Below are positions 1 through 64,000 of a DNA stretch of 64,000 nucleotides, piece by piece. Within the stretch, counting starts at the first letter, position 1, and each line of letters starts with the position of its first letter. Origin of the DNA: Minisyncoccota bacterium. GTDB lineage: Bacteria; Patescibacteriota; Minisyncoccia; Phycocordibacterales; CAJQIN01. Under the pieces are notes generated by a model. The model saw only the letters and a list, made by a program, of their open reading frames with translations. It was not told the origin of the DNA and made no database searches. Both the position numbers and the translations under genes were made by a program. Where the stretch lies: contig CAJQIN010000002.1 in the NCBI GenBank assembly GCA_905478465.1, positions 88,312-152,311 of the forward strand, in the 5' to 3' direction.

Positions 1-186
1 GAAAACACAATGAAGCCTGTTCTGCCATGTTCATAACCTTTCATAGAATGAACCATTTTATTAAAACTCTAACTTTGAAATTAACACAAAAAACACAAGT
101 GTCAACAATCATTTTAATTTTTTCTTGATAATCACCTCCATATACTATAGAGTGTGAACCATCGTTATTCATACAAATTAAGTTAT

Positions 187-1200
187 ATGCCTTACATAAA
201 CATAGAAATAAAAAAATTAGAAAACTCTGAAATTGAAATTAGCGGAGAGATTCTTGCCGAAACTCTTGAATCAAAGAAAGAAAAAGCTCTCAAAAACATC
301 TCTCAAGATGCTGAAATAAAAGGATTCCGAAAAGGACACGTACCCGAAGAAGTACTCCTTAAAAACATCGGAGAAATGACAATTCTTCAAGAAGCAGCTG
401 AACTAGCACTTTCTGATGAATACCCAGCTATCCTCATTGAACACAAAATAAATCCCCTTGGAAATCCTCAAATTTCTCTTACTAAACTTGCCCCAAAAGA
501 AAACCTTGGATTCAAGATAAAGACAGCAGTAATGCCAGAGGTAACCCTTTCTGACTACAAAACAACAGCCAAAAAGATAGTAAATGAAAAAGAAGATGAT
601 CTTGAAGTAACAAATGAGGAAGTTGAAAAAACTATCGAGCAAATAAAGCAACAACATCTTGCACATTCTAAGGACAAAAAAGAACTCGAAATAAATGATG
701 ATTTTGTCAAAACACTAGGGGACTTCAAAGATGTTGCTGATTTTAAAGCAAAAATAAAAGAAAACACAAAGATTGAAAAGAAAAGAATCGCTCGAGAAAA
801 GAAACGAAATGCAGTTATTGAAGAGATCATTGAGAAATCAAAAATCGAAATGCCTCAAATACTCGTTGACGGAGAACTCGAAAGAATGCTTGGACAATTT
901 AAAGCAGATGTAGAGCGAGCAGGACTAACCTATGAAAATTATCTTAAAGAGGTAAAGAAAACTGAAGAAGATATCAAAAAAGAATGGACACCTGTTGCTA
1001 TCAAAAAAGCTAAAATGCAACTCATATTAAACCAAATCGCTCTTGCAGAGAAAATTTCTCCTGAATCAGATCAAGTAGAAAAAGAAGTTGAACATCTCAT
1101 GAAGGAACATAAAGATGCTCCTGTAGAACGTATTAAAATTTTCGTTGAAACAATGCTAACAAACGAAAAAGTATTCGAATTTCTGGAAGCACAGAAATAA
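187..1200 (+). CDS. tig: trigger factor (N-terminal ribosome-binding and PPIase/chaperone domains)
   Basis: Has the GFRKGHVP signature about 46 aa from the M at 187, with typical trigger factor layout. It sits upstream of clpP in the conserved tig-clpP neighbourhood. An in-frame ATG at 154 is an alternative start. Confidence 0.8.
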   Translation: MPYINIEIKKLENSEIEISGEILAETLESKKEKALKNISQDAEIKGFRKGHVPEEVLLKNIGEMTILQEAAELALSDEYPAILIEHKINPLGNPQISLTKLAPKENLGFKIKTAVMPEVTLSDYKTTAKKIVNEKEDDLEVTNEEVEKTIEQIKQQHLAHSKDKKELEINDDFVKTLGDFKDVADFKAKIKENTKIEKKRIAREKKRNAVIEEIIEKSKIEMPQILVDGELERMLGQFKADVERAGLTYENYLKEVKKTEEDIKKEWTPVAIKKAKMQLILNQIALAEKISPESDQVEKEVEHLMKEHKDAPVERIKIFVETMLTNEKVFEFLEAQK

Positions 1201-1213
1201 TAAATTGAAACTC

Positions 1214-1247
1214 AAAAAACAGCGCCTTAAAATGGCGCTGTTTTTTA
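1214..1247. terminator. bidirectional rho-independent terminator between tig(+) and rsmE(-)
   Basis: cagcgcc-ttaaaat-ggcgctg hairpin with an A-run on one side and a T6 run on the other. Confidence 0.6.
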
Positions 1248-1255
1248 TTCTCTAA

Positions 1256-1954
1256 CTATCTTGAACTAAAAACACCTAATAACACAACCCCTGCCATAAC
1301 GGCCGTCTCCGCCCGAAGCGTATTAAAAGGTAATGAAATTGTAGATATTTTTTTCTCATCAAGAATCTCCAACTCTTTTTCACCCCACCCACCTTCTGGA
1401 CCAATAAGTATCTTCACCTCATCCGATAGATTAACATCAGAAATATCTTTCCCTTCCATATGTAATACCAAAACATCAGGATACTCCTCTAGTACCTCAG
1501 AAAAAGTTTTCATTTCATGTAGTACAGGCAACGTAACTCTCCCACATTGTTCCGTGGCTTCTTTTATAATCTTCGATAAACGATCCATTCTGACATTCTT
1601 GTACTGACTTCTTTCAGAAAAAACAGGAGTGATACTAGCAACACCAAGTTCTGTGGCCTTTTCAACAGCAAGCTCCAAATTATCTTTTTTAATAATGGAA
1701 AGAAAAAGATGCACTTTTCGAGAAACAATATCTTTTTTTTGCTCAAATGATTCCACAGAAAACTCTACTTCTTTTTTTGTCAGAGTATCTATAACCGAAA
1801 CGTACTCCACGCCAGTAGCATCAAAAAAGATAACCCTGTCCCCCTTCGAGAAACGAAAGACATCTTTTAGTTGATGAATAAGGTCTTTATCTACCAAAGA
1901 GAATTCTTTTTTACCCGTGAGTATTTCTTGTGTATAAAAACGATGTAATTTCAT
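1256..1954 (-). CDS. rsmE: 16S rRNA (uracil1498-N3)-methyltransferase, RsmE family
   Basis: 232 aa with the C-terminal IGPEGGW motif typical of RsmE SPOUT methyltransferases. Confidence 0.7.
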   Translation of the reverse strand: MKLHRFYTQEILTGKKEFSLVDKDLIHQLKDVFRFSKGDRVIFFDATGVEYVSVIDTLTKKEVEFSVESFEQKKDIVSRKVHLFLSIIKKDNLELAVEKATELGVASITPVFSERSQYKNVRMDRLSKIIKEATEQCGRVTLPVLHEMKTFSEVLEEYPDVLVLHMEGKDISDVNLSDEVKILIGPEGGWGEKELEILDEKKISTISLPFNTLRAETAVMAGVVLLGVFSSR

Positions 1955-2063
1955 ACTAATAGAATATAGAGGTATCCATAAAGAAGCAAGAATACCCTTT
2001 TCTTGCTTTCAACAAGAAAATATCTTATCCTTGAACCATCATTCATAATTCTTTAATCAATCC

Positions 2064-2636
2064 ATGTTAATTCCAACAGTAATCGAAAAAACAGCCGGCG
2101 GAGAACGCGCTTACGACATATACTCACGCCTACTTAAAGAAAGAATCATTTTTCTTGGTGGCCCCATAGAAGACCATACGGCAAATCTTATTATTGCTCA
2201 ACTTCTTTTTCTTCAGTCAGAAGATCCCAAAAAAGACATCAGTCTATATATCAACTCTCCTGGAGGATCTGTAGCATCTGGTATGGCTATTCTAGACACA
2301 ATGGCTTTTGTAAAAAATGATATTTCAACAGTCTGTGTGGGAATGGCAGCTTCAATGGGTGCAATGATTTTATCTGCCGGAGAGAAAGGGAAGCGTTTTA
2401 GTCTTCCGAATTCAGAAATAATGATCCACCAACCGCTTGGTGGAGTCGAGGGACAAGCGACTGATATCGAAATTACCGCCAAACAAATTCTCAAGATACG
2501 AGAACGTCTACACAAGATGCTTGCTAAAAATACCGGGCAAAATATCACCAAAATAGAGAAAGATGCTGAACGAGATTTCTGGATGACATCAGATGAAGCC
2601 AAGAAGTACGGACTGATTGATAAAGTGTTGAAATAG
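2064..2636 (+). CDS. clpP: ATP-dependent Clp protease proteolytic subunit
   Basis: 190 aa. Shows the canonical ClpP motifs ([22 protein letters not shown]) around the Ser-His-Asp catalytic triad. Confidence 0.95.
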
Positions 2637-2641
2637 ATTTT

Positions 2642-2675
2642 TGTCAATAACATATACCTATGAATGTTATTGACA
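2642..2675. promoter_or_regulatory. 12-bp perfect inverted repeat (tgtcaataacat N10 atgttattgaca) overlapping a TTGACA -35-like hexamer
   Basis: Seen directly. Lies between clpP and the downstream ORF, so it is either a hairpin or an operator-like site. Confidence 0.35.
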
Positions 2676-2833
2676 TATGTATGTAAATACTTAGTATGTC
2701 GCATAGACATATCTTTTACAAAAAATTACAGAAAGGGAGTTAACTATTGGTAGCAAAAACTATTCATGTACAAATAATTATCACCTAAAAAGATACGAAC
2801 CTATACTCGGACAACATACCCAAAGGATTCATC

Positions 2834-3193
2834 ATGTCTACAAACATCACCATTACTGTAGAAAACAAATGCGGCTTATCTTTCAGGGGCCTTACTCAGA
2901 AAATCTTTACCGATCTCAACCCACGGGACTGGAGCATGCACCAAACTGGAAATTGTGGTTTCCTGGGGATGGCTTACACGGACTACACTGAGAGTGTTGA
3001 AAATGCTCTTCCCGACTCAGAGATTGTGTACTACCTATCAAGCCTCTACAAATTAACTTGGGATGAGGCGTGTGAAGTAGTGTTACACCTAATAAAACTT
3101 GGCTTTATAGAATTAGCCTATAAAGTAGACAAGTTCAGTCCTTCTGACGTACTAAACGGTCCTTGGACAAAACTGCTCAAGAATCTTTGTTAA
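2834..3193 (+). CDS. hypothetical protein
   Basis: 119-aa ORF followed by a strong terminator (gcctgc-cccgc-gcaggc plus T run at 3221-3247). No recognisable domain. Confidence 0.4.
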   Translation: MSTNITITVENKCGLSFRGLTQKIFTDLNPRDWSMHQTGNCGFLGMAYTDYTESVENALPDSEIVYYLSSLYKLTWDEACEVVLHLIKLGFIELAYKVDKFSPSDVLNGPWTKLLKNLC

Positions 3194-3220
3194 CAGAACA
3201 AAGAAAAAAGAGACCAACCA

Positions 3221-3247
3221 AAAGCCTGCCCCGCGCAGGCTTTTCCT
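3221..3247 (+). terminator. rho-independent terminator
   Basis: GC-rich hairpin gcctgc/gcaggc followed by TTTT. Confidence 0.6.
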
Positions 3248-3439
3248 TTACCCAACCACAAAAATGAGATACTATGCAAGTGTTATCTTTTAATTTTTAA
3301 TTTTGAACACATTACCCTTTAACCTATGCAGCAATTCCAGAAAAACCCTTAAAACCTCAGTATTTTCAAGAATTTTTAACAAATATACACTCGAAAAAAC
3401 ACCCCGTGTACTAAAAGCCTAGGAACATAAAAGGTATAT

Positions 3440-4987
3440 GTGTTCTATTACACACATATGCAATTAGCAATAATATTAGTATTTATACTACTCGCCGCTA
3501 TAGTCGGTGGAATTTTTGGATATTTTCTCCGATGGATCATTTCCCTTGGGAAAAAAGGTTCCGTGGAGCTCAATATCAAACAAATGATGCTTGAGGCAAA
3601 AGACGAAGCCCAGAATATCGTCGATGAAGCCGAAAAGAAAGCTGAGAAATTAGCCACAGAAACACGCACTGAAACAAAAGAAAAAGAAGAGAAAAGCAAA
3701 AAAACAGAAGAACGTCTCATAAAAAAAGAAGAGCTACTTGATAATAGACAAATAGAAATTGATAAAAGTATTGAGACTCTAAAAAATAAAGCCGAAGAAA
3801 TACAAGAACTACGCACACAAGCTGATACCCTCATTGCAGAACGAGCAACAATACTTGAAAAAACAGCGAACCTCACACAAGAAGAAGCCAAAAAAGAAAT
3901 AATTGAAACCGTTCAAAAAGAATCTGAGGAAGATATCCTTGTTAGACTACAAAAACTAGATCAAGAAGGAGAAGATCGTTTTGACAAAAAAGCACAGGAA
4001 ATACTAACCTCTGCTATACAACGTATGGCAAATAATGTTTCTTCGGACATCATGACTACTAATGTTCCCATCACCTCAGATGAAATTAAAGGAAAGGTCA
4101 TCGGAAAAGAGGGGCGTAACATTAAAGCCTTTGAAAAAGCTACTGGTGTAGAAGTTATTGTAGATGACACACCTGGAGCAATCACCATTTCATCATTTGA
4201 CCCAGTACGTCGACAAATAGCACGTGTTGCACTAGAAAATCTCATCGCAGACGGACGTATTCAACCTGCAAAAATTGAAGACGAGACAAAGAAAGCAACT
4301 GAAGAAATAAACAAAATAATAAAAGAAAAAGGTGAACAAGCAGCCTTCGAATGTGGTGTATACAACCTTGATCCTCGTGTTGTTTCCATACTTGGACGAC
4401 TTTATTTCCGAACAAGTTATGGACAAAACGTATTACAGCACTCTGTCGAAATGACACATATTGCCGGAATGCTTGCTGAAGAATTAGGCGCAGATGTCTC
4501 TATCGCAAAAGCAGGAGCACTTGTCCACGACATCGGAAAAGCAGTTGACCATGAAGTATCTGGTACCCACGTTGACATCGGAAGACGTATTCTACAAAAA
4601 TTTGGTACCAATGAAAGTATTATTCGAGCTATGGAAGCACACCATGAAGAATATCCATACGAAACACTTGAATCAAGAATTGTTCAAGCAGCAGACGCTA
4701 TCTCTGGTGCCCGACCCGGAGCTCGACGAGACAGTGTTGAAAACTATATTAAGCGTCTTTCCGAACTAGAAGGAATTGCAAAATCATTCACAGGTGTCGA
4801 AAAAGCCTATGCAATTCAAGCCGGTAGAGAAATTCGAATCTTTGTTGAGCCAGAAAAAGTATCTGATATCGAAGCACGAAAGTTAGCCCGAGATATTGCT
4901 CTTAGGGTTGAAAATGAATTAAAATACCCAGGAGAAATACGAATTAATGTTATCCGAGAGACTCGAGTACTCGAATACGCACGATAA
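3440..4987 (+). CDS. rny: ribonuclease Y (N-terminal TM helix, coiled coil, KH and HD domains)
   Basis: N-terminal hydrophobic helix, a KE-rich coiled coil, a KH domain (GKEGRNIKAFEKATGV) and an HD domain (HSVEMTHIAGMLA...LVHDIGKA). GTG start at 3440 has an AAAAGG RBS 5 nt upstream; an alternative ATG is at 3458. Confidence 0.9.
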   Translation: MFYYTHMQLAIILVFILLAAIVGGIFGYFLRWIISLGKKGSVELNIKQMMLEAKDEAQNIVDEAEKKAEKLATETRTETKEKEEKSKKTEERLIKKEELLDNRQIEIDKSIETLKNKAEEIQELRTQADTLIAERATILEKTANLTQEEAKKEIIETVQKESEEDILVRLQKLDQEGEDRFDKKAQEILTSAIQRMANNVSSDIMTTNVPITSDEIKGKVIGKEGRNIKAFEKATGVEVIVDDTPGAITISSFDPVRRQIARVALENLIADGRIQPAKIEDETKKATEEINKIIKEKGEQAAFECGVYNLDPRVVSILGRLYFRTSYGQNVLQHSVEMTHIAGMLAEELGADVSIAKAGALVHDIGKAVDHEVSGTHVDIGRRILQKFGTNESIIRAMEAHHEEYPYETLESRIVQAADAISGARPGARRDSVENYIKRLSELEGIAKSFTGVEKAYAIQAGREIRIFVEPEKVSDIEARKLARDIALRVENELKYPGEIRINVIRETRVLEYAR

Positions 4988-5138
4988 TTTTCCCGCTTTC
5001 AATCTTCCAAAGAAATATTTGGACACACACTGTCACTAGTGACAATACTTAATAACCATTTGCACTTCAAAATATGGCTCTATATAATATAAGCAGGTCA
5101 TTTTTGATCATGATCAATTATTAGATAATCTAAATAAA

Positions 5139-5411
5139 ATGAATAAAGCATCAATCGTTGAGGCTGTACACGAAAAACTTGGAGGTACTAAAGTACAATC
5201 TGAGGAAGTAGTAGAGACAGTTATCTCATCAATCATTACTTCTCTTACAAAAGGAGAGGAAGTTTCTATCGCAGGTCTTGGTATCTTCTCAGTGAAGGCT
5301 CGAGCAGCACGAACAGCTCGAAACCCACGAACAGGAGAGCCTATACAAGTTCCCGCAATGAACGTTCCAAAATTCCGAGCAGCAAAGGCTCTAAAGGACG
5401 CGGTTAAATAA
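5139..5411 (+). CDS. hup: DNA-binding protein HU
   Basis: 90 aa with canonical HU motifs (GFGxFxV, RxGRNPxTGExIxI arm). Confidence 0.9.
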   Translation: MNKASIVEAVHEKLGGTKVQSEEVVETVISSIITSLTKGEEVSIAGLGIFSVKARAARTARNPRTGEPIQVPAMNVPKFRAAKALKDAVK

Positions 5412-5437
5412 ATCTTTTTTAGATTTATCCTACTTAT

Positions 5438-5466
5438 AAAAAACACCCTTCGGGGTGTTTTTTATT
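5438..5466 (+). terminator. rho-independent terminator after hup
   Basis: aaacaccc-ttcg-gggtgttt hairpin followed by a T run. Confidence 0.7.
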
Positions 5467-5604
5467 TGAACAAAATAAAAAAACCGTATTTCATTTTTAA
5501 GAAATACAGTGTTTGTTTTTTGTTAAAAAGAAACTTGTCAACACCTTGTCACAAAACCAAAATGACACAAGTTATATATAACAGAACAACAAAGGAGACG
5601 TGCA

Positions 5605-5841
5605 ATGTTGATACAAACAAAAGGTATCTCAGAATGGCGAGTTATTTTCTACAAAACACAGGATCCAATCAAAAAATATCAAGCTCAAAAGAAAATGCAC
5701 CAACTCATACAGCAAGAAGTACAACGTGCTCGTTCTCAAAATGAACTCTCAGCACTAATGCTTCGATTTGGACATATTCCCGTAATTGGTTCTTGTATAA
5801 AAAAGAAAGAAAACAAACTCACTTCCCCAGCCCTCTTATGA
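5605..5841 (+). CDS. hypothetical small basic protein
   Basis: 78-aa ORF preceded by AAGGAGA at 7-nt spacing. Its stop codon is embedded in a hairpin (agccctc-ttat-gagggtt) followed by TTTTT. No homology recognised. Confidence 0.3.
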   Translation: MLIQTKGISEWRVIFYKTQDPIKKYQAQKKMHQLIQQEVQRARSQNELSALMLRFGHIPVIGSCIKKKENKLTSPALL

Positions 5842-5851
5842 GGGTTGGTTT

Positions 5852-6418
5852 TTATATATCCAAACACTCAGGAAGAGAATTCGGAATTGTAATCAAAATA
5901 TTATCATCATTGGCAACATCATCAGGCTCAGTAAAATGAACCTTCCCATCAGGTCCAGCTGAATATAATTCATCCTGAATACACTTTGCCTCCAAAGAAT
6001 ATGTCATCTCTCCTTCATTTTCATTTAAGAGATACGGACTACCCCAGGCATCTCGATCTGCTTTCTCTAAACCATCATATATATAACCAGTTGCTGCCTG
6101 CATGGCATTAATTGCATCAACCCATGCTTCATAACATTCCTGCGTCACACCACGCAGATCAGTGTTGGACATACAATTACCACCACCAACCCACCCAGCA
6201 CCACTAACCCCTGCATCTCGGGTAATATCAATAAGCGTTTGTCCGCTCTCACTCTGAGCAACAACCATAGCATCAGATATTTGCTTTAATTCAGCATTTG
6301 TTTTCGCTATACGAGCTTTTTCTCGTGCACTTCCAAATGCAGATAATGCGATACTAGACAAAATACCAATAATTGAAATGGTAATGAGTAGCTCTACAAG
6401 GGTAAAACCTTTTTTCAT
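5852..6418 (-). CDS. type IV pilin / pseudopilin with prepilin N-terminal cleavage-methylation motif
   Basis: N-terminus MKKGFTLVELLITISIIGIL matches the class III signal (G-F-T-L-x-E) plus a hydrophobic alpha1 helix. Confidence 0.8.
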   Translation of the reverse strand: MKKGFTLVELLITISIIGILSSIALSAFGSAREKARIAKTNAELKQISDAMVVAQSESGQTLIDITRDAGVSGAGWVGGGNCMSNTDLRGVTQECYEAWVDAINAMQAATGYIYDGLEKADRDAWGSPYLLNENEGEMTYSLEAKCIQDELYSAGPDGKVHFTEPDDVANDDNILITIPNSLPECLDI

Positions 6419-6473
6419 AATAATTATTGTAGCATTTAGAGAAAAAAGGAATAGGGTTTTATCATATTTCTAG

Positions 6474-6544
6474 TGCGGATACCGAGAATCGAACTCGGAT
6501 CTTATCCTTGGCAAGGATACATTCTACCACTAAACTATACCCGC
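6474..6544 (-). tRNA. tRNA-Gly (anticodon GCC), CCA not encoded
   Basis: Manually folded cloverleaf: acceptor GCGGGTA/TATCCGC, anticodon stem TATCC/GGATA with loop TTGCCAA, T-loop TTCGATT. The 3' end reads A-CTA. Confidence 0.85.
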
Positions 6545-6588
6545 TTATAAACAAAAAAATATTATCACGTCTCCCCTATCTTTTCTAG

Positions 6589-6942
6589 TTATTTTATAGA
6601 CAAGTCTTCGGAAATTTTCAACACCATATCAAAATCATCTTCTTTCTGTACTTTATTTTTCTTTAAGTGACCACATATCACACACTTATGCACCAACACA
6701 TACTCATCGCCATTTTTGAGCACTTCCGAGGGTTTCATAAGACCACCACAACTTGCCAAACGATCCCCCGGATCGATATCTACATGCTTACTCCATAGGC
6801 ACTTTGGGCAATGATTAGTGTAGCCATTCCCCATTACAGAATATCCACATTTTTCACATATAAAATCTTCTTTTTTTCTTGTAAACATATATTTATCTAA
6901 AACATTAACACACTCCCCGAGACAATAAAAAAGTTGCCGCAC
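6589..6942 (-). CDS. RNHCP domain-containing Zn-ribbon protein
   Basis: Has the NHCPKC motif plus further CxxC pairs (CEKCGY, CVICGH). The likely start is the internal M at about 6888. Confidence 0.55.
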   Translation of the reverse strand: MRQLFYCLGECVNVLDKYMFTRKKEDFICEKCGYSVMGNGYTNHCPKCLWSKHVDIDPGDRLASCGGLMKPSEVLKNGDEYVLVHKCVICGHLKKNKVQKEDDFDMVLKISEDLSIK

Positions 6943-6958
6943 ATACGTAACGACAACC

Positions 6959-7663
6959 TTATATTGTTTTACCCTTTCTCATTAGAGAAATCTCAGTAGT
7001 GATCCGTCTCATATACTGACATAATTCACCAATACGAATTTTAGTCAATTGCAGTTTTATAAAATTCACACCACATAATACATGTACCATACTATTCGGT
7101 CCTGCAACATTCAAAAGGTTCCTTTCATGAAAACCCCAATCATGCATACCTACGATATCTAAAAAAACTTCTGAACCATAAGTATTTCTTATGTTTTTCA
7201 ACACCGAAACATTTAAAGGTTCAATAGCTAATCCTAACAACTCACTGTTCTTCACAAAAGAAACTACTTTGCCCTGTTCAGGATCCTCCGTTACCAAAAC
7301 ATTTGCATGCGAAAAAAATTCAATAGAGTCTCTTCCAATTTGGGTTACAGACAGATACCGACTATCTAAGATAACTGGTATTTGTGGCGCCTTCTCTTGA
7401 AGAAAATCTAATGTCTTTTTCAAAGCAAGATACCCTGCATCTCTATACGCAGAATAGGTATCCCATGAAATCAAAAAAGCTCCCGCAAAATCAAGTGTTT
7501 TAGTAATAAGACTCTTATGAAAACGATGCAACATTTCAGCGGCTGTTCGTGTTAAAAAAGGTGCACATTTCAAAACCGAAGTATCCCCTCCTAATTCAAG
7601 GAGCACGCAATGTTCATACTGAAACAATTGCTGTCGAATCATTTCGGAAAAAATTGTATCCAT
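6959..7663 (-). CDS. hypothetical protein (possibly a divergent OMP decarboxylase-like TIM barrel; weak)
   Basis: 234-aa ORF. The segment ILDSRYLSVTQIG loosely resembles the DxKxxDIGxT motif of OMP decarboxylase. This is not secure. Confidence 0.3.
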   Translation of the reverse strand: MDTIFSEMIRQQLFQYEHCVLLELGGDTSVLKCAPFLTRTAAEMLHRFHKSLITKTLDFAGAFLISWDTYSAYRDAGYLALKKTLDFLQEKAPQIPVILDSRYLSVTQIGRDSIEFFSHANVLVTEDPEQGKVVSFVKNSELLGLAIEPLNVSVLKNIRNTYGSEVFLDIVGMHDWGFHERNLLNVAGPNSMVHVLCGVNFIKLQLTKIRIGELCQYMRRITTEISLMRKGKTI

Positions 7664-7816
7664 TTAAAATCTCCTTTCCTTAAGAAACCATGAAATTGTA
7701 AACAAACTCTATATACAGTGTAAAAGAAATATCAAGACCTATCAAGGACAGGTTTAATAACAAAAAACAAGGCAAAACCTTGTTTTTTGTAAACAAACAT
7801 ATTTTTATCTTCTCTG

Positions 7817-7889
7817 TCGGAGTGCCGAGATTCGAACTCGGAGTCACTCCGTCCCAAACGGAGCATGTTAGCCGTTACACTACACTCCG
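7817..7889 (-). tRNA. tRNA-Pro (anticodon TGG), CCA not encoded
   Basis: Manual fold: acceptor CGGAGTG/CACTCCG, anticodon arm CTCCG-TTTGGGA-CGGAG, T-loop TTCGAAT. Confidence 0.85.
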
Positions 7890-8083
7890 ACACAAAAGAT
7901 ACTCTTATGTAATCTCAACAATACTATCACACAATCCTTTTAAGACAACAACCTTATGTGATGCATTAAAAGTATCCTGATTAAAGCATGAAGTTTCATG
8001 AGAAACCTTGATATAGCATTCTAGACAACGCTCTGCCAAATTGGCACAATCTAAGTTTACTACCTAATCCAATAAAAACCCAG

Positions 8084-8132
8084 TTTCACGTGAAATACAC
8101 CTCATATACGTTTCACGTGAAACGTATATGAG
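8084..8132. repeat. two copies of the palindrome TTTCACGTGAAA, the second embedded in a perfect 32-bp palindrome (8101-8132)
   Basis: ctcatatacgtttcac|gtgaaacgtatatgag reads identically on both strands. Confidence 0.8.
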
Positions 8133-8430
8133 CTTTTGGCCAAAAATACAAAGCTTTTTCGTTTTTAAGGCTAAATAGAGCCATATTTTAAAGTCAAAGA
8201 CGTTTATAGACACTTCTCAAAAAATGTCTTTTATACACATATCCCCATACTTATCCCCAGTTTTCCACAAAAAACCTTATTTTAGGGGATATATAAAGGA
8301 AAAAGTCTTTTTATATGACCCTTAAAAGAATCACTCATCAAACACCTTCAGACAAATTAATGAAAGATAAAGCACTCTATAGAGGGATATGTTTAAGACA
8401 AAAAATAACCCAAAAGGGTTATTTTTTTAG

Positions 8431-8501
8431 TGCGGGATGGGGGAATCGAACTCCCATGTACTGCTTGGAAGGCAGTCATTCTACCATTAAATTAATCCCG
8501 C
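8431..8501 (-). tRNA. tRNA-Gly (anticodon TCC), CCA not encoded
   Basis: Manual fold: acceptor GCGGGAT/ATCCCGC, anticodon arm ACTGC-CTTCCAA-GCAGT, T-loop TTCGATT. Confidence 0.85.
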
Positions 8502-8535
8502 ATGAAAACTATTCTAACATAAAATATCTACAATG

Positions 8536-8608
8536 TGCGCCTGGCAGGAGTCGAACCCACAACCCCTTGTTCCGAAGACAAGTGCTCTATCCATTGAGCT
8601 ACAGACGC
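8536..8608 (-). tRNA. tRNA-Arg (anticodon TCG), CCA not encoded
   Basis: Manual fold: acceptor GCGTCTG/CAGGCGC, D arm GCTC-AATGGATA-GAGC, anticodon arm CTTGT-CTTCGGA-ACAAG, T-loop TTCGACT. Confidence 0.8.
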
Positions 8609-8622
8609 CCTGAATAAGTATA

Positions 8623-9300
8623 CTATAGTTTTTTCCTGGAAGAAGCAACTAACATACTCTGAAAAAACTTCATCCTCCACAAAAACCTCACTCCTGACAG
8701 CTCTACGACCAAACAACCCTTATAATTAGGTCTTTTTTTAACCTTTAACCCGCTCGGCTTATAGATGCTTTTCTGAAACCTTGAAGAGGGAATATGTGTC
8801 AATTCTGACCAATATGTCTCCCATTCTTCATGAGCATATGGTGCATGTAGGTACAATCGACACTTCATATTTTCTTCATTTACATACATATATCTCTTTA
8901 TCCACAGAACCATAAAACATATCATGTCTGGATCTGAATTAATAAAACGAAAATTACTCGATCTTTTTGCCCCCTCAGCCCAATACAGAGCTACTCCTGC
9001 AATAAACATAGGGTCATCTTTATACTTATCAAACTCTTTTTGTGCTTCTGTAAACTCCAACTGCTCTCGAATTAAACGATTCTGCCTATTAGCACTCGCC
9101 GCTTTTATTCTACCCCGTGAGATATTTGAATCTGTTCTTTTTTTCAACACATCCTTTTCATCTTCAGTAAGAGGCAGATCTTTCAACCAATTAGAAAGAG
9201 TACTTTTAGAAACATCCACATGTTCCAAAATCTCTTTATAACTAGCGCCTTTTCTACGCATTTCAATAGATTTTTGTTTTTCTTGAACCTTGCTTTTCAT
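8623..9300 (-). CDS. helix-turn-helix DNA-binding protein, function unknown
   Basis: N-terminal HTH (GASYKEILEHVDVSKSTLSNWLK), similar to transposase/resolvase-type HTHs. The rest is not recognisable. Lies next to the tRNA cluster. Confidence 0.5.
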   Translation of the reverse strand: MKSKVQEKQKSIEMRRKGASYKEILEHVDVSKSTLSNWLKDLPLTEDEKDVLKKRTDSNISRGRIKAASANRQNRLIREQLEFTEAQKEFDKYKDDPMFIAGVALYWAEGAKRSSNFRFINSDPDMICFMVLWIKRYMYVNEENMKCRLYLHAPYAHEEWETYWSELTHIPSSRFQKSIYKPSGLKVKKRPNYKGCLVVELSGVRFLWRMKFFQSMLVASSRKKL

Positions 9301-9361
9301 ACTGTATAACTATAATACTCTGTTCATTGTACACAAAACAAAAGTACTGTACAATGCTGAT

Positions 9362-10846
9362 ATGGACAAAAAACCCACTAATACAGCCTCTTTTGAGGTT
9401 CCTATAGAAGTTTCACGTGTAACGGCACTGCTAAAAAACGCAGGTTTTTCAGGCTATCTTGTTGGCGGATGTGTTCGCGACCTTATTCTACAGAGAGAAC
9501 CTAATGACTGGGATATCACCACAAATGCTACACCAGAGAAGATTCAGGAAATATTTCCTGACTCAGTATATGAAAACACCTTTGGTACAGTAGGGGTAAA
9601 GACTCGTTCTGAGAATCTAAAGGTGTCTATCATTGAAATAACCCCTTACCGAACAGAAAGTACCTACACAGACAACCGTCACCCTGACACTGTCTCATTT
9701 AGTACAAAACTTGAAGATGATTTACTTCGTAGAGACTTCACAATAAATGCGCTCGCATATGATGTGGAGACAGGTGAGATTATCGATCTTTATAACGGAC
9801 AAAAAGATTTAAAGGACAAAATAATTAGAACAGTAGGGGATCCTGACGAAAGATTCACTGAAGATGCGCTACGTCTACTACGTACTATTCGTTTTTCAGC
9901 ACAACTAGGCTTTAGCATCGAAGAATCTACAAAAAAATCACTTATTTCAAACGCCCACCTACTCAAAAACATCTCAGCTGAGAGAATCAGGGATGAATTT
10001 ATTAAAATCGTAGATTCTCCTGACCCAGAACAAGCTCTTAATGTTTCTTGTGAAACTGGAATACTTGAACAATTTATCCCTGAATTACCCCTAATGAAAG
10101 GAATAGATCAGGGTGGAGTTCATAAGTATGACGTATGGGAGCATCTATTAAAAAGTCTCACTCATGCCCAAAAGAAAGGGTATCCGTTACACGTGAAACT
10201 TGCAGCATTGTTCCATGATATAGGAAAACCCAAAACTCGTAGAGCTGGCGCAAAGAAGGCCTGGACCTTCTACGGACACGAGGTGATTGGGGAGAGAATG
10301 ACAAAAAGTATCCTGGAAAGACTAAAGTTTTCACGTGAAACTACAGAAACTGTTACCAAATTAGTTCGCTGGCACATGTTTTTCTCAGATACTGAGGAAA
10401 TTAGCCATACAGCAATACGAAGAATGATTCGAAATGTCGGAAAAGATCTAATCTGGGACTTAATGAATGTTCGAGTGTGTGACCGTATGGGTATGGGAAG
10501 ACCCAAAGAAGAGCCTTATAGACTTAGAAAGTACCATTCTATGATAGAAGAAGTGATGAGTGACCCTGTATCTGTCGGAATGCTCAAGATAGATGGAAAT
10601 ACCCTAATGAGTGAGTTTCATGTGAAACCGGGACCAATTATAGGAAATATACTCCACGCTCTTCTGGAACAGGTTATTGAAGATCCAACCAAAAATACAG
10701 AGGAATACCTCAAAGAACAAATACCCGCTCTTCTAAAACTTTCAGAAGAAGAACTAAAGAAACTTGGTACAGCTGGCAAAGAAACAAAAAACCAAGCAGA
10801 AGAAAAAAAAGTAAAAGGTATTCGCAAGAAACACTGGGTAGAGTAG
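9362..10846 (+). CDS. cca: CCA-adding tRNA nucleotidyltransferase with C-terminal HD domain
   Basis: Pol-beta nucleotidyltransferase head (GGCVRDLIL...DWDITT) and an HD motif (HDIGK). An in-frame start at 9290 is possible but would overlap the divergent gene. Confidence 0.85.
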   Translation: MDKKPTNTASFEVPIEVSRVTALLKNAGFSGYLVGGCVRDLILQREPNDWDITTNATPEKIQEIFPDSVYENTFGTVGVKTRSENLKVSIIEITPYRTESTYTDNRHPDTVSFSTKLEDDLLRRDFTINALAYDVETGEIIDLYNGQKDLKDKIIRTVGDPDERFTEDALRLLRTIRFSAQLGFSIEESTKKSLISNAHLLKNISAERIRDEFIKIVDSPDPEQALNVSCETGILEQFIPELPLMKGIDQGGVHKYDVWEHLLKSLTHAQKKGYPLHVKLAALFHDIGKPKTRRAGAKKAWTFYGHEVIGERMTKSILERLKFSRETTETVTKLVRWHMFFSDTEEISHTAIRRMIRNVGKDLIWDLMNVRVCDRMGMGRPKEEPYRLRKYHSMIEEVMSDPVSVGMLKIDGNTLMSEFHVKPGPIIGNILHALLEQVIEDPTKNTEEYLKEQIPALLKLSEEELKKLGTAGKETKNQAEEKKVKGIRKKHWVE

Positions 10847-10865
10847 TACCTAGCAACTTATAATA

Positions 10866-10905
10866 AATACCGTACAAACTAAACTTGTACGGTATTTATA
10901 TTTTA
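10866..10905 (+). terminator. rho-independent terminator after cca
   Basis: Perfect 11-bp stem ataccgtacaa / ttgtacggtat followed by a T-rich tail. Confidence 0.65.
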
Positions 10906-11309
10906 TAAAGAAAAATTTCCACACATCTCAACCTTTTAAAAGTTATCCACAGATTTGTCCTTTTGTTTTATCCTAAAGGACATTATAATAAATGCCAGAT
11001 ACAGATATTGTCTTTTAGAGATTCCCACTTTATTCTAAAGGACGATGATTATGTTTGTTCTTTGTTTTCTTTTATTGAATTAGCTACTCAATAGAAAATA
11101 TAAAAGTATCGGGTTTCTCTGGTTTGAATGTCAAACCACCTAAGTCTCCTGGTGTATATCCACAATATTCCTTCCTCATAACTATTTTTTGATACACACC
11201 TAATAACTTACTCTGCGGTTTGCAGACGAGAGTCCGCCCAATACATAGAACAAATCGCCTGACGTACCAAAGAACGTCTAGGCGATTTTTTATTTTCTAA
11301 AAATTATTT

Positions 11310-12080
11310 TTATATCTTAATATCAAGCTCAATAGGGCAGTGGTCTGAACCTAAAACATCTACCAATACTTTCATATCTTTTATCTTTGGCATCAAATCA
11401 GTAGAAGCAAAGAAGTAATCTATTCTCCAACCAACATTCCTGTCTCTTGCCCGTGTTTTCATATCCCAGTAGGTATACACATCTTTTATATCCGGATTTT
11501 TCACACGCCACACATCGGAGTATCCTGAACGAATAACCGCATCTATCCATTCACGTTCTATGGGCAAAAACCCAGTACTCTTCTCATTTGCTTTTGGTCG
11601 AGCAAGATCAACTGCCTCATGGGCAGTATTTACATCTCCACAAAAGACAATACTTTTGCCAGACGCTCGAAGTTCTTCGATATACAAAAGAAAAGCATCA
11701 TAAAAAGCGAGTTTGTATTTCAACCTCTCTGGTCCACCACCACCATTTGGAAAATACCCATTTAACACAACAACATCTCCAAAATGAGCCTCCAGAAGTC
11801 TCCCTTCTCCATTTAAAATATCTGCCTCAAAAACATCTTTTACAATATCTGGTTTCTTTTTTGAATAAATAGCAACACCGCTATAACCCTTTTTCTCAGT
11901 AGGCCAGGTGAGATAGCCATGATATCCCAAAGGATCAGCCACCTCAGGAGGAAGTTGTTCTGTTCGTGACTTAGTCTCTTGTAAACAAAAAACATCTGGA
12001 GAATACTCAATAAGCCAATCCCAGTTTCCTTTCCGATGAATTGCCCTAAGTCCATTTACATTCCAAGAAATAATTTTCAT
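11310..12080 (-). CDS. xth: exodeoxyribonuclease III (AP endonuclease family 1)
   Basis: MKIISWNVNGLRA N-terminus and a C-terminal SDHCP catalytic motif. Confidence 0.9.
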   Translation of the reverse strand: MKIISWNVNGLRAIHRKGNWDWLIEYSPDVFCLQETKSRTEQLPPEVADPLGYHGYLTWPTEKKGYSGVAIYSKKKPDIVKDVFEADILNGEGRLLEAHFGDVVVLNGYFPNGGGGPERLKYKLAFYDAFLLYIEELRASGKSIVFCGDVNTAHEAVDLARPKANEKSTGFLPIEREWIDAVIRSGYSDVWRVKNPDIKDVYTYWDMKTRARDRNVGWRIDYFFASTDLMPKIKDMKVLVDVLGSDHCPIELDIKI

Positions 12081-12167
12081 ATAAGATGATAATAGCACAC
12101 AGTATATTCTGACAACAAAAAATCCCGCATATGCGGGATTTTTTGTAACATAATTTTTAAACTAAAA

Positions 12168-12434
12168 TTACATTGACATATCACTACCTCCCATAGGAGC
12201 TTCCTTTGGAGCCTCACATGACTTACATGTCTTACATCCCATAAGTGACATCACTGCTGAGATACCAACAAGGACATAGACAATATTTGCAAGTACTGAC
12301 CAATTTCCTAGGATAAGATTAATAAGATCCCAATTTTGTCCCATAAAACCTCCAATACCAACAAGTCCCCAGTTAAGACCTCCAATAAGAAGAAGGGCTC
12401 CTGCGATCTTGTGTGTTGTATTACATTTTTTCAT
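12168..12434 (-). CDS. DUF378 family small membrane protein
   Basis: GGLNWGLVG motif and two TM helices typical of DUF378. Confidence 0.65.
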   Translation of the reverse strand: MKKCNTTHKIAGALLLIGGLNWGLVGIGGFMGQNWDLINLILGNWSVLANIVYVLVGISAVMSLMGCKTCKSCEAPKEAPMGGSDMSM

Positions 12435-12621
12435 AAAATAAATAACTAAAAAATACTAATAATATATAAGTGGATGTTTTTCACACCACACTCCCACTGA
12501 ATATAAGTATACACTGAATCTTATTAAAATGATGCAAGTATGTTGACAACTCTATGATAAAAAGCAAAAATGAAATTAGAATCGTATACAAAAGAAACTC
12601 ATCCTAAGGAAGGAGAAAAAG

Positions 12622-12846
12622 ATGCCTAATAAAATATGGCCAGGTGGTTTTAGAACAGGTGATTTAGCTGTTTATGGTGACAGCGCGGTCATGATTAAAG
12701 GAAAAATTCCCACAGGAATACCTTCTGATGACTCTAGTGTTCCTATTTCTGAGGCATCAAGCCCTCCGGGTGATGTAATTGTTGTTTCATCAAAAGAACT
12801 CAGCAGATGGACTCCTACTGACTCCAATACAACAATGCTTTCCTAA
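12622..12846 (+). CDS. hypothetical small protein
   Basis: Perfect Shine-Dalgarno AAGGAGG 8 nt upstream of the ATG. 74 aa with no recognised domain. Confidence 0.45.
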   Translation: MPNKIWPGGFRTGDLAVYGDSAVMIKGKIPTGIPSDDSSVPISEASSPPGDVIVVSSKELSRWTPTDSNTTMLS

Positions 12847-12967
12847 AAATACCCCACAAATCCCTAGAATACATAAGTGTTTTAGGGATTTTATATATCC
12901 AAATATGAAAAACTCTACTTGGTTACCCACACTTGCATTTTCTCTCTAATATGCTACTCTTTGATCC

Positions 12968-13234
12968 ATGTTGGCAAAAACAAAAAAGGAAAAAGTTATC
13001 AAAGAAACTCGTACACACGATGAGGACACTGGTTCTCCTGAGGTACAAGTTGCCCTTTTAAGTAACCGAATCGACGAGCTTGCGAAGCATTTGAAAAAAA
13101 ACAAGAAAGATACCCATTCGCGTCGAGGACTTCTTGGTATGGTTGCAGAGAGACGAACACATCTTGCATACCTTGCAAAGAAAGATGAGAAAAGATACAA
13201 ATCTTTGATCAAAAAACTTAATCTCAAAAAATAA
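12968..13234 (+). CDS. rpsO: 30S ribosomal protein S15
   Basis: 88 aa; canonical S15 sequence including the [12 protein letters not shown] segment. Upstream of pnp as usual. Confidence 0.95.
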
Positions 13235-13235
13235 C

Positions 13236-13266
13236 ACAAATCCGCTATATTGCGGATTTGTTTTTA
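13236..13266 (+). terminator. rho-independent terminator after rpsO
   Basis: aaatccgc-tatat-tgcggattt hairpin followed by TTTTT. Confidence 0.7.
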
Positions 13267-13359
13267 ATACAATTTATCCTTTCGCCAACGTTTTTATTAC
13301 ATTACGTTTCTGCTTTTTATTTTTTTACACAAAGTAGTAACGTCTAAATACTCATTTTT

Positions 13360-13908
13360 ATGCCTATAATAAAGCATGCAAACCAACGAGTTGGCGTTTT
13401 CATTGATAGTGCCAACCTATATCACAGTGCCAAAAACTTATATCGACGAAAGGTAAACTTCGGAAACATCGTTAAAGATGGTGTCGGAGACAGAAAGCTC
13501 ATCCGCGCATTTTCATACGCCATCACTACAGAAGGTGGTGGGGAAGCTGACTTCTTCGAAGCCCTTGAAAAACAAGGAATAGAAACAAGAAGTAAAGATT
13601 TACAAATTTTTGCTGGTGGATCAAAAAAAGGAGACTGGGATGTCGGCATTAGTGTCGATGCTATCCGACTCTCACCAAAACTTGATACTATTATTCTTGT
13701 TTCTGGAGACGGAGACTTCGTACCCCTTATTGAATATCTTCAGTTACATGCAGGATGCCAAGTCGAGGTGATGACTTTTGGAAAATCTGCATCTGCAAAA
13801 TTGATTGAATCAGCTGATGAATTCTTCGACCTAGACAAGAATCCTCGAAAGTATCTTCTCGGAGGTCCTGCTCGGAAACAAACCACAAGAAAAGTTCCAA
13901 AGAAATAG
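13360..13908 (+). CDS. NYN/LabA-like domain protein
   Basis: RVGVFIDSANLYH N-terminus and a VSGDGDF motif, typical of the NYN/LabA (DUF88) nuclease fold. Confidence 0.65.
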   Translation: MPIIKHANQRVGVFIDSANLYHSAKNLYRRKVNFGNIVKDGVGDRKLIRAFSYAITTEGGGEADFFEALEKQGIETRSKDLQIFAGGSKKGDWDVGISVDAIRLSPKLDTIILVSGDGDFVPLIEYLQLHAGCQVEVMTFGKSASAKLIESADEFFDLDKNPRKYLLGGPARKQTTRKVPKK

Positions 13909-13925
13909 ACTTTTATTACAGTTAA

Positions 13926-13956
13926 AAAACCACCCAACATATCGGGTGGTTTTTTC
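13926..13956 (+). terminator. rho-independent terminator
   Basis: ccaccc-aacatatc-gggtgg hairpin followed by TTTTT. Confidence 0.65.
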
Positions 13957-14059
13957 ATTTCCCCCTCCGCTATGATAAAGTACACATATTATAGGTAACC
14001 GAGGTCTCCAGATAAGCAGGTCATTTTGATCTGAAATCTGTAGATCTCCTAATAAAAAT

Positions 14060-16177
14060 ATGAAATCAAAAGTATTCAAAACAACAATTGGCGGAAAAGA
14101 ACTTTCTGCTGAGTTTTCTGATTTGGTTGACCAAGCGAATGGTTCAGTAATAGTTCGCCTTGGAGACACCGCCATCCTCGCAACCGCTGTAATGTCTAAA
14201 CACGCAAATGAAGGAGCCGGTTGGTTTCCATTAACTGTAGACTATGAAGAACGTTTCTATGCAGCTGGCGCCATTCTTGGTTCTCGATTCATGCGACGAG
14301 AGGGAAGACCATCTGAAGAAGCGACACTCTCTGGACGTATTGTTGACCGAACTATTCGACCACTATTTGATCAATGGATTCGAAATGAAATACAGGTTGT
14401 CATCACAGTTCTTTCTCTTGGAGAAGACGACCCAGATACACTCAGCGTCATCGGAGCAAGTCTTGCACTTGCAACATCTGACATTCCTTGGGACGGACCA
14501 GTTGGTGCTGTACGTATTGGAAAAAATAGTGGAGACAAACTTGTAATTAATCCAAATTATGAATTCCGAAAAGATGCTGTTAATTCATTAGACCTACTTG
14601 TCTGCGGAAAAGGTGGCAAGATAAACATGATTGAAGTCGGAGCACAAGAAGTAGGGGAAGATGTTGTAGAAAAAGGACTCGCTCAAGCACTTGAAATAAT
14701 TACCTCACTTGAAAACTGGCAGAAGGAAATAGTATCCGAGATTGGAAAAGAAAAAAAGAGTTTTCCAAAACCTGAAATATCAGACGAAGCCAAAAAACTT
14801 TTTGCAGATGAGATTACCCCAAAGATGAATGAGTACGTATTCGCGGGACCTGGAAAAGAAAGTATCGGAAAAATTCATACTATGTGGCGAGATATTGTAA
14901 AAGAAAAATTTCCTGAAGAAAGAAAAGATTTAACTGATGAATATTTTGAAGAAGAAATGAATAATCTTCTACATAAAGAAGCTCTCGAGAATAATCGTCG
15001 ACCTGACGGACGAGGAATGGACGAAGTTCGCCCACTCTTTGCCAAAGCAGGAGGAATTTCTAAGCTGCTTCACGGAACCGGTACTTTCTATCGAGGAGGT
15101 ACCCATGTTCTTTCAGCGCTCACGCTTGGGGGTCCTGGAGATTCTCAGATACTTGATTCTATTGAAGAGAGAGACACCCAAAAGCGTTTCATTCACCACT
15201 ATAACTTTCCTCCATATTCAGTTGGTGAAACGGGCCGAATGGGAGGTGCGAACCGTCGAATGATCGGACACGGGGCTCTTGCTGAAAAAGCGCTCTTGGC
15301 TGTGATTCCAGACAAGGAAGCTTTCCCATATACTATTCGAATTGTTTCCGAAGCTTTAGCTTCCAACGGATCTACATCTATGGCTTCTGTCTGTGGAGGA
15401 ACTCTGGCACTGATGGACGCCGGTGTTCCCATCAAAGCACCTGTTGCCGGAATTGCATCAGGACTCATGCTCGATGGAGACAATTACAAAGTATTAACAG
15501 ATATTCAAGGACCGGAAGACCATCACGGAGATATGGACTTCAAAGTTGCTGGAACACGAGAGGGAATTACTGCTATTCAAATGGATGTAAAGGTACTCGG
15601 TGTTTCTTTACCTATACTGACCGAAGCTCTTCAAAAAGCCAAAGCTGCACGTTTCCAGATTTTAGATGTTATTGAAAAAGAAATAACTACACCAAGAGAA
15701 AATATTTCTATATACGCACCTGAGATACGTGTCACAAAAATAAATCCTGAAAAAATCGGACTTGTCATTGGAGGAGGAGGGAAAACTGTTAATGAAATCA
15801 AAGATAAGACAGAAACTGAAATTGACATTGAAGATGATGGAACAGTCTTTGTTACTGGAAAAAATGGTGGCGCAGAAAAAGCTATTGAAATTATTCTAGC
15901 CCTCACAAAAGACTGGAAAGCCGGGGAAGAAGCCGAGGGAACAGTAGTAAAAGTTGTAGAATTTGGAGCTTTTGTAAGTATCGGACAAAAAGAAGGACTG
16001 GTTCATGTTTCAGAAATTGCACCCTTCCGTGTAGAGAAAGTTTCTGACTTCCTGAAAGAAGGGGACAAGGTTCCTGTTGTGGTGAAAATGATTGATGATG
16101 CCGGACGTTTAAAACTCTCGATTAAAGACCGAAATCCTGAATTATTTAAGGATAAAGCGCCAAAGAAGCCTGAATAA
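14060..16177 (+). CDS. pnp: polynucleotide phosphorylase
   Basis: 705 aa with two RNase PH domains plus KH and S1 domains (GGGGKTVNEIKDKT; S1 region GTVVKVVEFGAFVSI). Confidence 0.95.
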   Translation: MKSKVFKTTIGGKELSAEFSDLVDQANGSVIVRLGDTAILATAVMSKHANEGAGWFPLTVDYEERFYAAGAILGSRFMRREGRPSEEATLSGRIVDRTIRPLFDQWIRNEIQVVITVLSLGEDDPDTLSVIGASLALATSDIPWDGPVGAVRIGKNSGDKLVINPNYEFRKDAVNSLDLLVCGKGGKINMIEVGAQEVGEDVVEKGLAQALEIITSLENWQKEIVSEIGKEKKSFPKPEISDEAKKLFADEITPKMNEYVFAGPGKESIGKIHTMWRDIVKEKFPEERKDLTDEYFEEEMNNLLHKEALENNRRPDGRGMDEVRPLFAKAGGISKLLHGTGTFYRGGTHVLSALTLGGPGDSQILDSIEERDTQKRFIHHYNFPPYSVGETGRMGGANRRMIGHGALAEKALLAVIPDKEAFPYTIRIVSEALASNGSTSMASVCGGTLALMDAGVPIKAPVAGIASGLMLDGDNYKVLTDIQGPEDHHGDMDFKVAGTREGITAIQMDVKVLGVSLPILTEALQKAKAARFQILDVIEKEITTPRENISIYAPEIRVTKINPEKIGLVIGGGGKTVNEIKDKTETEIDIEDDGTVFVTGKNGGAEKAIEIILALTKDWKAGEEAEGTVVKVVEFGAFVSIGQKEGLVHVSEIAPFRVEKVSDFLKEGDKVPVVVKMIDDAGRLKLSIKDRNPELFKDKAPKKPE

Positions 16178-16278
16178 ATACAAAAATTAGAACTAGATCC
16201 ATACCAACTCCCGAAGGGAGCTGGTATTGACTTCTTACCAAAGACATGTATACTATTTTACAGAAAGAGAGGTGTTTT

Positions 16279-16518
16279 ATGCCTATTAGTACCAAACTGA
16301 CAACCATGCAGTGGGAGAACTTGAAGGAAGAGTTACGAAAGGAAGAAATTACTACTGACGAAGATCCGCTAACCCGATGTCTCTTTGGGCAAAAACCCAA
16401 AGACTGGAAAGACCTTCCTGCGGCACCCAAAGAACCAACTGAGTGCAAACGCGCCCCCATGTTGGACCGCTTCGCCCCACCTTCTTTGAAAGGCGTCAAA
16501 GCACGAAGTCGTGCTTAA
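16279..16518 (+). CDS. hypothetical small protein
   Basis: 79 aa from an ATG with GAGAGG 6 nt upstream. A strong terminator (aaccgtctc/gagacggtt plus T5) follows at 16543-16572. Confidence 0.35.
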   Translation: MPISTKLTTMQWENLKEELRKEEITTDEDPLTRCLFGQKPKDWKDLPAAPKEPTECKRAPMLDRFAPPSLKGVKARSRA

Positions 16519-16637
16519 ACAAACCGTCACAGAAAGAAGACGAAAACCGTCTCCCTCTGAGACGGTTTTTCTATTTCTAAAAAATAATTAATATTACATT
16601 CTATATTCTTGAATATTCAGATGCTATACTATATGTA

Positions 16638-17513
16638 ATGAATGAAGAACAAAACACACCTCCTGTTCCTCCCGCACAAAAAGAAACTAAAAAATACATT
16701 GATAGTATTCGCCCTATTCGAACATACCACGACGATGTCGCCCAAGCAGTCGAAAAGCAACAGGAATCTCTTATTAGTATCAAAATAAAAGAACAACAAA
16801 AACAATCTGAACTAGGAACATCCCTTCCGGAAAGAAAGAAATCTAGAACAGGTATGCTATTTACAGCACTATTTCTTTTATTCCTGGGAGTTATTGTTAT
16901 TGGAGCTCTCTGGTGGAAATCTCAACCAAGAATAGAGCCAACAAAAATTATTGAAACCCTAATAATCACAGACAGCGAACTTTCTCGAGACTTCGGAACA
17001 CTAAACAAGGAAGACCTATTTTCTTTTGTGAGCCAATCTACCCTTGAAACACATCCGGAAGGGCACATTACACACCTTCAATTCACAGGAACAACCGATC
17101 GTAGTACATCTGGAGAATTTTTCTCTATTCTAAATACAAGTATGCCCTCAGCACTCCTGCGAACAATGAGTGGGGATATGCTACTTGGAACCATCTCTAT
17201 ACAAACTGAAAACATTCCATTCCTACTTATTGAAGTAGATTCTTTTGAAAATGCTTTTGCAGGCCTTCTTAAATGGGAACCTGCTATGGCCGAAGATTTC
17301 CAAGGTATTTTCACTGACAAACTAACATCAGTCCAAACAGATTTTATTGACAAAGTATCAAATAATAAAGATCTCCGCATCCTTCGTACCACAGACAATA
17401 TAGATGCCCTGGTCTACACATTCCTTGATACAAGGACTATTCTAATAACAACATCCGAAAAAGCTGTCCAAAAAATTCTTCCTGTATTTATCTCCTCAAA
17501 ACAGATTAGATAA
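16638..17513 (+). CDS. hypothetical membrane-anchored protein (one TM helix)
   Basis: 291-aa ORF with a single hydrophobic helix (MLFTALFLLFLGVIVIGALWW). No recognised domain. Confidence 0.45.
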   Translation: MNEEQNTPPVPPAQKETKKYIDSIRPIRTYHDDVAQAVEKQQESLISIKIKEQQKQSELGTSLPERKKSRTGMLFTALFLLFLGVIVIGALWWKSQPRIEPTKIIETLIITDSELSRDFGTLNKEDLFSFVSQSTLETHPEGHITHLQFTGTTDRSTSGEFFSILNTSMPSALLRTMSGDMLLGTISIQTENIPFLLIEVDSFENAFAGLLKWEPAMAEDFQGIFTDKLTSVQTDFIDKVSNNKDLRILRTTDNIDALVYTFLDTRTILITTSEKAVQKILPVFISSKQIR

Positions 17514-17579
17514 TACGACAAAAAACTTGTGGTATAATATATATATTAAAAATCATTAAAGACTCGTCAACACAGAAAA

Positions 17580-17948
17580 ATGGACAAACAAAATATTGAA
17601 TCCCTAAAAGCCCGAATCGAACAAGAACTTGTAGAAGTAATAGAAGAACTCAAGCATGTTGGACGTGTAAATCCAGATAATCCACTTGATTGGGAACCAC
17701 TTCCTGATGATGTAAGCTCTGAAGAGAGAACAGATCCTAATGAAATTGCAGACAAAATTGAAGGATTTGAAACAAATACTGCGGTTCTAAAACAACTTGA
17801 AATTCGTTTCAATGAATTAAAAGATGCTCTTACACGTATTGAAAAAGAAACATATGGTATATGTGAGATATCTGGAGAACCCATCGAAGATGATCGACTG
17901 GATGCAAACCCTGCAGCTCGTACTTGCAAAGCACACATGAATGATTAA
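17580..17948 (+). CDS. DksA/TraR-family protein (degenerate C4 zinc finger)
   Basis: Coiled-coil N-terminus and a C-terminal segment (YGICEISGEPIEDDRLDANPAARTCKAH) matching the DksA/TraR finger region with only two Cys. The terminator at 17975-18006 follows. Confidence 0.6.
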   Translation: MDKQNIESLKARIEQELVEVIEELKHVGRVNPDNPLDWEPLPDDVSSEERTDPNEIADKIEGFETNTAVLKQLEIRFNELKDALTRIEKETYGICEISGEPIEDDRLDANPAARTCKAHMND

Positions 17949-18075
17949 ATTGATCTAGTTATACTTTAAAAAATAAAAACACCCGATAATATCGGGTGTT
18001 TTTATTGAGACATTATCTAGATTCCTTCCCCTATACCACACAAATGACATAGGTGAGACAATCTACATATTATCT

Positions 18076-19035
18076 TTAATATGCAAATGGATTTGTTGCT
18101 CCTCGAACCTCGAAGTGAAGATGTGGACCTGTTGTCTTTCCAGTAAGACCAATAAACCCAACAAGATCTCCTTGTTCTACATACTGTCCAACATACACAC
18201 TATTTGTACTCATATGAGAATACAAAGTTTGTGTACCATTTCCATGTTTGATAACAACATAGTTTCCATATCCTCCATTCCAACCACCTGCTTTACTCAC
18301 AATAACTTCACCACTTGCTGAAGCGTGAATAGAAGTTCCCACGGGCGCACCGAAGTCTGCAGCATTATGCCCATGGAGTTTCTGGGTAATAACTGATCCT
18401 GGCAGGGGATTTGCAAAGTATCCATTTACAACTGGAACTTTCGTATATGAAGATCCACCTGAAGAAGGAACTGAAACAGGTGCACTATGCACCTCTCCAT
18501 TTGGAATCACTACCACATCACCAACAGCAAGAAGTGCCCCCTCAGAGAGCTCATTAAACCGAAGTATCTCATCAATATCTCCCTCATACTTTGTAGCAAT
18601 AGATTTCACTGTTTCTCCCTTTACCACAGTGTGACGAACACCGTTTATAGGCAGAATAACTAGACGTTGTCCTGGAGAGATAACGTCTTTGGTATTTATA
18701 TCATTACCCCAACGAATAGTGTTTGTAGAAACACGAAACATCTCAGCAATTTGAGAAATAGTGTCTCCTTCTTGCACAACGTAAGTACTAATCTTGTCAG
18801 AATTAAACTGCACAGGAGTAATATCAGCAGTACCACCTGAACCAACTTCTGGATACAGAGCAGAATCATCCACAATAACAATCTCGGATCCTCCAACTCC
18901 TGCATTAGCATTTGGATTTGCAGTTGCCTCTAAGATCGGCAATGTCTGACTATTATATATTTCAGCAACCATTGTCTCTGGAGGTGTACTAAAAAGACCC
19001 GTCACCGAGCCAAAAAAACCAGAAAAAAGTACCAC
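18076..19035 (-). CDS. LysM-domain M23 family metallopeptidase
   Basis: Two LysM repeats (YVVQEGDTISQIAEMF..., HTVVKGETVKSIATKY...) and an M23 catalytic region (HNAADFGAPVGTSI...LYSHMS...GPHLHFEV). Confidence 0.85.
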   Translation of the reverse strand: MVLFSGFFGSVTGLFSTPPETMVAEIYNSQTLPILEATANPNANAGVGGSEIVIVDDSALYPEVGSGGTADITPVQFNSDKISTYVVQEGDTISQIAEMFRVSTNTIRWGNDINTKDVISPGQRLVILPINGVRHTVVKGETVKSIATKYEGDIDEILRFNELSEGALLAVGDVVVIPNGEVHSAPVSVPSSGGSSYTKVPVVNGYFANPLPGSVITQKLHGHNAADFGAPVGTSIHASASGEVIVSKAGGWNGGYGNYVVIKHGNGTQTLYSHMSTNSVYVGQYVEQGDLVGFIGLTGKTTGPHLHFEVRGATNPFAY

Positions 19036-19374
19036 AGAAAAAGTAACCCTTGAAGAAAGGTTATGGGTAAAGAGATGAGATGTAACCTGAGATGGTTCTA
19101 ATTTCTTAGAACTCGGTTCAGGGTCCTGTGAATGAGATAAAATAAGCTAAATTTGATAGCAACCGTTTCAGTAATTCTGTAAAATGGCTTGTTAGAGCCC
19201 TTTTACATATCTGTCATATCAACCACTATATGCATTATACGGCCCAATAGCTCCTGGTCAATAGGGGGTGGGGATAGCAAAAAAGGTCCGAAAAAGCTTA
19301 AATTGCAAAATAAAAAAGCGCCGTTTCTACCAAATAGTAGACGTGCGCTTTATGTAAAAAATGATTATTTCTAA

Positions 19375-20472
19375 TCAACGAACTGCCAGGGTGCTACCCG
19401 CATATTCTAAACCAACAGGTTCGATGACCACTTTTTTTTCACCGGTTTTGATATACCCAGCATTGAATGCCTTGAAACCAAGTCCTTGAGCAGTTTTAAT
19501 AACTTTTTCAACATCATTCCGAGGAACATACAGAGCAAAGCCTGCGCCCATGTTTAGATTTCCATAAGCTTCTTCATTACTCACGGGCCCGTATTCACGA
19601 ATAAAATCAAAGATAGGTAATTGCGTCGGCAGCCTCTCAATTACGTAAGTAAGTGGACGATTCGAACGCATAAATTTGCGCCAGCCGTGTCCTGTGATAT
19701 TAACTGCATAGTGAATATCAATACCAACATCGAGACAATCTTCAATTAAACCAACATAAATATGTGTTGGATCAAGAAGTGCTTCACCATACATACGACC
19801 ATCACTGAGTTCAGTTTCATATCCTTCTGGCATTTTGTCAGCAATTTTTCGTGCCATCGTAAGACCATTTGCATGAATACCTGAAGATTCGATAATAACA
19901 ATATTGTCACCATGTTGAATATTATCTGTAATGAGACGACTTTTTGGACTAACAATACCCGTTGCTGAACCCGACAAAACAACTGTCCCTGGTAAAATTA
20001 TGTCTTTAAGGGTAGGGGTTTCACCACCACCCCAAACACATCGAGCAAGATCACAAGCGTTTTTCCATCCAGTAACAAGACCACTTGTACGCAACTCATC
20101 ATTGAACCAATCTGATGTACCAACTGCAAGATGCATGGCCACTGAAACAGGAAGTGCCCCCAGAGTAACAAGATCATTCACAATCATTGCAACCGTACAT
20201 TGAGCAATATGATCGTAGAACGTCTTTCCTGTTAATGCATACATAGCATCCGCCACCAAATTCTTGGTACCGAGACCTTCCTCAACATGTGCGAGAAATG
20301 AATCAGGTGTTTCGATAAGGTAAGCGCTCTCACCCCGACTTGGTTCAAATTCTGTAAGCCCAAGACGTTTGATATTTCCCGATGTTTGATTGCCGGCACG
20401 CTGTGCCAACCGTTTAAAAGGGTCCATGCTGTCATAATCAACTCCACTGCCTGCATAAGTCATTTTTGCCAT
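19375..20472 (-). CDS. purM: PurM-like (AIR synthase-related) protein, probably phosphoribosylformylglycinamidine cyclo-ligase
   Basis: N-terminal YAGSGVDYD matches PurM Y-x-x-AGVDID. About 360 aa with the two-domain layout. Other PurM-superfamily members cannot be excluded. Confidence 0.55.
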   Translation of the reverse strand: MAKMTYAGSGVDYDSMDPFKRLAQRAGNQTSGNIKRLGLTEFEPSRGESAYLIETPDSFLAHVEEGLGTKNLVADAMYALTGKTFYDHIAQCTVAMIVNDLVTLGALPVSVAMHLAVGTSDWFNDELRTSGLVTGWKNACDLARCVWGGGETPTLKDIILPGTVVLSGSATGIVSPKSRLITDNIQHGDNIVIIESSGIHANGLTMARKIADKMPEGYETELSDGRMYGEALLDPTHIYVGLIEDCLDVGIDIHYAVNITGHGWRKFMRSNRPLTYVIERLPTQLPIFDFIREYGPVSNEEAYGNLNMGAGFALYVPRNDVEKVIKTAQGLGFKAFNAGYIKTGEKKVVIEPVGLEYAGSTLAVR

Positions 20473-20658
20473 CTGTTTTATTCCTTGTGTTAGAGATGTG
20501 CAAGATCATTTTCTAAAACGCATATTACGTAAAACATCACAAAAAGCAACCATCTGCAAGGTTTTTTTATTTTTGAATACTCTAAACAATACAGATAAAT
20601 TATATTAATTTTTGCACAAAACAGCGGCAAAAATAAAAACCATGTTATCATTTCATAA

Positions 20659-23600
20659 ATGCAACACCTCGAAGGACTCAATCCAGCACAGAAAGAAGCC
20701 GTTACCACCACAGAAGGTCCGGTACTAATTGTAGCAGGAGCTGGATCAGGGAAAACTCGAGTTATCACTCACCGTATCGCACACATTGTTTCTCAAGGAA
20801 TCGAACCTGCCAATATTTTAGCGGTAACTTTCACAAATAAAGCGGCTAAAGAGATGCGTGAACGAGCAATGAAACTCCTTAGCAATGACTTCGCAACAGG
20901 ATCCACACCTTTCATTAGCACTTTCCATGCGCTCGGTGTCTTTCTTCTTCGTTCTCATTACAAAGAACTAGATATTCCAAAACATTTCACTATTTTTGAC
21001 CGAGATGATTCAAAAAAAGCTGTCAAACAAGCACTAAAGAAAAAAGGACTAGACCCAAAAGAATATGACCCTGGGAAAATTCTTAACTCCATCTCAAAAC
21101 AAAAAGGGGACTCTATTACCGTAGAAGAATTCACCGCCAATGCCTCAAGTTACTATGAGGAACTGATAGCAGACATTTGGAATGAGTACGAACGTATTCT
21201 ACAAAAAAATAGAACTTTTGATTTTGATGATCTTCTTCTAAAATCTGTATCATTTCTACGAAAACATAAAGATATCAGAGAAAAATATCACGGTATTTGG
21301 AAATACGTACATGTTGATGAGTACCAAGATACCAACCAAGTACAATATGATTTAATAAAACTACTAACAAATACTGATAACAATATATGTGTTGTGGGAG
21401 ATGGTGACCAATGCCTAATTAAAGGAACAAAAGTTACCTTAGCAGAAGGAAAAACTATAAATATTGAAAAAATAAAAAAAGATGATCTTGTTATGTCTAA
21501 CTACGGAAGTGGTGATTTCAGACCCGCAAGAGTGACTTCAGTACTCAAGAAAAAAACAAATAGTACTCTAGTACGAATACACACATCAAAAGGGAGAACA
21601 ATTGAAAGTACTCCCGAGCACATACATTTTGCAGGATATCGTCTAGGTGATACCCCGCAAAGCTATGTAACATATCTCATGTACAAAAAAAGTATTGGTT
21701 GGAGACTTGGTGTATCACAGATATATACAAATGGTGGCAAAAATACCATCGCTGGTTTTGCACAACGATCAAATCAAGAACACGCCGATGCTCTATGGAT
21801 AGTAGGGACATATACAACACCAAATGAAGCTCGTGTACACGAATACACACTGTCACTTCAATACAAAATTCCAACACTACCTTTTGTGGCGAGAAAAGGC
21901 GGAAGCACGAATGGATATGTACATGACCAAAAAATCATCAATAAAATCTTCTCATCATTTAATACAGATCAAGGTGCAAAAAAATTATTAAAAAGTCTTG
22001 GTTTATTAGAAAAATATCCTCATCACCGTCCTCAGTCACACAATAGCAATAGAAGAAATATCATCATCACACTTTGTGGAGATAGAAGAGGATCTACGCC
22101 TATGCACAGGATGAGTATGGTAGGGAATGATGTTTTAGGAAAAAAAATACTTACATCTATAGGTCTCTCTGTACGACCAGCTAAAAAAGGATCTAAAAGC
22201 TGGAGAGTCGAATCCTCATACGGCAACTACGAAGATGTTTTAGGTATCGCCGAACGTATAAACAAAGCTTTTCCCGAAGCTTCTATTATTCAAAATGCTC
22301 GCTTAGAAAAAAATAAAAAAGATGCCCGTAACAAAAACTCTTTATCCTTTATGCCAGCAGGATCTATTGTTCCCGGCATGGTGTTATTCAATGATAAAGG
22401 TGGGTACGACATTGTAAAAAAGGTAGAAGTAACAAAAAAAAGTCCTCAAACCGTATACGATCTAAATATAGAAAAAACCCACAACTACATAGCTAATGGT
22501 ATTGTTACTCATAACTGTATTTATAGCTGGAGAGGAGCGAGTATTCGCAACATCCTCACCTTCGGAGAAGATTTCTCAGACACCAAAACAATTCTTCTTG
22601 AAGAAAACTACCGTTCAACAAAAAACATTCTTGGAGCAGCTAATGAGATTATCAAAAAAAATAATAACCGTGTAGACAAAAAACTTTTTACCCAAAATGA
22701 TGTTGGTGAAAAAATAGAATGTATTGAAGGATGGTCAGAAGGGAATGAGGCAGAAAAGGTTGCTCAAAAAATAAAAGAATTGCTAGCAAACGGAACAAAT
22801 CCTAACGAGATTGTTATGTTGTATCGTGCCAATTTCCAATCCCGAGTTCTTGAAGAATCATTACTTCGTGCAGGAATTTCATATCAACTACTTGGAACAA
22901 AGTTCTTTGACCGAAAAGAAGTAAAAGATACTTTGTCTTTCATCCGAGCCGCACTCAACCCAGATAACTTGGTAGATATTGCCCGCATAATAAACACACC
23001 AGTACGTGGAATAGGAAAGGTAACTATTGCAAAAGTAATTAATGGCGAAGAAGAGACTCTAACAGGAAGAGCTCGAGAGAGTGTCCAAAAATTTAGAACT
23101 ATCCTCCAAAAAATACACAGCGAGAGCACTAACATGCTACCAAGTGAGCTTGTTCGTTTTACCTTCAAGGTAAGTGGGCTCGAAGAGTCATTCAAGTCTC
23201 AAGGAGAAGATGGGATTGAACGCTTTGAAAACGTACAAGAACTTGTGAGTCTGGCAACACGATACGACACCTACCCCGAAGAAGATCGAATTGGAGAATT
23301 TCTCTCAGATGTAGCCCTTGCCTCAGACCAAGATGAACTCATGAAAGATGGCGGGGAAGCGGTAAAGATGATGACAGTCCACGCATCAAAAGGACTCGAA
23401 TTCGATACTGTATTTATTACAGGCCTTGAAGAAGGATTATTCCCACACGAAGGAATGGGTGATGCAAAAACTGATGACGAAGAAGAACGAAGGCTTTTTT
23501 ATGTAGCAGTTACTCGAGCTAGAAAGAAAATTTTCCTTTCTTATGCAAACTCACGAACTATCTACGGAACAACAACACTAAGAGCACCTTCCCAGTTTAT

Positions 23601-23709
23601 TGCTGATATAGGAAATGAATTCTTGGAAGCAACTGCACCCGTGGAACTGGCTGACATTGATACCCAAAGAAAAAAAGGTATTAGTAGTATTTTTGATATT
23701 GATTTTTAA
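20659..23709 (+). CDS. UvrD/PcrA-type superfamily-1 DNA helicase, interrupted in-frame by an intein
   Basis: Walker A AGAGSGKT, motif II VDEYQDTN, and motif III split as VVGDGDQ | intein | CIYSWRGA. C-terminal helicase motifs are present (VHASKGLEFD, YVAVTRAR). The extein is about 648 aa. Confidence 0.85.
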   Translation: MQHLEGLNPAQKEAVTTTEGPVLIVAGAGSGKTRVITHRIAHIVSQGIEPANILAVTFTNKAAKEMRERAMKLLSNDFATGSTPFISTFHALGVFLLRSHYKELDIPKHFTIFDRDDSKKAVKQALKKKGLDPKEYDPGKILNSISKQKGDSITVEEFTANASSYYEELIADIWNEYERILQKNRTFDFDDLLLKSVSFLRKHKDIREKYHGIWKYVHVDEYQDTNQVQYDLIKLLTNTDNNICVVGDGDQCLIKGTKVTLAEGKTINIEKIKKDDLVMSNYGSGDFRPARVTSVLKKKTNSTLVRIHTSKGRTIESTPEHIHFAGYRLGDTPQSYVTYLMYKKSIGWRLGVSQIYTNGGKNTIAGFAQRSNQEHADALWIVGTYTTPNEARVHEYTLSLQYKIPTLPFVARKGGSTNGYVHDQKIINKIFSSFNTDQGAKKLLKSLGLLEKYPHHRPQSHNSNRRNIIITLCGDRRGSTPMHRMSMVGNDVLGKKILTSIGLSVRPAKKGSKSWRVESSYGNYEDVLGIAERINKAFPEASIIQNARLEKNKKDARNKNSLSFMPAGSIVPGMVLFNDKGGYDIVKKVEVTKKSPQTVYDLNIEKTHNYIANGIVTHNCIYSWRGASIRNILTFGEDFSDTKTILLEENYRSTKNILGAANEIIKKNNNRVDKKLFTQNDVGEKIECIEGWSEGNEAEKVAQKIKELLANGTNPNEIVMLYRANFQSRVLEESLLRAGISYQLLGTKFFDRKEVKDTLSFIRAALNPDNLVDIARIINTPVRGIGKVTIAKVINGEEETLTGRARESVQKFRTILQKIHSESTNMLPSELVRFTFKVSGLEESFKSQGEDGIERFENVQELVSLATRYDTYPEEDRIGEFLSDVALASDQDELMKDGGEAVKMMTVHASKGLEFDTVFITGLEEGLFPHEGMGDAKTDDEEERRLFYVAVTRARKKIFLSYANSRTIYGTTTLRAPSQFIADIGNEFLEATAPVELADIDTQRKKGISSIFDIDF
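21412..22515 (+). other. intein (368 aa, class 1: Cys1 ... His-Asn, +1 Cys) inside helicase motif III
   Basis: Block A CLIKGTKV, block B GRTIESTPEHIHF, blocks F/G VYDLNIEKTHNYIANGIVTHN, then CIYSWRGA resumes the extein. No LAGLIDADG or HNH motif is recognisable in the central region. Confidence 0.8.
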
Positions 23710-23758
23710 TTGTTTATACAAAATAGGCTATTTTTTACCACTTTGCTATCATAACCCC

Positions 23759-24514
23759 ATGAACATGTTTGCCAAAAAGTCTCTAGGACAAAACTTCCTC
23801 ATCCAACCACAAATTAGTATCGACATGGTAACTTCTGCACAAATATCCAAAGAGGACACTGTGGTAGAAATTGGACCTGGTACCGGAGTACTAACAAAAG
23901 AACTCCTCCGTACAGCCAAAAAAGTCTATGCCATAGAAAAAGATGACAGACTTATCGACCCTCTCAAAGAAACATTTAAAGAAGAGATATCTTCTGGACT
24001 ACTGGAAATTATTCACGACGATGTACTCAAAACCAAACCACCAACTGAACCTTACAAAATAGTGGCAAACATCCCTTACTATATTACTGGTAAGATTATT
24101 CGACATTTTTTTGACCAAACACATCAACCTAAATCAATGACTCTGCTTGTTCAAAAAGAGGTAGCTGAGCGAGTTATAGCCAGAGAGGGGAAGGAGAGCA
24201 TCCTTTCCATGAGTATAAAAATATACGGAACACCTCACTATATGAAAACAGTAAAAGCGGGGAATTTTAACCCTGTGCCAAAAGTTGATTCTGCGATTCT
24301 ACACATCTCTGACATATCACGTCAGAACTTCGAAAATATTTCTGAGGAACATTTTTTCACCCTACTTCACACAGGATTTCAGAGTAAACGAAAAAAACTT
24401 TCTAAAAATATAAAAGAATTAGTATCTCCAGACACATTTGAAACTTGTAAGATACCACTTGATGCTAGAGCAGAAGACATCTCTCTTGAAAACTGGGTGT
24501 GTTTGTCTAAATAA
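23759..24514 (+). CDS. rsmA: 16S rRNA (adenine1518/1519-N6)-dimethyltransferase
   Basis: KKSLGQNFL start and the SAM motif VVEIGPGTGVLT. The upstream in-frame extension back to 23615 is unlikely because it overlaps the helicase end. Confidence 0.85.
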   Translation: MNMFAKKSLGQNFLIQPQISIDMVTSAQISKEDTVVEIGPGTGVLTKELLRTAKKVYAIEKDDRLIDPLKETFKEEISSGLLEIIHDDVLKTKPPTEPYKIVANIPYYITGKIIRHFFDQTHQPKSMTLLVQKEVAERVIAREGKESILSMSIKIYGTPHYMKTVKAGNFNPVPKVDSAILHISDISRQNFENISEEHFFTLLHTGFQSKRKKLSKNIKELVSPDTFETCKIPLDARAEDISLENWVCLSK

Positions 24515-24523
24515 AACACAAAT

Positions 24524-24874
24524 CTACAAAGATGTTCCAACAGTAGGACCTATAGTACCTTTTGGATTACCAAAAGGTGAACATCCTTTTCCTGAAGTCA
24601 TTAAACATTGTCCACCAGCATCATATAGACCAAGTGCCCACACACCTGAACGAGGGAGGCTCTGATGATCGTATTGTGGTGTTCCTGGATACCACACCCA
24701 CTGCCCATCAATAGGACCTGAAAAAGTAAGCAAAAAATTATTACTACATGTACAGTACACCGAGTTTGTAATATATCCACCAAAAACTGATGAAGTTTGT
24801 GCGTGAGTAACATACCAAACTCCTATCAAAATTAAAATACTGATTATTGCTATTGTTAGTTTTTTTCGAGACAT
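24524..24874 (-). CDS. hypothetical secreted Cys-containing protein
   Basis: Signal-peptide/TM N-terminus (LTIAIISILILIGVWYV). No recognised domain. Confidence 0.35.
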   Translation of the reverse strand: MSRKKLTIAIISILILIGVWYVTHAQTSSVFGGYITNSVYCTCSNNFLLTFSGPIDGQWVWYPGTPQYDHQSLPRSGVWALGLYDAGGQCLMTSGKGCSPFGNPKGTIGPTVGTSL

Positions 24875-24882
24875 AAATTTTA

Positions 24883-25860
24883 TTAGTATGTTAATACTAC
24901 AGTTTCTGTATTAGAAACACCATTATCATTAATAACACGAATAGTTATTGGCCATGTTACATTTTGACCCATATCAACACCATCTTCTATTCCTGGGGTA
25001 TCTGGGAAAGGACGAACCTCGAATACTAGTGTTTTTTCGTCACGAGAAGCCACACCTTCTATTACCCCATAACTAGTACGTATTTCATTATTTTTTAAAG
25101 TAAAACCTGAACCAGTCAAAGTTACTTTTTGTCCATACAAAATTTCTGACGGACTCACACTCTCAACAACAGGAGATATGATAGATGCATCTTTGATAAC
25201 AAAAAAAGTATCTGTATCTGTTTTACCCTTACTATTTTTAACCTCTAGAGCATATTTTCCATAAGAAATATCCGGCACTAAAAAACTCATAGTTTCTCCA
25301 TCAATTGATTCTACATTTTCAATTTTTGTTTCACCAAAATAAACTGTATTTATTGATTCAAAACCTAATCCATGTAATGTAATCTTTGTACCAACAGTTC
25401 CTGTGTATAGAGAAGGGTTAGCGAGAATAAGATCTTTGTATTCATGTAATACATGGGGGACAACAATTTCATCCAAAATATCTGATGACGATTCTATAGA
25501 ATTTTTTCTTGTTGACTGAGAAAATGTATTTAATTTTGCACGAGTTGATGCACCTACATATCCTGTTCCATATTCCAAACCAACAGGTTCTAGAATTTCT
25601 TTTTTATACATATTTTGAAATCGTATCACAGCATTTTTGGTAAGATTTCCAAAATAATATGTTTCATTTCCAGCAGAACCTGTGCCGCTCTGAGTAATTT
25701 GTGTTTGTATATTTGTATTCAAAAATTTCTGTAATTCATAAACATCAAAACTACTATCTCCGATCGACAAATTTTCTTCAAAGACAAATTCTGCGCTGAC
25801 AGTATGTACCATACCTAATATCACACACACTACTAATAAAGAAAGTAAGAAATGTTTCAT
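24883..25860 (-). CDS. secreted protein with putative peptidoglycan-binding domain and Ig-like repeats
   Basis: Signal peptide, a PG_binding_1-like segment (VYELQKFLN...RFQ), and beta-rich repeats. Confidence 0.45.
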   Translation of the reverse strand: MKHFLLSLLVVCVILGMVHTVSAEFVFEENLSIGDSSFDVYELQKFLNTNIQTQITQSGTGSAGNETYYFGNLTKNAVIRFQNMYKKEILEPVGLEYGTGYVGASTRAKLNTFSQSTRKNSIESSSDILDEIVVPHVLHEYKDLILANPSLYTGTVGTKITLHGLGFESINTVYFGETKIENVESIDGETMSFLVPDISYGKYALEVKNSKGKTDTDTFFVIKDASIISPVVESVSPSEILYGQKVTLTGSGFTLKNNEIRTSYGVIEGVASRDEKTLVFEVRPFPDTPGIEDGVDMGQNVTWPITIRVINDNGVSNTETVVLTY

Positions 25861-25890
25861 CTATATATAATACACGATACACTTATATTC

Positions 25891-27261
25891 ATGAAGAAAT
25901 ACATACTACCCATATTAAGTATTTTATTACTTCTCGGGACTCTTCCTTTTTGTGATCTGGGATTTATAGCATGGTTTGCTCTCGTACCACTACTTCTTTT
26001 TTTATACAACAAGAGCACAAAAAACTTCGAAGCAGCTCTCGTTTCGGGAATGGTCTTTTTTTTATATATTCTTGGTGTTCTATGGCCTCTCACAACAGTA
26101 AATGTTTGGTGGTGGTCAAATCCATCCCTATATACACACCGATATTTTTTTATTATCCTAATTGTTCTGATTACCTCTATCTATAGTGGGGGAGTATTCG
26201 GAGCTTTTTTCGGTTGGTGGGGTAAGAAAAACAACAACCCTTTTCTTCTTGGAATTATCTGGTCGATACTTGAACTTATCCGACTTCCTTTTGTTTCGCA
26301 ATTTGAATGGGGAATACTAGGATACACACAACATTCATATCCACAAATAATCTCCATAGTACACCTTATTGGACCCATAGGTCTTAGTGGATTAATAGTA
26401 CTAACCAACGGTTGTCTCGCACTCTTTCTTCTTAAAAAAGACAAAAAATACTTTTTTATCACTGGTGCTATCTTTATAACACTCTTCACTTATGGATATT
26501 TTCAAGAAAACGACCTGCCAAACAACTCTCGCACCATTCTCGTTTCAAGTCTTCATGTAGAAAAAGAGATAAAAGATTTTTATTCAGAAGATGTTGTTAC
26601 AGACACCATCAATCTTATCAAACAAGAACTGCATAAAAAACCAGATATCATTGTGCTCCCTGAAAATATTTTCCCTTTTCTAATTTTTGGAGATAATTCT
26701 TTTCCGATCTCGTACACAACTTCACCTCTTGTATCTCGAACATTCGACACCTTAATAGATATATCTATTCAATACCCAGATACAACAATCTTATTCGGTG
26801 CTCATCACCAAAGAAAAGGGAACTTATTTAACACAATACAACAGCTTTCCGGTGGGGTATTGGTGGATACCTACCAAAAGAATAGACTAATGCCTTTTGG
26901 AGAGAAAAATTTTCTTTTCCTACAAAATCAAACAGGTAAAATGACAAACGGGAAAGATCACGTACTTACCATTCATGATATACACATTAAACCCTTAGTT
27001 TGTTCTGAAATTATTCAACCTTTTAATACACATAATTCTTCCATTATTATCCAAGTAGGCAACGAAGAAATTTTTGACTCACCGTTAGTTGCTAAAGAAA
27101 ATATGATTATTTCTAAAGTAAAAGCTATTCAGCACAAAATATTTATTATTCGATCAACAAAAGGCGGAGGAACAAGTATTATTTCTTCTTCAGGTAAAAT
27201 TCTTACAAAAGAAACAATCTCTACTGAATTTATTTCACACAACATATCCATACCTCAATAG
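25891..27261 (+). CDS. lnt: apolipoprotein N-acyltransferase-like protein (polytopic N-terminus plus CN-hydrolase domain)
   Basis: Multiple N-terminal TM helices, then a nitrilase-type domain with IIVLPENIFPF (Glu) and VCSEII (Cys), comparable to the Lnt ICYEI motif. Confidence 0.55.
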   Translation: MKKYILPILSILLLLGTLPFCDLGFIAWFALVPLLLFLYNKSTKNFEAALVSGMVFFLYILGVLWPLTTVNVWWWSNPSLYTHRYFFIILIVLITSIYSGGVFGAFFGWWGKKNNNPFLLGIIWSILELIRLPFVSQFEWGILGYTQHSYPQIISIVHLIGPIGLSGLIVLTNGCLALFLLKKDKKYFFITGAIFITLFTYGYFQENDLPNNSRTILVSSLHVEKEIKDFYSEDVVTDTINLIKQELHKKPDIIVLPENIFPFLIFGDNSFPISYTTSPLVSRTFDTLIDISIQYPDTTILFGAHHQRKGNLFNTIQQLSGGVLVDTYQKNRLMPFGEKNFLFLQNQTGKMTNGKDHVLTIHDIHIKPLVCSEIIQPFNTHNSSIIIQVGNEEIFDSPLVAKENMIISKVKAIQHKIFIIRSTKGGGTSIISSSGKILTKETISTEFISHNISIPQ

Positions 27262-27377
27262 AGAAAATACCTCACAAAAATCTACCAATCTAATACACAC
27301 TTAACATCTAAGTTATTTTTTAATAAACATGTGTACAAAAAATACTTTTATATTCTACTTTTGTTACAATATAGAAT

Positions 27378-28190
27378 ATGAAAATAAAACAAACTGTACT
27401 CATAGTAACCATTGTCATAATTTCTTTCGTGGGCATATTTTTATACATACGCTCTGTAGAATTTGGAGGAAAAACACAATATACACAAAAAGAAACCATT
27501 CATCAAACCAACTCTCAAACAGCACAAAGAGTTTCTTCAACTGAGGTTATAGACGCTTTTATTGAAACTAATGAGGACCTCAATGTTCTTGATGTTCTTC
27601 ATAGTATAAATAACTCTCTGACCGAAAGATTTCTCACTTATTATGATGAAAAAATCGGCCTTGAAACTCAAGGTGTCGACATACCTACCCGAGAAAAAGT
27701 TCTTCGTGATTTTCTAGTACAAGAAAATTTTGAAAACATACTCAAAAATTACCCCTTATACACAACAACAGACCTGAGAACTGTTGCCGCATCAGAAAAT
27801 ACATTCGCTCAATACAAAAAAGGTTTCGAAACAAGTGTTGCTTTGAATTTAAAAATATCTGAACTTGAAAATGAATTGTCTGTGTTTAGAAAAGCTCAAA
27901 CGATGACAAATAAACAACATAAGGAAATTGAAATACAAAAATTAACAGGCATTCAAAAAAATTATACTGCCCTTAGAGACTCTTTACTTCTTTTGTATGT
28001 CCCATCAGATGCTTTAATTATTCACCTTGATCTAGTTAATTCAATCAATTTTATTATAAATCGTATTGAAGGTATGCAAACATTAATCGCAGATCCTCTT
28101 CGTGCGCAAATATATGCCAGTTCATACGAAAAAGATGCTCACATTTTTATTGATTCTTATACAAAATTAACATCTTATTTATCTAAATAA
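27378..28190 (+). CDS. hypothetical membrane-anchored protein (first gene of the secretion-system-like cluster)
   Basis: N-terminal TM helix. No recognised domain. Confidence 0.4.
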   Translation: MKIKQTVLIVTIVIISFVGIFLYIRSVEFGGKTQYTQKETIHQTNSQTAQRVSSTEVIDAFIETNEDLNVLDVLHSINNSLTERFLTYYDEKIGLETQGVDIPTREKVLRDFLVQENFENILKNYPLYTTTDLRTVAASENTFAQYKKGFETSVALNLKISELENELSVFRKAQTMTNKQHKEIEIQKLTGIQKNYTALRDSLLLLYVPSDALIIHLDLVNSINFIINRIEGMQTLIADPLRAQIYASSYEKDAHIFIDSYTKLTSYLSK

Positions 28191-28263
28191 TACACAACAT
28201 GTTAGTAGGGTATTTATTAAAAACAAGCTACAATAATATGTATAATCATATAATATTCAAACT

Positions 28264-29325
28264 ATGAAATATTCCTATACACAAAATATATCTACCTACT
28301 TTTGTTCCATACTTGTTATATCACTCTTCATAACCCCGTCTTTTTCTTTTGCCCAGCAAAAAGTTCCTGTTATTGATGAAAGTCACATAGAAGTAAGTCA
28401 GCAAATTTTGAATGTCCTCACAACTCTAATGGAAAAAGAGCTACAAAAAGATCCATTAGAAGAGGCTGCAGCAAAACAAGAGCTCGCAGATAGCACTCAA
28501 GAAGAGATTGAATATATCCAAGAAGGGTACAAAGGATATCTTCAAAACGCCTATCTTCCTGGAATAGGGGATATCGACACTTCTTTTTTTGAAACAGACC
28601 TAGAGGAATTCTATAACAGCGTTAGAGAAAGTGAATTTAATCGCTTCATGGAAGAAAACTTTGGGTATGATTTTAACTCTGATGAAACCACTTTTAACCC
28701 TGATCCAAATAATGAACATCCTGGACAAAATCTTAATGTCATAGGAACAGCTTTACGCGCAAAATACGACAACACTTCTGAAGGATACACACTTGATACT
28801 GTCACAGGAGGATCTGAAAATACCCAAGCTTTTCTAGAAGGAGACTTTAGCCAAGGAGGCTGGGATGCGTGGTACTCACTCTCTCAAAACCCTGAAAATA
28901 ATGCCTACGGACAATACTTCCAAGCATCAGAGTCTCTCGACAATCAAATATCAAAAAATATTGTTATTGAGGAGCAGAAACTAGAATGGGGGCAAGGATT
29001 TCATGCCTTAGAAAAAGCTGACGGAACCATTACAACTCCAAGTGTTTTAAACCTAAACCAACTCAACCAAGCAATTTCAACATGTAACAATTCCCTCGAA
29101 GCTATCGATGAATACACAGGTGAATTACTACCTGATAGTCTTGGTAATATGTGTGATGCCATTCGCGAGGGACTAAACAGTACCACAGGACTTCTCGAAA
29201 CAAATTTTGATTTTGCTGAACTGTTTGACTTAGATTTTAGTGGTCTTGTACAGGATTTATTACACGGAGTTGATATGGCAGGCAGTGTTCTTAACCATGT
29301 TGATTTAGGAGGTATCGGCCTTTAA
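28264..29325 (+). CDS. hypothetical secreted protein
   Basis: Signal peptide ending ...SFSFAQQ. Acidic, no recognised domain. Confidence 0.4.
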   Translation: MKYSYTQNISTYFCSILVISLFITPSFSFAQQKVPVIDESHIEVSQQILNVLTTLMEKELQKDPLEEAAAKQELADSTQEEIEYIQEGYKGYLQNAYLPGIGDIDTSFFETDLEEFYNSVRESEFNRFMEENFGYDFNSDETTFNPDPNNEHPGQNLNVIGTALRAKYDNTSEGYTLDTVTGGSENTQAFLEGDFSQGGWDAWYSLSQNPENNAYGQYFQASESLDNQISKNIVIEEQKLEWGQGFHALEKADGTITTPSVLNLNQLNQAISTCNNSLEAIDEYTGELLPDSLGNMCDAIREGLNSTTGLLETNFDFAELFDLDFSGLVQDLLHGVDMAGSVLNHVDLGGIGL

Positions 29326-29334
29326 AAAAATATT

Positions 29335-31527
29335 GTGACCAAAGGAATTAGAAACAGCTTTATACTTAGTATCATATTCTGCATAGGATTTATTTTTGCT
29401 GTACCACAAATGGCACATGCCCAAACAAACCAGTCTTCACCTTGGCAATCAACTACACTTACAAATGAAACTGTAGATATTGCAAATTGTGGTTCTGACT
29501 TTACTTGTCATGGGAAAAAAATAATAGCCTACACCATAATTTTTACAGGGAACACCCTCCTTAGAATATTCTCTTGGATCACATGGATAGGCGGAACTTT
29601 CCTTAATACAGTACTCTTGGTCACGGTGGTAAACATGTCAGGTATTGTAGAAAAGACGTCTGCCATTCAAGATGGATGGAAAATCATTAGGGATCTGTCA
29701 AATATTGCCTTTATCTTTGTACTTCTGTATATATCAATATCAACCATATTAGATTTAGGGGTTAACACAGGAAAAGCTTTACGTAGTGTTGTTATAGCTG
29801 CTTTATTTATAAACTTCTCCTTCTTTTTTGCAGCAACAATTATTGACGTATCCAACATACTAACCTTACATCTCTACGACCAAATTCTTACTCCAAGTAA
29901 TCAGTCTGCAACTGGTACGTCTAGTGACGTTAATAGCGACACAGACCCAAATAGCAGGTCTAGCGTAGGATTATCCGGAAAAATGCTTGAGAAACTAGGT
30001 GTTCCCACACAAGTATTTAGTTTCCCAGATGATGCTGAGTTAAATAATACATGGAATAATCTAGGTACTTTTTTTGTCAAAATACTTGGCGGTATCTTCC
30101 TCCTTATTGTTTCTTCTTTTATTTTTATTGCAGCCGGTATCATGTTCTTGTACCGTTTTGTTATTTTCGTATTTCTTCTTATATTTTCCCCTATTGCCTT
30201 TTTAGGAATGATTTTGCCTCAAACAAAAAGTACAGCCTCTGCTTGGTGGAAATCTCTCACGGACAATGCTCTTTTTGCCCCGGTTTACATGGTACTTACT
30301 TTTATTGCATTAGAAATAGTTGGATCTCTTCATACACAAATATCTGCTGTTGCTAATTCAAGTAATCAAAAAATACTCCTTGATCCAACCGCTTTTTTAA
30401 ACTTTGTTATCGTTGCAGCTTTTCTGCTCGGATCACTAATTATCTCTAAAAAATATGCAACAGCAAGTGCAGGGACAGCAACATCTCTAGCCGGGAAAGC
30501 TGTCTTTGGAAAATACGGACTAGGTGGAGCAAGTAGATTTGCAGGAAGACGAATTGGCGCCGGTATCAAAGAAAACAAGTATATAAATAACCTTGTTGAT
30601 GGTGAACGAAGTAATGTCGCAGGACGCTGGGCAGGACGTTTAGCATTACGCACAGGAGATAAGATTGAAAAAGGAACCTATGATGCACGAAAAACACTTA
30701 ACTCCTTAGGAAGCTCTCTAGGTGAAAAGAATGCATTTGGCAAAAGTGTAAGTAGAAAAGATCTTGATAAAAACCAAAAAGACAAAGAACAAGCAATAAT
30801 TGACGCTATGGCACCAACCCAACACACCATCAGTCAGGCCGAGGCAGACCTTACCGAATCAAGGAAAAAATATATTCAAATAAAAGACACCTTCGACAAA
30901 GACCCTATCACCAAAAAAATTAATACAAAAATTGAAATAGCCGAAAAAGAATTAATGGAGGCAAAGAAAGCTCTAGGAAGTGAAGATGATATGAAAAAAC
31001 TTGCGCAAAAAGAAAGATCATCTGGGAACATCAAAGAAGCAAGAAATATTGAAGAAGTTTTTGCAAAGAAAAAATCTACCTTAGCAACCATGGAAGCAGA
31101 TCTCTCTTCATATAGAAAAGAGAAGTCCGGCCATAAAAAAACTTTAGGGGTAACAGAGGCGGAAGAACAACTGGAGCCGTATCAGAAAAAGATGGATACT
31201 CTAAAAGGTGTCGATGATAAAGAAGCCCTCAAACGTGCTAAAAATAATACTAAACAAGCGGAAGATGAGGATGACAAAGCGTATAAAAAACGTGTTGAGA
31301 AAGAAGCTCGAGGTTTACAACAAAAAAGCCAACAAGAAGCAAGGACCACGCGCCATATTGAAGATGCAGAAAACTCAATGTTCCAACCTAAACGCGAACG
31401 AGAAAATCGAGTTGCACTTCTTAAAAAAATGACTAAAAAGCAAAGCGCAGCAGATCTTCTAGAAGGATTTATTAAAGAAACATCATCAAGTAGTAGCCCA
31501 GCCAAAAATCCTGATGATGAAAATTAA
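29335..31527 (+). CDS. large polytopic membrane protein with charged coiled-coil C-terminal tail (possible VirB6/PrgH-like channel component)
   Basis: Signal peptide, at least 6 predicted TM helices, and a K/E-rich 250-aa C-terminus. The VirB6-like role is assigned from context only. Confidence 0.4.
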   Translation: MTKGIRNSFILSIIFCIGFIFAVPQMAHAQTNQSSPWQSTTLTNETVDIANCGSDFTCHGKKIIAYTIIFTGNTLLRIFSWITWIGGTFLNTVLLVTVVNMSGIVEKTSAIQDGWKIIRDLSNIAFIFVLLYISISTILDLGVNTGKALRSVVIAALFINFSFFFAATIIDVSNILTLHLYDQILTPSNQSATGTSSDVNSDTDPNSRSSVGLSGKMLEKLGVPTQVFSFPDDAELNNTWNNLGTFFVKILGGIFLLIVSSFIFIAAGIMFLYRFVIFVFLLIFSPIAFLGMILPQTKSTASAWWKSLTDNALFAPVYMVLTFIALEIVGSLHTQISAVANSSNQKILLDPTAFLNFVIVAAFLLGSLIISKKYATASAGTATSLAGKAVFGKYGLGGASRFAGRRIGAGIKENKYINNLVDGERSNVAGRWAGRLALRTGDKIEKGTYDARKTLNSLGSSLGEKNAFGKSVSRKDLDKNQKDKEQAIIDAMAPTQHTISQAEADLTESRKKYIQIKDTFDKDPITKKINTKIEIAEKELMEAKKALGSEDDMKKLAQKERSSGNIKEARNIEEVFAKKKSTLATMEADLSSYRKEKSGHKKTLGVTEAEEQLEPYQKKMDTLKGVDDKEALKRAKNNTKQAEDEDDKAYKKRVEKEARGLQQKSQQEARTTRHIEDAENSMFQPKRERENRVALLKKMTKKQSAADLLEGFIKETSSSSSPAKNPDDEN

Positions 31528-32128
31528 CAATATGGAAACACAAAAAGAAATACACAACATAATAGGTACCCAATTAGAACAACTTCCTGAAAATGTTCGT
31601 TTGTACATTGAAAGCAAGGTCTGGGACACAGCCCTAGAAGAACTCCTAATAAAAGATGTAATTACTCACAAATATTCTGAAGAAATAAAGTATGAGATAT
31701 TCTTTTATCTTCTTGGACTTCGAGATAAAAATGAAACAATCAAAAAAATACAAGATATACCAGAAGAAACTGAATCTCTTAATAAAAATATAGATTTTTT
31801 CTCAGTTATTCCAGACACTATCCAAAAAGAACTTGCCGACATATTGAGCCCTGAAGAAACTCCCGTATCCGACGAAAGATTAGGAGGTGTTGAAATAACA
31901 CATGAATCACAAACAAAAAATGAAGAAGATATAGTACCTGAACGAGAAAATGTAATGCAAGGAATTGAACACCCAGAAAACATAACTTCACAATCAGAAA
32001 CAATATCTAATCCTATTGGATCCAAATTAAAAAAAACTACTGAAAGTAGCACCGTACCACTAGGAGATAACCCTAGTAGAAGAGGGTACGCAGAAGGACA
32101 AGACCCTTACAGAGAAGCCTTAAACTAA
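31514..32128 (+). CDS. hypothetical acidic protein
   Basis: 204-aa ORF that overlaps the upstream gene by 14 nt. Confidence 0.4.
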   Translation: MMKINNMETQKEIHNIIGTQLEQLPENVRLYIESKVWDTALEELLIKDVITHKYSEEIKYEIFFYLLGLRDKNETIKKIQDIPEETESLNKNIDFFSVIPDTIQKELADILSPEETPVSDERLGGVEITHESQTKNEEDIVPERENVMQGIEHPENITSQSETISNPIGSKLKKTTESSTVPLGDNPSRRGYAEGQDPYREALN

Positions 32129-32236
32129 TTACCAATACTTAAACCTACTACATACCCATAACAAGCTTTGCTTGTTATGGGTATGTAGTTCATAATTAAG
32201 GTAGTTAATATTTCTCTAAAAAAATAAACACACCCT

Positions 32237-32665
32237 ATGCGCTATCAAGTACCACAATTTATAGAAGTTGAAGACAAAATATTTGGACCCCTAACCTTAA
32301 AGCAATTTATTTATCTAGGTGGATCTATTGGTATTATTGTGGTTATTTTTAGTTTTACACCAAGAATTCTAGCCTTTATTCTATCTACCCCCGTTGTTGC
32401 TCTTGGTCTTGCTTTAGCATTTTATAAAGTAAACAATAAGCCTTTTCTAGAAATGATAGAGGCATTTTTTCACTATAATACAAATGGAAAACTATATATA
32501 TGGCATAAAACTGCTAGAAAAATCAAAAAAGGGTCTGAGCAAACAGACAGAAGAACTTTAGAAGTTCCTAAACTTGCAAATAGTAAGCTTAAAGACCTTA
32601 CATGGACCCTTGATGTAAAGGAACAAAACAATCCCATTACAAAAGAAACTAATCCACCTGTATAA
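32237..32665 (+). CDS. PrgI/VirB3-like small membrane protein
   Basis: VPQFIEVEDKIFGPLTLKQFIYLGG followed by two TM helices. It sits immediately upstream of a VirB4-like ATPase, as in Gram-positive conjugative T4SS. Confidence 0.5.
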   Translation: MRYQVPQFIEVEDKIFGPLTLKQFIYLGGSIGIIVVIFSFTPRILAFILSTPVVALGLALAFYKVNNKPFLEMIEAFFHYNTNGKLYIWHKTARKIKKGSEQTDRRTLEVPKLANSKLKDLTWTLDVKEQNNPITKETNPPV

Positions 32666-32692
32666 AGACGTAACCTGCGTTATACTATCTAT

Positions 32693-33319
32693 ATGTCATC
32701 ACGTAATTCAAAAGCAACCCAAGATTTTATTCCTGTAGAAGAGATAAGAGATGGTGTTGCGATTCTAAAAGATGGTTCTTTGAGGTCAATTATCATGGCT
32801 TCTTCTGTTAACTTTGCCCTCAAGTCAGATGATGAAAGAACTTCTATTCTTTTTCAATTTCAAAACTTTCTTGATTCTCTAGATTTCTCTGTACAAATAG
32901 TCATCCAGTCACGTCGACTTGATATTCGACCATATCTTGCACTCCTTGAGGAACGTCAAAAGGTTCAGATGAACGACTTAATGAAAATGCAAACACGAGA
33001 ATATATTGGTTTCATAAAAAAATTCACAGAAAGTGTCAGCATCATGACAAAAAACTTCTTCGTAGTAGTATCTTATTCTCCCTCTACACTAGGATCTAAA
33101 AAAGGTGGTTTTATGAAAAAGAAATCTTCAAAAACTAAAGACGTAAATTTTTCTTTTGAAGAAAATTTGAGTCAATTAAACCAGAGAATGTCTGTTGTTG
33201 AACAAGGTCTTTCACGAACAGGTGTACGTGTTGCTCACTTAGGAACAGAGGAGGTGACGGAACTTTTTTATAAATTATTTAATCCTGGAGAGACTGAAAA
33301 ACCAATTAAAATGCAATAA
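32693..33319 (+). CDS. VirB4-like ATPase N-terminal domain (separate ORF or frameshifted part of the next gene)
   Basis: 208 aa. It ends 1 nt before the ATG of the ATPase-domain ORF, and the combined length (about 811 aa) equals a full VirB4. Confidence 0.4.
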   Translation: MSSRNSKATQDFIPVEEIRDGVAILKDGSLRSIIMASSVNFALKSDDERTSILFQFQNFLDSLDFSVQIVIQSRRLDIRPYLALLEERQKVQMNDLMKMQTREYIGFIKKFTESVSIMTKNFFVVVSYSPSTLGSKKGGFMKKKSSKTKDVNFSFEENLSQLNQRMSVVEQGLSRTGVRVAHLGTEEVTELFYKLFNPGETEKPIKMQ

Positions 33320-33320
33320 T

Positions 33321-35132
33321 ATGGGAATTTTTGATTTTTTAAAGAAAAATAATGACAAAGACTTTGATATAAGCACAATTATGCCTGACAACATCTACGA
33401 GGCTAATGCACTTGAATTAAAGGATATTCTTGCACCAAGTGCACTCGAGATCACCCCAAGAGAGATACGTCTTGGAGATAAAGTGTTACGAAGTTTTTTT
33501 GTTATTTCATATCCGAGATTTCTTGCAGAAAGCTGGTTTGCACCAATCATCAATCTGGACAAAATGTTTGATATCACTATCCATATTCATCCTATTGAAA
33601 CATCTATTATTCTCAGAAAATTTCAAAAAAAAGTAGCCGAAATACAAAGTCAGATTAATGAAAGGGAAGAGAAGGGACTTGTTCGAGATCCAAAACTAGA
33701 TACTGCCTATCAGGACCTAGAGGACCTCAGAGACAAACTCCAGCAAGCACAAGAGCGTCTTTTTGATGTAGGACTATACATCACCCTTTATGCAGATAAT
33801 ACAGAAGAATTAGACAAAATTGAATCTGAAATTAAATCTATTCTAGAATCAAAACTGGTTTATGTTAAACCGGCTTTATTTCAACAAGAACAAGGTTTCA
33901 AATCAACTTCACCTATTGCAACAGACCTTTTAGGAGTTCATACGAAATTAAATTCCTCTCCTCTATCAAGTATTTTTCCTTTCATCTCATTTGACCTTAC
34001 ATCAGACAAAGGAGTTCTTTATGGTATCAACCGTCACAACTCTAGTCTTGTGCTTTTTGACAGATTCTCTCTTGAAAACTACAACTCAATTACTTTCGCA
34101 AAGTCTGGTTCCGGAAAATCCTATGCAACAAAACTTGAACTCCTGCGTTCTCTTATGTTTGATACAGAAGTCATTATCATAGACCCTGAAAATGAATATG
34201 AATACATGGCAGAAGCGGTAGGGGGTAGATTCTTCAAAATATCACTTAGTTCTCAACACCACATCAACCCCTTTGACCTACCTATTCCCCGAGAAGATGA
34301 ATCCCCAGCAAGTGTTCTGCGCTCAAACATTATTCACCTTGTAGGACTTTTCCGTATTATGCTCGGAGGCCTTACAGCAGAAGAGGATGCTATTGTTGAT
34401 CGAGCCATCACTGAAACATATGCTTTGAAAGATATTTCTCCAGACTCTAATTTCGCAGATATTGATGCCCCTCTTATGTCTGATTTTGAATTAGTACTAT
34501 CTGGTATGGAAGGCGGAGAGTCTCTTGCACAACGTCTCAGCAAGTACACCAAAGGTACTTGGGCAGGCTTTATTAACAAACCATCGAATGTAGATCTAGA
34601 TAAGAAATTTATTGTATTTTCTATTCGAGATATGGAAGACGAACTCAAGCCCGTAGCCATGTACATCATTACCCACTTCATCTGGAATGCTGTTAGAAAA
34701 GACCTCCGAAAACGCCTTCTTGTAATAGATGAGGCTTGGTGGATGATGAAATCTGAAGACACAGCATCTTTCTTGCTCAATGTGGCAAAAAGAGGACGTA
34801 AATACTATTTAGGACTTCTAACCATCACACAAGATGTCGGCGACTTCCTAAACTCTCCTTACGGACTTCCTATTATCACCAACTCTTCAATGCAACTTTT
34901 ATTAAAACAATCTCCAACCGCCATCGATAAACTACAGGAAGTATTCAATCTGACAGACGAGGAAAAATATCTACTTCTTGAATCTCAAATAGGGGAGGGC
35001 ATATTCTTCGCAGGACTTAAACATGTAGCTATAAAAATCATTGCTTCCTACACAGAGGACCAAATTATTACCTCAGATCCATCTCAAATCTTAGCAATTC
35101 AAAAAGCCAAAAGAGAGTTAGAGCAATCATAA
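33321..35132 (+). CDS. VirB4/TrbE/PrgJ-like type IV secretion ATPase (C-terminal ATPase domain)
   Basis: Walker A FAKSGSGKSYATK, IIIDPENEY, Walker B LLVIDEAWWMM, and RKYYLGLLTITQDVGDF. This is the VirB4 (AAA-like/DUF87) signature set. Confidence 0.85.
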   Translation: MGIFDFLKKNNDKDFDISTIMPDNIYEANALELKDILAPSALEITPREIRLGDKVLRSFFVISYPRFLAESWFAPIINLDKMFDITIHIHPIETSIILRKFQKKVAEIQSQINEREEKGLVRDPKLDTAYQDLEDLRDKLQQAQERLFDVGLYITLYADNTEELDKIESEIKSILESKLVYVKPALFQQEQGFKSTSPIATDLLGVHTKLNSSPLSSIFPFISFDLTSDKGVLYGINRHNSSLVLFDRFSLENYNSITFAKSGSGKSYATKLELLRSLMFDTEVIIIDPENEYEYMAEAVGGRFFKISLSSQHHINPFDLPIPREDESPASVLRSNIIHLVGLFRIMLGGLTAEEDAIVDRAITETYALKDISPDSNFADIDAPLMSDFELVLSGMEGGESLAQRLSKYTKGTWAGFINKPSNVDLDKKFIVFSIRDMEDELKPVAMYIITHFIWNAVRKDLRKRLLVIDEAWWMMKSEDTASFLLNVAKRGRKYYLGLLTITQDVGDFLNSPYGLPIITNSSMQLLLKQSPTAIDKLQEVFNLTDEEKYLLLESQIGEGIFFAGLKHVAIKIIASYTEDQIITSDPSQILAIQKAKRELEQS

Positions 35133-35139
35133 AATAATT

Positions 35140-35661
35140 ATGGAATCAATAAAACGACCAAGGTCTTTAACAAAAAAGAACTTACCCACAAAGGTATCTA
35201 ACAAAGAAAATCAACCTAATACACACATAAACAGTCCTAAAAAAGAAGTATCTTATCGAATATCATGGACCACAGCTTTTTTAATGATATCCCTGACCAT
35301 CGTCTTCGACCTAACTGAAATTATCATCGACTGGCTAGGTAATCTAACAGCAGCTTTTGGACTTGGTTTATTATTCTGGGGTCTCAATATTGGTGGTGTT
35401 ATTTTTATGGGTCTAACTTTTTTTGTCTGGTTTAAAATAAAAAATATTCCCATATTCACAAGTCCTAAAAGAATAGCTACGTCAGCGATTACTTTTATAG
35501 GAGAAATGATTCCTGTTATTAACAACCTTCCGGGATGGACAATAGGTATTATTGTAATAATTATAATAAGTAGATCTGAAGATAGGGGTGGTATCATAGG
35601 GAAAGCAACATCTATAACAAAAAACCTCAAAGGAAAAGCTTCTGTGGGGAAAAAAGGTTAA
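35140..35661 (+). CDS. hypothetical polytopic membrane protein
   Basis: 3-4 predicted TM helices. No recognised domain. Confidence 0.4.
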   Translation: MESIKRPRSLTKKNLPTKVSNKENQPNTHINSPKKEVSYRISWTTAFLMISLTIVFDLTEIIIDWLGNLTAAFGLGLLFWGLNIGGVIFMGLTFFVWFKIKNIPIFTSPKRIATSAITFIGEMIPVINNLPGWTIGIIVIIIISRSEDRGGIIGKATSITKNLKGKASVGKKG

Positions 35662-35691
35662 AGAAATAGAAAATTACGCTATACTATATAT

Positions 35692-36399
35692 ATGAAATAT
35701 TTTTTCTATATTTTTGTTTTTAGTTTTATATTTGCATCAAATATTCCGTATATTTATGCTCAAGAAACAAATTCTTCTGTTAATATTGTTTGGTATGCAA
35801 ACGACTCTTATGTCCCAAATTTTTACAAAGGAAAAGCTCTTCGTTCAGAGTACACAAGCACTACATTAACGGCAATACCTCAAATAAACTATCAAGGTAC
35901 TCTTATTCAAAATTCTGAATTAAATTTTACATGGAAAGTAAACGGAAAAACTTTACAAAACTCAGGATTAGGTAAAAACCAAATAACAATCAAGAATTCT
36001 CTAACATCAAACTCTCCTGAGGTCAGCATTGTTGTCACATCTACGCGCACAGGTCTTTCTGCACAATCATCTTTACAACTACCTGAGTATGAATCTAGAG
36101 TACTACTCTATGAAAACGATCCTCTTTTAGGAATTTTATATAATAAAGCCCTTCTTTCAACATTTTCTGTACAAAATAAAGAAGTAACCCTAAAAGCTAT
36201 ACCGTACTACTTCACAAAAGATGCTCTAGGCTATACATGGAAAATAAATGGAAACACTTTTTCATCAACAGCTCTTGAAGACGGTATCACTCTCAGAAAA
36301 GATGATGCGTCTTCAGGAAGTTCTCAATTAAGTATTTTTGTAAAATCTTTGAAAAATATTTTACAAAAAGAAACCTCTAATCTTACTATCACTTTTTAA
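35692..36399 (+). CDS. hypothetical secreted protein
   Basis: Signal peptide. Beta-rich with repeated WK(V/I)NG(K/N)T segments. Confidence 0.4.
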   Translation: MKYFFYIFVFSFIFASNIPYIYAQETNSSVNIVWYANDSYVPNFYKGKALRSEYTSTTLTAIPQINYQGTLIQNSELNFTWKVNGKTLQNSGLGKNQITIKNSLTSNSPEVSIVVTSTRTGLSAQSSLQLPEYESRVLLYENDPLLGILYNKALLSTFSVQNKEVTLKAIPYYFTKDALGYTWKINGNTFSSTALEDGITLRKDDASSGSSQLSIFVKSLKNILQKETSNLTITF

Positions 36400-36401
36400 A
36401 A

Positions 36402-37037
36402 ATGAAAAAAATACTATTTCTTATAACATTATGGAGTCTGCCAATTTTGTCTTTTGCCCAAGGGACTGCTGGTAATGCTCAACAATATGTCCCCCTTGTA
36501 TCAGACCTTCCTGAAATAATTACAAGTAGTTCTTCTTTTGGAGATTATCTTACTGGTTGGTTTCAACTAATCCTTGGCCTTGTCACCGTCCTTGCAGTTA
36601 TATGGATCACATTAGGAGGTATCAAATATATGTCAACAGATGCTTACTCAGGGAAATCAGAAGGGAAAAAAATGGTTCAAAACGCTATTATAGGACTTCT
36701 TTTAGCGGGAGTATCTTGGCTTATTCTATTCACTATTAATCCCGCTATTTTAAATGTGAATCTTAATTTTACACAACAAGAATCTCAAGATTTTTCAGTA
36801 ACAACAAATATACCTACAGACTCAGGCTCTCTGGAAACCTACTATTGTTTTGTTTGGTATAAAGAAACTTTTTATTTCAGAAACCTGACAGACCCTGCCG
36901 AATCTTGTTTTGTAGATAAAAAAGATTGCACAAAAGCTCGTGCAATAAAAAGAGCTGAATCAGTTAACATGGCCACTTCCCATTGTGCCGAAGCAGAAAG
37001 AGACAGCGCAGCATTATATAAAAACTCAATACAATAA
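36402..37037 (+). CDS. VirB2/TrbC-like pilin candidate with Cys-containing C-terminal extension
   Basis: Signal peptide, then two hydrophobic helices separated by a short charged loop (the TrbC/VirB2 topology), plus an 80-aa C-terminal region with 4 Cys. Confidence 0.4.
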   Translation: MKKILFLITLWSLPILSFAQGTAGNAQQYVPLVSDLPEIITSSSSFGDYLTGWFQLILGLVTVLAVIWITLGGIKYMSTDAYSGKSEGKKMVQNAIIGLLLAGVSWLILFTINPAILNVNLNFTQQESQDFSVTTNIPTDSGSLETYYCFVWYKETFYFRNLTDPAESCFVDKKDCTKARAIKRAESVNMATSHCAEAERDSAALYKNSIQ

Positions 37038-38269
37038 TGACAAAAAAAATTACAATTATACTAACTACGTTAATTCTTATTACAAGTATTGCTTTTGGTA
37101 TCCGCTACTATTTCTTTAACACCTCCATACAAACAAACACAGCAACATCTACTTCTTTTACTAATAATATTTTTGGTTTTCTTGGTATAGGATCCGATAA
37201 TCAGAATGTGGCAGACCAACCCATTAACAAAGTGTCTAATACCAACACCCTGACCAACACTGTTATACCCACACTTAGGCATATCACCGAAAATCCTGTT
37301 GCAGGAGCAACGTTTGTTGGGACAAGTACTATTCGTTACGCGAACAGAGGAAATGGACATATTTTTGAGACACCAACAAACTCTCTGGAAACGGTTAAGA
37401 TTTCTAATACTACCATTCCAAAAGTATACGAAGCTTACTGGGTAAACAATGGAGAGAATGTGATCTACCGACGCCTTAAAGAAAATACAAACACTATCGA
37501 AACCAGTTTTCTTGAGTTACGAACTAAAACAGGTAGCACCACAGATTTTCTACGAGATACCATCATCACTTTTTTACCTGACAACATTACCGATCTTGCG
37601 GTATCAGTGAACACCGATAATATTGCTTACATTCTTCCAATAGACTCTTCTGCTCAAATCACCACAAGCAACCCTGATGGCTCATCACCTTCTTCTTTTT
37701 CTATACCTCATCCATCATGGACACTCTCATGGACAGATTCAAACATCCTTACTATTGTTCCTAAAACAGCTTCTAATGTTTTAACATCGATGTATTCTAT
37801 ATCCAAAACCAAAAACCTTATGCAAGAAATCGACGACAACCCTGGTCTAACAATACTAAACACACCTAAACGAACACTGTATTCATTCTCAACAAAAAAC
37901 TCTTTATTTCTGGAAGTAAAAAATTCTGACGACTTGGTTATTTTACTGTACCCATCAACTCTCCCAGAAAAATGCACCCCTACAGATACCACACATGTAA
38001 TATGTGGAGTTCCCACATCAATTCCACAAGCCTCATATCCTGAAAACTGGTACCAAGGTGTAGTTTCATTTATCGATGAAATACGTACATACAATCTTGA
38101 AACAGGAGAATCTGTTATAACATACACACCCCAAGAAGAATTCGACATAATCAATCCTCAAATATCTTCTGACGGAAAATACTTTATGTTCACAAATAAA
38201 AAAGATTTAAGCCTTTGGGTATTAAACCTTGATGAAGTAGGGGAGGAGACAACGGTAAACACTTTCTAA
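37037..38269 (+). CDS. hypothetical membrane-anchored extracytoplasmic protein (possible beta-propeller)
   Basis: N-terminal TM helix and an S/T/N-rich beta-rich body. The C-terminal SDGKYFMFTN...LWVLNL resembles TolB-like propeller blades. Confidence 0.35.
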   Translation: MTKKITIILTTLILITSIAFGIRYYFFNTSIQTNTATSTSFTNNIFGFLGIGSDNQNVADQPINKVSNTNTLTNTVIPTLRHITENPVAGATFVGTSTIRYANRGNGHIFETPTNSLETVKISNTTIPKVYEAYWVNNGENVIYRRLKENTNTIETSFLELRTKTGSTTDFLRDTIITFLPDNITDLAVSVNTDNIAYILPIDSSAQITTSNPDGSSPSSFSIPHPSWTLSWTDSNILTIVPKTASNVLTSMYSISKTKNLMQEIDDNPGLTILNTPKRTLYSFSTKNSLFLEVKNSDDLVILLYPSTLPEKCTPTDTTHVICGVPTSIPQASYPENWYQGVVSFIDEIRTYNLETGESVITYTPQEEFDIINPQISSDGKYFMFTNKKDLSLWVLNLDEVGEETTVNTF

Positions 38270-38300
38270 AAAGAAAAACACTTCAGACATGAAGTGTTTT

Positions 38301-38765
38301 TTATATCGTATTCTCTACATAACTAAGGACCACTCTACGATCCCTACCATCTCCCTCTGAATGAGTTTTGATGTCGTCCTGATCTGTAAACACAGAGTGG
38401 ACGATCATCCTTTCAAAAGCATTCATTGGCTCCATATCAACACTGGCTTTAAACGAACGTACACGTTCTCCTGCAAAGATAGCTTTTTGTTTTATAGATT
38501 CAATCTGTTTTTTATAAAAATCATCAACATCTATCTGAAATCTTGGCACATCTTCATATTTTTGAGCCACCATTCGACTAACAACATGATTGAGTGCACG
38601 AAACACATCTCCGTCACGTCCAATGAGAGTTTGAGCCTCTTTAGAGTGCACAGAGAACACCAACACTGGTTCACTACATTCAATACTTTCTTCTACAATT
38701 TCTTCATATGAAATATCCATCTTATCCAACACATCTTTAATTGTTTGAATGATATTATTTTTCAT
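38301..38765 (-). CDS. jag: Jag/KhpB-like RNA-binding protein (KH and R3H domains)
   Basis: C-terminal R3H motif (ERMIVHSVFT). Positioned downstream of yidC as in the conserved rpmH-rnpA-yidC-jag cluster. Confidence 0.75.
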   Translation of the reverse strand: MKNNIIQTIKDVLDKMDISYEEIVEESIECSEPVLVFSVHSKEAQTLIGRDGDVFRALNHVVSRMVAQKYEDVPRFQIDVDDFYKKQIESIKQKAIFAGERVRSFKASVDMEPMNAFERMIVHSVFTDQDDIKTHSEGDGRDRRVVLSYVENTI

Positions 38766-39489
38766 TTTTCTTTATGTGTCTTCGAATAACCAACTCTTGT
38801 CCTAATGCAAACAAATTACTTGTTGTCCAATATATAGCAATAGCACCTGAGATATTGTAAGCAATGAAAAGGATAACAACAGGGAAGACATATTTCATTT
38901 GAACTTGCATACTTCGTGCCAAATCATCTTTAAACGAAGGAACATGGTCTTTTTTCTTAGCTTCCATAGGAGGCATTGAATATCGCATTTGGAAAAAGTT
39001 CGTCACCGCTGCAGCAATAGCCAAAATCCAAGATTTTCCTGATATATCTATTAAACCTAGAAAGTTTACATCAACTGATGCTGGTATTTTGATAAAAGAA
39101 TAAAGGAGATCAGTATTTACTTGCGGCCAACCTGATTTTAGGAAAACAAAATATAAAGCAAAAATAATCGGTAATTGTATGAATACCAGAATGATACTAA
39201 CAAAAGGACTAATACCGTTCTTTTTATACAAAGCCATAGTTTGCATAGCTTGTTCTTGTGAATTACCTTTATTCTGCTCTTTTATCTTCTCAAGCTCTGG
39301 AGCCACCTGCTTCATACGGAATTGTGTAATCACCGCCTTCTTTGAAAGAGGGAATAGAATAAACTTCACAATACAGGTAAAAATAACAACAGCCACTCCA
39401 GCATCTACAAAAGGCAGAACGTCGATAAGAAAAATCAACCCATTATAGAGAGGTTGATAGAGAGTAGTGTTAAATAAGGAAGAAATCAT
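38755..39489 (-). CDS. yidC: membrane protein insertase YidC/Oxa1 (short form)
   Basis: 244 aa with 5 TM helices and conserved YidC core segments (PLSKK..., IYWTTSNLF). Confidence 0.85.
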   Translation of the reverse strand: MISSLFNTTLYQPLYNGLIFLIDVLPFVDAGVAVVIFTCIVKFILFPLSKKAVITQFRMKQVAPELEKIKEQNKGNSQEQAMQTMALYKKNGISPFVSIILVFIQLPIIFALYFVFLKSGWPQVNTDLLYSFIKIPASVDVNFLGLIDISGKSWILAIAAAVTNFFQMRYSMPPMEAKKKDHVPSFKDDLARSMQVQMKYVFPVVILFIAYNISGAIAIYWTTSNLFALGQELVIRRHIKKNEK

Positions 39490-39515
39490 ATAGAGGTATT
39501 CTAGACTAGATACCT

Positions 39516-39851
39516 CTACATATCAAGAAAATTATGCTTTTTTAAAACTTGTTGAAGATTTGTTTGAAAATTTTCATCAATTTTTACACTTTTTTTAGGA
39601 TATACAACGTATACACAAGGTATAAGGAGGGGAAGTAGACCTTGAAAACCCTGAAAAACCCTTCTTTTTATATAATTCCTGCCCACAGCGGTGGGTGTAT
39701 GCTTTTTTGACACAATAACGGCTATCTTTGGATCTTTTATGGCCTCAACCTTATACACCTTAATAGTCCCATACAAAAAAGAAACCTGCACAGATCGCAT
39801 GGTTAAAGAGGTAAATAACGCCGAGGAGACCTTATTTATACGAGGAATCAT
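39516..39851 (-). CDS. rnpA: ribonuclease P protein component
   Basis: 111 aa, basic, with the AVGRNYIKRR motif (the RNR motif region). Immediately downstream of rpmH. Confidence 0.8.
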   Translation of the reverse strand: MIPRINKVSSALFTSLTMRSVQVSFLYGTIKVYKVEAIKDPKIAVIVSKKHTPTAVGRNYIKRRVFQGFQGLLPLLIPCVYVVYPKKSVKIDENFQTNLQQVLKKHNFLDM

Positions 39852-39860
39852 AAGAAATGT

Positions 39861-39995
39861 TTAAACAGTAAGTTTTTTTCGTCCTTTTTGACGACGACGT
39901 CGTACAATGTTTTGACCACTTGTTGTTTGCTTTCGTACCAAAAAACCATGGCTACGTGCTCGTTTTCTTTTTTTTGGTTGATATGTTTGTGACAT
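39861..39995 (-). CDS. rpmH: 50S ribosomal protein L34
   Basis: Manual translation gives [44 protein letters not shown] (44 aa), the canonical L34. It is below the ORF-track length cutoff. Confidence 0.9.
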
Positions 39996-40142
39996 AAGTT
40001 TGATGATTATAAGGTGTATTCTCTAAATACGCAAGCTTTTAAATGAATATATCCTTTTTGCAATCAACAGTTTATACACACCTTATTAACACACTCCTGC
40101 TTTTGTTTCAAGTGTTCTATATCTCATTACAAGATATAATGT

Positions 40143-41501
40143 TTGTTAATTATGAATGAAAAACAACTTTGGGATAAAGTATTGGTAGAGGTGGAGCTTA
40201 GTATTTCTAAACCAAACTTCAATACTTGGTTTAAAGATACATTCATCTCAAAAATTGACGGGGGAATGGTACATGTAGGTATTCCAAATGCTTTTGCACG
40301 TGAATGGCTTTCAACTAAATACCATAGCTTCTTGTTAAAAACTCTTCGCACACTCTCATCCGAGGTTAGGGGAATTGAATATTGTGTATCAAAACTAAAC
40401 CCACACCAGAAACAAGAGGCAGAAATTCATACAAATAACACTGAATCCAAAAACACCCTGCCTCTAGAAGAACACTATGTAAATAAAGAGAATAACCTTA
40501 ATCCACGATACACATTCGACACTTTTATTGTTGGACCATTTAATGAACTTGCTCACGCTGCAGCTCAAGCCATTGTGGAACGTCCTGGTATTGTCTACAA
40601 CCCTTTATTTATTTATGGAAATACCGGACATGGAAAAACCCACCTCATACAATCGATAGGGAACCAAATAAAAAAAGTTTTCGACAAGAAACAAGTATTC
40701 TATGTAACCTCTGAAAAATTTGCTCTCGACTACATAAACTCTGTCCAAACAGGAAAGGTAAATAATTTTAAAGAAAAATATCGAAAATATGACGTCCTCA
40801 TCATGGATGATATTCAATTTTTCGCAGGAAAAGAAAAATCTCAAGAAGAATTATTCCATCTTTTCAACTATCTCTACGACAATAACAAGCAAATTATCTT
40901 TTCTTCAGATAAACACCCTAATTACATAAACAATCTAGAAGAAAGACTTAAATCACGCTTTGGAGCGGGTATGATTGTTGATATTCCTACACCAGACCTT
41001 GAGTCTCGTGTGGCTATTCTAAAAAAGAAAGCTCTTGCAAGTAATATCATCCTCAAAGATGAGGTTATACAATTCCTTGCAAGTAATATCACCACAAACA
41101 TTCGAGAATTAGAGGGTGTTCTAAACACTCTGTCCTGCCAAACAGACCTCAAACAAAGAGATCTCAATATAAATGAGATTAAATTCCTCATTAAAGACAA
41201 TACCCAAAGACCAAAAACAAAATCTCCACAAGAAGTTGTTAAACTTATCTCTGATTATTACAACGTAGAGGAATCTGTTATCTATGAAAAAACTCGTCGA
41301 AAGGAAATCATTAAACCCCGACAAATTATCATGTATATTCTTCGTGAAGATTTCAACATCTCATACCCATCGATAGGGCAGAAGCTGGGGGGTCGTGATC
41401 ACACAACAGTTATCCACTCTTGTGAGAAAATAAAGCTCGAAGTTCAGAAGGATGATGTGTTGGCACAGGAGATAAATCAGATACGTTCGATGTTGGTATA
41501 A
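40143..41501 (+). CDS. dnaA: chromosomal replication initiator protein DnaA
   Basis: AAA+ Walker A GNTGHGKTHL, Walker B LIMDDIQF, and a C-terminal DNA-binding domain (GGRDHTTVIHSCEKI). Confidence 0.95.
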   Translation: MLIMNEKQLWDKVLVEVELSISKPNFNTWFKDTFISKIDGGMVHVGIPNAFAREWLSTKYHSFLLKTLRTLSSEVRGIEYCVSKLNPHQKQEAEIHTNNTESKNTLPLEEHYVNKENNLNPRYTFDTFIVGPFNELAHAAAQAIVERPGIVYNPLFIYGNTGHGKTHLIQSIGNQIKKVFDKKQVFYVTSEKFALDYINSVQTGKVNNFKEKYRKYDVLIMDDIQFFAGKEKSQEELFHLFNYLYDNNKQIIFSSDKHPNYINNLEERLKSRFGAGMIVDIPTPDLESRVAILKKKALASNIILKDEVIQFLASNITTNIRELEGVLNTLSCQTDLKQRDLNINEIKFLIKDNTQRPKTKSPQEVVKLISDYYNVEESVIYEKTRRKEIIKPRQIIMYILREDFNISYPSIGQKLGGRDHTTVIHSCEKIKLEVQKDDVLAQEINQIRSMLV

Positions 41502-41704
41502 GATGTGGATAGGGTTGGGGATAGAGTTGGATAAAAAACAGTTAATACAAAAGTTATCCACAAACAAAAGACTTATCCACAATTCATAAGAATTTATTTT
41601 CCCGAGAAACATTACAAACAAAAGACATTCTTAAGAAATCCACATATACACAGGTATAATAATAGAAGTAAGTATTTTAATAAGAATATAAATAATAACT
41701 ACAT
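41502..41704. promoter_or_regulatory. putative oriC: DnaA-box cluster plus AT-rich unwinding region between dnaA and dnaN
   Basis: Perfect TTATCCACA at 41554-41562 and 41573-41581. Near-matches TGTGGATAG (41504-41512) and AATCCACAT (about 41637-41645). A >50-bp A+T tract (41651-41704) follows. Confidence 0.6.
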
Positions 41705-42802
41705 ATGAAAGTAGAGTGTGTAAAAGAAAAAATACAAGAAGCTGTTTCGAAAGCAGAAAAGGTAACGGGGAAACATCTAACCCTGCCAATTCTTTCGTAC
41801 ATCATTTTTGAAGCAACAAAAGAAAGTTTGATTATCAAAGCAACAAACCTTGATGTTGGAGTTGAGATCAATGTTCCATGTAAAGTTTTCGAAGAGGGTG
41901 TTGTGGCTGTACCCGGATCAGTATTTAGTTCTCTTCTTTCAAATCTAACAAATCAGAAGGTTGTTCTGGAAACACAAGAACAAACACTTTTAGTTTCAAC
42001 CGAAACAAGCTCCACAACAATCAAAACGGTACCTCATGACGACTTTCCTAGTATACCGAAGTCATCAAGTCAGGAATCTTTTTCCGTGCACTCAGAGTCA
42101 TTTATCGAGGGAATCAAATCTGTTTGGTATGCAGCAGCTGTTTCAAGTATGAAACCAGAATTATCTAGTGTTTTTGTAACTCACAATGAAGATAATATTA
42201 TTTTTGTAGGAACAGATTCATTCCGTTTGGCAGAAAGACATATTCGAGTAAAAAAAATAAAAGATTTTCCTAACATTCTCATCCCGGTAAAAAATATTCC
42301 AGACATTATTAAAATACTCGAAGGTATTTCTGAAGATGTTGAATTGTATATAGCAGAAGATCAGATGTTGATTAAAACACAAGATATAGAGCTAGTATCC
42401 CGTCTTGTTGACGGATCTTTTCCTGATTACAAACAAATTATCCCTGCAGAAAAAACCACATCAGTGACTGTTTTGAAGAAGGATTTATTGCATGGTCTAA
42501 AAACTGCAAATATTTTCTCAAACAAATTCAATCAAATACACTTGATGGTTAATCCTGAAGCAAAAATATTTTCTTGTGATACGCAAAATACTGATGTGGG
42601 AGAAAACACTACACACATAGACGCTGTATTGAAAGGGGATACTGTAGAATTGAATTTTAATTATAAATATATTGTTGATTGTTTTCAGTCAGTAGATGGG
42701 GATTCTGTAGCATTAGATTTTAATGGGTCTAATAAGCCGGTGGTGATTCGTGATATTTCAAACCCATTGTTCTTGTATTTGGTTATGCCTATGTCTCGTT
42801 AA
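41705..42802 (+). CDS. dnaN: DNA polymerase III beta sliding clamp
   Basis: 365 aa with the three-domain clamp layout, directly downstream of dnaA and oriC. Confidence 0.9.
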   Translation: MKVECVKEKIQEAVSKAEKVTGKHLTLPILSYIIFEATKESLIIKATNLDVGVEINVPCKVFEEGVVAVPGSVFSSLLSNLTNQKVVLETQEQTLLVSTETSSTTIKTVPHDDFPSIPKSSSQESFSVHSESFIEGIKSVWYAAAVSSMKPELSSVFVTHNEDNIIFVGTDSFRLAERHIRVKKIKDFPNILIPVKNIPDIIKILEGISEDVELYIAEDQMLIKTQDIELVSRLVDGSFPDYKQIIPAEKTTSVTVLKKDLLHGLKTANIFSNKFNQIHLMVNPEAKIFSCDTQNTDVGENTTHIDAVLKGDTVELNFNYKYIVDCFQSVDGDSVALDFNGSNKPVVIRDISNPLFLYLVMPMSR

Positions 42803-42809
42803 AAACACT

Positions 42810-43067
42810 ATGGATAATCTCTCTGGATTTTTTTCAAAGTTTACACATATTCTTGAACAAAAGAATATCGAGGAGCAGGCTGTGATTGACGGGGTCAAAG
42901 AATTTACCGGATATGTATTAGAAAAATCTTCAATAAAGATTAAAGATGGTGTGTTGTCTCTTGGGGTGAATAGTGCGATAAAGACACAAATTTTTTTTAA
43001 ACGTGTGGAGTTTATTTCTTATGTTAACAAGAAGTGTGATAAAGAAATTATTCGAGAGGTGCGGTAG
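42810..43067 (+). CDS. DUF721/DciA-like small protein
   Basis: 85 aa from the ATG at 42810, immediately after dnaN, where DUF721 (DciA helicase-loader family) genes commonly sit. Similarity is weak. Confidence 0.35.
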   Translation: MDNLSGFFSKFTHILEQKNIEEQAVIDGVKEFTGYVLEKSSIKIKDGVLSLGVNSAIKTQIFFKRVEFISYVNKKCDKEIIREVR

Positions 43068-43076
43068 GGGTTTTAT

Positions 43077-43454
43077 TTAGCAACTTGTTTTGTAAATTTG
43101 CCTCCAGTTTAAAGTTCTGAACTCGTCCAGTAAGGGGAGCCAGTTTGGACGGTCCGAGTAATTCTCGGGCCGTTCTGCATTCTGAGTTTTCATTTTTACG
43201 GCTAAAGCAAAGGGTTTATTGTATGAATAACTTACTTTTTTATTCTCCAAGAAGTCATCCCGGGTCTTCCAGCTACTTAAATGACTTGGATGCAATTTAT
43301 ATTTTTTAGCAAACGCTTTTGCTGTAGAAATCTTAATCTCATCTCTTTCTTTTGATGTCATCACAGACCATTCAATAAACGCTTTAAAAACATCTGTCAT
43401 TTTAGGACCACATTTCTTTCGGCTTTTTTGGTTACCCCCCAGCAGAATTAACAT
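43077..43454 (-). CDS. hypothetical protein with transposase-type HTH-like segment (possible mobile-element remnant)
   Basis: KISTAKAFAKKYKLHPSHLSSWK resembles the IS3-family OrfA HTH (…stlykW.k). Marks the boundary of the higher-GC island. Confidence 0.3.
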   Translation of the reverse strand: MLILLGGNQKSRKKCGPKMTDVFKAFIEWSVMTSKERDEIKISTAKAFAKKYKLHPSHLSSWKTRDDFLENKKVSYSYNKPFALAVKMKTQNAERPENYSDRPNWLPLLDEFRTLNWRQIYKTSC

Positions 43455-43882
43455 TTTGTTTACCTTGTTCTTGTGTCATATGCGTTATTTACTCACTTTT
43501 TGAGCACGCTTAAGTGTTAATTTGTTTTCTTGTATGGTTCGAAACCTATTATCATCCCTTCTTTTCAAATCATTATTAATCTTCGAACCTACTTGAGACG
43601 TCTTTATGTCGACCAGCATCTTGAAAAAGCCCAAAAGGTTTTGGTCCACTGTATTTATTGGAGTTTTCGCACATTTGGCTCTTGTCATAGATAACAAAAA
43701 AGACGCCTCGTAATGTGCGTAATCGGTTTGAGTGAGAAACCTACACGCGCACCACGTCTGCGTCCTTTCGGAGCCAGCCCAGCATTACTACCTCTCTATG
43801 CTGGGATCTGTACGTTAGTTGTAATTTAATAATGTCAATTTTTCATAAAAATTGCAATACTTACTTATAAACATGTTAAACC

Positions 43883-44542
43883 TTGTTACTGAGACCTATT
43901 AATGTAATGCCTTGTTGGGCAGAAAATGCTAAAATGGCCTTACTTATGTCTACATTACATTGGTACCAAACAAAAACACTTCCATCCAAAAGTTACACCT
44001 GTGGTCACTGCGGTAATCAACTTGCGTCTAATGTTGGCTTCCAGGGAAGTGCCCAGGAGGATGGTGGTGGGCGGCCTGATCGTTACATTTATATTTGTCA
44101 TCACTGCTTTAAGCCAACCTACTTCTCTCCAAAAGCAGAGCAGGTCCCCGGCTCTAGACCAGGAGAAGATATTTCTGGCATAGATGAGGTCGGAGTTGAA
44201 ACTTTATATAAAGAAGCGAGAGACGCATATTCAAAGAACGCCTTTACCGCGACAGTTCTCTCTTGTAGAAAATTACTTATGCATATAGCGGTTTCAAAGG
44301 GGGCAAAACCTAATCAAAAGTTCATAGTTTATGTTAAATATCTTTCAGATAATAATTTTGTTCCGCCGGGAGCCAAAGATTGGGTTGATCATATTAGAGA
44401 AAAAGGTAATGAAGCAAATCATGAGATTGTGGTCATGACCAAAGAGGAAGCCGATGATTTATTGGCATTTGTAAGCATGCTTCTAAAGTTAGTATACGAG
44501 TTCCCAAGTAAGATGAAAAAAAAGGATCAACCTGAGAATTAA
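43883..44542 (+). CDS. Zn-ribbon plus DUF4145-like domain protein
   Basis: N-terminal CxxC...CxxC (YTCGHCGN, YICHHCFKP). The C-terminal helical domain with TATVLSCRKLLMHIA resembles the DUF4145 CRxxLE core seen in R-M/Abi contexts. Confidence 0.4.
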   Translation: MLLRPINVMPCWAENAKMALLMSTLHWYQTKTLPSKSYTCGHCGNQLASNVGFQGSAQEDGGGRPDRYIYICHHCFKPTYFSPKAEQVPGSRPGEDISGIDEVGVETLYKEARDAYSKNAFTATVLSCRKLLMHIAVSKGAKPNQKFIVYVKYLSDNNFVPPGAKDWVDHIREKGNEANHEIVVMTKEEADDLLAFVSMLLKLVYEFPSKMKKKDQPEN

Positions 44543-44552
44543 GGCAAATAAC

Positions 44553-44900
44553 ATGTCAGACATTAATAAACTTATCAAAAGAATAGCTGACTTTAGGGAC
44601 GCAAGGGATTGGAAACAATTCCATAACCCCAAGGATTGTGCGATTTCTCTGTCTCTTGAAGCATCGGAAGTGCTTGAACATTTTCAGTGGAAGAGCTCTG
44701 AAGAAATAAAAGAATATGTAGAAAGCAACAAGGGAGAGATCTCCGAGGAACTTGCTGATGTTTTGTATTGGGTTCTTTTAATGTCTAACGATCTGGATGT
44801 AGATATCGCTGATGCTTTTGAAAAGAAGATGAAGAAGAATGAAGATAAATACCCAATAGAAAAAGCAAAAGGTCGTCACGCTAAATACACAGAATTATGA
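44553..44900 (+). CDS. MazG-like nucleoside triphosphate pyrophosphohydrolase (small all-alpha NTP-PPase)
   Basis: 115 aa with the EExxE metal-binding helix (LEASEVLEHF...ELADVLYW) typical of MazG/HisE-like NTP-PPases. Confidence 0.65.
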   Translation: MSDINKLIKRIADFRDARDWKQFHNPKDCAISLSLEASEVLEHFQWKSSEEIKEYVESNKGEISEELADVLYWVLLMSNDLDVDIADAFEKKMKKNEDKYPIEKAKGRHAKYTEL

Positions 44901-45895
44901 GTAATGTATGGCGATTTACAGGCCCACCTGAAAACTGGATCACAGCTTTTGGAATAAACAACTGGGCACTAAACGAAAACAATAAATCACTCTGGGAGAA
45001 TAAGATAAAACCAGGAGACACGGTAATTTTCCATTCAACAAAGAAGTCAGAGTTCTCAAACAAAACTCAATCAGTTGTAATCGGTTTTGGTTATGTAGGA
45101 AAACCTTTGTATGAGAAGGATGAGCTTTGGTGGCTTCAAGAAGTTAGAGATAATAAAAACTACTGGCCATACGTGGTTCCACTAAAAGAAGTTTATTTAT
45201 TTTCAGATGTTGAAGATATAGATTTCGATACTCCAATACAAGATAAGAGTGAAGAACAGATTACTAGCGAAATAGATACCCTAATTAAGAAAGGCGTTCT
45301 CATCTCTTCATTAAACGAACAGGCACAAAAACAAGACCCATCAGTACCCCAATTCCCAGTCAATGGTTCTGCTTCAGGTATTAATATAATTTATGAAGAT
45401 CTAATCCTTGAACAGGACCGGGACTTTATAGCCAAATCAGAAACTCAAGACACGGAAATACTTGAAAAGAAGCTTGCTGAAAGTTATGACGAAAAATTAG
45501 CATATCTCAGTAAAGAAGAAGTCCTTGATCAAGCTAAAACCTTTGATAACAGTGCTGATGAAGCATATATCGTTAAGTACGGTAAGAAGTGTGTACGCAA
45601 AGAAAACCAAGCCCAGAAGCGTCGTGTGGCCCATATAGAGGACTACACATGTCAGGTTTGCGGTTTTAAGTCTGAATATACTAGAACTAATGGAAAGAAA
45701 GGTTGGATAATTGACATAGACCATATTAAAGAAAAATCTGAAGGTGGTAACGAAAACATGGATAACCTTTGGGCCTTATGTCCTAATTGTCATGCAAAGA
45801 AAACAAGAGGAGTAATCACTGTAGATCTTGAAGCTAAGAAAGTTTACGAAGATAACAAAGAGGTCGAAATTAGAGATAATCATTTGTTCACATGA
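44897..45895 (+). CDS. PUA-like (EVE/ASCH-type) N-terminal domain fused to a C-terminal HNH endonuclease
   Basis: HNH motif CQVCGF...DIDHIKEKSEGGNENMDNLWALCPNCHAKK. The N-terminal 110 aa has the W/GD/beta-barrel pattern of PUA-like modified-base readers. Its start overlaps the MazG-like stop as ATGA. Confidence 0.6.
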   Translation: MSNVWRFTGPPENWITAFGINNWALNENNKSLWENKIKPGDTVIFHSTKKSEFSNKTQSVVIGFGYVGKPLYEKDELWWLQEVRDNKNYWPYVVPLKEVYLFSDVEDIDFDTPIQDKSEEQITSEIDTLIKKGVLISSLNEQAQKQDPSVPQFPVNGSASGINIIYEDLILEQDRDFIAKSETQDTEILEKKLAESYDEKLAYLSKEEVLDQAKTFDNSADEAYIVKYGKKCVRKENQAQKRRVAHIEDYTCQVCGFKSEYTRTNGKKGWIIDIDHIKEKSEGGNENMDNLWALCPNCHAKKTRGVITVDLEAKKVYEDNKEVEIRDNHLFT

Positions 45896-47190
45896 AAACG
45901 GAACTAACTAACAAAGCAGTTAATAGGTTGTATAAATACAGAGCAAACATCGATTTGGAACCACAGTTTCAAAGACAAAAAGTCTGGTCTACTAAAAAAC
46001 AGCAGTATTTTATAGATACTATTTTAAAAAAATGGGGCGTGCCTAAAATGTATTTCCTTTTTCTTAGTAAAAAAGGTGCCGCTACAAACTTGTATGCTTG
46101 TATTGATGGAAAACAAAGGTTAACTGCAATATATAATTTTTTAGGAGATGAAATAGTTTTAAATAAAGAATATAGCGGCATACATGGTGGTAAAAAATAC
46201 AGTGAGTTACCTGAAAAGATACAGGACCAATTTGATGCGTACGAAATAGATATAGAAGAAGTTTCAGAAGCAACAAACGAAGAAATATCGGAATTGTTCA
46301 AAAGATTACAAGGGGGAACCCCGCTTAATTCAGGAGAAAAGTTAATGGCTACCGGTGGTGATCTTTGCAAAAAAATAAAAACTTTTTCTGCACATAAGTT
46401 TCTTAAGGAAAAAATACTATTGTCAGATACTCGATACACATATTTCACCATATGTGCCCAGTTAGCATACTTGGAAACTCACGGGATATCTAACCTGAGC
46501 TTTACTCAATTAGAAAGCTTTCTAAAACATAATAAAAATAATGCTACAGCTGGCTTTGAGCTTAAAAGTAAGTTGAAGAAAATTAAAGAGGTCCTAGATA
46601 CTCTTAAGGTGATTTTTGAAGAAGCTCCAACCTATTTTAAAAACAGGGCTTCTGTTGTATCTACTTACCTTTTAGTATCTGAGCTTATAGATAAAGGAAG
46701 TATTAATGATAAGCATGAAGAAATCAAAGCTTTTTTCGACAGGTTTATGAAAGATTTAGAAGAAGAAATCGAGAAGGGTTCGCAAGCCACAGATGCACAG
46801 CTCATAAGTTATCAATCTTCTGTAACCCAAGGTGCTGACAAACAAAAAAGTATAAAGACAAGACACGAGATACTTATCGATAGATTAATAAAGTTTGATC
46901 CGTCCTTCCACACCTTTTTTAATAAGAACAAAGAGCCAGCGTTGCAGTTCAATGAACTCTACGAAAAGTTTGGGCTTAAATTAGGAAATAGTACAAAAAT
47001 TGATGAGTGGATTTTTGCTCAGAAACCTCGTCTTAAGCGTATTACTTGCGGAAGAAATAGCAATGAAGAAAGTTTACCTACACACATTAGGCATTGTATC
47101 CATCATAAGAAGCATGGAACCTATACAAACTCTGAGCTGAGGAAAGCCATAAAATTACTAGATGAGCTGAAATCAAAACTACCCAAATAA
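45892..47190 (+). CDS. DUF262 (ParB-like nuclease, GmrSD N-terminal domain) protein
   Basis: (Q/E)FQRQxVW and CIDGKQRLTAI, the DGQQR motif of DUF262. The C-terminal half has His-rich HxxxHxxH that may act as a nuclease. Its start overlaps the HNH gene stop as ATGA. Confidence 0.65.
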   Translation: MKTELTNKAVNRLYKYRANIDLEPQFQRQKVWSTKKQQYFIDTILKKWGVPKMYFLFLSKKGAATNLYACIDGKQRLTAIYNFLGDEIVLNKEYSGIHGGKKYSELPEKIQDQFDAYEIDIEEVSEATNEEISELFKRLQGGTPLNSGEKLMATGGDLCKKIKTFSAHKFLKEKILLSDTRYTYFTICAQLAYLETHGISNLSFTQLESFLKHNKNNATAGFELKSKLKKIKEVLDTLKVIFEEAPTYFKNRASVVSTYLLVSELIDKGSINDKHEEIKAFFDRFMKDLEEEIEKGSQATDAQLISYQSSVTQGADKQKSIKTRHEILIDRLIKFDPSFHTFFNKNKEPALQFNELYEKFGLKLGNSTKIDEWIFAQKPRLKRITCGRNSNEESLPTHIRHCIHHKKHGTYTNSELRKAIKLLDELKSKLPK

Positions 47191-47286
47191 TTATTTTGGG
47201 GTGATTAAAAGGTTGGAAGAGTAGAAGTTAAAAGGAGTAGATAATACTACATGGGATTGCTTGGGATAAATTGGTAAAATGAACAC

Positions 47287-48048
47287 ATGTCAGCAATTGC
47301 AAAACTAAACAGAGGGAAAGAACATTTTGCGCGTTTGCGGCAAGTTATTGATGAATATCATGCCTCTACACCCTTCAGTGGAGTGTGTGAGGAAGAGAAA
47401 GAAACGGGTGACCTTGTGTACCGTGTAAAAATAATGAAACCTGTTCCGTCTGAAGAATTAGGACTACTTGTTGGTGACCTCATTCACAATCTACATTCCG
47501 CACTCGACTTGAGAGTTTCTGAGTTGGTTGTGGCAAATGGGAATAAGCCCACAAGAGAACATGCTTTTCCTTTTAGCAGGACCGCCCTAGAAATCCAGAG
47601 CGTCGCTGTTCGATGTTTGGTGGGAGTTTCGCCAGCACACACTCAACTCATTATTGGACTAAATTCCTATCAAGGCGGTAATGACTTACTTTGGGAACTT
47701 CACTATTTAGATATCCTTGATAAGCATCGTCAGTTAATTATCGCTGGCAGTGCCCAACAATCTGTAATAATTGACCCATCAGCGATGCTTAGAAAAATGC
47801 AACCGGAATGGAACATTCCTGAAATACCAGTCGCAATTCGGCCTGCCGAACGAGATTTTCCACTAGTAGATGGCACTGAGCTTTTCCGTGTTAAAAAAGC
47901 GGCCAGAACTGAGGGTGTGGAAGAAAAGGTTGGTTTTCCCTTTGAGATTGCTTACAGTGACGGAAATAATACATATGGTGAAGCGCTTTTACCTAAAATG
48001 GAAGCGATGGTGACTGAGGTTGAGAGAGTACTTACTCAGTTACAGTAA
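47287..48048 (+). CDS. hypothetical protein (island cargo)
   Basis: 253-aa ORF with higher GC than the genome background. No recognised domain. Confidence 0.4.
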   Translation: MSAIAKLNRGKEHFARLRQVIDEYHASTPFSGVCEEEKETGDLVYRVKIMKPVPSEELGLLVGDLIHNLHSALDLRVSELVVANGNKPTREHAFPFSRTALEIQSVAVRCLVGVSPAHTQLIIGLNSYQGGNDLLWELHYLDILDKHRQLIIAGSAQQSVIIDPSAMLRKMQPEWNIPEIPVAIRPAERDFPLVDGTELFRVKKAARTEGVEEKVGFPFEIAYSDGNNTYGEALLPKMEAMVTEVERVLTQLQ

Positions 48049-48139
48049 TTAAATTAGATAGGAACAAAGACCTGATTGGCGGTGAAATAGGTTCGAAGAG
48101 CAGAAGCTAAGGGGAGCCCTTGTAAAGAAAAGTAAAGTA

Positions 48140-48547
48140 TTATTTTTGCTTTTCTAAATATTCCTGAATCAATTCTATATCTCTCAAATCCTTCTCTCTC
48201 CCTAATTGAGTTTTTGCATTTATCAACATCTCTAAACTCATAAAAGGTATTCCTTCAACATAATTTGCGAGAGGTAGTGCTTCATCAAGCGAATAATTTT
48301 CTTTCATAAAATCTAAAGTTTGCTTAGCTCCAGAAATACCTTGGGGATGTTCTAGTGTGGTTGTATATTTATGGTGACGTTTCCAACCTTCTTCTTTTTC
48401 TAATTTTTCAAACAGTATGGGCGAAACTAGGATATCTATATCACCTGCTTCGCGAATACCTAAAACATCTAGAATTGCACTTCCACAAACCATAAATTCT
48501 CCTTCTGGTAAATTTAATTCTTTAACTCTGGAAATATAATCTGACAT
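48140..48547 (-). CDS. minimal nucleotidyltransferase-fold protein
   Basis: GSAILDVLGIREAGDIDILV matches the GS...[DE]xD pol-beta NTase signature. Confidence 0.4.
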   Translation of the reverse strand: MSDYISRVKELNLPEGEFMVCGSAILDVLGIREAGDIDILVSPILFEKLEKEEGWKRHHKYTTTLEHPQGISGAKQTLDFMKENYSLDEALPLANYVEGIPFMSLEMLINAKTQLGREKDLRDIELIQEYLEKQK

Positions 48548-48608
48548 ACAATTATTCTATCAAATTAGTTCTTAAGTTCTAATTACACAAAACTCAAAAA
48601 ACAACCTT

Positions 48609-50891
48609 TTATTCCTCATCCTCTCTAACTCTCTTCTCTTCCGGAACATCATCTTCTGTCGGCGTACTAATTCCTTGTGTCTCAACCCATAAATTAACCG
48701 GATATTCCCAATAACGATACTGCGGATCTTCATTTGGATTTGTAGGAATTTCTGTATTCGGCTCATCTGCCGTTACCCAATGAAGAATTGAATGAATACC
48801 TCCTGTAAGAATTTCCCCAAGATTATTTGCTGAAGTATCTTCATCTGCCAAGCGCCCTGTCTGTGTATCTATTAGGTGTGATTCACCGCCGAGCCATTCA
48901 CCGCGTATTATTGGTTTGATTGTCTCTAGTGGATTTTCAATACTCTCCGGGTCTATAAAATCTTCTCCCGGAAGTGATGGAAGGACTGCATTCATAAACT
49001 CATTCCATAAAGGAGCGATAATAAATCCAGCTACCTTTTTCTCCATAGCTCTGTTGTCATTGTTTCCCGCCCAGGCACCAACTGCAATATTTGGAGTGTA
49101 TCCAACAATCCAAGCATCTCTGTAATCATTTGTCGTTCCTGTTTTCACCGCAACATCTCTTCCTGGAAAGTATAGGAATGATGCAGAGCCGAAAGCTGGA
49201 GTTCTGGCTACATTGTCTGCTAGGACATCAGAAATTTGTCTAGAAACATTTGTATCTAAAATTTGTTGACCACGAGGTTCGTATTTTTCTAAAATGTTTC
49301 CATTTGCATCTTGTACTTCAAGAATTGCCGTATAAGGAATGCGCACACCGTCATTTGCAAAGACACCATATGCACTTGTGACATCTAGAAGTCGCACCTC
49401 TCCACCTCCGAGAACAAGGGTAAGTCCATATCGTCCTATATCTGTCAGGGTAGAAACACCCATGTTTTTTGCTAACTGCAATGTGTCATTCATTCCTGCA
49501 AGGTAAAGTGTTTTAATTGCTGGAATGTTTACCGATTGTGCTAAAGCATCTCTCATAGACATTGGTCCATTGAAGACCCCGTCGTAGTTGGTAGGGGAAT
49601 AACACACATCATCTGTTTCAAGTTTTTGAGGAGAACAAGATGTAGAGAATTGTGTTCGAAGATCAAAAAGTATTGTGTCTGGAGTGTATCCTTTTGAAAA
49701 AGCTGTTGCATATGCAAAGGGTTTAAAAACAGATCCTGGTTGCCTGTTAGCAAGTGCAATATTGAAATTACCATCTATTTCTTCATCAAAGTAATCTCTA
49801 GAACCAACCATTGTTAGAATCTCTCCTGTATTTGGATCAATAGCAACAAGAGCTGCATTTTCTGCATTAAATTTCTCTGTATTTTCTAGCGCACGTCGCA
49901 ATACAATTTCCTCAGCTTTCTGTTGGTATTCATAATTCAAACTTGTACGTACGGTAAGTCCTTCGTTTAGAACAGTATCTTCTCCATATGTATTTGTCAG
50001 TAATTCTTTTACATAAATAACAAAGTGCGGAGCTTTAATTCCTGCTGTATCTTGTGAAAGAAAAACAACTTCTTCTTTTATTGCCAAATCATATTCTTCT
50101 TGAGAGATAAAATTATTTTCAAGCATCTTTGAAAGAACCAAATTTTTTCTAGTATCAAGTGCGTCAATATGATTTCCATAAGGAGAATAGTATGTAGGGG
50201 CTTGAGGGAGGGCAGCGATATAAGCTGATTCTGCCAAGGTTAGGTCTTGTGATTTTTTTCCAAAGAAACGAAGACTAGCCTCCTCGACACCATAAATACT
50301 TCCGCCATATGGATTTTCATTTAGGTAGATAGTTAGAATTTCTTCTTTTGTTAACTCTTGTTCAAGACGTATAGCCAAAACCCATTCTTTTAATTTTCTA
50401 GAAATAGTTTTTTCTCTTGTGAGGATTGAATTTTTCACAACCTGCTGGGTAATAGTCGAACCACCTTGCCCAAAATCAAGACTGCCGATATTGGCAAGAG
50501 CTGCGCGCAAGAAAGCTATGGGTCGAATACCAGAGTGAGAATAGAAAGTATCATCTTCAATAGCAATTGTTGCATTTTTTATATACACAGAAATTTCATC
50601 AAGAGGAACTATTGTTCTTTTTATATCTTGATATAGATCATATAAAAGAACCTCTCCTGTTCTATCATATATTTTTGTTGATTGAGTTACCTTTCGATCA
50701 TTAAATGAATCAAGGGTGGGAATTTGGAAGGTAGAAATCCATAAAGTAATGATTCCTGCTCCAAAAATACAGAGTGCAATACAAATACTGATAAGATTCT
50801 TAATAAGTTTTCGGTGTTTTTTTAGAAAAGTCATACCTTTTAGTGTACACCAAAAAATGATAAAGTAGGATATATATGTCATTATTTTCAT
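48609..50891 (-). CDS. class A penicillin-binding protein (glycosyltransferase GT51 plus transpeptidase)
   Basis: N-terminal TM; GT51 motifs (EDDTFYSHSGI, GGSTITQQVVKN); transpeptidase motifs SVFKP (SxxK), SVN and KTGT. Confidence 0.9.
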   Translation of the reverse strand: MKIMTYISYFIIFWCTLKGMTFLKKHRKLIKNLISICIALCIFGAGIITLWISTFQIPTLDSFNDRKVTQSTKIYDRTGEVLLYDLYQDIKRTIVPLDEISVYIKNATIAIEDDTFYSHSGIRPIAFLRAALANIGSLDFGQGGSTITQQVVKNSILTREKTISRKLKEWVLAIRLEQELTKEEILTIYLNENPYGGSIYGVEEASLRFFGKKSQDLTLAESAYIAALPQAPTYYSPYGNHIDALDTRKNLVLSKMLENNFISQEEYDLAIKEEVVFLSQDTAGIKAPHFVIYVKELLTNTYGEDTVLNEGLTVRTSLNYEYQQKAEEIVLRRALENTEKFNAENAALVAIDPNTGEILTMVGSRDYFDEEIDGNFNIALANRQPGSVFKPFAYATAFSKGYTPDTILFDLRTQFSTSCSPQKLETDDVCYSPTNYDGVFNGPMSMRDALAQSVNIPAIKTLYLAGMNDTLQLAKNMGVSTLTDIGRYGLTLVLGGGEVRLLDVTSAYGVFANDGVRIPYTAILEVQDANGNILEKYEPRGQQILDTNVSRQISDVLADNVARTPAFGSASFLYFPGRDVAVKTGTTNDYRDAWIVGYTPNIAVGAWAGNNDNRAMEKKVAGFIIAPLWNEFMNAVLPSLPGEDFIDPESIENPLETIKPIIRGEWLGGESHLIDTQTGRLADEDTSANNLGEILTGGIHSILHWVTADEPNTEIPTNPNEDPQYRYWEYPVNLWVETQGISTPTEDDVPEEKRVREDEE

Positions 50892-52087
50892 TTAAATCAA
50901 AACAAATAATCTCTACTGACAAACAAAAGATCCACGAAATTCTGACACGTGGTATTGAAGATGTTTTTGTAAAAGAGTCTCTGGAGAAGAAGCTCCTTTC
51001 TGGTAAACAACTACGAGTGAAGCTCGGTTTTGACCCCACAGGAGGTCGTATTCACATTGGTCGAGCTATCCTTCTCCGAAAATTAAAGGCTTTTCAGGAT
51101 TTAGGGCACAAAGTTGTCTTCATTGTGGGAGACTTTACCGCACAAATTGGTGACCCGTCAGACAAGATTGAAAAACGACCCATGCTCACCCGAGAGAAAA
51201 TTGAAGAAAATATCAAAGACTACAAACGCCAAGTGGGGAAGATTATCGATGTTTCAAAAGCAGAATTTCACTTTAACAGTACTTGGCTTTCAAAACTCGG
51301 TTTTCAAGAAATTGCAGAACTTGCTGAAACTTTTTCAGTACAACAAATGTCTTCTCGTCGAAACTTCAAAGATCGTTTCGAGAAAGGAGTCGAAGTATCA
51401 CTTCGAGAATTTTTATACCCCTTGATGCAAGGATATGATTCTGTGCAGGTAAAAGCTGATATTGAGATTGGTGGATTTGATCAACTATTTAATTTGAAAG
51501 CTGGAAGAATTATTCAGAAATACTACAAACAACCTGAGCAGGATGTTCTTACTATTCAAATGCTAGAAGGAACAGACGGAAGGAAGATGTCTACAAGTTG
51601 GGGAAACATCATCACCATCTTGGATACACCAGAAGAAATGTATGGAAAACTAATGTCTACAAAAGATGAGCTTCTTCCGCAGTATTTCCTTTTGTGTACT
51701 GATTTGTCTAAAGAAGAAATAACGAAAGCCCTTGATGGTGTACACCCCAAAGAAGCTAAGATGCATCTTGCGCGAGAGGTTGTGGCACTTTATCACCCAA
51801 GAGAGTCTGTACAAAAAGCTGAACAAGATTTTATAAAAACCTTTAGTAAAGGAGGTGTGCCAGAGAATACTCCAGAGGTAACAGTAGAAGCAGGAACAAA
51901 ACTTTCTGACATTTTGCTTGATGCAAAATTAGTTTCTTCCAAAACTGAATTCAAACGTCTTGCCGAAGAGGGTGGGGTAAAAAACATTGAAACCGAAAAA
52001 GCTCTTACCGATATTCATGAGGTGGTAACGGAATCCATAACACTGAAGATTGGGAAGAGAAGGTTTTTGAAAATAAATATAAAATAA
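50876..52087 (+). CDS. tyrS: tyrosine--tRNA ligase
   Basis: GFDPTGGRIHIGRAI (HIGH region) and KMSTSWGN (KMSKS); the length and C-terminal S4-like domain fit TyrRS. Confidence 0.9.
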   Translation: MSLFSFKSKQIISTDKQKIHEILTRGIEDVFVKESLEKKLLSGKQLRVKLGFDPTGGRIHIGRAILLRKLKAFQDLGHKVVFIVGDFTAQIGDPSDKIEKRPMLTREKIEENIKDYKRQVGKIIDVSKAEFHFNSTWLSKLGFQEIAELAETFSVQQMSSRRNFKDRFEKGVEVSLREFLYPLMQGYDSVQVKADIEIGGFDQLFNLKAGRIIQKYYKQPEQDVLTIQMLEGTDGRKMSTSWGNIITILDTPEEMYGKLMSTKDELLPQYFLLCTDLSKEEITKALDGVHPKEAKMHLAREVVALYHPRESVQKAEQDFIKTFSKGGVPENTPEVTVEAGTKLSDILLDAKLVSSKTEFKRLAEEGGVKNIETEKALTDIHEVVTESITLKIGKRRFLKINIK

Positions 52088-52120
52088 AAAATACCAGTAT
52101 AAATACTGGTATTTTTTATA
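52088..52120. terminator. bidirectional rho-independent terminator after tyrS
   Basis: aaaaaataccagta-taaa-tactggtatttttt. Confidence 0.65.
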
Positions 52121-52347
52121 AATCATCCTCCTCATCAAGATCATAATCGTCTGGATCAAAAACGTCACCATCGTCCTCGTCTTCGATATGAAATCCATCA
52201 GTTAGATCATCGTCATCAATATGTAATTCGTCGCTGTTCATACGTGATAAATAAAATATTAAATTTACTTATCCATATTTGTATCAAATCAGATTTTTTT
52301 TGCAATATGATTTTATAGAGAAAAACTGGGGATAAATGATGTCTCTG

Positions 52348-52827
52348 TTAAGAGTTTTCTATGAAGCGAGTAGCCTCACAAGTTAACCCTATAGCAATAG
52401 CATCATACTCATCATCATGTTTGATTTCTTTTGAAATGGTAATGATTTTAGGAATCATTTTAATGATTTGAACTTTAGTACTTCTCCCATGTCCCGTGAC
52501 CGCAATTTTAATCTCTGCAGGGCTAAATTCTCTAATAATAAGATTGGCACAGGATGCTTCATATAGAATAACTCCACGCGCTTCAGCTACGGCGAGAGCT
52601 GTTTTCGCATTACTTCCCCAAAATAGTTTTTCAATTGCTAGTACTTCTGGTTTGTATTTTTTGATAACTTTCTGTAATTCTTGCCCAAGAGCTTTTAACC
52701 TCTCTCCATGAGAGAGTTCTTTAGATGTTTCAAAACAGTCTGAATATAAAAGAGAAGTATTCTCGAGTACTGCAATACCAAGACGTCCATATCCTGGATC
52801 AATGGCTAGAATTTTTGTATTAGACAG
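52348..52827 (-). CDS. ruvC: crossover junction endodeoxyribonuclease RuvC
   Basis: ILAIDPGYGRLGIAV N-terminus with the catalytic Asp. Start taken at the internal M (159 aa); a longer in-frame extension to 52902 would overlap yebC. Confidence 0.8.
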   Translation of the reverse strand: MSNTKILAIDPGYGRLGIAVLENTSLLYSDCFETSKELSHGERLKALGQELQKVIKKYKPEVLAIEKLFWGSNAKTALAVAEARGVILYEASCANLIIREFSPAEIKIAVTGHGRSTKVQIIKMIPKIITISKEIKHDDEYDAIAIGLTCEATRFIENS

Positions 52828-53350
52828 CATTGGTATAGGTTTCCTGGACATCGTCATTGTCTTCAAGTTCCTCGAGTACTTTGCTAAGTTTCTCTCCGTC
52901 AATTTCAGAAATCTCTACTGTTGTAGTTGCTGTCCATTCTCCATGTTCGTGTACAAATGCCCATGTGGCAGAACCACTTTGCGCAAGTTCAAGTCCGTTT
53001 TTTGAAAGAATATGTCGTATTTCTGCTGCTGTACGGTTATTGTTGTCGGTAAGACCTTCTATAATAATAGCCACACCTCCTGGACCATACGCTTCGTATG
53101 TTACTGGATTCATAGCAGCTCCTGTATCACTAGAAGCTTTTTTGACAGCTCGTTCAATGTTCTCACTAGGGAGGTTCATTTTTCGAGCTTTTTCAATAGC
53201 TGCTTTAAGACTAGGAGATTCCATGTTTCCACCAGCTTTCTTGGCTTCTACTGTAATGAGTCGATTTAATTTTGTGAATACTTTACTTCGAGCTTGGTCA
53301 GTAGCAGCTTTTTTGTGTTTGATCTTTGACCATTTATTGTGTCCTGACAT
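52820..53350 (-). CDS. YebC/PmpR-family DNA-binding regulator (short form)
   Basis: MSGHNKWSKIKHKKA N-terminus typical of YebC. Sits between ruvB and ruvC. Confidence 0.75.
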   Translation of the reverse strand: MSGHNKWSKIKHKKAATDQARSKVFTKLNRLITVEAKKAGGNMESPSLKAAIEKARKMNLPSENIERAVKKASSDTGAAMNPVTYEAYGPGGVAIIIEGLTDNNNRTAAEIRHILSKNGLELAQSGSATWAFVHEHGEWTATTTVEISEIDGEKLSKVLEELEDNDDVQETYTNAV

Positions 53351-53412
53351 ATAAATATAAAATTATCAGTAGTAATGTTTGTAAGATTATCTTAATTACA
53401 GAAAACAGACAA

Positions 53413-54405
53413 CTAGTAGTTTTCTATATGTTGCCGGCCTTTTTCTGTAATCTTTCTTCCTCTAGGGGTTCTTTCTAGAAAACCAATTTGTATTAAATAG
53501 GGTTCATTAAACTCTGCAAGAGTTCCTTCATCTTCAGATAAAGAAACTGCTAGGGTATTGAGTCCAACTGGACCACCTTGAAACTTTTCTATAAGTGCAG
53601 AAAGAAGATCTCTGTCTGCGGTAGAGAGACCGAGAGGGTCTATACCAAGAAGATTTAAAGATTCTATAACTGTATGCAAGTCTACAGAATCTTTTTTATT
53701 CACTTGTGCATAGTCACGACATCTTTTGAGAAAATGGTTTGCTGTACGTGGTGTGTATCTACTTCTACGAGCAATTTCCACAAGAGCATCTTTATCTATT
53801 GAAATACCAAGTATCCCAGCTGACTTCTGTACGATTTGTTGAATTTCTTCCTCTGTATAAAATACCATTCGATGTACACCTCCTGAAAAACGAGAGCGAA
53901 GTGGGGAAGAAAGAAGTGAAATTCTGGTGGTGGCACCTATAAGTGTGAAAGGAGGGAGGTCTAATTGGATACTTCGGGCCGATGGACCCTTTCCAATTAT
54001 GATGTCTAGAGAGCCAGATTCCATAGCGGGGTAGAGGAGCTCCTCTACTGCTTTATTGAGTCTGTGAATCTCGTCTATGAACAGGATATCCCCAGGTGTC
54101 AGATTGGTCAAAACAGAGGCAAGATCACCTACTTTTTCAATAGCTGGCCCTGAAGTCACTTTCATCTGCACATCGAGCTCATGAGATATCAAATGGGCTA
54201 AAGTTGTTTTTCCTAGCCCTGGTGGACCATAAAAGAGTAAATGCTCTGGAGGATGTTCTCTCTCTTTGGCAGCTCTAAGAAGGATATCGAGGTTCTGTTT
54301 TATCGATGTTTGTCCAATATAATTCTCCCATGTTTTGGGTCGAAGCATCTTATCGAGGAATTGACCCTCTGGACGCTCTGTGGTATCTTTTTCTTTCGTC
54401 TGCAT
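53413..54405 (-). CDS. ruvB: Holliday junction branch migration ATPase RuvB
   Basis: Walker A GPPGLGKTTLA, Walker B LFIDEIHR, and a C-terminal winged helix. Confidence 0.95.
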   Translation of the reverse strand: MQTKEKDTTERPEGQFLDKMLRPKTWENYIGQTSIKQNLDILLRAAKEREHPPEHLLFYGPPGLGKTTLAHLISHELDVQMKVTSGPAIEKVGDLASVLTNLTPGDILFIDEIHRLNKAVEELLYPAMESGSLDIIIGKGPSARSIQLDLPPFTLIGATTRISLLSSPLRSRFSGGVHRMVFYTEEEIQQIVQKSAGILGISIDKDALVEIARRSRYTPRTANHFLKRCRDYAQVNKKDSVDLHTVIESLNLLGIDPLGLSTADRDLLSALIEKFQGGPVGLNTLAVSLSEDEGTLAEFNEPYLIQIGFLERTPRGRKITEKGRQHIENY

Positions 54406-54454
54406 AGTATTGTATATATCTTAGCACGAACGAGTGACAGGAGTGTATAAGCAA

Positions 54455-54555
54455 AAAAGAGCTTGACAAATCTGAAACCCTATGTTAGTATATACACATC
54501 TTCAATACAGGAAGATATAAGAGAGTCTTAAGTATTTCTAGACTCTTTTTCTATC
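54455..54555 (+). promoter_or_regulatory. sigma70-like promoter (TTGACA N17 TAGTAT) followed about 35 nt later by a terminator-like hairpin (agagtct-N11-agactct-TTTTT)
   Basis: Seen directly. No ORF lies downstream on this strand. Confidence 0.35.
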
Positions 54556-54574
54556 ACTGATCTTTTTATCGAAA

Positions 54575-54800
54575 ACATAAACCTCTAAGCAACGTGGTCT
54601 TTTGATCTCCTAGTCTTATGCCGAGGATAGTCTGGTACGTATTCTTGTAATACGTGGCTGAACTTCTCCTTAGATGTAAGATTTAACTTTTAGTACGCTT
54701 ATTAAAAGTGTTGCTTCGAGGTTTAAGTCTTGGATAAAACCTCAATACGCCTAATTATTCATAATCCCCTTGCATACGCAAGGGGATTATTTGTTTGAAC
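54575..54800 (+). ncRNA. candidate structured small RNA of unknown class
   Basis: A long-range helix (ctctaagcaac at 54583-54593 with gttgcttcgag at 54709-54719) encloses two hairpins (acgtatt-cttgt-aatacgt; gaggttt-N12-aaacctc). It ends with a 12-bp-stem terminator (aatccccttgc-atac-gcaaggggatt plus T-rich tail, 54761-54797). No ORF; lies between convergent genes. Confidence 0.3.
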
Positions 54801-54837
54801 ACAAGTTGAGATGTTAGTAAAATATTTTTTTTATTTT

Positions 54838-56511
54838 TTATTCATCCAAATCAAGAACTCTTCGTATTTCTTCTAGTGTAGTAACACCATTTAAAACTTT
54901 TATTATTCCATCTTGTTGCATAGTGAGGATTCCTTGACCCTCGGCGGCTTTCCAAATATCTCTTTCTCCAGGATTGTCTTGTAGTGCTGTTTCTATTTTT
55001 TCATCAGTTAATATTCCTTCGAAGACACCAATTCTGCCTTTATACCCATTAGATATTTCTCCTTCTGGTATTTCTGGTACCCACATTTTATCCGTCTGTA
55101 CTCCTTCTAAATATGTTTTGTCTACAATGCTGTCAAGAATTCTCAGGATAGTTTCTCGGTCTTTCCCTTCAAGGGGTATTTCTTTTTTAAACTGAGGATC
55201 AATCTTCCTAACAAGACGTTGAGCCAAAGCTAGGTTGATTGCTGAGGTGATGACTTTTGCATTTACACCAAGATCGATAAGGCGTGGAAATGTTCCTGCT
55301 GCATTGTTGGTGTGAAGGGTAGAGAATACAAGGTGACCGGTAAGAGCAGCGTTCACTGCAATCTCTGCTGTCTCTGTGTCTCGAATTTCACCGACCATGA
55401 TCACATCAGGGTCTTGTCTAAGTGCTGCTCGAAGACCAGACAGGAAAGTGTATCCTTGTTTTGTATTTGTTTGTGTCTGAACAATTCCATCGAGATGGTA
55501 TTCAATTGGGTTTTCAATGGTAAGAATTTTTGTTTCTGTTGAATAGATTTTTTTCAATATGGAATAAAGTGTAGTTGTCTTTCCTGAACCTGTCGGACCT
55601 GTGGTTAAGACCATTCCATTAGGTTTCTTTATTTCATGTTCAATGATTTTGAACAGTCTTTCATTAATACCCATGTCTTCCAATGGAACATTGATGGATT
55701 TTGGATTAAGAACACGAAGCACTACGGATTCATTGTATGCTCCAGGAAGTACTGATGTACGAATTTCGATATCTGTATCAGAAAGACGAATAGTGAATCT
55801 TCCATCTTGAGCTGCTTTCTTCAGGTTAAGCTTCAGGCCTGAAAGAAGTTTGATACGAGATAATAGAAGTTGGTATGTATCATTGTCGAGTTGGGCAATA
55901 TCAACAAGTACACCATCTAAACGGTACCTCAAGCGCACATCATCTTTTTCTGGTTCAGTATGAAGGTCAGATGCTTTTGTTGAGAGTGCTCCAGCAACAA
56001 TAATTTCCAAAATTCTAGAAACACGATATCGACGTTCCATATGCAACGTTTCCTCGATCATATTTTTTATATCCAAAAGAGAATGTTCTTCTTTTAGGAA
56101 AATTTGAATTTGGTCACTAGAAATATCGAGTCCTCCCGCTGTCTCAAAAGAAAGAGACAGGTCTTTGTAGCGACTCCAGGCTTTATGAAGGCTTGCTGTA
56201 GATACCATGAACAAGATTGGTTCAAATCCTTTCTCTTTTATTTTTTCAATAGCCTGAATCGTCTTTTGACTATGTGGAGCAAGAACACCAATTTGAATTT
56301 TTTTATCGATCCGATTAAAAGGAGCAACATTTGCTGCTTTTGCATCTTCTTCTGTGATGGCTCGTAGTGCATCTTGATTTATTGGAACAGGGCCGAGGTC
56401 TAGATAGGGAATACCGTATTTAGAAGATAGAATTTGAACAGAGTCTTCCTCTTCTTTTTTTCGAAGTTCATCAAGATCTCTATTTTGTTTTTCTTCATTA
56501 AATTCAATCAT
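54838..56511 (-). CDS. pilB: type IV pilus assembly ATPase PilB (GspE family)
   Basis: Walker A GPTGSGKTTTLYS and the Asp/His boxes. The 557-aa length fits PilB/GspE. Confidence 0.9.
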   Translation of the reverse strand: MIEFNEEKQNRDLDELRKKEEEDSVQILSSKYGIPYLDLGPVPINQDALRAITEEDAKAANVAPFNRIDKKIQIGVLAPHSQKTIQAIEKIKEKGFEPILFMVSTASLHKAWSRYKDLSLSFETAGGLDISSDQIQIFLKEEHSLLDIKNMIEETLHMERRYRVSRILEIIVAGALSTKASDLHTEPEKDDVRLRYRLDGVLVDIAQLDNDTYQLLLSRIKLLSGLKLNLKKAAQDGRFTIRLSDTDIEIRTSVLPGAYNESVVLRVLNPKSINVPLEDMGINERLFKIIEHEIKKPNGMVLTTGPTGSGKTTTLYSILKKIYSTETKILTIENPIEYHLDGIVQTQTNTKQGYTFLSGLRAALRQDPDVIMVGEIRDTETAEIAVNAALTGHLVFSTLHTNNAAGTFPRLIDLGVNAKVITSAINLALAQRLVRKIDPQFKKEIPLEGKDRETILRILDSIVDKTYLEGVQTDKMWVPEIPEGEISNGYKGRIGVFEGILTDEKIETALQDNPGERDIWKAAEGQGILTMQQDGIIKVLNGVTTLEEIRRVLDLDE

Positions 56512-56598
56512 TTCAAATAATCATATCACAATCATGTATGAAAAAACCGCCAACAACACAATGAAGTGTTGCTGACGGCTGTGGGGGGCGTTTGTTTG

Positions 56599-57006
56599 TT
56601 ACCGACTTCGGACTCCAATTTGGAATCCGAAATCATTTGTTTTAACCCCAATACGCACCGAGGTACCCGAGGGTCGTGGGACGGAATAACATCCGTTTCG
56701 ACGAGGTTCGCAGTCTTGTTTAGTCTGATGAGAGAATCCTGTTCTTCCAGAATACCCTGTCCTCGCTACCGGATGTGTACTGGTTTGTGTCTGAATTTTT
56801 TCAGACACAAGATTACCACAGGAATCATACACACGCCTGACGTGTGTTTCCGTGCGTACTCGGGTGACTTTTTGGGTTTTTCCGAAGGTGCTTTCTACGT
56901 ACTGACGGTCCTGCCGCCACTCTCTCCCGTAGTTATCCGCCTGAACAGCGGAAACAAGGCTAAAAACAAACAAAATTGTAAGGAACGATAATGACTTAGT
57001 GAGCAT
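56599..57006 (-). CDS. hypothetical secreted Arg/Thr/Gly-rich protein encoded in an unusually GC-rich segment
   Basis: Strong SD (AAAGGAG 8 nt before the ATG at 57006). Signal peptide MLTKSLSFLTILFVFSLVSAVQA, 4 Cys. A hairpin plus T6 terminator lies just downstream at about 56540-56580. Confidence 0.5.
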   Translation of the reverse strand: MLTKSLSFLTILFVFSLVSAVQADNYGREWRQDRQYVESTFGKTQKVTRVRTETHVRRVYDSCGNLVSEKIQTQTSTHPVARTGYSGRTGFSHQTKQDCEPRRNGCYSVPRPSGTSVRIGVKTNDFGFQIGVRSR

Positions 57007-57114
57007 AGTAATGCTCCTTTCGTGTTTAGAGTTAGTCTTTAAGTCTGTATTAATACTATCACCTTTCTTGATAAAAGTCAATAGCTCATTCATGATACAA
57101 TATACCCACTACAT

Positions 57115-57561
57115 ATGGAAGAAAAAACACTAAAAACCCTTTATTCACAAGCTGAAATGCAAAAAGAGTCTGAGAATTTCCTGAAAACCCTCATGCAGAA
57201 AGAGGGTGCTACCGTACTTGGATTGAAAGGAGATTTAGGGGCCGGAAAAACCACATTTACCCAGTCACTGGCTCGAGCATGTGGCATTACCGAAACACTA
57301 ACCAGCCCTACTTTTGTTATTCAGAAAACATATAAGATTCCACAACCAGCAACTTTCTCATCTCTCATCCATATAGATGCATACCGCCTTGAATCATCTG
57401 ACGAACTTTTGCATCTTGGTTTTCAAGAATTATTACAAGATCCAAATAATTTAATTTGTATTGAGTGGCCAGAGAATGTAACAGAAGCCCTTCCTGAAGA
57501 TATAAAATACTTGTCTTTCTCTTTTATTAATGAAAAAACACGAACCCTGAGCTATGAATAA
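57115..57561 (+). CDS. tsaE: tRNA threonylcarbamoyladenosine biosynthesis protein TsaE
   Basis: P-loop GDLGAGKTTF and the IHIDAYRL motif typical of TsaE/YjeE. Confidence 0.8.
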   Translation: MEEKTLKTLYSQAEMQKESENFLKTLMQKEGATVLGLKGDLGAGKTTFTQSLARACGITETLTSPTFVIQKTYKIPQPATFSSLIHIDAYRLESSDELLHLGFQELLQDPNNLICIEWPENVTEALPEDIKYLSFSFINEKTRTLSYE

Positions 57562-59935
57562 AAAAATACAAAAAAAGAAATTAATACTACTCGATGCATA
57601 TGCCATCATTCATCGTGCATATCATGCATTACCTGACTTCTCTTCTTCTCGCACAGGGGAGCCAACAGGAGCACTATACGGACTCTCTGCCATGCTCATT
57701 AAGATAGTTACTGATTTAAAGCCAGATTACATTGTGTCTTGTTTTGATTTGCATATGCCTACATATCGACATGAAGTTTTCAAAGACTATAAGGCTAATA
57801 GAAAAGAAAAAGATGAAGACTTATCAAAACAAATAGACAGGTCTCGAGATTTGTTCGAAGCATTTAATATACCTATTTTTCAAGCAGAAGGATTTGAGGC
57901 TGATGACATTTTAGGAACAATTGTTGAACAAACAAAAGATGATGCTGAGATTGAAATTATTATTGCCTCAGGTGACATGGACACATTGCAACTTGTTTCA
58001 GGAAAAAAGGTACAAGTATTCACTTTGAAAAAGGGTATTAATGACACTGTGACATACGACGAGAAAGCAGTGAAAGAGCGTTTTGGTTTTGGTCCAGAAC
58101 TCATTCCAGATTATAAAGGTCTTCGAGGTGATCCTTCTGATAACATCCCAGGTATTCCGGGTGTGGGAGAAAAAACAGCCACAACACTCATTACTGAATT
58201 TGGGGGTATAGAGGATATATACAAAAAACTAGCAAAAAATCCTGAAGAATTTGAGGGTCGGGGTATAAAAAAACGAATAGTAGGTCTCCTAGAAAAACAC
58301 CAAGAAGACGCAGAGTTTTCAAAAATGCTAGCCACTATTCGACTCGATGCTCCTATTACATTTACCCTGGAGAAAAAGAACTGGCAAGATGGATTGGATA
58401 TGCAAAAGATTGTTGAATTGTTTCGAGAGCTTGGATTCAAAACACTAACCACTCGAGTACAAGAAGCTTTTGGTGTAGAAAAAGAATTAGTTGAAGAAGA
58501 GGAGGCTTCAAAGGAAATTGTTCCTGAGAAAGAATTAAAAGAAGTTAGTATTGCATTGTGGTTATTGGACTCAAATAATACTAATGCAACTCTTGATGAA
58601 ATTTTGTCATACACCAAAGAGAGAATGTTTGCTGATGCAAAGAAGAAAATATACAGTGAATTAAAAAAACAAAAACTCGAAAAATTATTTGAGGATATGG
58701 AAAAACCTTTAATACCAATTATTAACCAAATGAACATGAGGGGGATTGAGGTTGATACTGTTTATTTAAAAAAACTTTCTGATACGTATCATATTGAGTT
58801 AGAAAAACTACAAACAAAGATTTGGAAGGAAGCCGGGGAGGAATTTAATATCAACTCACCTAAACAAATGGGAGAAGTGTTGTTTGACCATATGGAACTC
58901 TCTGCCAAGAATCAAAAGAAGACAGCGGGAGGTGCTCGATCTACCAAGGAGTCGGAGCTTGAAAAGATGCGAGATACACACCCTATCATTGGACACATTC
59001 TTGAATACCGAGAATTACAAAAACTCCTTTCTACATATATAGATAATATTCCTCACATGCTTGAAGACGGAAGATTGCACGCTACTTTTTTGCAATCTGG
59101 AACAACCACGGGACGTATGGCAAGTCAGAATCCTAATCTTCAAAATATTCCGATTAAAACAGAACTAGGAAGAAATATTCGGAACTCTTTTGTGCCATCA
59201 AAAGGCTATGTCCTTGCTGCTCTTGATTACTCCCAAGTTGAACTTCGGGTAGCGGCTATTCTCTCTGAAGATGAAAAACTTTTACAGATCTTCAAAAACG
59301 GAGAAGATGTTCACACCTCAGTAGCTTCATATGTTTTTGATATTCCCAAAGAAGATGTAACAAAAGAGATGCGTAGACGAGCCAAAGTTATTAACTTTGG
59401 AATACTCTATGGAATGGGAGTAAACGCTCTAAGGGTGAATTTAGGAACTGATAGAAAAGAAGCACAAGAATTTTATAATGCATACTTCGAACGATTCACG
59501 GGACTTGCTGCATATCTCGAGGGAGTGAAGCAGGATGCAACACGCACAGGGTACACAGAAACGCTCTTTGGGCGACGAAGATACTTTGCAGGACTCAAGT
59601 CTCCACTTCCTTGGATACGCGCACAAGCAGAGCGTATGGCTATCAATGCCCCTATTCAAGGAACAGCAACAGCTGATATTGTGAAGGTTGCTATGGTACG
59701 CATCGCGGAGTTTTTGAAAAAAGAAAAACTACAAAAAGATGTACACCTTTTACTTCAGGTACATGATGAACTTGTCTTTGAGATTAAAAAAGAAAAGGTA
59801 GATGAAATTGTTCCAAAAATACAAAAAATTATGGAATCTGTATTAACCAAAGAACAATCAAAAGGAATACCTATTGTGGCAAATGCAGAAGTAGGGGAGA
59901 ATTGGGGAACGATGAAAGAGGTAGGTATTAAATAA
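57554..59935 (+). CDS. polA: DNA polymerase I (5'-3' exonuclease plus family A polymerase domain)
   Basis: N-terminal FEN-like domain (LLLDAYAIIHRAYHAL), a helix-hairpin-helix, and polymerase motifs A (DYSQVELRVAA), B (RRRAKVINFGILYG) and C (QVHDELVFE). Confidence 0.9.
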   Translation: MNKKIQKKKLILLDAYAIIHRAYHALPDFSSSRTGEPTGALYGLSAMLIKIVTDLKPDYIVSCFDLHMPTYRHEVFKDYKANRKEKDEDLSKQIDRSRDLFEAFNIPIFQAEGFEADDILGTIVEQTKDDAEIEIIIASGDMDTLQLVSGKKVQVFTLKKGINDTVTYDEKAVKERFGFGPELIPDYKGLRGDPSDNIPGIPGVGEKTATTLITEFGGIEDIYKKLAKNPEEFEGRGIKKRIVGLLEKHQEDAEFSKMLATIRLDAPITFTLEKKNWQDGLDMQKIVELFRELGFKTLTTRVQEAFGVEKELVEEEEASKEIVPEKELKEVSIALWLLDSNNTNATLDEILSYTKERMFADAKKKIYSELKKQKLEKLFEDMEKPLIPIINQMNMRGIEVDTVYLKKLSDTYHIELEKLQTKIWKEAGEEFNINSPKQMGEVLFDHMELSAKNQKKTAGGARSTKESELEKMRDTHPIIGHILEYRELQKLLSTYIDNIPHMLEDGRLHATFLQSGTTTGRMASQNPNLQNIPIKTELGRNIRNSFVPSKGYVLAALDYSQVELRVAAILSEDEKLLQIFKNGEDVHTSVASYVFDIPKEDVTKEMRRRAKVINFGILYGMGVNALRVNLGTDRKEAQEFYNAYFERFTGLAAYLEGVKQDATRTGYTETLFGRRRYFAGLKSPLPWIRAQAERMAINAPIQGTATADIVKVAMVRIAEFLKKEKLQKDVHLLLQVHDELVFEIKKEKVDEIVPKIQKIMESVLTKEQSKGIPIVANAEVGENWGTMKEVGIK

Positions 59936-59940
59936 TTATT

Positions 59941-60633
59941 ATGATTTATTTTTTCTACAATACGCCAAAAGAAAAAGTACACACTCTCGTGCAGGGTTTG
60001 TTGAAGCGAAAACCAGATGCTATGTATTTTCGTTTTGATGAAGATACTTTTGATGGAGAATTCTTGAAAGGATTATTTGAAAGTCAGGGACTTTTTGAAG
60101 CACACCATATCGTGTATTTAGACGAATTATATACAACTGGAACTTTTTCAATGTTTCTAAAAGAAATGCAAAAATCTGAAAATATTTTTGTGGTGTACGA
60201 AAGAGATTTATTGGCAAAAGATCTAAAGCAGATTGAGGGGTGTAGTGAGAAGGTGGTAAAAGAAGAGAAAGTAAAAAAAAAGTCTCTAGGAGTGAAGGAG
60301 AATCCATTTGCCCTTACCGAAGCCTTGGGGAAGAGGGATAAGAAAAAGGCTTGGATATTGTATCAAGATGCCCTCATCTCCGGCAAAGCTCCAGAAGAGA
60401 TACAAGGTCTTTTGTTCTGGCAGGTAAAGTCTATGGTATTAGCTAGCAGGGCAAAAAATGCCACAGATACAGGACTAAAACCTTTTGTATATACAAAAGC
60501 CAAGGGATTTGCGAAGAATTACACACAAGATGAGCTAATAAAGATGTCGGCGGAGCTTGTGCATATTAGTGATCAAGGAAGAAAAGGTGGAGATGTTGGG
60601 GTTCTGTTAGAAAAGTTCTTACTTACTTTATAA
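59941..60633 (+). CDS. holA: DNA polymerase III delta subunit-like protein (short)
   Basis: 230 aa directly downstream of polA with weak HolA-like helical patterns. The assignment rests mainly on context. Confidence 0.4.
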   Translation: MIYFFYNTPKEKVHTLVQGLLKRKPDAMYFRFDEDTFDGEFLKGLFESQGLFEAHHIVYLDELYTTGTFSMFLKEMQKSENIFVVYERDLLAKDLKQIEGCSEKVVKEEKVKKKSLGVKENPFALTEALGKRDKKKAWILYQDALISGKAPEEIQGLLFWQVKSMVLASRAKNATDTGLKPFVYTKAKGFAKNYTQDELIKMSAELVHISDQGRKGGDVGVLLEKFLLTL

Positions 60634-60640
60634 TACAAAA

Positions 60641-60678
60641 AAATACCCCTATGCACCGAAGTGCATAGGGGTATTTTA
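60641..60678. terminator. bidirectional rho-independent terminator (13-bp stem)
   Basis: tacccctatgcac-cgaa-gtgcataggggta flanked by A7 and T4. Confidence 0.7.
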
Positions 60679-60948
60679 GAACAAGAACTAGGCAGCTGCC
60701 TCGTCTGTTGTTGCTTCAGCAGGAGCAGCCATTTCTGGTGCAGCTTCTGTAGTAGGAGCTTCAGTAGTTACTTCAGGAGTAGTTCCTTCTGTAGACTCTG
60801 GAGTCATGTTTGTGTCTTCGTTCATAGGACAATATGGTTAATTAATAACGAGATATTAGTATAACATATGTGAAAAAGGCTTGCTCAGGTGGGTTTTGTT
60901 TTTATAATTATCAAAAAAATCTCCCACAAAGGAGATTTTTTAAATTTG

Positions 60949-61021
60949 TCCGCCCAGCAGGACTTGAACCTGCGACCATTTGCTTAAAAGGCAACTGCTC
61001 TACCAGCTGAGCTATGGGCGG
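60949..61021 (-). tRNA. tRNA-Lys (anticodon TTT), CCA not encoded
   Basis: Manual fold: acceptor CCGCCCA/TGGGCGG, D arm GCTC-AGCTGGTA-GAGC, anticodon loop CTTTTAA, T arm GCAGG-TTCAAGT-CCTGC. Near-identical in its arms to E. coli tRNA-Lys. A terminator hairpin (atctccc-acaaa-ggagat plus T6) lies at 60917-60942. Confidence 0.85.
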
Positions 61022-61104
61022 ATATATCTATTCAAAATAGATAAGACAAAAAATAACATAAAAAAGTGCGTTTGCAAACAGGAGTAATGTGATAATGTAT
61101 TTTT

Positions 61105-61578
61105 ATGAACACACAAAAAACTTTTATCATTCTGCATGATATTCGTAGTGAGCATAATGTAGGCTCTATTTTCCGCACAGCGGACGCTGTCGGTGTGTCA
61201 AAAATATATCTAACAGGATACACTCCTGCACCATTAGATCGTTTTGGAAGAAAGGAAAATACAATTGCAAAAACAGCTCTCGGAGCAGAAGAAAATATTC
61301 CGTGGGAACAAGGAGATGTTTTTGAGGTTATTGAGATGTTAAAAAAACAACACACAGAGATTGTCTCAATTGAACAATCTAAAAGTTCTATTGATTATAA
61401 AAACTATTCCCCAAAAAATGATACAGCTTTTATCTTGGGTGATGAAGTTCGAGGTGTCTCTCCTGATATTTTGGAAAAGTCAGATGTTATTCTTGAGGTG
61501 CCTATGATAGGGAAGAAGGAATCATTGAATGTTTCAGTTACGGCTGGAGTAGTTCTTTTTCGTGTTCTTAATATTTAA
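61105..61578 (+). CDS. SpoU/TrmH-family RNA 2'-O-methyltransferase (TrmL-like size)
   Basis: 157 aa; SPOUT motifs HNVGSIFRTADAVG and a C-terminal LNVSVTAGVVLF. Confidence 0.7.
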   Translation: MNTQKTFIILHDIRSEHNVGSIFRTADAVGVSKIYLTGYTPAPLDRFGRKENTIAKTALGAEENIPWEQGDVFEVIEMLKKQHTEIVSIEQSKSSIDYKNYSPKNDTAFILGDEVRGVSPDILEKSDVILEVPMIGKKESLNVSVTAGVVLFRVLNI

Positions 61579-62509
61579 CCTGGTGCACAGGACAGAAGTG
61601 TCCACTTCGTCCACGAATAACTTTTCTTTCAATGATACCTCCATCTTTTTTCGTACACTCATTACCTGTTTTTCTGTATACATTGTGTCTATTTTGAAAG
61701 TCACCAGCTTTTCCATCTATATCTCTATAGTCTGAAGTTGAATCTCCTCCGTATTGTATGGCTTTTTTGAGGATAGGTTTTATATTTTTATATATCACTT
61801 CTAAAACATCATTGGGGATATTTCCAGGAAGACTCTCTGGATGTACTTTTGATTCCCAAAGTATTTCATCTGAATATATATTTCCAATACCAGCAATTAA
61901 AGTGTGGTCCATGAGAACAGACTTAATGGGTGTTTTAGATTTCAGCAGTAATTGTTTTTTAAAAATATTAAAAGTGAATTCTTTCTCAAGAGGCTCTGGT
62001 CCAATATTAAATATTTCATCTGATGTTTCTAGATGTTTAGTTTCAAGAAGGGTTATTTTTGCAAATTTACGCATATCAGAAAGAATCAAATGTTTCCCAT
62101 TAGAGAGAGTAAAGACAAAACGAATATGTCGATTGAATGGATCCCAAAGATATTTTGTCTCTGTCGAATCTGGTTGCCATTCCTCATTTTCCCAAAGCTC
62201 GACTCGGTCTTTCTTTTTTGTTTGTACATATTTTCCATACATTATATGCCCAGTCATTTTCATGTGAATTAGGACGGTATATCCATTTGATAGGTGAATG
62301 AGGATATTTTTATGTCTTCTTTCAGAACCAATTATCTTTGCACCAATTACTTTCTTTTTGAAACTTTTAAAATAATCAGGATTCTTTATCTGGTTTTTGT
62401 AGGGCGCGTAATTTGAAATATAGTTTGTCCAAACATCAGAAATAGAAAGACCTATAACGGTCCTTTTAATTCCTTCTACTGTGGTGTGTACTTCTGGAAG
62501 TTCTGGCAT
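61568..62509 (-). CDS. mutM: formamidopyrimidine-DNA glycosylase (Fpg/Nei family)
   Basis: MPELPEV N-terminus (catalytic Pro2, Glu3), an H2TH region, and a C-terminal zinc finger C-x2-C...C-x2-H-like (CTKKDGG...GHFCPVHQ). Confidence 0.8.
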   Translation of the reverse strand: MPELPEVHTTVEGIKRTVIGLSISDVWTNYISNYAPYKNQIKNPDYFKSFKKKVIGAKIIGSERRHKNILIHLSNGYTVLIHMKMTGHIMYGKYVQTKKKDRVELWENEEWQPDSTETKYLWDPFNRHIRFVFTLSNGKHLILSDMRKFAKITLLETKHLETSDEIFNIGPEPLEKEFTFNIFKKQLLLKSKTPIKSVLMDHTLIAGIGNIYSDEILWESKVHPESLPGNIPNDVLEVIYKNIKPILKKAIQYGGDSTSDYRDIDGKAGDFQNRHNVYRKTGNECTKKDGGIIERKVIRGRSGHFCPVHQVKY

Positions 62510-62612
62510 GAAATTACTATAGCGTAAAATAAAAATAGAATATATTGACACACTCTATTTATAATGATATTTTTCGATTAGAAATAGTGTTCAAACATGA
62601 AAGGAACATCGT

Positions 62613-63050
62613 ATGAACAAAAACACAGCCAGGGTGATTATTATATGTGTGTGGGCATTAGCGGCTATTATGTACCTTGGAAGATCTTCCAGGGTTAAAA
62701 ACCAACAACCTGAATCTGCTCAAGAACAGACTCTTCCCGAAGATATTTCTAAGGAGGTTAAGTTTGTAGGTAGTGGTATCACACCCACACTGGATAAGTT
62801 CCTGAATACTTCACCAGGCACCATTATGATGTATGATTTCATTGATGGTGGCTGGGAGAATGGCGGAAAGTTTCTTCTTGTTATTTCGAGTAATGAAGAA
62901 GAGGTAATAGGATTAAATACTCAGGGTAAAAAAATTAGTATTTCCACGAAAAATGTGGCATACATCTATGACCCAAAAATTGTTCCACAAGAGTATTTAT
63001 ATGTTTCCCACACATTCAATGTTCACTTAGCAAAAAGTCTTGCTGAGTAA
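62613..63050 (+). CDS. hypothetical membrane-anchored protein
   Basis: N-terminal TM helix (VIIICVWALAAIMYL). No recognised domain. Confidence 0.4.
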   Translation: MNKNTARVIIICVWALAAIMYLGRSSRVKNQQPESAQEQTLPEDISKEVKFVGSGITPTLDKFLNTSPGTIMMYDFIDGGWENGGKFLLVISSNEEEVIGLNTQGKKISISTKNVAYIYDPKIVPQEYLYVSHTFNVHLAKSLAE

Positions 63051-63105
63051 TAAGTTCTTTCAGAAAACATTTTTAAAAACACCGATATTATGTCGGTGTT
63101 TTTTA

Positions 63106-64000
63106 TTAACCCAATACCTTCTCTAACTCCTCTCTCACAACACTTGCATCATCCCACGGAGTTTTGGTCCCATTTGGTCCCATTATATATGGATCAGTTC
63201 CTTTTCCTGTAATGATAACCACAGAGTCTTTTTTGGCTTTATGAAGGGCTTTGTTTATTGCTTCACGCCTATCAAGAATTACTTCTGGTCTATGATTTTT
63301 TATCACCGTCTTCATTTCAGAAATAATTTTTAAAGGATCTTCGTCATACGGATCTTCATTTGTTAGGATTATTTTGTCACAATAGGTATCTGCAATTTTT
63401 GCCATTTCAGGACGTTTCCATGTATCACGTCCTCCTCCTGTATTTCCTAAGATACAAATAGTTTCTTTTTCTTTAAAAACTTTATACACCTTCTCAAGAG
63501 AATCTGCGGTATGCGCGTAATCAACAATAACAGAGAAATTTTGTTTTCTTTTTAAGGGATGTTCATCAGGAAGCTCTATGTATTCCATTCGCCCGCGAGC
63601 TCCTTGAAACTTTTCAAAAGCTTTTTCTATTATTTCCAAAGAGATACCCTGGCTAATACCATAGGTGAGGGCACCTAGCATGTTATAGATATTAAATTCT
63701 CCCGGGAGTTTGCTTCTAAATGTTTTTCCTTCATAGGTAAACATAGTTCCGTGTTCTGTTGAGGTGTATGGTTCAGCATCTTTTAAAGAGAAGGTGTATT
63801 GGTCACCAATATTTAATGAGGTGAAATGGTGGGATTCTTTGTCGTCTCTATTTACCACAAGGATACGTTTCTTCTTTCTTGAACTTTCAAGGGCTTTTCC
63901 AAGAGCTATTTTAGCAGCTCGATACTTTTCATATGAACCATGTGACTCAATATGCTCTGGAGAGAGGTTGGTGAAGATAAGTCCATCTAAGCTAATGAAC
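63106..64000 (-). CDS. murE: Mur ligase (MurE-like UDP-MurNAc-tripeptide synthetase), 5' end truncated by the window edge
   Basis: DYAHTADSLEKV (MurE-type DYAHTPD motif) and the C-terminal Mur ligase domain. The reading frame stays open to the window end, so the N-terminus lies beyond 64000. Confidence 0.65.
   Translation of the reverse strand, partial: FISLDGLIFTNLSPEHIESHGSYEKYRAAKIALGKALESSRKKKRILVVNRDDKESHHFTSLNIGDQYTFSLKDAEPYTSTEHGTMFTYEGKTFRSKLPGEFNIYNMLGALTYGISQGISLEIIEKAFEKFQGARGRMEYIELPDEHPLKRKQNFSVIVDYAHTADSLEKVYKVFKEKETICILGNTGGGRDTWKRPEMAKIADTYCDKIILTNEDPYDEDPLKIISEMKTVIKNHRPEVILDRREAINKALHKAKKDSVVIITGKGTDPYIMGPNGTKTPWDDASVVREELEKVLG

Follow-up and report, generated by a model that had tools for sequence, protein, structure and literature searches.

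The closest described counterparts of the locus considered here are the parS sites of bacterial chromosomes and the binding sites of Noc, a paralogue of ParB. The first parS of B. subtilis lies inside spo0J, and the Noc-binding site (NBS), ATTTCCCGGGAAAT with a CCCGGG core, is distributed chromosome-wide while avoiding the terminus. Chromosomal parS has the consensus TGTTNCACGTGAAACA and is recognised by ParB/Spo0J (review PMC7022226). A table in the same review gives 5 sites for Caulobacter, 21 for Streptomyces coelicolor and 22 for Myxococcus xanthus (PMC7022226). DnaA boxes are found beside parS, apart from the origin, in Caulobacter crescentus, according to the account of Mera et al. 2014 given in a further review (PMC6399470). 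No description of parS, ParB or chromosome partitioning in Patescibacteria chromosomes was found in the literature searched.

The window, a 64-kb stretch of scaffold_10 (231 kb; ENA ERZ23498542) from an uncultured CPR (Patescibacteria) bacterium, contains a cluster of palindromes that lie beside and within the cca gene. As judged from their sequence and setting, these palindromes are very probably parS sites that jointly form the centromere of the chromosome. The identity of the motif, its clustering, its proximity to the origin, its conservation in the clade and codon-level selection for it are established here. The features of the locus are as follows:

8110..8123, no strand: putative main parS with the perfect 14-bp core GTTTCACGTGAAAC (16-mer cGTTTCACGTGAAACg), at the centre of the 32-bp palindrome 8101-8132
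8083..8096, no strand: putative second intergenic parS, GTTTCACGTGAAAT, 1 mismatch, located 27 bp to the left of the main parS
9410..9423, no strand: putative parS within cca, GTTTCACGTGTAAC, 1 mismatch; peptide VSRVT, codon phase 0
10186..10199, no strand: putative parS within cca, GTTACACGTGAAAC, 1 mismatch; peptide PLHVKL, codon phase 2
10328..10341, no strand: putative parS within cca, TTTTCACGTGAAAC, 1 mismatch; peptide FSRET, codon phase 0
10615..10628, no strand: putative parS within cca, GTTTCATGTGAAAC, whose 1 mismatch falls in the central CG; peptide EFHVKP, codon phase 2
7993..8006, no strand: weak parS-like sequence, GTTTCATGAGAAAC, 2 mismatches, of doubtful function
10043..10056, no strand: weak parS-like sequence within cca, GTTTCTTGTGAAAC, 2 mismatches, encoding VSCET
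9362..10846, + strand: cca, CCA-adding tRNA nucleotidyltransferase with an HD domain, carrying four strong and one weak putative parS
8231..8269, + strand: four co-oriented DnaA-box-like 9-mers, TTATACACA (8231), ATATCCCCA (8239), TTATCCCCA (8251) and TTTTCCACA (8261)
10943..10951, + strand: perfect DnaA box TTATCCACA within the convergent cca/xth gap of 460 bp, directly 5' of a conserved predicted promoter
41410..41704, no strand: probable oriC, the AT-rich spacer between dnaA and dnaN, containing four DnaA boxes (two perfect, two imperfect)

The six copies of the palindrome reported in the initial annotation were all recovered at the same coordinates. Three are exact 12-mers, TTTCACGTGAAA, at 8084-8095, 8111-8122 and 10329-10340, and three differ from it by one mismatch (9411, 10187 and 10616). 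The perfect 32-bp palindrome claimed at 8101-8132 is likewise present and cannot be extended. Six matches to TTTCACGTGAAA with at most one mismatch occur in 64 kb, while 0.30 are expected from 100 shuffles, none of which reached six; within the window, the motif is enriched and not evenly spread. With up to two mismatches to GTTTCACGTGAAAC, there are eight matches in the 64-kb window (0.24 expected), all within 7993-10628, and the chance that eight random positions would fall inside 2.6 kb of the window is approximately 1.6e-9. Neither the rest of the window nor an additional 19 kb of flank from the same scaffold contains a further copy with at most two mismatches. The motif is thus confined to the cluster as had been proposed, but two weaker copies (7993 and 10043) had been missed. 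A tblastn search did not confirm the suspected derivation of the weak site at 7993 from a lost yraN gene.

When compared to the consensus TGTTNCACGTGAAACA, each of the six sites deviates from the 14-bp core at 0-1 position and from the full 16-mer at 2-3 positions. All copies with no more than one mismatch have CACGTG or CATGTG at the centre, and one site of the six has a mismatch in the central CG. The likeness to the B. subtilis Spo0J/parS type lies in the same 14-bp core, a position near the origin, several sites per chromosome and the placement of some sites inside genes. In contrast to that type, the sites described here are away from parAB, with no par genes in 83 kb, and have a tRNA cluster and cca as their anchor; T1 and A16, the two outer positions of the consensus, are not retained in the six sites of this strain, and the binder is a presumed one. 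Several consensus or near-consensus sites in a few kb near oriC, with degenerate copies around them, are also seen in dense multi-parS clusters; the present cluster differs in that 6-8 sites are packed into 2.6 kb, four or five of them in a single housekeeping gene. The genome is presumably about 1 Mb, a figure assumed from typical sizes in the phylum. NBS is a related palindrome for a ParB-family protein, whereas the sites here have a CACGTG centre and occupy a single locus. Identification of the palindromes as Noc-binding sites was rejected, since their CACGTG/CATGTG core lacks the CCCGGG of NBS.

The replication origin was assigned to the dnaA-dnaN region because DnaA boxes and a V-shaped minimum of cumulative GC skew are both found there. 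From Pfam searches, dnaA and dnaN lie at 40.1-42.8 kb and have rnpA, yidC and jag as neighbours, and the spacer between them presents DnaA boxes at 41410, 41504, 41554 and 41573. Cumulative GC skew over 83 kb has its minimum at approximately 41 kb. The parS cluster is 31-33 kb to the left of both the dnaA-dnaN box cluster and the skew minimum.

Conservation was assessed in 80 species-level Paceibacteria relatives whose cca is 56-62% identical. Across these 80 loci (1.2 Mb), 93 of 94 motifs with at most one mismatch fall inside cca or in the 2 kb preceding it. Their density is 0.31/kb in cca, 0.44/kb in the 2 kb upstream and 0.001/kb in the flanks (0.96 Mb), so that cca and its upstream region exceed the flanks by approximately 300-400 fold. 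Far from being absent at equivalent positions, the motif is present at the syntenic locus in 60/80 relatives with at least one site, although most of these have just 1-3. The upstream site is found in a syntenic gap with tRNA-Pro on one side and tRNA-Gly/tRNA-Arg/cca on the other, and a logo of the homologous intergenic site in relatives is tGTTTCACGTGAAACa, which recovers the full 16-mer. The CATGTG variant present at 10615..10628 serves as the upstream site in several relatives (loci L071, L072, L077 and L082). Weak copies with up to three mismatches are enriched 13- to 70-fold over the cca/upstream region in relatives. The proposal in the initial annotation that the palindromes are protein-binding sites is supported, and of the roles that it had offered, the centromere-like one appears to be the best match, given the canonical parS core, the position near the origin and the conservation at the locus in relatives.

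The cca product contains the Pfam domains PolyA_pol, PolyA_pol_RNAbd, HD and tRNA_NucTran2_2. The start of the gene is more likely the ATG at 9362 than the TTG at 9290, since an exact 494-aa product from 9362 has been recorded. As claimed earlier, the in-gene copies encode VSRVT, PLHVKL, FSRET and EFHVKP, and they do so in two codon phases. The claim that no repeated peptide lies behind them also holds: the aligned peptides differ among relatives and, after synonymous-codon resampling, 0.23-0.32 sites are expected in the cca gene of the window against the four observed, a number reached in 0/2000 replicates. The cca genes of relatives contain 37 sites against 2.2 expected from the same resampling. 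Sites in the gene therefore exceed the synonymous expectation both in the window and in relatives, which shows that selection acts on these copies as DNA. The position aligned with 9410..9423 is parS-like (up to three mismatches) in 39/80 relatives. At the position of 10328..10341, the same site is aligned in four relatives that also encode FSRET, and most relatives have unrelated peptides.

A further element of the locus is the DnaA-box-like array at 8231-8269, approximately 120-150 bp to the right of the main site. This 40-bp element of 9-mers is conserved in relatives, where a perfect TTATCCACA is found within 400 bp of the upstream parS-like site in 38/47 loci. The distance from site to box is mostly +133 to +165 bp, with a mode of 163-164, and the orientation of the box is identical in 41/42 cases. 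On the other side of the gene, a perfect DnaA box is present in the gap downstream of cca in 57/76 relatives and in 0/76 control stretches. With respect to the cca stop codon in relatives, 52 perfect boxes lie at -3000 to -1500 and 56 lie 0-500 bp past it across 79 loci, with almost none outside of these two peaks. Since the downstream box is at a fixed distance from the predicted promoter, transcriptional control is suggested.

A conserved, unannotated and predicted structured RNA gene of approximately 280 nt is located downstream of cca, at ~10997-11291. An Rfam search of the window, five relatives and the conserved downstream element identified tRNAs only. A scan for σ70 promoter and terminator patterns over 7.7-11.4 kb gave no enrichment over shuffles; as a result, statements concerning the promoter are drawn solely from the clade consensus.

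As in Caulobacter crescentus, DnaA boxes are positioned beside parS-type sites and away from the origin. The locus described here differs from Caulobacter in that the spacing between the putative box and site is fixed across the class, and in that a second conserved box lies past cca, just 5' of the predicted promoter of the RNA gene. Tentatively, and with less than even expectation, the Paceibacteria centromere may be considered part of a clade-wide composite module around cca, consisting of parS, a DnaA-box array at a fixed distance of ~163 bp, parS within cca, and a box, promoter and RNA beyond cca. Were this the case, the replication initiator DnaA would exert its action at the centromere itself, in line with the proposal for Caulobacter, and this arrangement, located 30 kb away from the origin and separate from the par genes, would be conserved across a class of ultra-small bacteria.

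The search for a cognate ParB combined scans of six frames for GERR and Walker-A motifs with Pfam analysis of 60 window ORFs and of the sequence extensions. Neither parB nor parA was identified in 83 kb of the scaffold (the 64-kb window and two extensions of ~10 kb, together less than 10% of a typical genome of the phylum) or in the cca loci of relatives (1.2 Mb), and a tblastn search of 1.44 Mb with Spo0J and Soj as queries (E ≤ 1) found no match. The 120 matches listed for B. subtilis Spo0J in a database search were all Bacillus proteins, and the search was therefore uninformative for a CPR ParB. For Southlakia epibionticum, a cultivated member of the same phylum, the supplement of PMC10633639 lists ParA as SEML1_0183 and ParB as SEML1_0184 (PF02195 and PF17762). 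Both genes are classed there as growth-defect or essential by Tn-seq (supplement of PMC10633639). As no ParB gene lies in the 83 kb, both a ParB in the genome of this bacterium and its binding to the sites are inferred.

A mechanism may be drawn from established ParABS biology. Dimers of ParB (Spo0J) would bind each GTTTCACGTGAAAC core by means of a helix-turn-helix and then close as CTP-dependent clamps that slide onto adjacent DNA, building a single large partition complex over the ~2.6-kb region. Replication would begin ~31 kb away at dnaA-dnaN, and ParA and/or the SMC condensin would use the partition complex to move the sister origin regions apart and organise them, with multiple nearby sites providing for robust loading. 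The ancestral Paceibacteria site may have been in the non-coding stretch that separates tRNA-Pro from tRNA-Gly/tRNA-Arg/cca. Additional copies would then have been gained in the neighbouring cca frame by DNA-level selection, such that the local amino acids came to be dictated by the site.

Several other explanations were weighed against a centromere. The adjacent protein at 8623-9300, which the initial annotation had favoured as the binder, has an N-terminal helix-turn-helix (HTH_23, PF13384, E = 1.2e-6), and its gene sits between the intergenic and in-gene copies. Thus, the palindromes might be its operators, with the protein acting as a local regulator or as the DNA-binding part of a selfish element at the tRNA cluster. 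This is extremely unlikely: homologues of the protein are present in just 14/80 related loci against 60/80 for the motif, and some relatives keep the sites without the gene. Its helix-turn-helix is akin to the N-termini of IS3, IS630 and IS1 transposases, a ParB-like domain is absent, and the motif equals the consensus of an unrelated and well-characterised protein family. No relative of the protein with a solved structure was found. It was dropped as the binder because of its phylogenetic distribution. That the sites bind some other palindrome-recognising regulator of cca and the tRNA genes, not ParB, would agree with their position around tRNA genes and a tRNA-maturation gene and with no ParB being seen nearby. 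Such a regulator would seldom need four operators spread over 1.2 kb of coding sequence and kept against codon preference, and both the match to the universal parS core and the position near the origin would have to be coincidental, which makes this reading highly improbable. A palindrome that has a CACGTG core, as is usual for type II recognition sites, and that adjoins tRNA genes, which are frequent integration targets, would agree with a generic genome-wide signal: a sequence for DNA uptake, a target of restriction-modification or methylation, or a trace left by a mobile element. The probability of this is negligible, as no copy is present in the remaining ~61 kb of the window and approximately one occurs in 0.96 Mb of flanks from relatives. 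The same restriction to 2.6 kb of the window argues against an uptake or otherwise over-represented sequence as raised in the initial annotation; a methylation or restriction motif fares no better, since CACGTG occurs 8 times in the window (7.2 expected) with 5 of the 8 inside the cluster, and mobile-element footprints do not agree with a position that is syntenic in 60 species.

The remaining alternative is that the cca locus serves as a second or ancestral replication origin, or as a locus that titrates DnaA, with the palindromes as its architectural elements and no centromere for segregation. The co-oriented array at 8231-8269 and the conserved DnaA boxes on both flanks of cca in relatives, at a fixed spacing to the parS-like sites, are in its favour. 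However, cumulative GC skew makes no turn at 8-11 kb, falling steadily from -10 kb to +41 kb and turning at dnaA-dnaN. The skew signs on either side of cca are mixed in 36 relatives (14 -/+, 10 +/+, 8 -/- and 4 +/-), and their mean skew shift of 0.038 is matched by the value of 0.046 in the window, where there is no reversal; skew from the 21-kb loci of relatives is too noisy for a decision on the origin. The transcriptional control suggested by the downstream box also speaks against an origin, as does the Caulobacter centromere, described in PMC6399470 as having DnaA boxes beside parS yet being no origin. On this evidence, an origin at cca is very unlikely. Iterons, another earlier suggestion, are not consistent with irregularly spaced palindromes that are not direct repeats, the absence of a rep gene nearby and the lack of a turn in GC skew.

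With the reading of the palindromes as parS, an otherwise unexplained motif cluster would gain a well-understood function, that of a chromosome centromere, and both the centromere and the replication origin would be located for an uncultured CPR (Patescibacteria) bacterium. The element is of a known type, the near-universal bacterial centromere sequence parS; what is unusual is that it is anchored at, and written into, cca. In Paceibacteria, the centromere would be tied to the tRNA/cca locus and not to parAB, and selection for parS can outweigh the choice of codon, and even of amino acid, in a housekeeping gene. In practice, parS beside cca may serve as a marker to orient Paceibacteria assemblies. 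The fixed coupling of parS and a DnaA box may be a hint of a link between initiation and segregation in minimal cells.

In the 64-kb window, the 12-mer TTTCACGTGAAA has six copies when up to one mismatch is allowed (at 8084, 8111, 9411, 10187, 10329 and 10616) against 0.30 expected from shuffled sequences, and none of 100 shuffles reached six. For the 14-mer GTTTCACGTGAAAC, a limit of two mismatches yields eight matches in the same window, where 0.24 are expected. All eight lie within 7993–10628, and the chance of eight random positions landing within 2.6 kb of 64 kb is approximately 1.6e-9. The initial annotation described this cluster correctly with respect to the six copies, which were recovered in place, and the 32-bp palindrome at 8101–8132, which is perfect and cannot be extended; two weaker copies of the 14-mer at 7993 and 10043 were missing from its list.

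The motif is very probably the core of a chromosomal parS site, the bacterial centromere element bound by ParB/Spo0J, and the cluster a set of such sites. When compared to the parS consensus, the six strong sites have 0–1 mismatch to the 14-bp core and 2–3 to the 16-mer. Tabulated parS copies range from 2 to 22 per species (Caulobacter 5, Streptomyces 21, Myxococcus 22; PMC7022226). A literature search found no published description of parS in the Patescibacteria lineage, to which the genome belongs as a member of the Paceibacteria (Parcubacteria) within the Patescibacteria/CPR, judging from its cca relatives. The cluster is surrounded by genes for tRNA-Pro, tRNA-Gly, tRNA-Arg, a 225-aa HTH_23 protein and the CCA-adding enzyme (cca).

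Features of the window
8231–8269: DnaA-box array, the counterpart of the upstream boxes of relatives
8315–8617, + strand: 100-aa ORF, called as a gene in public assemblies
8623–9300, − strand: 225-aa HTH_23 protein with a transposase-type N-terminal HTH
9362–10846, + strand: cca
10943–10951: perfect DnaA box on the other side of cca
~10997–11291, + strand: candidate RNA (promoter ~10943–10989, terminator 11253–11291)
20659–23709, + strand: intein-bearing UvrD/PcrA-type helicase, 1016 aa (Pfam Intein_splicing)
~27400–38270, + strand: type IV secretion-like cluster (TrbL/VirB6-like, PrgI, TraG/VirB4-like P-loop ATPase, T4SS pilin)
40143–41501: dnaA, 30 kb right of the motif cluster
41705–42802: dnaN, 30 kb right of the motif cluster
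44897–47190, + strand: HNH endonuclease (332 aa) and adjacent GmrSD_N/DUF262 protein (432 aa), just right of dnaN

The genes dnaA and dnaN are preceded by rnpA, yidC and jag, and the spacer between them is AT-rich with four DnaA boxes, two of them perfect and two imperfect. Cumulative GC skew, computed over 83 kb (the window plus two 10-kb extensions along its 231-kb ENA metagenome scaffold), forms a clean V with its lowest point at ~41 kb. From the boxes and the skew minimum, the origin is therefore placed at dnaA-dnaN, which puts the motif cluster 31–33 kb away on the left replichore. Beyond the cluster, the only matches in the window with up to three mismatches are two weak parS-like/NBS-like palindromes at the origin itself, each with three mismatches to the 14-mer core: ATTTTCCCGAGAAACA (41596–41611) in the dnaA-dnaN spacer and GTTTCAACCGAAAC (41993–42006) early in dnaN. 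Between the parS locus and oriC lies the type IV secretion-like cluster, which also holds several ORFs with no family match; its genes are all directed toward the origin and, going by the GC skew, run head-on into replication. The intein of the UvrD/PcrA-type helicase (Pfam match at residues 278–619) separates the helicase N- and C-terminal domains. The 100-aa ORF, for which no family match was found, overlaps tRNA-Gly (8430–8501) and tRNA-Arg (8535–8608) on the opposite strand, and its annotation as a gene is probably spurious.

For comparison, the cca locus with 10 kb on either side, where the contig allowed, was collected from 80 species-level relatives (cca identity 56–62%, 1.2 Mb in total). 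With up to one mismatch, 93 of the 94 motif copies lie inside cca or no more than 2 kb upstream, corresponding to 0.31/kb in cca and 0.44/kb in the 2 kb upstream versus 0.001/kb in the other 0.96 Mb. Weaker copies (up to three mismatches) are 13- to 70-fold enriched across the same 3.5 kb. At least one copy is present at 60 of the 80 loci, one in most and three to five in a few, which places the six to eight copies of the window at the high end of the range. The upstream copy occupies a syntenic non-coding gap from tRNA-Pro(tgg) to tRNA-Gly/tRNA-Arg(tcg)/cca, and in its logo, tGTTTCACGTGAAACa, the outer positions of the consensus reappear. Two outcomes had been named initially as speaking against a set of binding sites: a frequent, evenly spread motif, or one missing from the corresponding place in relatives. 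Neither was observed. In 62 of the 80 relatives, a yraN gene (UPF0102, PF02021) with several degenerate parS-like sequences inside it sits between tRNA-Pro and the main parS. The window lacks this gene, and its tRNA-Pro and first strong parS are only ~190 bp apart (7890–8082; compare 8685–9300 of the relative's locus L021).

Selection acts on the DNA motif, which constrains the Cca protein. With synonymous codons resampled from the window codon usage, 0.23 sites (up to one mismatch) are expected in cca versus four observed; when synonymous codons are instead permuted within the gene the expectation is 0.32, and four sites were not reached in any of 2000 replicates. Across the cca genes of the 80 relatives, 37 sites were observed versus 2.2 expected. 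The four strong copies encode VSRVT, PLHVKL, FSRET and EFHVKP in two codon phases, bearing out the earlier remark that no repeated peptide explains them. Nor are they a by-product of a conserved peptide, since most relatives have unrelated peptides at the aligned positions, such as YPTKI against FSRET.

Several other readings offered in the initial annotation fared less well. A methylation-related signal might be suspected from CACGTG, five of whose eight occurrences in the window fall inside the cluster; the total is close to the 7.2 expected, and this absence of general over- or under-representation speaks against a target of restriction or methylation. A DNA-uptake sequence is excluded because the copies are confined to a single locus, and footprints of a mobile element because their position is syntenic across relatives. 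The sites are not iterons, as they are palindromic and irregularly spaced with neither a rep gene nearby nor a turn in the skew. A further reading, considered in this analysis, took the cca locus as a replication origin, and the same lack of a skew turn led to its rejection in this genome; the short loci of the relatives gave no clear skew signal for or against an origin.

DnaA boxes accompany the parS sites. Counted from the cca stop, the relatives have 52 perfect TTATCCACA boxes between −3000 and −1500 and 56 between 0 and +500, with almost none elsewhere. The upstream parS has a perfect box no more than 400 bp away in 38 of 47 relatives, most often at +133 to +165 bp (mode 163–164). The upstream box is contained in a conserved 40-bp element, and 41 of 42 share one orientation. 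The Caulobacter centromere likewise has DnaA boxes beside parS (Mera et al. 2014, as cited in PMC6399470).

The genes cca and xth converge on a 460-bp gap, in which lies a unit conserved in about 50 relatives, in either orientation depending on the relative. It is composed of a DnaA box, a σ70-like promoter (clade consensus TTTACA, 17 bp, TATAAT), a conserved stretch of ~280 nt and an intrinsic terminator. RNAalifold analysis of 21 sequences predicted 27 pairs, 15 with compensatory changes, and no Rfam family matched. The unit is a candidate gene for an unannotated structured RNA of ~280 nt.

As a binder of the sites, the adjacent HTH_23 protein had been proposed. Its homologues occur at only 14 of the 80 loci, and its HTH resembles the N-termini of IS3, IS630 and IS1 transposases. 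The gene probably represents a selfish element inserted sporadically between tRNA-Arg and cca, and the protein was rejected as a conserved partner. No relative of solved structure was found for it; its C-terminal part has, by eye, a LAGLIDADG-like stretch (IAGVALYWAEGAK), and a perfect DnaA-box 9-mer lies within the gene at 8898. The HNH endonuclease and GmrSD_N/DUF262 protein, the latter with an N-terminal domain of ParB-like nuclease fold, seem to be a pair with a role in defence or restriction and not a partition ParB.

A canonical ParAB system is present in the phylum. According to entries in the supplement of PMC10633639, the cultivated Saccharibacterium Southlakia epibionticum has an annotated ParA (SEML1_0183) and ParB (SEML1_0184; PF02195 and PF17762), both growth-defect or essential by Tn-seq. 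Searches of the window, its two 10-kb extensions and the cca loci of relatives turned up neither a ParB nor a ParA gene, so we infer ParB binding at these sites from their sequence. A database search with Spo0J gave only proteins from Bacillus among the 120 matches listed and reached no CPR ParB.

A parS cluster is a well-known kind of element. Of some interest here is that it is anchored at cca and not at parAB, that sites have been recruited into a coding sequence, with measurable selection, and that the coupling to DnaA boxes is fixed.

Follow-up and report, generated by a model that had tools for sequence, protein, structure and literature searches.

A chromosomal type IV secretion locus next to oriC in an ultra-small member of the Paceibacteria

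The gene cluster and its surroundings

The 64,000-nucleotide stretch of DNA analysed here (the window) carries on its plus strand a cluster of consecutive ORFs that spans positions 27378-38269 (Table 1). A preliminary description had counted twelve co-directional genes with tiny gaps or overlaps; the tight plus-strand run stands, but both the ORF listing and the public gene calls of the identical contig give 11 genes. From gene 1 to gene 11, the intergenic gaps are, in order, 73, 9, -14, 108, 27, 1, 7, 30, 2 and -1 nt (range -14 to +108 nt), the last being a one-base overlap of the start of gene 11 with the stop of the pilin gene. All 11 ORFs are intact, and the GC content is uniform, with no compositional anomaly at the cluster. 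The cluster is located between ksgA and jag-yidC-rnpA-dnaA-dnaN, and the hairpin that separates gene 11 from the convergent jag is likely a bidirectional terminator closing the cluster. Four of the genes match type IV secretion families above curated cut-offs, namely PrgI/VirB3, the CD1110-type VirB4, the VirB2-like T4SS_pilin and a TrsD/TraC-like ORF. The locus is a genuine, intact type IV secretion system (T4SS) cluster next to oriC in an ultra-small member of the Paceibacteria. The window also carries the type IV pilus genes announced in the preliminary description, with an N_methyl pilin at 5852-6418 and PilB/T2SSE at 54838-56511, both on the minus strand.

Table 1. Coordinates of the cluster genes and of the adjoining hairpin in the window
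Feature	Position	Strand	Length (aa)	Description	Basis
Gene 1	27378..28190	+	270	Bitopic: N-terminal membrane anchor and extracytoplasmic domain	Hydrophobicity
Gene 2	28264..29325	+	353	Sec-secreted, very acidic (net charge -45)	Signal-peptide-like N-terminus
Gene 3	29335..31527	+	730	Polytopic VirB6/TrbL-like membrane protein	PF04610, sub-threshold
Gene 4	31514..32128	+	204	Soluble acidic cytoplasmic protein	No hydrophobic segment
Gene 5	32237..32665	+	142	PrgI/VirB3-like small membrane protein, two TM helices	PF12666
Gene 6	32693..33319	+	208	TrsD/TraC-like, detached VirB4 N-terminal domain	NCBIfam, PF26593
Gene 7	33321..35132	+	603	VirB4 ATPase: middle domain and P-loop motor	NF045971, P-loop_TraG
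Gene 8	35140..35661	+	173	Small polytopic membrane protein, basic N-terminus, ~3 TM segments	Hydrophobicity
Gene 9	35692..36399	+	235	Sec-secreted, repeated beta-rich (Ig-like) modules	Signal-peptide-like N-terminus
Gene 10	36402..37037	+	211	VirB2-like T4SS pilin	PF18895
Gene 11	37037..38269	+	410	N-terminally membrane-anchored extracytoplasmic beta-propeller, ~7 blades	AF2 model
Hairpin	38274..38301			12-bp stem, A and T runs on both sides	Terminator scan, consensus match only

Motor, channel protein and pilin

Profile searches (Pfam, NCBIfam) placed VirB4, PrgI and T4SS_pilin above their cut-offs and TrbL below. The central ATPase, gene 7, scores as a CD1110-family VirB4 (NCBIfam NF045971, 366 bits for a cut-off of 325) rather than as FtsK, HerA or TraG, in agreement with its first assignment; it also matches Pfam P-loop_TraG (E=4e-25), and the motifs quoted earlier can be read in its translation: KSGSGKSY (Walker A), IIDPENEY, LLVIDEAWWMM (Walker B) and LLTITQD. 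The top-scoring VirB4 models are of monoderm types (CD1110 and Mycoplasma ICE), and the protein aligns with residues 220-772 of pCF10 PrgJ at 26% identity (E=5e-41). All 8000 scored candidates of the homologue search had E<=1e-20, the 120 matches listed are 79-100% identical to the query, and the best plasmid VirB4s, from Actinobacteria and Firmicutes, are at most 36% identical.

PrgI had been described as sitting directly upstream of the ATPase. The assignment of gene 5 as PrgI/VirB3-like holds (PF12666, 38.2 bits, gathering score (GA) 27; residues 19-65 hydrophobic; kept in 41 of 41 fully flanked loci, with a median identity of 53%), but gene 6, to which no assignment had been given, intervenes. 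By its sequence, gene 6 is the split-off TrsD-like N-terminal domain of VirB4 and supplies what gene 7 lacks. It aligns with the first ~200 positions of NCBIfam models of full-length VirB4 (VirB4_plasma 2e-11; TrsD NF041427 9.5e-7; TIGR00929 6.9e-6) and has a precomputed PF26593 TraC-like match; its median identity among Paceibacteria loci is 62%. The split is no frameshift, since the homologues of genes 6 and 7 are separate ORFs in all 78 loci where both were found, with gaps mostly of 1-7 nt and a few overlaps and larger gaps that come from automatic start-codon choice.

The polytopic channel-like protein claimed earlier corresponds to gene 3, which matches PF04610 TrbL just under threshold (E=1.1e-4, 22.5 bits, GA 25.9) over residues 147-365; 3 of the 33 members of its family match TrbL. 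It has a signal peptide, ~6-7 hydrophobic segments (residues 81-375) and then a hydrophilic tail, whose PDB matches are limited to coiled-coil proteins. This sub-threshold match and topology suggest a VirB6/TrbL-like protein of "extended VirB6" architecture with a charged C-terminal domain of ~350 aa; the family is conserved in 60 loci. Downstream of the ATPase, the protein of TrbC/VirB2 topology proved to be a T4SS_pilin (gene 10; PF18895, 28.9 bits, GA 26.6), in which a signal peptide and two TM helices are followed by a 92-aa C-terminal extension bearing four cysteines. It is the sole copy in the window, and 31 of 34 family members match PF18895; their C-terminal region varies in length and sequence, and some append a possible peptidase domain.

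The accompanying proteins

Genes 1, 2, 4, 8, 9 and 11 had been put down as having no recognisable domains and as possibly lineage-specific. They are not idiosyncratic: each belongs to a conserved syntenic Paceibacteria family, and one could be modelled. Hydrophobic segments and signal-peptide-like N-termini were mapped for the cluster proteins, as had been proposed.

Membrane-anchored gene 1 and secreted acidic gene 2 precede the VirB6-like gene 3. The former has one strong hydrophobic segment (residues 1-31) and a family that occupies this position in 50 related loci; the window copy has no match in Pfam, NCBIfam or PDB sequences and is without the DxDxDG calcium-binding-type repeats of its relatives. 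The signal-peptide-like N-terminus of gene 2 ends FA-QQ, and its family lies directly upstream of the VirB6-like gene in 52 related loci. In relatives, lectin-type additions are found (F5/8 type C, bacterial Ig-like and InlB B-repeat domains), and two members (three at E<=0.1) have a short DUF4141 match just past the signal peptide; gene 2 is a candidate surface adhesin. Gene 4 has a helical N-domain that a disordered linker joins to a C-terminus with a conserved DPYRE motif; it matched no known family in Pfam or NCBIfam and lies between the VirB6-like and PrgI genes in 68 loci; DPYRE(P)xx forms the C-terminal end in 63 of 69 members, the window copy ending in QDPYREALN. Gene 8 (hydrophobic segments 44-66, 70-100 and 123-144; net charge +13) is found immediately downstream of virB4 in 66 loci, and neither Pfam nor NCBIfam nor pCF10 PrgF/PrgG gave a match.

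The pilin gene is flanked by the secreted repeat protein of gene 9 and by the membrane-anchored beta-propeller of gene 11. Gene 9, whose family was found in 72 loci, repeats a Y-x-W-x-x-NG motif (its relatives, of ~335 aa, have a third repeat) and gives weak profile matches to Ig-domain and BiPBP_C. Structure prediction of the unassigned members was informative for gene 11, the gene 2 model being too low for use (AF2, pLDDT 34). The gene 11 model (AF2, 77 sequences; mean pLDDT 88.5, pTM 0.80) predicts a TM helix (2-27), a disordered linker and 27 strands; the PDB neighbours returned by Foldseek were exclusively generic propellers (WD40, tricorn and Lp49; TM about 0.5), and the profile search gave a marginal TolB match. 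The gene is present in 41 of 41 loci, two relatives being fused to PG_binding_1. In hhalign comparisons, gene 1 against the VirB8-like PrgL of pCF10 gave nothing, and gene 3 against PrgH was not significant. No VirB8-like or VirB1-like component was detected in the cluster by Pfam, NCBIfam, profile searches or hhalign against the pCF10 Prg proteins.

Inheritance, relatives and probable function

In sufficiently flanked Paceibacteria loci, all 11 families are found again in unchanged order, and of the 41 species-level loci with enough flank 37-40 show this order together with ksgA on the upstream and yidC-dnaA-dnaN on the downstream side. In these loci, the median identity of VirB4 is 79%, against 61% for DnaA and 48% for DnaN, and the exported components are ~30% identical. 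With its fixed order and housekeeping flanks and a VirB4 that is more conserved than DnaA, the cluster encodes a core machine passed on by vertical descent and is no mobile element.

We consider, with a probability of about 80%, that it is the chromosomal Patescibacteria (CPR) T4SS in its Paceibacteria arrangement, derived from a monoderm MPF-FATA conjugation apparatus that lost its DNA-processing link and gained a VirB2-like pilin. The preliminary reading of a relaxase-less T4SS-like apparatus in an ultra-small genome fits the family matches and the missing relaxase. The system is the same as the published relaxase-less, pilin-bearing Patescibacteria T4SS (Wang et al. 2023, Cell, PMC10633639; Quinonero-Coronel et al. 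2025, Microb Genom, PMC12102498), and it is an example of a known thing, not a discovery. In the 2025 study, a Patescibacteria clade within MPF-FATA comprises 2,425 VirB4s; virB4 has TrsD, PrgI, VirB6 and VirB2-like pilins in its vicinity, there are hardly any relaxases, and the Paceibacteria cluster is close to dnaA, dnaN, rnpA and ksgA (PMC12102498). The window shares with it the MPF-FATA-affine monoderm VirB4, the separate TrsD ORF, PrgI/VirB3, the VirB6-like protein, the PF18895 pilin, the lack of a relaxase and the chromosomal site, and there is no difference in kind. The novelty is modest: a beta-propeller as last gene, six "unknown" genes that are fixed-order conserved partners, and appended domains in relatives.

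The locus of Southlakia epibionticum ML1 (SEML1_0006-0019, low locus tags that suggest nearness to the start of the genome record but do not give a distance to oriC) shares a Gram-positive-conjugation-like subunit set and predicted pilins, and likewise contains no relaxase or coupling protein that could be recognised (PMC10633639). It differs in its class (Saccharimonadia), its six divergent pilins and its essential peptidase/lysozyme genes downstream of virB4, whereas the window cluster has one pilin gene and no hydrolase; the essentiality data are from S. epibionticum only. The pCF10 Prg/Pcf and pGO1/pSK41 Trs systems (MPF-FATA) share the PrgI family protein and the CD1110-type VirB4, and pGO1 also the separate TrsD-like N-domain; however, pCF10 has a VirD4-like T4CP, a relaxase, the PrgK hydrolase, PrgL and the LPXTG adhesins PrgB/PrgC, none of which was detected in the cluster (Pfam, NCBIfam, hhalign), and it has no VirB2 pilin. 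Helicobacter ComB, archaeal Ced, Bordetella Ptl and Brucella VirB are VirB4-based and work without a relaxase, the last two also without a T4CP; all except Ced are diderm systems with VirB7/9/10 outer-membrane cores, components of which none is present in the window cluster.

The absence of a relaxase and of VirD4, as noted in the preliminary description, was borne out by Pfam scans of all other window ORFs down to 250 aa and of selected shorter ones, which revealed neither a VirD4 nor a relaxase or integrase domain, and it extends beyond the window by ~8 kb on the upstream and ~9 kb on the downstream side, where gene calls and precomputed Pfam matches gave no relaxase, coupling protein or integrase. 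These ~80 kb belong to a genome of probably 0.5-0.7 Mb, and a working conjugative or DNA-export system could have its relaxase and coupling protein elsewhere in the chromosome: coupling-protein genes are often far from virB4, VirD4-like genes have been reported in 2,918 of 3,035 Patescibacteria genomes (PMC12102498), in most of them elsewhere in the genome, and one may be encoded here too. We nevertheless hold this to be very unlikely, as relaxases are found in just 103 of the same 3,035 genomes, the t4cp homologue of S. epibionticum is not essential while its T4SS genes are (PMC12102498), the locus is a fixed core locus next to oriC without oriT-associated genes, and a mobile-element gene would not be expected to encode a motor that is better conserved than DnaA. 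The missing mobility genes and the seemingly "split" VirB4 could also suggest a decaying remnant of an integrated conjugative element; this reading is effectively refuted by the intact ORFs, the split kept in 78 loci, the housekeeping-flank synteny across 41 species with its 79% identical VirB4, and the absence of compositional anomaly.

A DNA-uptake (competence) T4SS like ComB or Ced, feeding nucleotides or DNA to a cell unable to make them, would agree with the lack of a relaxase, with the type IV pili of the organism and with the co-localisation of the ABY1 class T4SS with comF, recG and radA (PMC12102498). We regard it as unlikely: the match of gene 7 to CedB is weak and local (E=9e-9, 34 bits), far under the cut-off of 700, no competence genes adjoin the cluster (Pfam scans of window ORFs, gene calls), and in S. 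epibionticum deletion of comEC abolishes transformation but not viability, whereas the T4SS remains essential (PMC12857230).

The Patescibacteria T4SS described here probably serves host contact or transfer rather than conjugation, as judged in this organism from its genes; the same view (host interaction or DNA uptake, not conjugation) has already been published (PMC10633639, PMC12102498, PMC12857230). The cytoplasmic motor is the split VirB4 (genes 6 and 7), which, docked on PrgI and VirB6, may drive pilin extraction and polymerisation to a pilus or tube that crosses the monoderm wall, and genes 1, 2, 9 and 11 may form a wall-spanning and host-contact module. Such a machine could mediate contact-dependent exchange with the host cell, by import of host macromolecules or export of proteins. 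The epibiotic growth of S. epibionticum needs T4SS genes, including pilins, while comEC is dispensable (PMC10633639; PMC12857230), and tubular structures have been observed at a parasite-host interface, which their authors suggest may be T4SS pili (bioRxiv 10.64898/2026.06.21.733656).

Layout of the cluster and its genomic surroundings

The cluster occupies positions 27378-38269 of the plus strand and consists of 11 ORFs of 142-730 aa (ORF listing and public gene calls on the identical contig), which we number genes 1 to 11 from 5' to 3' (see the table). Their packing is operon-like, and in the ORF listing neighbouring ORFs overlap by up to 14 nt or are separated by up to 108 nt. The preliminary description had counted twelve co-directional plus-strand genes; the tight cluster stands, but both the ORF list and the public gene calls give eleven. 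A promoter scan gave 47 sites, with 42.7 expected, and so was not informative.

On the 5' side, the cluster is preceded by ksgA, two minus-strand surface-type genes and a gene with an Lnt_N domain. On the 3' side, jag, yidC, rnpA and rpmH follow on the minus strand, and then dnaA and dnaN, so that the cluster abuts the replication origin. The GC content is even across the region. Of the genes that separate ksgA from the cluster, the one for the TIG protein has a counterpart in 19 of 41 relatives. The Lnt-like gene was negative by tblastn in all 41 species loci, yet an LNT_N gene is found at the equivalent position in L004, a related locus whose VirB4 is 93% identical. A LysM and Peptidase_M23 wall hydrolase is encoded 9 kb 5' of the cluster and separate from it; according to the 2025 survey, wall enzymes of this type may stand in for VirB1 (PMC12102498).

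Outside the cluster, the Pfam scan covered every ORF of at least 250 aa and a selection of shorter ones. These ORFs are mostly housekeeping (RNase Y, CCA-adding enzyme, PNPase, PBP1, PilB, PolA, RuvABC, an intein-bearing PcrA/UvrD, a class I aminoacyl-tRNA synthetase of the Trp/Tyr type and others), and a small number of defence-type genes follow dnaN. None of the window ORFs scanned matched a relaxase, coupling protein or integrase. A relaxase and a coupling protein just outside the window would have made this an ordinary conjugative element, as the preliminary description pointed out, and none is present in the source-contig gene calls for about 8 kb upstream and about 9 kb downstream, a stretch that adds further type IV pilus and housekeeping genes.

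Coordinates of the cluster genes and of other features (window positions, except where an L handle designates a fetched related locus or, for L087 and L088, a look-up of edge genes on the source contig)
Feature	Coordinates	Strand	Remarks
Gene 1	27378-28190	+	
Gene 2	28264-29325	+	
Gene 3	29335-31527	+	VirB6/TrbL-like
Gene 4	31514-32128	+	
Gene 5	32237-32665	+	PrgI/VirB3-like
Gene 6	32693-33319	+	TrsD-like, 208 aa
Gene 7	33321-35132	+	VirB4
Gene 8	35140-35661	+	
Gene 9	35692-36399	+	
Gene 10	36402-37037	+	VirB2-like pilin
Gene 11	37037-38269	+	predicted beta-propeller
Hairpin, 12 bp	38274-38301		terminator scan; between gene 11 and convergent jag
Lnt_N-domain protein, 469 aa	within 24524-27261		between ksgA and cluster; LNT_N of apolipoprotein N-acyltransferase only; organism presumed monoderm
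Cysteine-rich membrane-anchored protein, 116 aa	within 24524-27261	-	
TIG + PG_binding_1 surface protein	within 24524-27261	-	
LysM + Peptidase_M23 wall hydrolase	18076-19035	-	
PcrA/UvrD helicase, 1016 aa	20659-23709	+	Intein_splicing + Hint
DUF4145	43883-44542	+	defence-like run (43883-47190)
MazG-like	44553-44900	+	defence-like run
HNH endonuclease	44897-45895	+	defence-like run
GmrSD_N-domain protein	45892-47190	+	defence-like run
N_methyl pilin	5852-6418	-	type IV pilus
PilB ATPase	54838-56511	-	type IV pilus
Second PilB + PilC	L087:1-2572		just 5' of the window
PilM	L088:15997-16989		just 3' of the window
Longer pilins in relatives	L048:13703-14512; L074:3655-4446; L032:14580-15425; L060:13361-14251		

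Motor, putative channel and pilin

NCBIfam NF045971 ("VirB4-like conjugal transfer ATPase, CD1110 family") recognises gene 7 at 366 bits, above its cut-off of 325, and the protein also matches the Mycoplasma-ICE VirB4 model (E=4e-81) and Pfam P-loop_TraG (E=4e-25). Its Walker A (GSGKS) and Walker B (VIDEAWW) motifs are intact. It aligns with residues 220-772 of pCF10 PrgJ (26% identity, E=5e-41), and since the alignment starts only at residue 220, gene 7 is without the first 200 or so residues of a full-length VirB4. The part missing from gene 7 is supplied by the neighbouring gene 6, which matches the N-terminal 200 positions or so of several VirB4 models, TrsD and the TraC-like PF26593. In every one of the 78 related loci that yielded both, the TrsD-like ORF and virB4 are distinct ORFs, so the split is not a frameshift.

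Gene 5 belongs to the PrgI/VirB3 family (PF12666, 38.2 bits against a gathering score of 27) and has two TM helices. Gene 10 is a VirB2-like pilin with a signal peptide and two TM helices (PF18895, 28.9 bits against 26.6), and the same family is matched by 31 of 34 relatives. Thus, the VirB4-family ATPase, the PrgI/VirB3-like protein and the VirB2-like pilin of the preliminary description are all recovered above their respective thresholds, and every motif that it quoted for the ATPase is present in the translation. Gene 3 reaches 22.5 bits with TrbL/VirB6 PF04610, under the gathering score of 25.9, and 3 of 33 relatives match. By hydropathy, a signal peptide is followed by 6-7 hydrophobic segments or so and a charged, hydrophilic tail of 350 aa, a topology that fits the "extended VirB6" layout. 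There was no significant hhalign match between gene 3 and pCF10 PrgH, and a profile search of the tail against PDB sequences returned coiled-coil noise only.

The C-terminal tail of the window pilin has 92 aa with four cysteines. In relatives, a C-terminal extension usually makes the pilin longer (median about 297 aa, maximum 555). The motif H-x-x-G-x-x-x-D occurs in about 11 of the 34 relatives, followed near the C-terminus by G-E/P-H-Y/F in the 3 inspected, and two relatives match the entire 70-residue Peptidase_M15_4 model at sub-threshold values (E=5e-4 and 2e-3), which we treat as a lead. Such forms could represent the fusion of a pilin with a LAS-type wall peptidase.

The best VirB4 models for gene 7 are those of monoderm types, CD1110 and Mycoplasma ICE. 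E<=1e-20 was reached by all 8000 scored VirB4 candidates; identity is 79-100% for the 120 listed (about 600 aa), and those among them whose source is named are labelled Parcubacteria, Paceibacteria or Wolfebacteria. Marine metagenome contigs, the longest of 275 kb, carry an identical VirB4, and the nearest plasmid-borne VirB4s, from Actinobacteria and Firmicutes, reach at most 36% identity. These sequence proxies agree with a placement in the Patescibacteria clade that is nested in MPF-FATA, the monoderm type of conjugation apparatus.

Accessory proteins and conservation of the locus

Hydropathy predicts that gene 1 is bitopic with an N-terminal anchor, that gene 8 is small with about three TM segments and a basic N-terminus, and that gene 11 carries an N-terminal membrane anchor. 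Gene 2 is predicted to be secreted and very acidic (net charge -45). A cysteine-containing core common to its relatives has become degenerate in the window copy, and the relatives often carry terminal domains of the F5/8 type C, Ig-like or InlB B-repeat kind. A short DUF4141 match just after the signal peptide is given by two members of the gene 2 family (three at E<=0.1), and DUF4141 proteins are located between traG and traJ in Bacteroides conjugative transposons. This is a lead only, and together these features weakly suggest a surface adhesin, perhaps at the VirB5/TraI position. An AF2 model of gene 2 from only three sequences was unusable (pLDDT 34). Gene 4 is soluble and acidic, with a helical N-domain followed by a long disordered, often proline-rich linker; its family matched no known family, stands at the equivalent position in 68 loci, and ends in DPYRE(P)xx in 63 of 69 members. 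An apparent fusion of PrgI and gene 4 was an artefact of an N run in the related locus L035, which had merged both profiles during iteration. Gene 9 is secreted and made of repeated beta-rich modules with a Y-x-W-x-x-NG motif, and relatives have a third repeat.

The AF2 model of gene 11 (77 homologues; mean pLDDT 88.5, pTM 0.80) runs from a TM helix through a disordered linker into 27 strands, and in this model the protein is a beta-propeller with seven four-stranded blades by count. Foldseek against the PDB gave generic propellers only (WD40, tricorn, Lp49), and the family profile gave a marginal TolB match to PDB sequences. In two homologues a peptidoglycan-binding domain is fused to the protein.

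The family profiles of genes 1, 2, 3, 9 and 11 had no specific match among PDB sequences, the calmodulin-type Ca-repeat matches of the gene 1 family being confined to relatives. The family alignments showed no significant hhalign match to pCF10 PrgH, PrgL, PrgF or PrgG, and an all-against-all hhalign of the eight accessory families found no internal paralogy. VirB8-like and VirB1-like components are usual in monoderm T4SSs. Neither a VirB8-like (NTF2-fold) nor a VirB1-like (wall hydrolase) protein was matched by sequence or profile in the cluster, and the propeller model excludes VirB8 for gene 11, the only cluster gene with a usable structure. VirB8 is scarce in Patescibacteria (PMC12102498).

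We searched 80 species-representative loci with the window proteins, 41 of which (within L006-L085) have full 10-kb flanks. In the latter, PrgI, TrsD, VirB4 and gene 11 are always found, the VirB6-like protein, gene 9 and the pilin in 40, and gene 2 in 38, with the relative positions unchanged; they are flanked by ksgA (37), yidC (40), dnaA (40) and dnaN (39). The faster-evolving genes 1, 4 and 8 were recovered in 50-68 loci by profile iteration over all fetched loci. Across the Paceibacteria species of these 41 loci the median identity is 79% for VirB4, 62% for TrsD, 61% for DnaA, 53% for PrgI, 49% for YidC, and 48% for both DnaN and KsgA, and the exported T4SS proteins are about 30% identical. 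The cluster is thus a core locus passed on by vertical inheritance, in which the motor is under strong constraint and the surface parts diverge fast; its unannotated genes are fixed members of the T4SS apparatus, and it is neither a mobile element nor the remnant of one.

Class of the system, its proposed function and further genes of the window

Wang et al. (2023) described in Southlakia epibionticum an unusual T4SS resembling Gram-positive conjugative systems (PMC10633639). It has essential predicted pilins, lacks a recognisable relaxase or coupling protein, and is required for epibiotic growth (PMC10633639). Quinonero-Coronel et al. (2025) then surveyed 3,035 Patescibacteria genomes and assigned 2,425 VirB4s to a clade of their own within MPF-FATA, with TrsD as the commonest VirB4-associated component, PrgI/VirB3, VirB6 and PF18895/PF04956 pilins near virB4, and relaxases in only 103 genomes (PMC12102498). 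In Paceibacteria and Microgenomatia the T4SS cluster lies near dnaA, dnaN, rnpA, ksgA and rpmH (PMC12102498), and the Paceibacteria arrangement is exactly that of the window cluster, which has VirB4, a separate TrsD, PrgI, a PF18895 pilin, no relaxase and an origin-proximal chromosomal site. The preliminary description, which saw a relaxase-less T4SS-like apparatus with a role in DNA uptake/release or host interaction likelier than conjugation, was therefore right, but it is a rediscovery, because the system is already in the 2023-2025 literature; the cluster is real, correctly read and, given that literature, ordinary.

Shown directly are the identities and topologies of the components, their operon-like packing, the site near the origin and the pattern of conservation. 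As for function, TrsD and VirB4 would dock on PrgI and the VirB6-like channel, and the docked motor would power the extraction and polymerisation of the Sec-inserted pilin, while genes 1, 2, 9 and 11 would build the wall-spanning and host-contact parts. Such a machine would trade macromolecules with the host cell instead of conjugating DNA. A 2025 review presents the Patescibacteria T4SSs as the first T4SS essential to their own bacterium, with a pilus that may be a conduit to the host (PMC12857230), and the authors of a 2026 preprint suggest that tubular structures at the parasite-host interface may be T4SS pili (bioRxiv 10.64898/2026.06.21.733656). A bolder version, which we consider rather unlikely, is that genes 1, 2, 4, 8, 9 and 11 and the variable-domain pilin form a Paceibacteria-specific wall-spanning and host-docking module, turning a conjugation motor of the Gram-positive kind into a feeding tube that is tipped by a pilus and imports host macromolecules. 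Its parts would include the anchored propeller of gene 11, the secreted acidic gene 2, with lectin-type domains in its relatives, and the cytoplasmic gene 4 with its DPYRE tail; the surface domain of the pilin is peptidase-like in some relatives.

Conjugation could also rely on relaxase and T4CP genes far away on the chromosome, no relaxase (MOB) and no VirD4/TcpA being found in the 64-kb window or about 8-9 kb past each end; this explanation is disfavoured, since relaxases are rare in the phylum and the locus is a core one close to the origin. A decaying ICE is effectively excluded by the conservation data, and the locus shows no sign of an integration or maintenance module or of a foreign context: no integrase was detected, the GC content is uniform, and the housekeeping flanks are identical in 37-40 of 41 species loci. 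The comEC result in Southlakia speaks against a DNA uptake system, as does the CedB model NF041017, whose 34.5 bits are far below the cut-off of 700; no Ced/ComB partners were detected.

Few machines are thought to account for the way in which ultra-small, biosynthetically poor bacteria live at the expense of host cells, and the Patescibacteria T4SS is one of them. The window locus is no new kind of system, but it is a clean and complete Paceibacteria example, to which we add in a small way a propeller model, a fixed accessory gene set, and leads on adhesin-type and peptidase-type appendages in relatives. These additions, and a motor under stronger constraint than DnaA next to fast-diverging exported parts, help the choice of targets for structural or genetic work.

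Other genes of the window also deserve mention. The type IV pilus genes, of which the preliminary description had correctly located a pilin and PilB, are scattered around the T4SS locus and continue past both window edges. The defence-like run lies a short way 3' of dnaN, and L004 has a PBP gene in its place. The intein of PcrA/UvrD covers residues ~250-620, and the L004 counterpart has 648 aa with no intein match.

Follow-up and report, generated by a model that had tools for sequence, protein, structure and literature searches.

A VirB4-like ATPase encoded by two adjacent genes in a type IV secretion cluster from Patescibacteria

In a 64,000-nucleotide stretch of DNA from a Minisyncoccota bacterium (contig CAJQIN010000002.1; we call the whole stretch the window), a VirB4-like ATPase seems to be encoded by two open reading frames, ORF1 and ORF2, that lie in different frames. 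Is this VirB4 naturally split, or was a single gene broken, either by a sequencing or assembly error or by a recent mutation? The original prediction from the sequence considered all three. It correctly placed the two ORFs 1 nt apart (the T at 33320 lies between them), but its statement that the ATPase ORF starts at the very next nucleotide after the TAA is off by one base (Table 1). ORF2 is in the +1 frame relative to ORF1. As had been claimed, the combined length of the two products, 811 amino acids, is that of a full VirB4.

Table 1. Features of the window that are discussed in the text.
Feature	Positions	Strand	Details
KsgA	23615-24514		
VirB6/TrbL-like polytopic membrane protein	29335-31527	+	730 aa; PF04610, E 1.1e-4, 22.5 bits (below the cut-off of 25.9)
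PrgI-family (VirB3-like) membrane protein	32237-32665	+	142 aa; PF12666, E 2.2e-9, 38.2 bits (cut-off 27)
-10-like box, TATACT	32678-32692	+	candidate promoter; ends 6 nt before the ATG of ORF1
ORF1	32693-33319	+	208 aa; ATG at 32693, TAA at 33317-33319
Junction, TAA-T-ATG	33317-33323	+	ORF1 stop, spacer T (33320), ORF2 start
ORF2	33321-35132	+	603 aa; ATG at 33321
Walker A, GSGKS	34107-34121	+	ORF2 residues 263-267
Walker B region, LLVIDEAW	34716-34739	+	ORF2 residues 466-473
T4SS pilin (VirB2-like)	36402-37037	+	211 aa; PF18895, E 1.2e-6, 28.9 bits (cut-off 26.6)
Jag	38301-38765	-	
YidC	38755-39489	-	
RnpA	39516-39851	-	
DnaA	40143-41501		
DnaN	41705-42802		

The split is real and ancient

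Ahead of its ATG, ORF2 could extend by 21 more codons, back to 33258, before a TGA at 33255-33257 closes the frame. This open stretch contains two homopolymers, T6 at 33264-33269 and A5 at 33297-33301. The 103-nt junction sequence (33258-33360) is found exactly in six contigs, which come from separate assemblies of different samples. Elsewhere in ORF1 and ORF2, two of the six show differences, namely one substitution and an indel close to the 3' end of ORF2. Since the junction is unchanged in all six, the stop codon and the change of frame are real sequence and not an error in the window.

We also checked the homologous loci of related genomes for an indel at the junction, as had been suggested. 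ORF1-like and ORF2-like genes are separate in all 78 of the 78 related species-representative genomes. The ORF1-like proteins have 205-223 amino acids and the ORF2-like proteins mostly have about 600-640. The spacer between the genes ranges from -4 to +491 nt (both 4-nt overlaps and spacers of over 400 nt occur), with in-frame stops present within spacers, and the second gene is in relative frame 0, +1, or +2 in 16, 32, and 30 genomes, respectively. The ends of the proteins are conserved: ORF1 ends with NPG(E/D)TEKPI(K/Q)xx, and ORF2 begins with M(G/S)(I/L)F, always with its own ATG. Identity to the relatives is 59-77% for ORF1, in which 64 residues are invariant among 35 homologues, and 61-87% for ORF2.

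Every one of the 120 closest homologues of ORF1 has 206-254 amino acids. Among the best 150 representatives of 50%-identity clusters, lengths vary from 102 to 443 amino acids, and none of the 150 is fused to an ATPase. There are 2,276 relatives of ORF1 at E ≤ 0.001, and the nearest are all from metagenome-assembled genomes of Patescibacteria (Paceibacterota, Zambryskibacteria, Taylorbacteria and others). The two-gene arrangement is common to the class and beyond. The splitting of VirB4 is real and ancient, and the split gene pair is under purifying selection. Of the three original proposals, a genuinely split VirB4 is the one supported.

Two pieces of a VirB4

ORF1 is a TrsD-like protein, and its homology is to the first ~190 residues of a VirB4 of full length. 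The evidence comes from matches to NCBIfam profiles and from a Foldseek search; the suggested comparison of the 208-aa product to VirB4 N-termini gave a positive result. Specifically, ORF1 matches positions 99-283 of 894 of VirB4_plasma (E 2e-11), positions 5-182 of 792 of VirB4_CagE (TIGR00929), positions 1-126 of 752 of the CD1110-family VirB4 (NF045971), and positions 13-200 of 201 of the TrsD/TraD family (NF041427; E 9.5e-7). The last match, at 28.8 bits, is far under the cut-off of 200 bits, while TraD from Staphylococcus aureus scores 227.6 bits; ORF1 is a remote relative of this narrow subfamily rather than a member. Precomputed matches to the Pfam family PF26593 ("TraC-like") exist for ORF1 and for each of its 120 closest homologues. 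Our local scan of Pfam-A did not return PF26593 for ORF1 or for P0020, probably because the model is absent from the local copy; for ORF1, it gave only sub-threshold matches to TraC_F_IV and Vezatin.

The AlphaFold model of ORF1 has moderate confidence (pLDDT 71). When it was compared to the PDB with Foldseek, the top 14 hits were all chains of TrwK/VirB4 from R388 (probability 0.87-1.00, TM-scores 0.38-0.49). A profile built from 35 homologues of ORF1 matched none of the PDB chains by sequence at E ≤ 10, so VirB4 was found by fold only. With hhalign, this profile matched two individual sequences weakly: S. aureus TraD (E 0.022, probability 2%) and a fused VirB4 from Bacillus thuringiensis (E 0.011, probability 4%). 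These comparisons are too weak to use alone, so we relied on the HMMs of curated families.

ORF2 is an N-terminally shortened VirB4, with the latter half of the N-terminal domain ahead of a P-loop ATPase domain. It matches positions 166-733 of 752 of the CD1110 family (366.4 bits, above the cut-off of 325), positions 270-893 of 894 of VirB4_plasma, and PF19044 (E 4e-25). The rest of the N-terminal domain is in residues 1 to ~250, ahead of Walker A, and residues 114-195 match the C-terminal parts of PF03135 and TraC_F_IV. The earlier proposal was right at its core, in that a VirB4-like ATPase is encoded by two ORFs which add up to a full VirB4. It needs one correction on the N-terminal domain: ORF1 is homologous only to the first ~190 residues, or roughly half, and ORF2 has the rest. 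VirB4 proteins usually carry the N-terminal and ATPase domains in a single chain of ~750-900 amino acids. Here the N-terminal domain is divided, so the complete architecture is found only in ORF1 and ORF2 together.

By BLASTP, residue 1 of ORF2 aligns to residue 191 of the 804-aa fused VirB4 of B. thuringiensis (E 8e-48), and residue 49 aligns to residue 48 of S. aureus TraE (E 1e-33). The alignments to fused VirB4 fix the boundary between the two pieces. The coverage of the profiles by ORF1 and ORF2 is complementary (positions 1-126 and 166-733 of CD1110; 99-283 and 270-893 of VirB4_plasma). Also, ORF2 is about 200 amino acids shorter than its fused relatives (the models have 752-894 positions), and the summed length matches them. 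As judged from these alignments, the two proteins are complementary to a fused VirB4 and do not overlap.

Could the two ORFs nevertheless be the remains, or the parts, of one gene? An artificial indel, such as in the T6 or A5 run, might have broken a single virB4 of about 811 codons; the open frame upstream of ORF2, the homopolymers within it, and the summed length would all fit. However, the junction is the same in independent assemblies, and the genes are separate in all 78 other species with variable spacers and in all three frames, so we consider an error to have next to no chance of being the explanation. The same observations refute a recent frameshift or nonsense mutation that inactivated virB4 in this lineage. 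The bare ORF structure would suggest a pseudogene, and nothing more does; both halves are intact and highly conserved, as are the protein termini and the Walker A and B motifs, and the split is far too widespread, so inactivation is just as implausible. We also considered that a fused, full-length VirB4 might be made by programmed +1 ribosomal frameshifting or by bypass of the stop codon, as only 1 nt separates the ORFs, the second of them is in the +1 frame, and there is a 21-codon window of open overlap. But a recoding signal should be conserved, and the frame relationship is not. Furthermore, the spacers reach 491 nt and include in-frame stops, ORF2 always has its own start codon at a conserved N-terminus, and the traD and traE genes of pGO1-type plasmids are also separate. 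Because the relative frame varies, we dropped this explanation as very improbable.

Alternatively, ORF2 might already be a complete VirB4, beside which ORF1 acts either as an accessory paralogue of its N-terminus or as an unrelated protein that stands alone. The literature gives TrsD no function and says only that it is "remotely homologous to the N-terminal portion of VirB4", and TrsD homologues in Gracilibacteria are reported to be encoded away from virB4 (PMC12102498). But such a role is at odds with ORF2 lacking the region that ORF1 covers, with its first residue aligning at residue 191 of the fused protein, and with its being ~200 amino acids too short unless ORF1 is added, so we view an accessory role as unlikely, if less so than recoding. 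The original prediction had held that independent stand-alone homologues of the 208-aa protein, along with no similarity to VirB4 N-termini, would speak against a split gene. Stand-alone homologues do exist, by the thousands (TrsD-like, PF26593), but the similarity to VirB4 is present as well, and because ORF1 also resembles VirB4 N-termini, these homologues support a natural split.

The secretion locus and the proposed two-subunit motor

The two genes belong to a type IV secretion cluster that lies close to dnaA on the chromosome of a Paceibacteria-type Patescibacterium. The genes for KsgA, YidC, Jag, RnpA, DnaA and DnaN flank it, in agreement with the published context (PMC12102498). As is characteristic of its family, VirB4 is encoded alongside VirB3-like and VirB6-like membrane proteins. 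The gene for the PrgI-family (VirB3-like) protein is immediately upstream of ORF1. The VirB6/TrbL-like protein has a long charged C-terminal tail, and the position of its gene is conserved in the identical contigs. The set of components expected for the type IV secretion systems (T4SS) of Patescibacteria (VirB4, TrsD, PrgI/VirB3, VirB6, and a VirB2-like pilin) is present. Among the window ORFs that we scanned with Pfam, none matched a relaxase or coupling protein; several ORFs in the cluster have no family match.

A -10-like box lies just upstream of ORF1, and the 18-nt motif CGYTATACTATNTATATG occurs in only two copies in the window, at 32678 and 35677, as compared to 0.03 expected. Across the 78 related loci, a TATAAT-like hexamer (at least 5 of 6 matches) ends 5-9 nt before the start of the ORF1 homologue in 40 cases, versus 4% at random ATGs, and in 30 of the 78 it ends exactly 6 nt before the start. 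We suggest that this box is a candidate promoter for a leaderless or near-leaderless trsD-virB4 transcript. A scan of 31400-36500 for consensus sigma-70 promoters and terminators gave hits at the chance level (21 versus 16.5 ± 4.0 expected) and none between ORF1 and ORF2, so the idea of a leaderless promoter derives only from the positional enrichment of the -10 box. There are no Shine-Dalgarno-like sequences upstream of ORF2 or the other T4SS genes in the window.

We propose, with high confidence, that ORF1 and ORF2 are separate, co-expressed subunits that jointly form one VirB4 ATPase of the chromosomal T4SS of this Patescibacterium. ORF1 would provide the first ~190 residues, and ORF2 would provide what follows: the remaining part of the N-terminal domain and then the ATPase domain with its Walker A and B motifs. 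The two genes would be co-transcribed from the -10 box that abuts the ATG of ORF1, and ORF2 might be translated by termination-reinitiation coupling across TAA-T-ATG, without a Shine-Dalgarno sequence. By homology, the two proteins would then associate non-covalently with each other and with the PrgI/VirB3-like protein, and so rebuild a functional VirB4 protomer at the membrane. In the structure of the R388 system, VirB3 wraps the N-terminal domain of VirB4 (PMC9259494). This, together with a fusion of PrgI to a TrsD-like module in Streptomyces (see below), links ORF1 to VirB3. The region of the R388 structure that is equivalent to ORF1 is part of this N-terminal domain, which also mediates VirB4-VirB4 contacts.

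More speculatively, the first ~190 residues of VirB4 might be an autonomous and evolutionarily mobile adaptor module, whose separateness has functional consequences, and the -10 box might mark a dedicated leaderless unit; we consider this unlikely. The module occurs as a free protein (in Patescibacteria and pGO1-type systems), fused to PrgI/VirB3 (in Streptomyces), or fused to VirB4 (in CD1110-type and diderm proteins). If it matters that the module is a separate polypeptide, then, for example, a VirB3-binding module could be placed on only some of the VirB4 subunits, or the abundance of the small subunit could regulate the assembly of the T4SS in an essential epibiotic system. The conserved -10 box would then mark a dedicated leaderless transcription unit for a two-piece motor.

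Comparison with known systems

It is already published that TrsD is associated with VirB4 in Patescibacteria and that it is a remote homologue of the VirB4 N-terminus, so our results do not open a new question. What we add is explicit support for TrsD and the short VirB4 as pieces that complement each other and meet at a fixed break point, along with the conserved -10 box ahead of the start of trsD-like genes. For annotation, a TrsD-like gene that is followed by a VirB4 of ~600 amino acids should be left as it is, neither marked as a virB4 with a frameshift or as a pseudogene nor "repaired" by merging the two genes. This applies to Patescibacteria as well as to some elements from Bacillota and Actinomycetota. 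A motor ATPase of two polypeptides with the break inside the N-terminal domain should also be useful to know about for structural modelling and for designing constructs.

Full-length VirB4 proteins, such as those of the CD1110 family or TrwK of R388, are single polypeptides, instead of two as here. The fused VirB4 from a monoderm, WP_023523656 of B. thuringiensis pBMB0230 (804 amino acids, CD1110 family), is colinear with ORF1 plus ORF2: residues 7-69 of ORF1 align to 27-90, and residues 1-566 of ORF2 align to 191-770. Among diderm proteins, TrwK/VirB4 of R388 accounts for the only PDB chains that the fold of ORF1 matched.

The staphylococcal pGO1/pSK41-type systems also have a protein of ~210-230 amino acids (TraD/TrsD) encoded upstream of a VirB4-like ATPase of 600-670 amino acids (TraE/TrsE). 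In S. aureus, traD (227 aa) is 20 nt upstream of traE (670 aa). TraE matches VirB4_plasma from position 267 (267-893) and ORF2 from position 270, so the break point is the same. ORF1 is only remotely similar to the curated TrsD/TraD family, whereas the staphylococcal TraD is a true member. Also, the staphylococcal systems are plasmid-borne and conjugative and have a relaxase, while the system described here is chromosomal, encodes pilins, and has no relaxase nearby among the ORFs that we scanned.

The closest relative of ORF2 in the plasmid database is a short VirB4 from Actinobacteria (36% identity, E 3e-96). In two actinobacterial loci, from Streptomyces sp. BHT-5-2 (L084) and Miltoncostaea (L091), a TrsD-like module precedes the short VirB4 (hhalign 94.7% and 99.1%, respectively). 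Unlike in the window, the Streptomyces module is fused to a PrgI/VirB3 domain in one ORF of 319 amino acids, and the Miltoncostaea module has a C-terminal extension of ~115 amino acids. A plasmid locus from Aneurinibacillus (L082) has PrgI, a TrsD-like ORF of 333 amino acids, and then an ORF of 321 amino acids, with no obvious ATPase.

The known systems of Patescibacteria are the most similar. TrsD is their most abundant T4SS component, and trsD adjoins virB4 in about 1,660 genomes (1,664 copies) (Quiñonero-Coronel et al., Microb Genom 2025, PMC12102498). TrsD is essential in Ca. Southlakia epibionticum (PMC12102498), as is the T4SS itself; the T4SS of Patescibacteria is the only one that its bearer has been shown to require (Wang et al., Cell 2023, PMC10633639). 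Like the window locus, the published systems have VirB6, PrgI/VirB3, a TrsD-like protein, VirB4, and a VirB2-like pilin, with the trsD-like gene directly upstream of virB4; and they are chromosomal, near dnaA, dnaN, rnpA, and ksgA (PMC12102498). The published systems lack a relaxase or coupling protein, and we found neither among the ORFs scanned here. ORF1 itself resembles the TrsD/TraD proteins in being a free protein within their range of ~200-230 amino acids, in its place just ahead of a VirB4 with a shortened N-terminus, and in its remote homology to VirB4 N-termini. The window locus is another member of the TrsD plus VirB4 type of T4SS from Patescibacteria, and nothing substantive about it is different.

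Two conserved genes encode complementary parts of one VirB4

ORF2, an N-terminally shortened VirB4 of 603 aa, is a VirB4-type ATPase: it scores 366 bits against the CD1110-family VirB4 model (the curated cut-off is 325), it matches PF19044 (E = 4e-25), and it has both Walker motifs (see table). The original prediction was of a VirB4-like ATPase encoded as two ORFs 1 nt apart in different frames, and this holds in both the ORF table and the raw sequence. ORF2 is in frame +1 relative to ORF1, a TrsD-like protein, and their lengths sum to 811 aa.

ORF1 resembles the N-termini of VirB4 proteins, as had been suspected. Four VirB4 models match it through their N-terminal parts: VirB4_plasma (positions 99-283 of 894, E = 2e-11), TIGR00929 (5-182 of 792), CD1110 (1-126 of 752), and PRK13853 (7-178 of 789). 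ORF1 also covers nearly all of the stand-alone TrsD/TraD family model (13-200 of 201, E = 9.5e-7). We built an AlphaFold2 model of ORF1 from 35 homologues (mean pLDDT 71.3) and compared it to the PDB with Foldseek. The top 14 matches were all TrwK/VirB4 chains from cryo-EM structures of the R388 type IV secretion system (T4SS), with probabilities of 0.87-1.00; from the 15th match onward there was only noise.

The profile spans of the two proteins abut, with ORF2 covering VirB4_plasma 270-893 and CD1110 166-733; in Pfam TraC_F_IV, ORF1 covers 19-175 and ORF2 covers 289-351. They are complementary pieces and not a duplicated domain. Residue 1 of ORF2 aligns with residue 191 of an 804-aa single-chain VirB4 (Bacillus thuringiensis pBMB0230), and the alignment reaches residue 770 (E = 8e-48); ORF1 aligns weakly with residues 27-90 of the same protein. 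This places the break inside the N-terminal domain of VirB4, which spans residues 15-400 in TrwK (PMC9259494), and not at its boundary with the ATPase domain. ORF2 retains about 250 residues of the N-terminal domain before Walker A. The analysis shows that the two genes specify complementary portions of a single VirB4, that each is conserved, and that the pair adjoins a VirB3-like gene.

Features of the split virB4 locus and its surroundings (window positions; motifs by ORF2 residue)
Feature	Position	Strand	Details
KsgA	23615-24514		one side of T4SS genes
VirB6/TrbL-like protein	29335-31527	+	730 aa; Pfam TrbL 22.5 bits, just below cut-off of 25.9
PrgI-like gene	32237-32665		T4SS gene
ORF1	ATG 32693 to TAA 33317-33319	+	208 aa; ORF table and raw sequence
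Spacer base T	33320		between ORF1 stop and ORF2 start; raw sequence
ORF2	ATG 33321 to 35132	+	603 aa; ORF table and raw sequence
Walker A, GSGKS	residues 263-267		in ORF2
Walker B, LLVIDEAW	residues 466-473		in ORF2
Pilin	36402-37037		T4SS gene
YidC/Jag/RnpA/DnaA/DnaN	38301-42802		other side of T4SS genes

Conservation of the split

Besides a genuinely split VirB4, the original prediction allowed for a sequencing or assembly frameshift or a recent pseudogenising mutation, and we also considered recoding by a conserved programmed frameshift. Because a TGA at 33255-33257 closes ORF2's frame upstream, any hypothetical frameshift that joins the ORFs would be confined to the final 20 codons of ORF1, where there are T6 and A5 runs. 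The identical ORF1 protein is recorded on 23 contigs. The 103-nt junction is identical at six loci retrieved from separate ENA and Logan assemblies, although two of the six vary elsewhere in the pair (one substitution; an indel towards the 3' end of ORF2). Scanning one genome for each species gave more than 358 relatives; among the best 80 loci, 78 reach far enough downstream to judge the pair. All 78 have a separate ORF1-like protein (205-223 aa) followed by an ORF2-like protein (mostly about 600-640 aa). Their spacers lie between a 4-nt overlap (ATGA) and 491 nt (0-20 nt in 55 loci), with frame offsets of 0, +1 and +2 in 16, 32 and 30 loci, respectively. The ends at the junction are conserved: ORF1 finishes with ...NPG(E/D)TEKPI(K/Q)xx and ORF2 begins with M(G/S)(I/L)F(D/S)xL. 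Separate genes throughout, variable spacers, and all three frames cannot be reconciled with an indel from sequencing, with recent pseudogenisation, or with a programmed frameshift that is conserved, and the six identical junctions also rule out an assembly error. We are highly confident that the natural split is the correct reading.

In the database, the 120 nearest homologues of ORF1 share 65-100% identity with it, and all of them measure 206-254 aa. An exhaustive HMMER search of 1.84 billion cluster representatives found 2,276 relatives of ORF1 (E ≤ 0.001), and the best 150 of these (35-71% identity) measure 102-443 aa and include no fusion to an ATPase.

At two related loci, L018 (5632-9426, a Zambryskiibacteriota genome) and L030 (a Parcubacteria-group genome), the ORF2 homologue has double length (1264 aa) and carries, near the Walker A region, an intein with a LAGLIDADG homing endonuclease (PF14890 303-927, PF14528 578-659). 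In the window, an intein interrupts a UvrD/PcrA-type helicase (20659-23709, + strand, 1016 aa).

Proposed assembly and expression

We propose that ORF1 binds non-covalently to the N-terminal region of ORF2 and provides the membrane-proximal surface that contacts VirB3/PrgI. A PrgI-TrsD fusion in Streptomyces (described below) supports contact between PrgI and TrsD. Expression of the two genes is probably coupled by termination-reinitiation, which the TAA-T-ATG spacing favours. Neither ORF2 nor any of the other T4SS genes in the window is preceded by a Shine-Dalgarno sequence. ORF1's ATG follows a TATACT box whose end lies 6 nt upstream. In 40 of the 78 relatives, a hexamer that agrees with TATAAT in at least 5 of 6 positions ends at a distance of 5-9 nt from the TrsD-like ATG (exactly 6 nt in 30), versus 4% for random ATGs. 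This suggests a leaderless trsD-virB4 transcript. The 18-nt motif CGYTATACTATNTAT-ATG occurs twice in the window (0.03 matches expected), at 32678-32695 and 35677-35694, adjoining the starts of the TrsD-like gene and of a 235-aa ORF at 35692. The overall pattern resembles a conserved promoter that would yield leaderless mRNAs.

Gene neighborhood and known systems

The window is a chromosomal region (36.7% G+C), and its nearest relatives are metagenome-assembled genomes of Patescibacteria (Paceibacterota, Zambryskibacteria, Taylorbacteria, and others). Past its membrane domain, the VirB6/TrbL-like protein has a lysine- and glutamate-rich tail of ~300 residues, probably a coiled coil. Six ORFs in or flanking the cluster (270, 353, 204, 173, 235, and 410 aa; within 27378-29325, 31514-32128, 35140-36399, and 37037-38269) have no significant Pfam match. 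The last four are either membrane proteins or carry a hydrophobic segment at the N-terminus. These ORFs could be the missing VirB8- or VirB1-like components or lineage-specific ones. A PilB/GspE-type secretion ATPase with an MshEN domain, 20 kb from the T4SS (54838-56511, - strand; PF00437, E = 9e-107), fits the type IV pilus machinery that Patescibacteria typically have.

Similar modules are found elsewhere. A pGO1/pSK41-type plasmid of Staphylococcus aureus (CP030639.1) encodes TraD (227 aa; NF041427, 227.6 bits) and, 20 nt later, the VirB4-like TraE (670 aa; VirB4_plasma 267-893). Residue 49 of ORF2 aligns with residue 48 of TraE (E = 1e-33), so the two pairs share a break point. Miltoncostaea oceani (Actinomycetota) has, in this order, PrgI, a TrsD-like protein of 337 aa (hhalign 99.1%), and a DUF87 ATPase of 661 aa. 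In Streptomyces sp. BHT-5-2 (L084 2491-3450, NZ_CP081497.1), a PrgI/VirB3 domain (18-106) and a TrsD-like module (144-307; hhalign 94.7%) are fused in one ORF of 319 aa, and its end overlaps by 4 nt a short VirB4 (621 aa, 36% identical to ORF2) that is ORF2's best match in the plasmid database. (This record is unannotated and is labelled as a 2.8-Mb "plasmid.") With single-chain VirB4 included, the TrsD-like module thus exists in three states: on its own, joined to VirB3/PrgI, or joined to VirB4. An Aneurinibacillus sp. plasmid (L082, NZ_CP116888.1, 3532-5863) encodes, in this order, PrgI, a TrsD-like ORF of 333 aa, and a hypothetical ORF of 321 aa; we found no annotated VirB4 ATPase in this region, which may be degenerate or differently organised.

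Quiñonero-Coronel et al. (2025) described 2,272 TrsD homologues, of which 1,664 are associated with virB4, and reported that Ca. Southlakia epibionticum cannot do without TrsD and that the T4SS is often close to dnaA/dnaN/rnpA/ksgA (PMC12102498). The T4SS of Ca. Southlakia epibionticum is essential and has no recognisable coupling or relaxase proteins (Wang et al. 2023; PMC10633639). Our analysis adds minor increments: the explicit complementarity, the break point in common with pGO1 TraD/TraE, the fusion of PrgI with TrsD, and the -10 box that precedes the trsD start. The window has the same gene arrangement as in Quiñonero-Coronel et al., so the ORF1/ORF2 pair is an ordinary member of a published arrangement.
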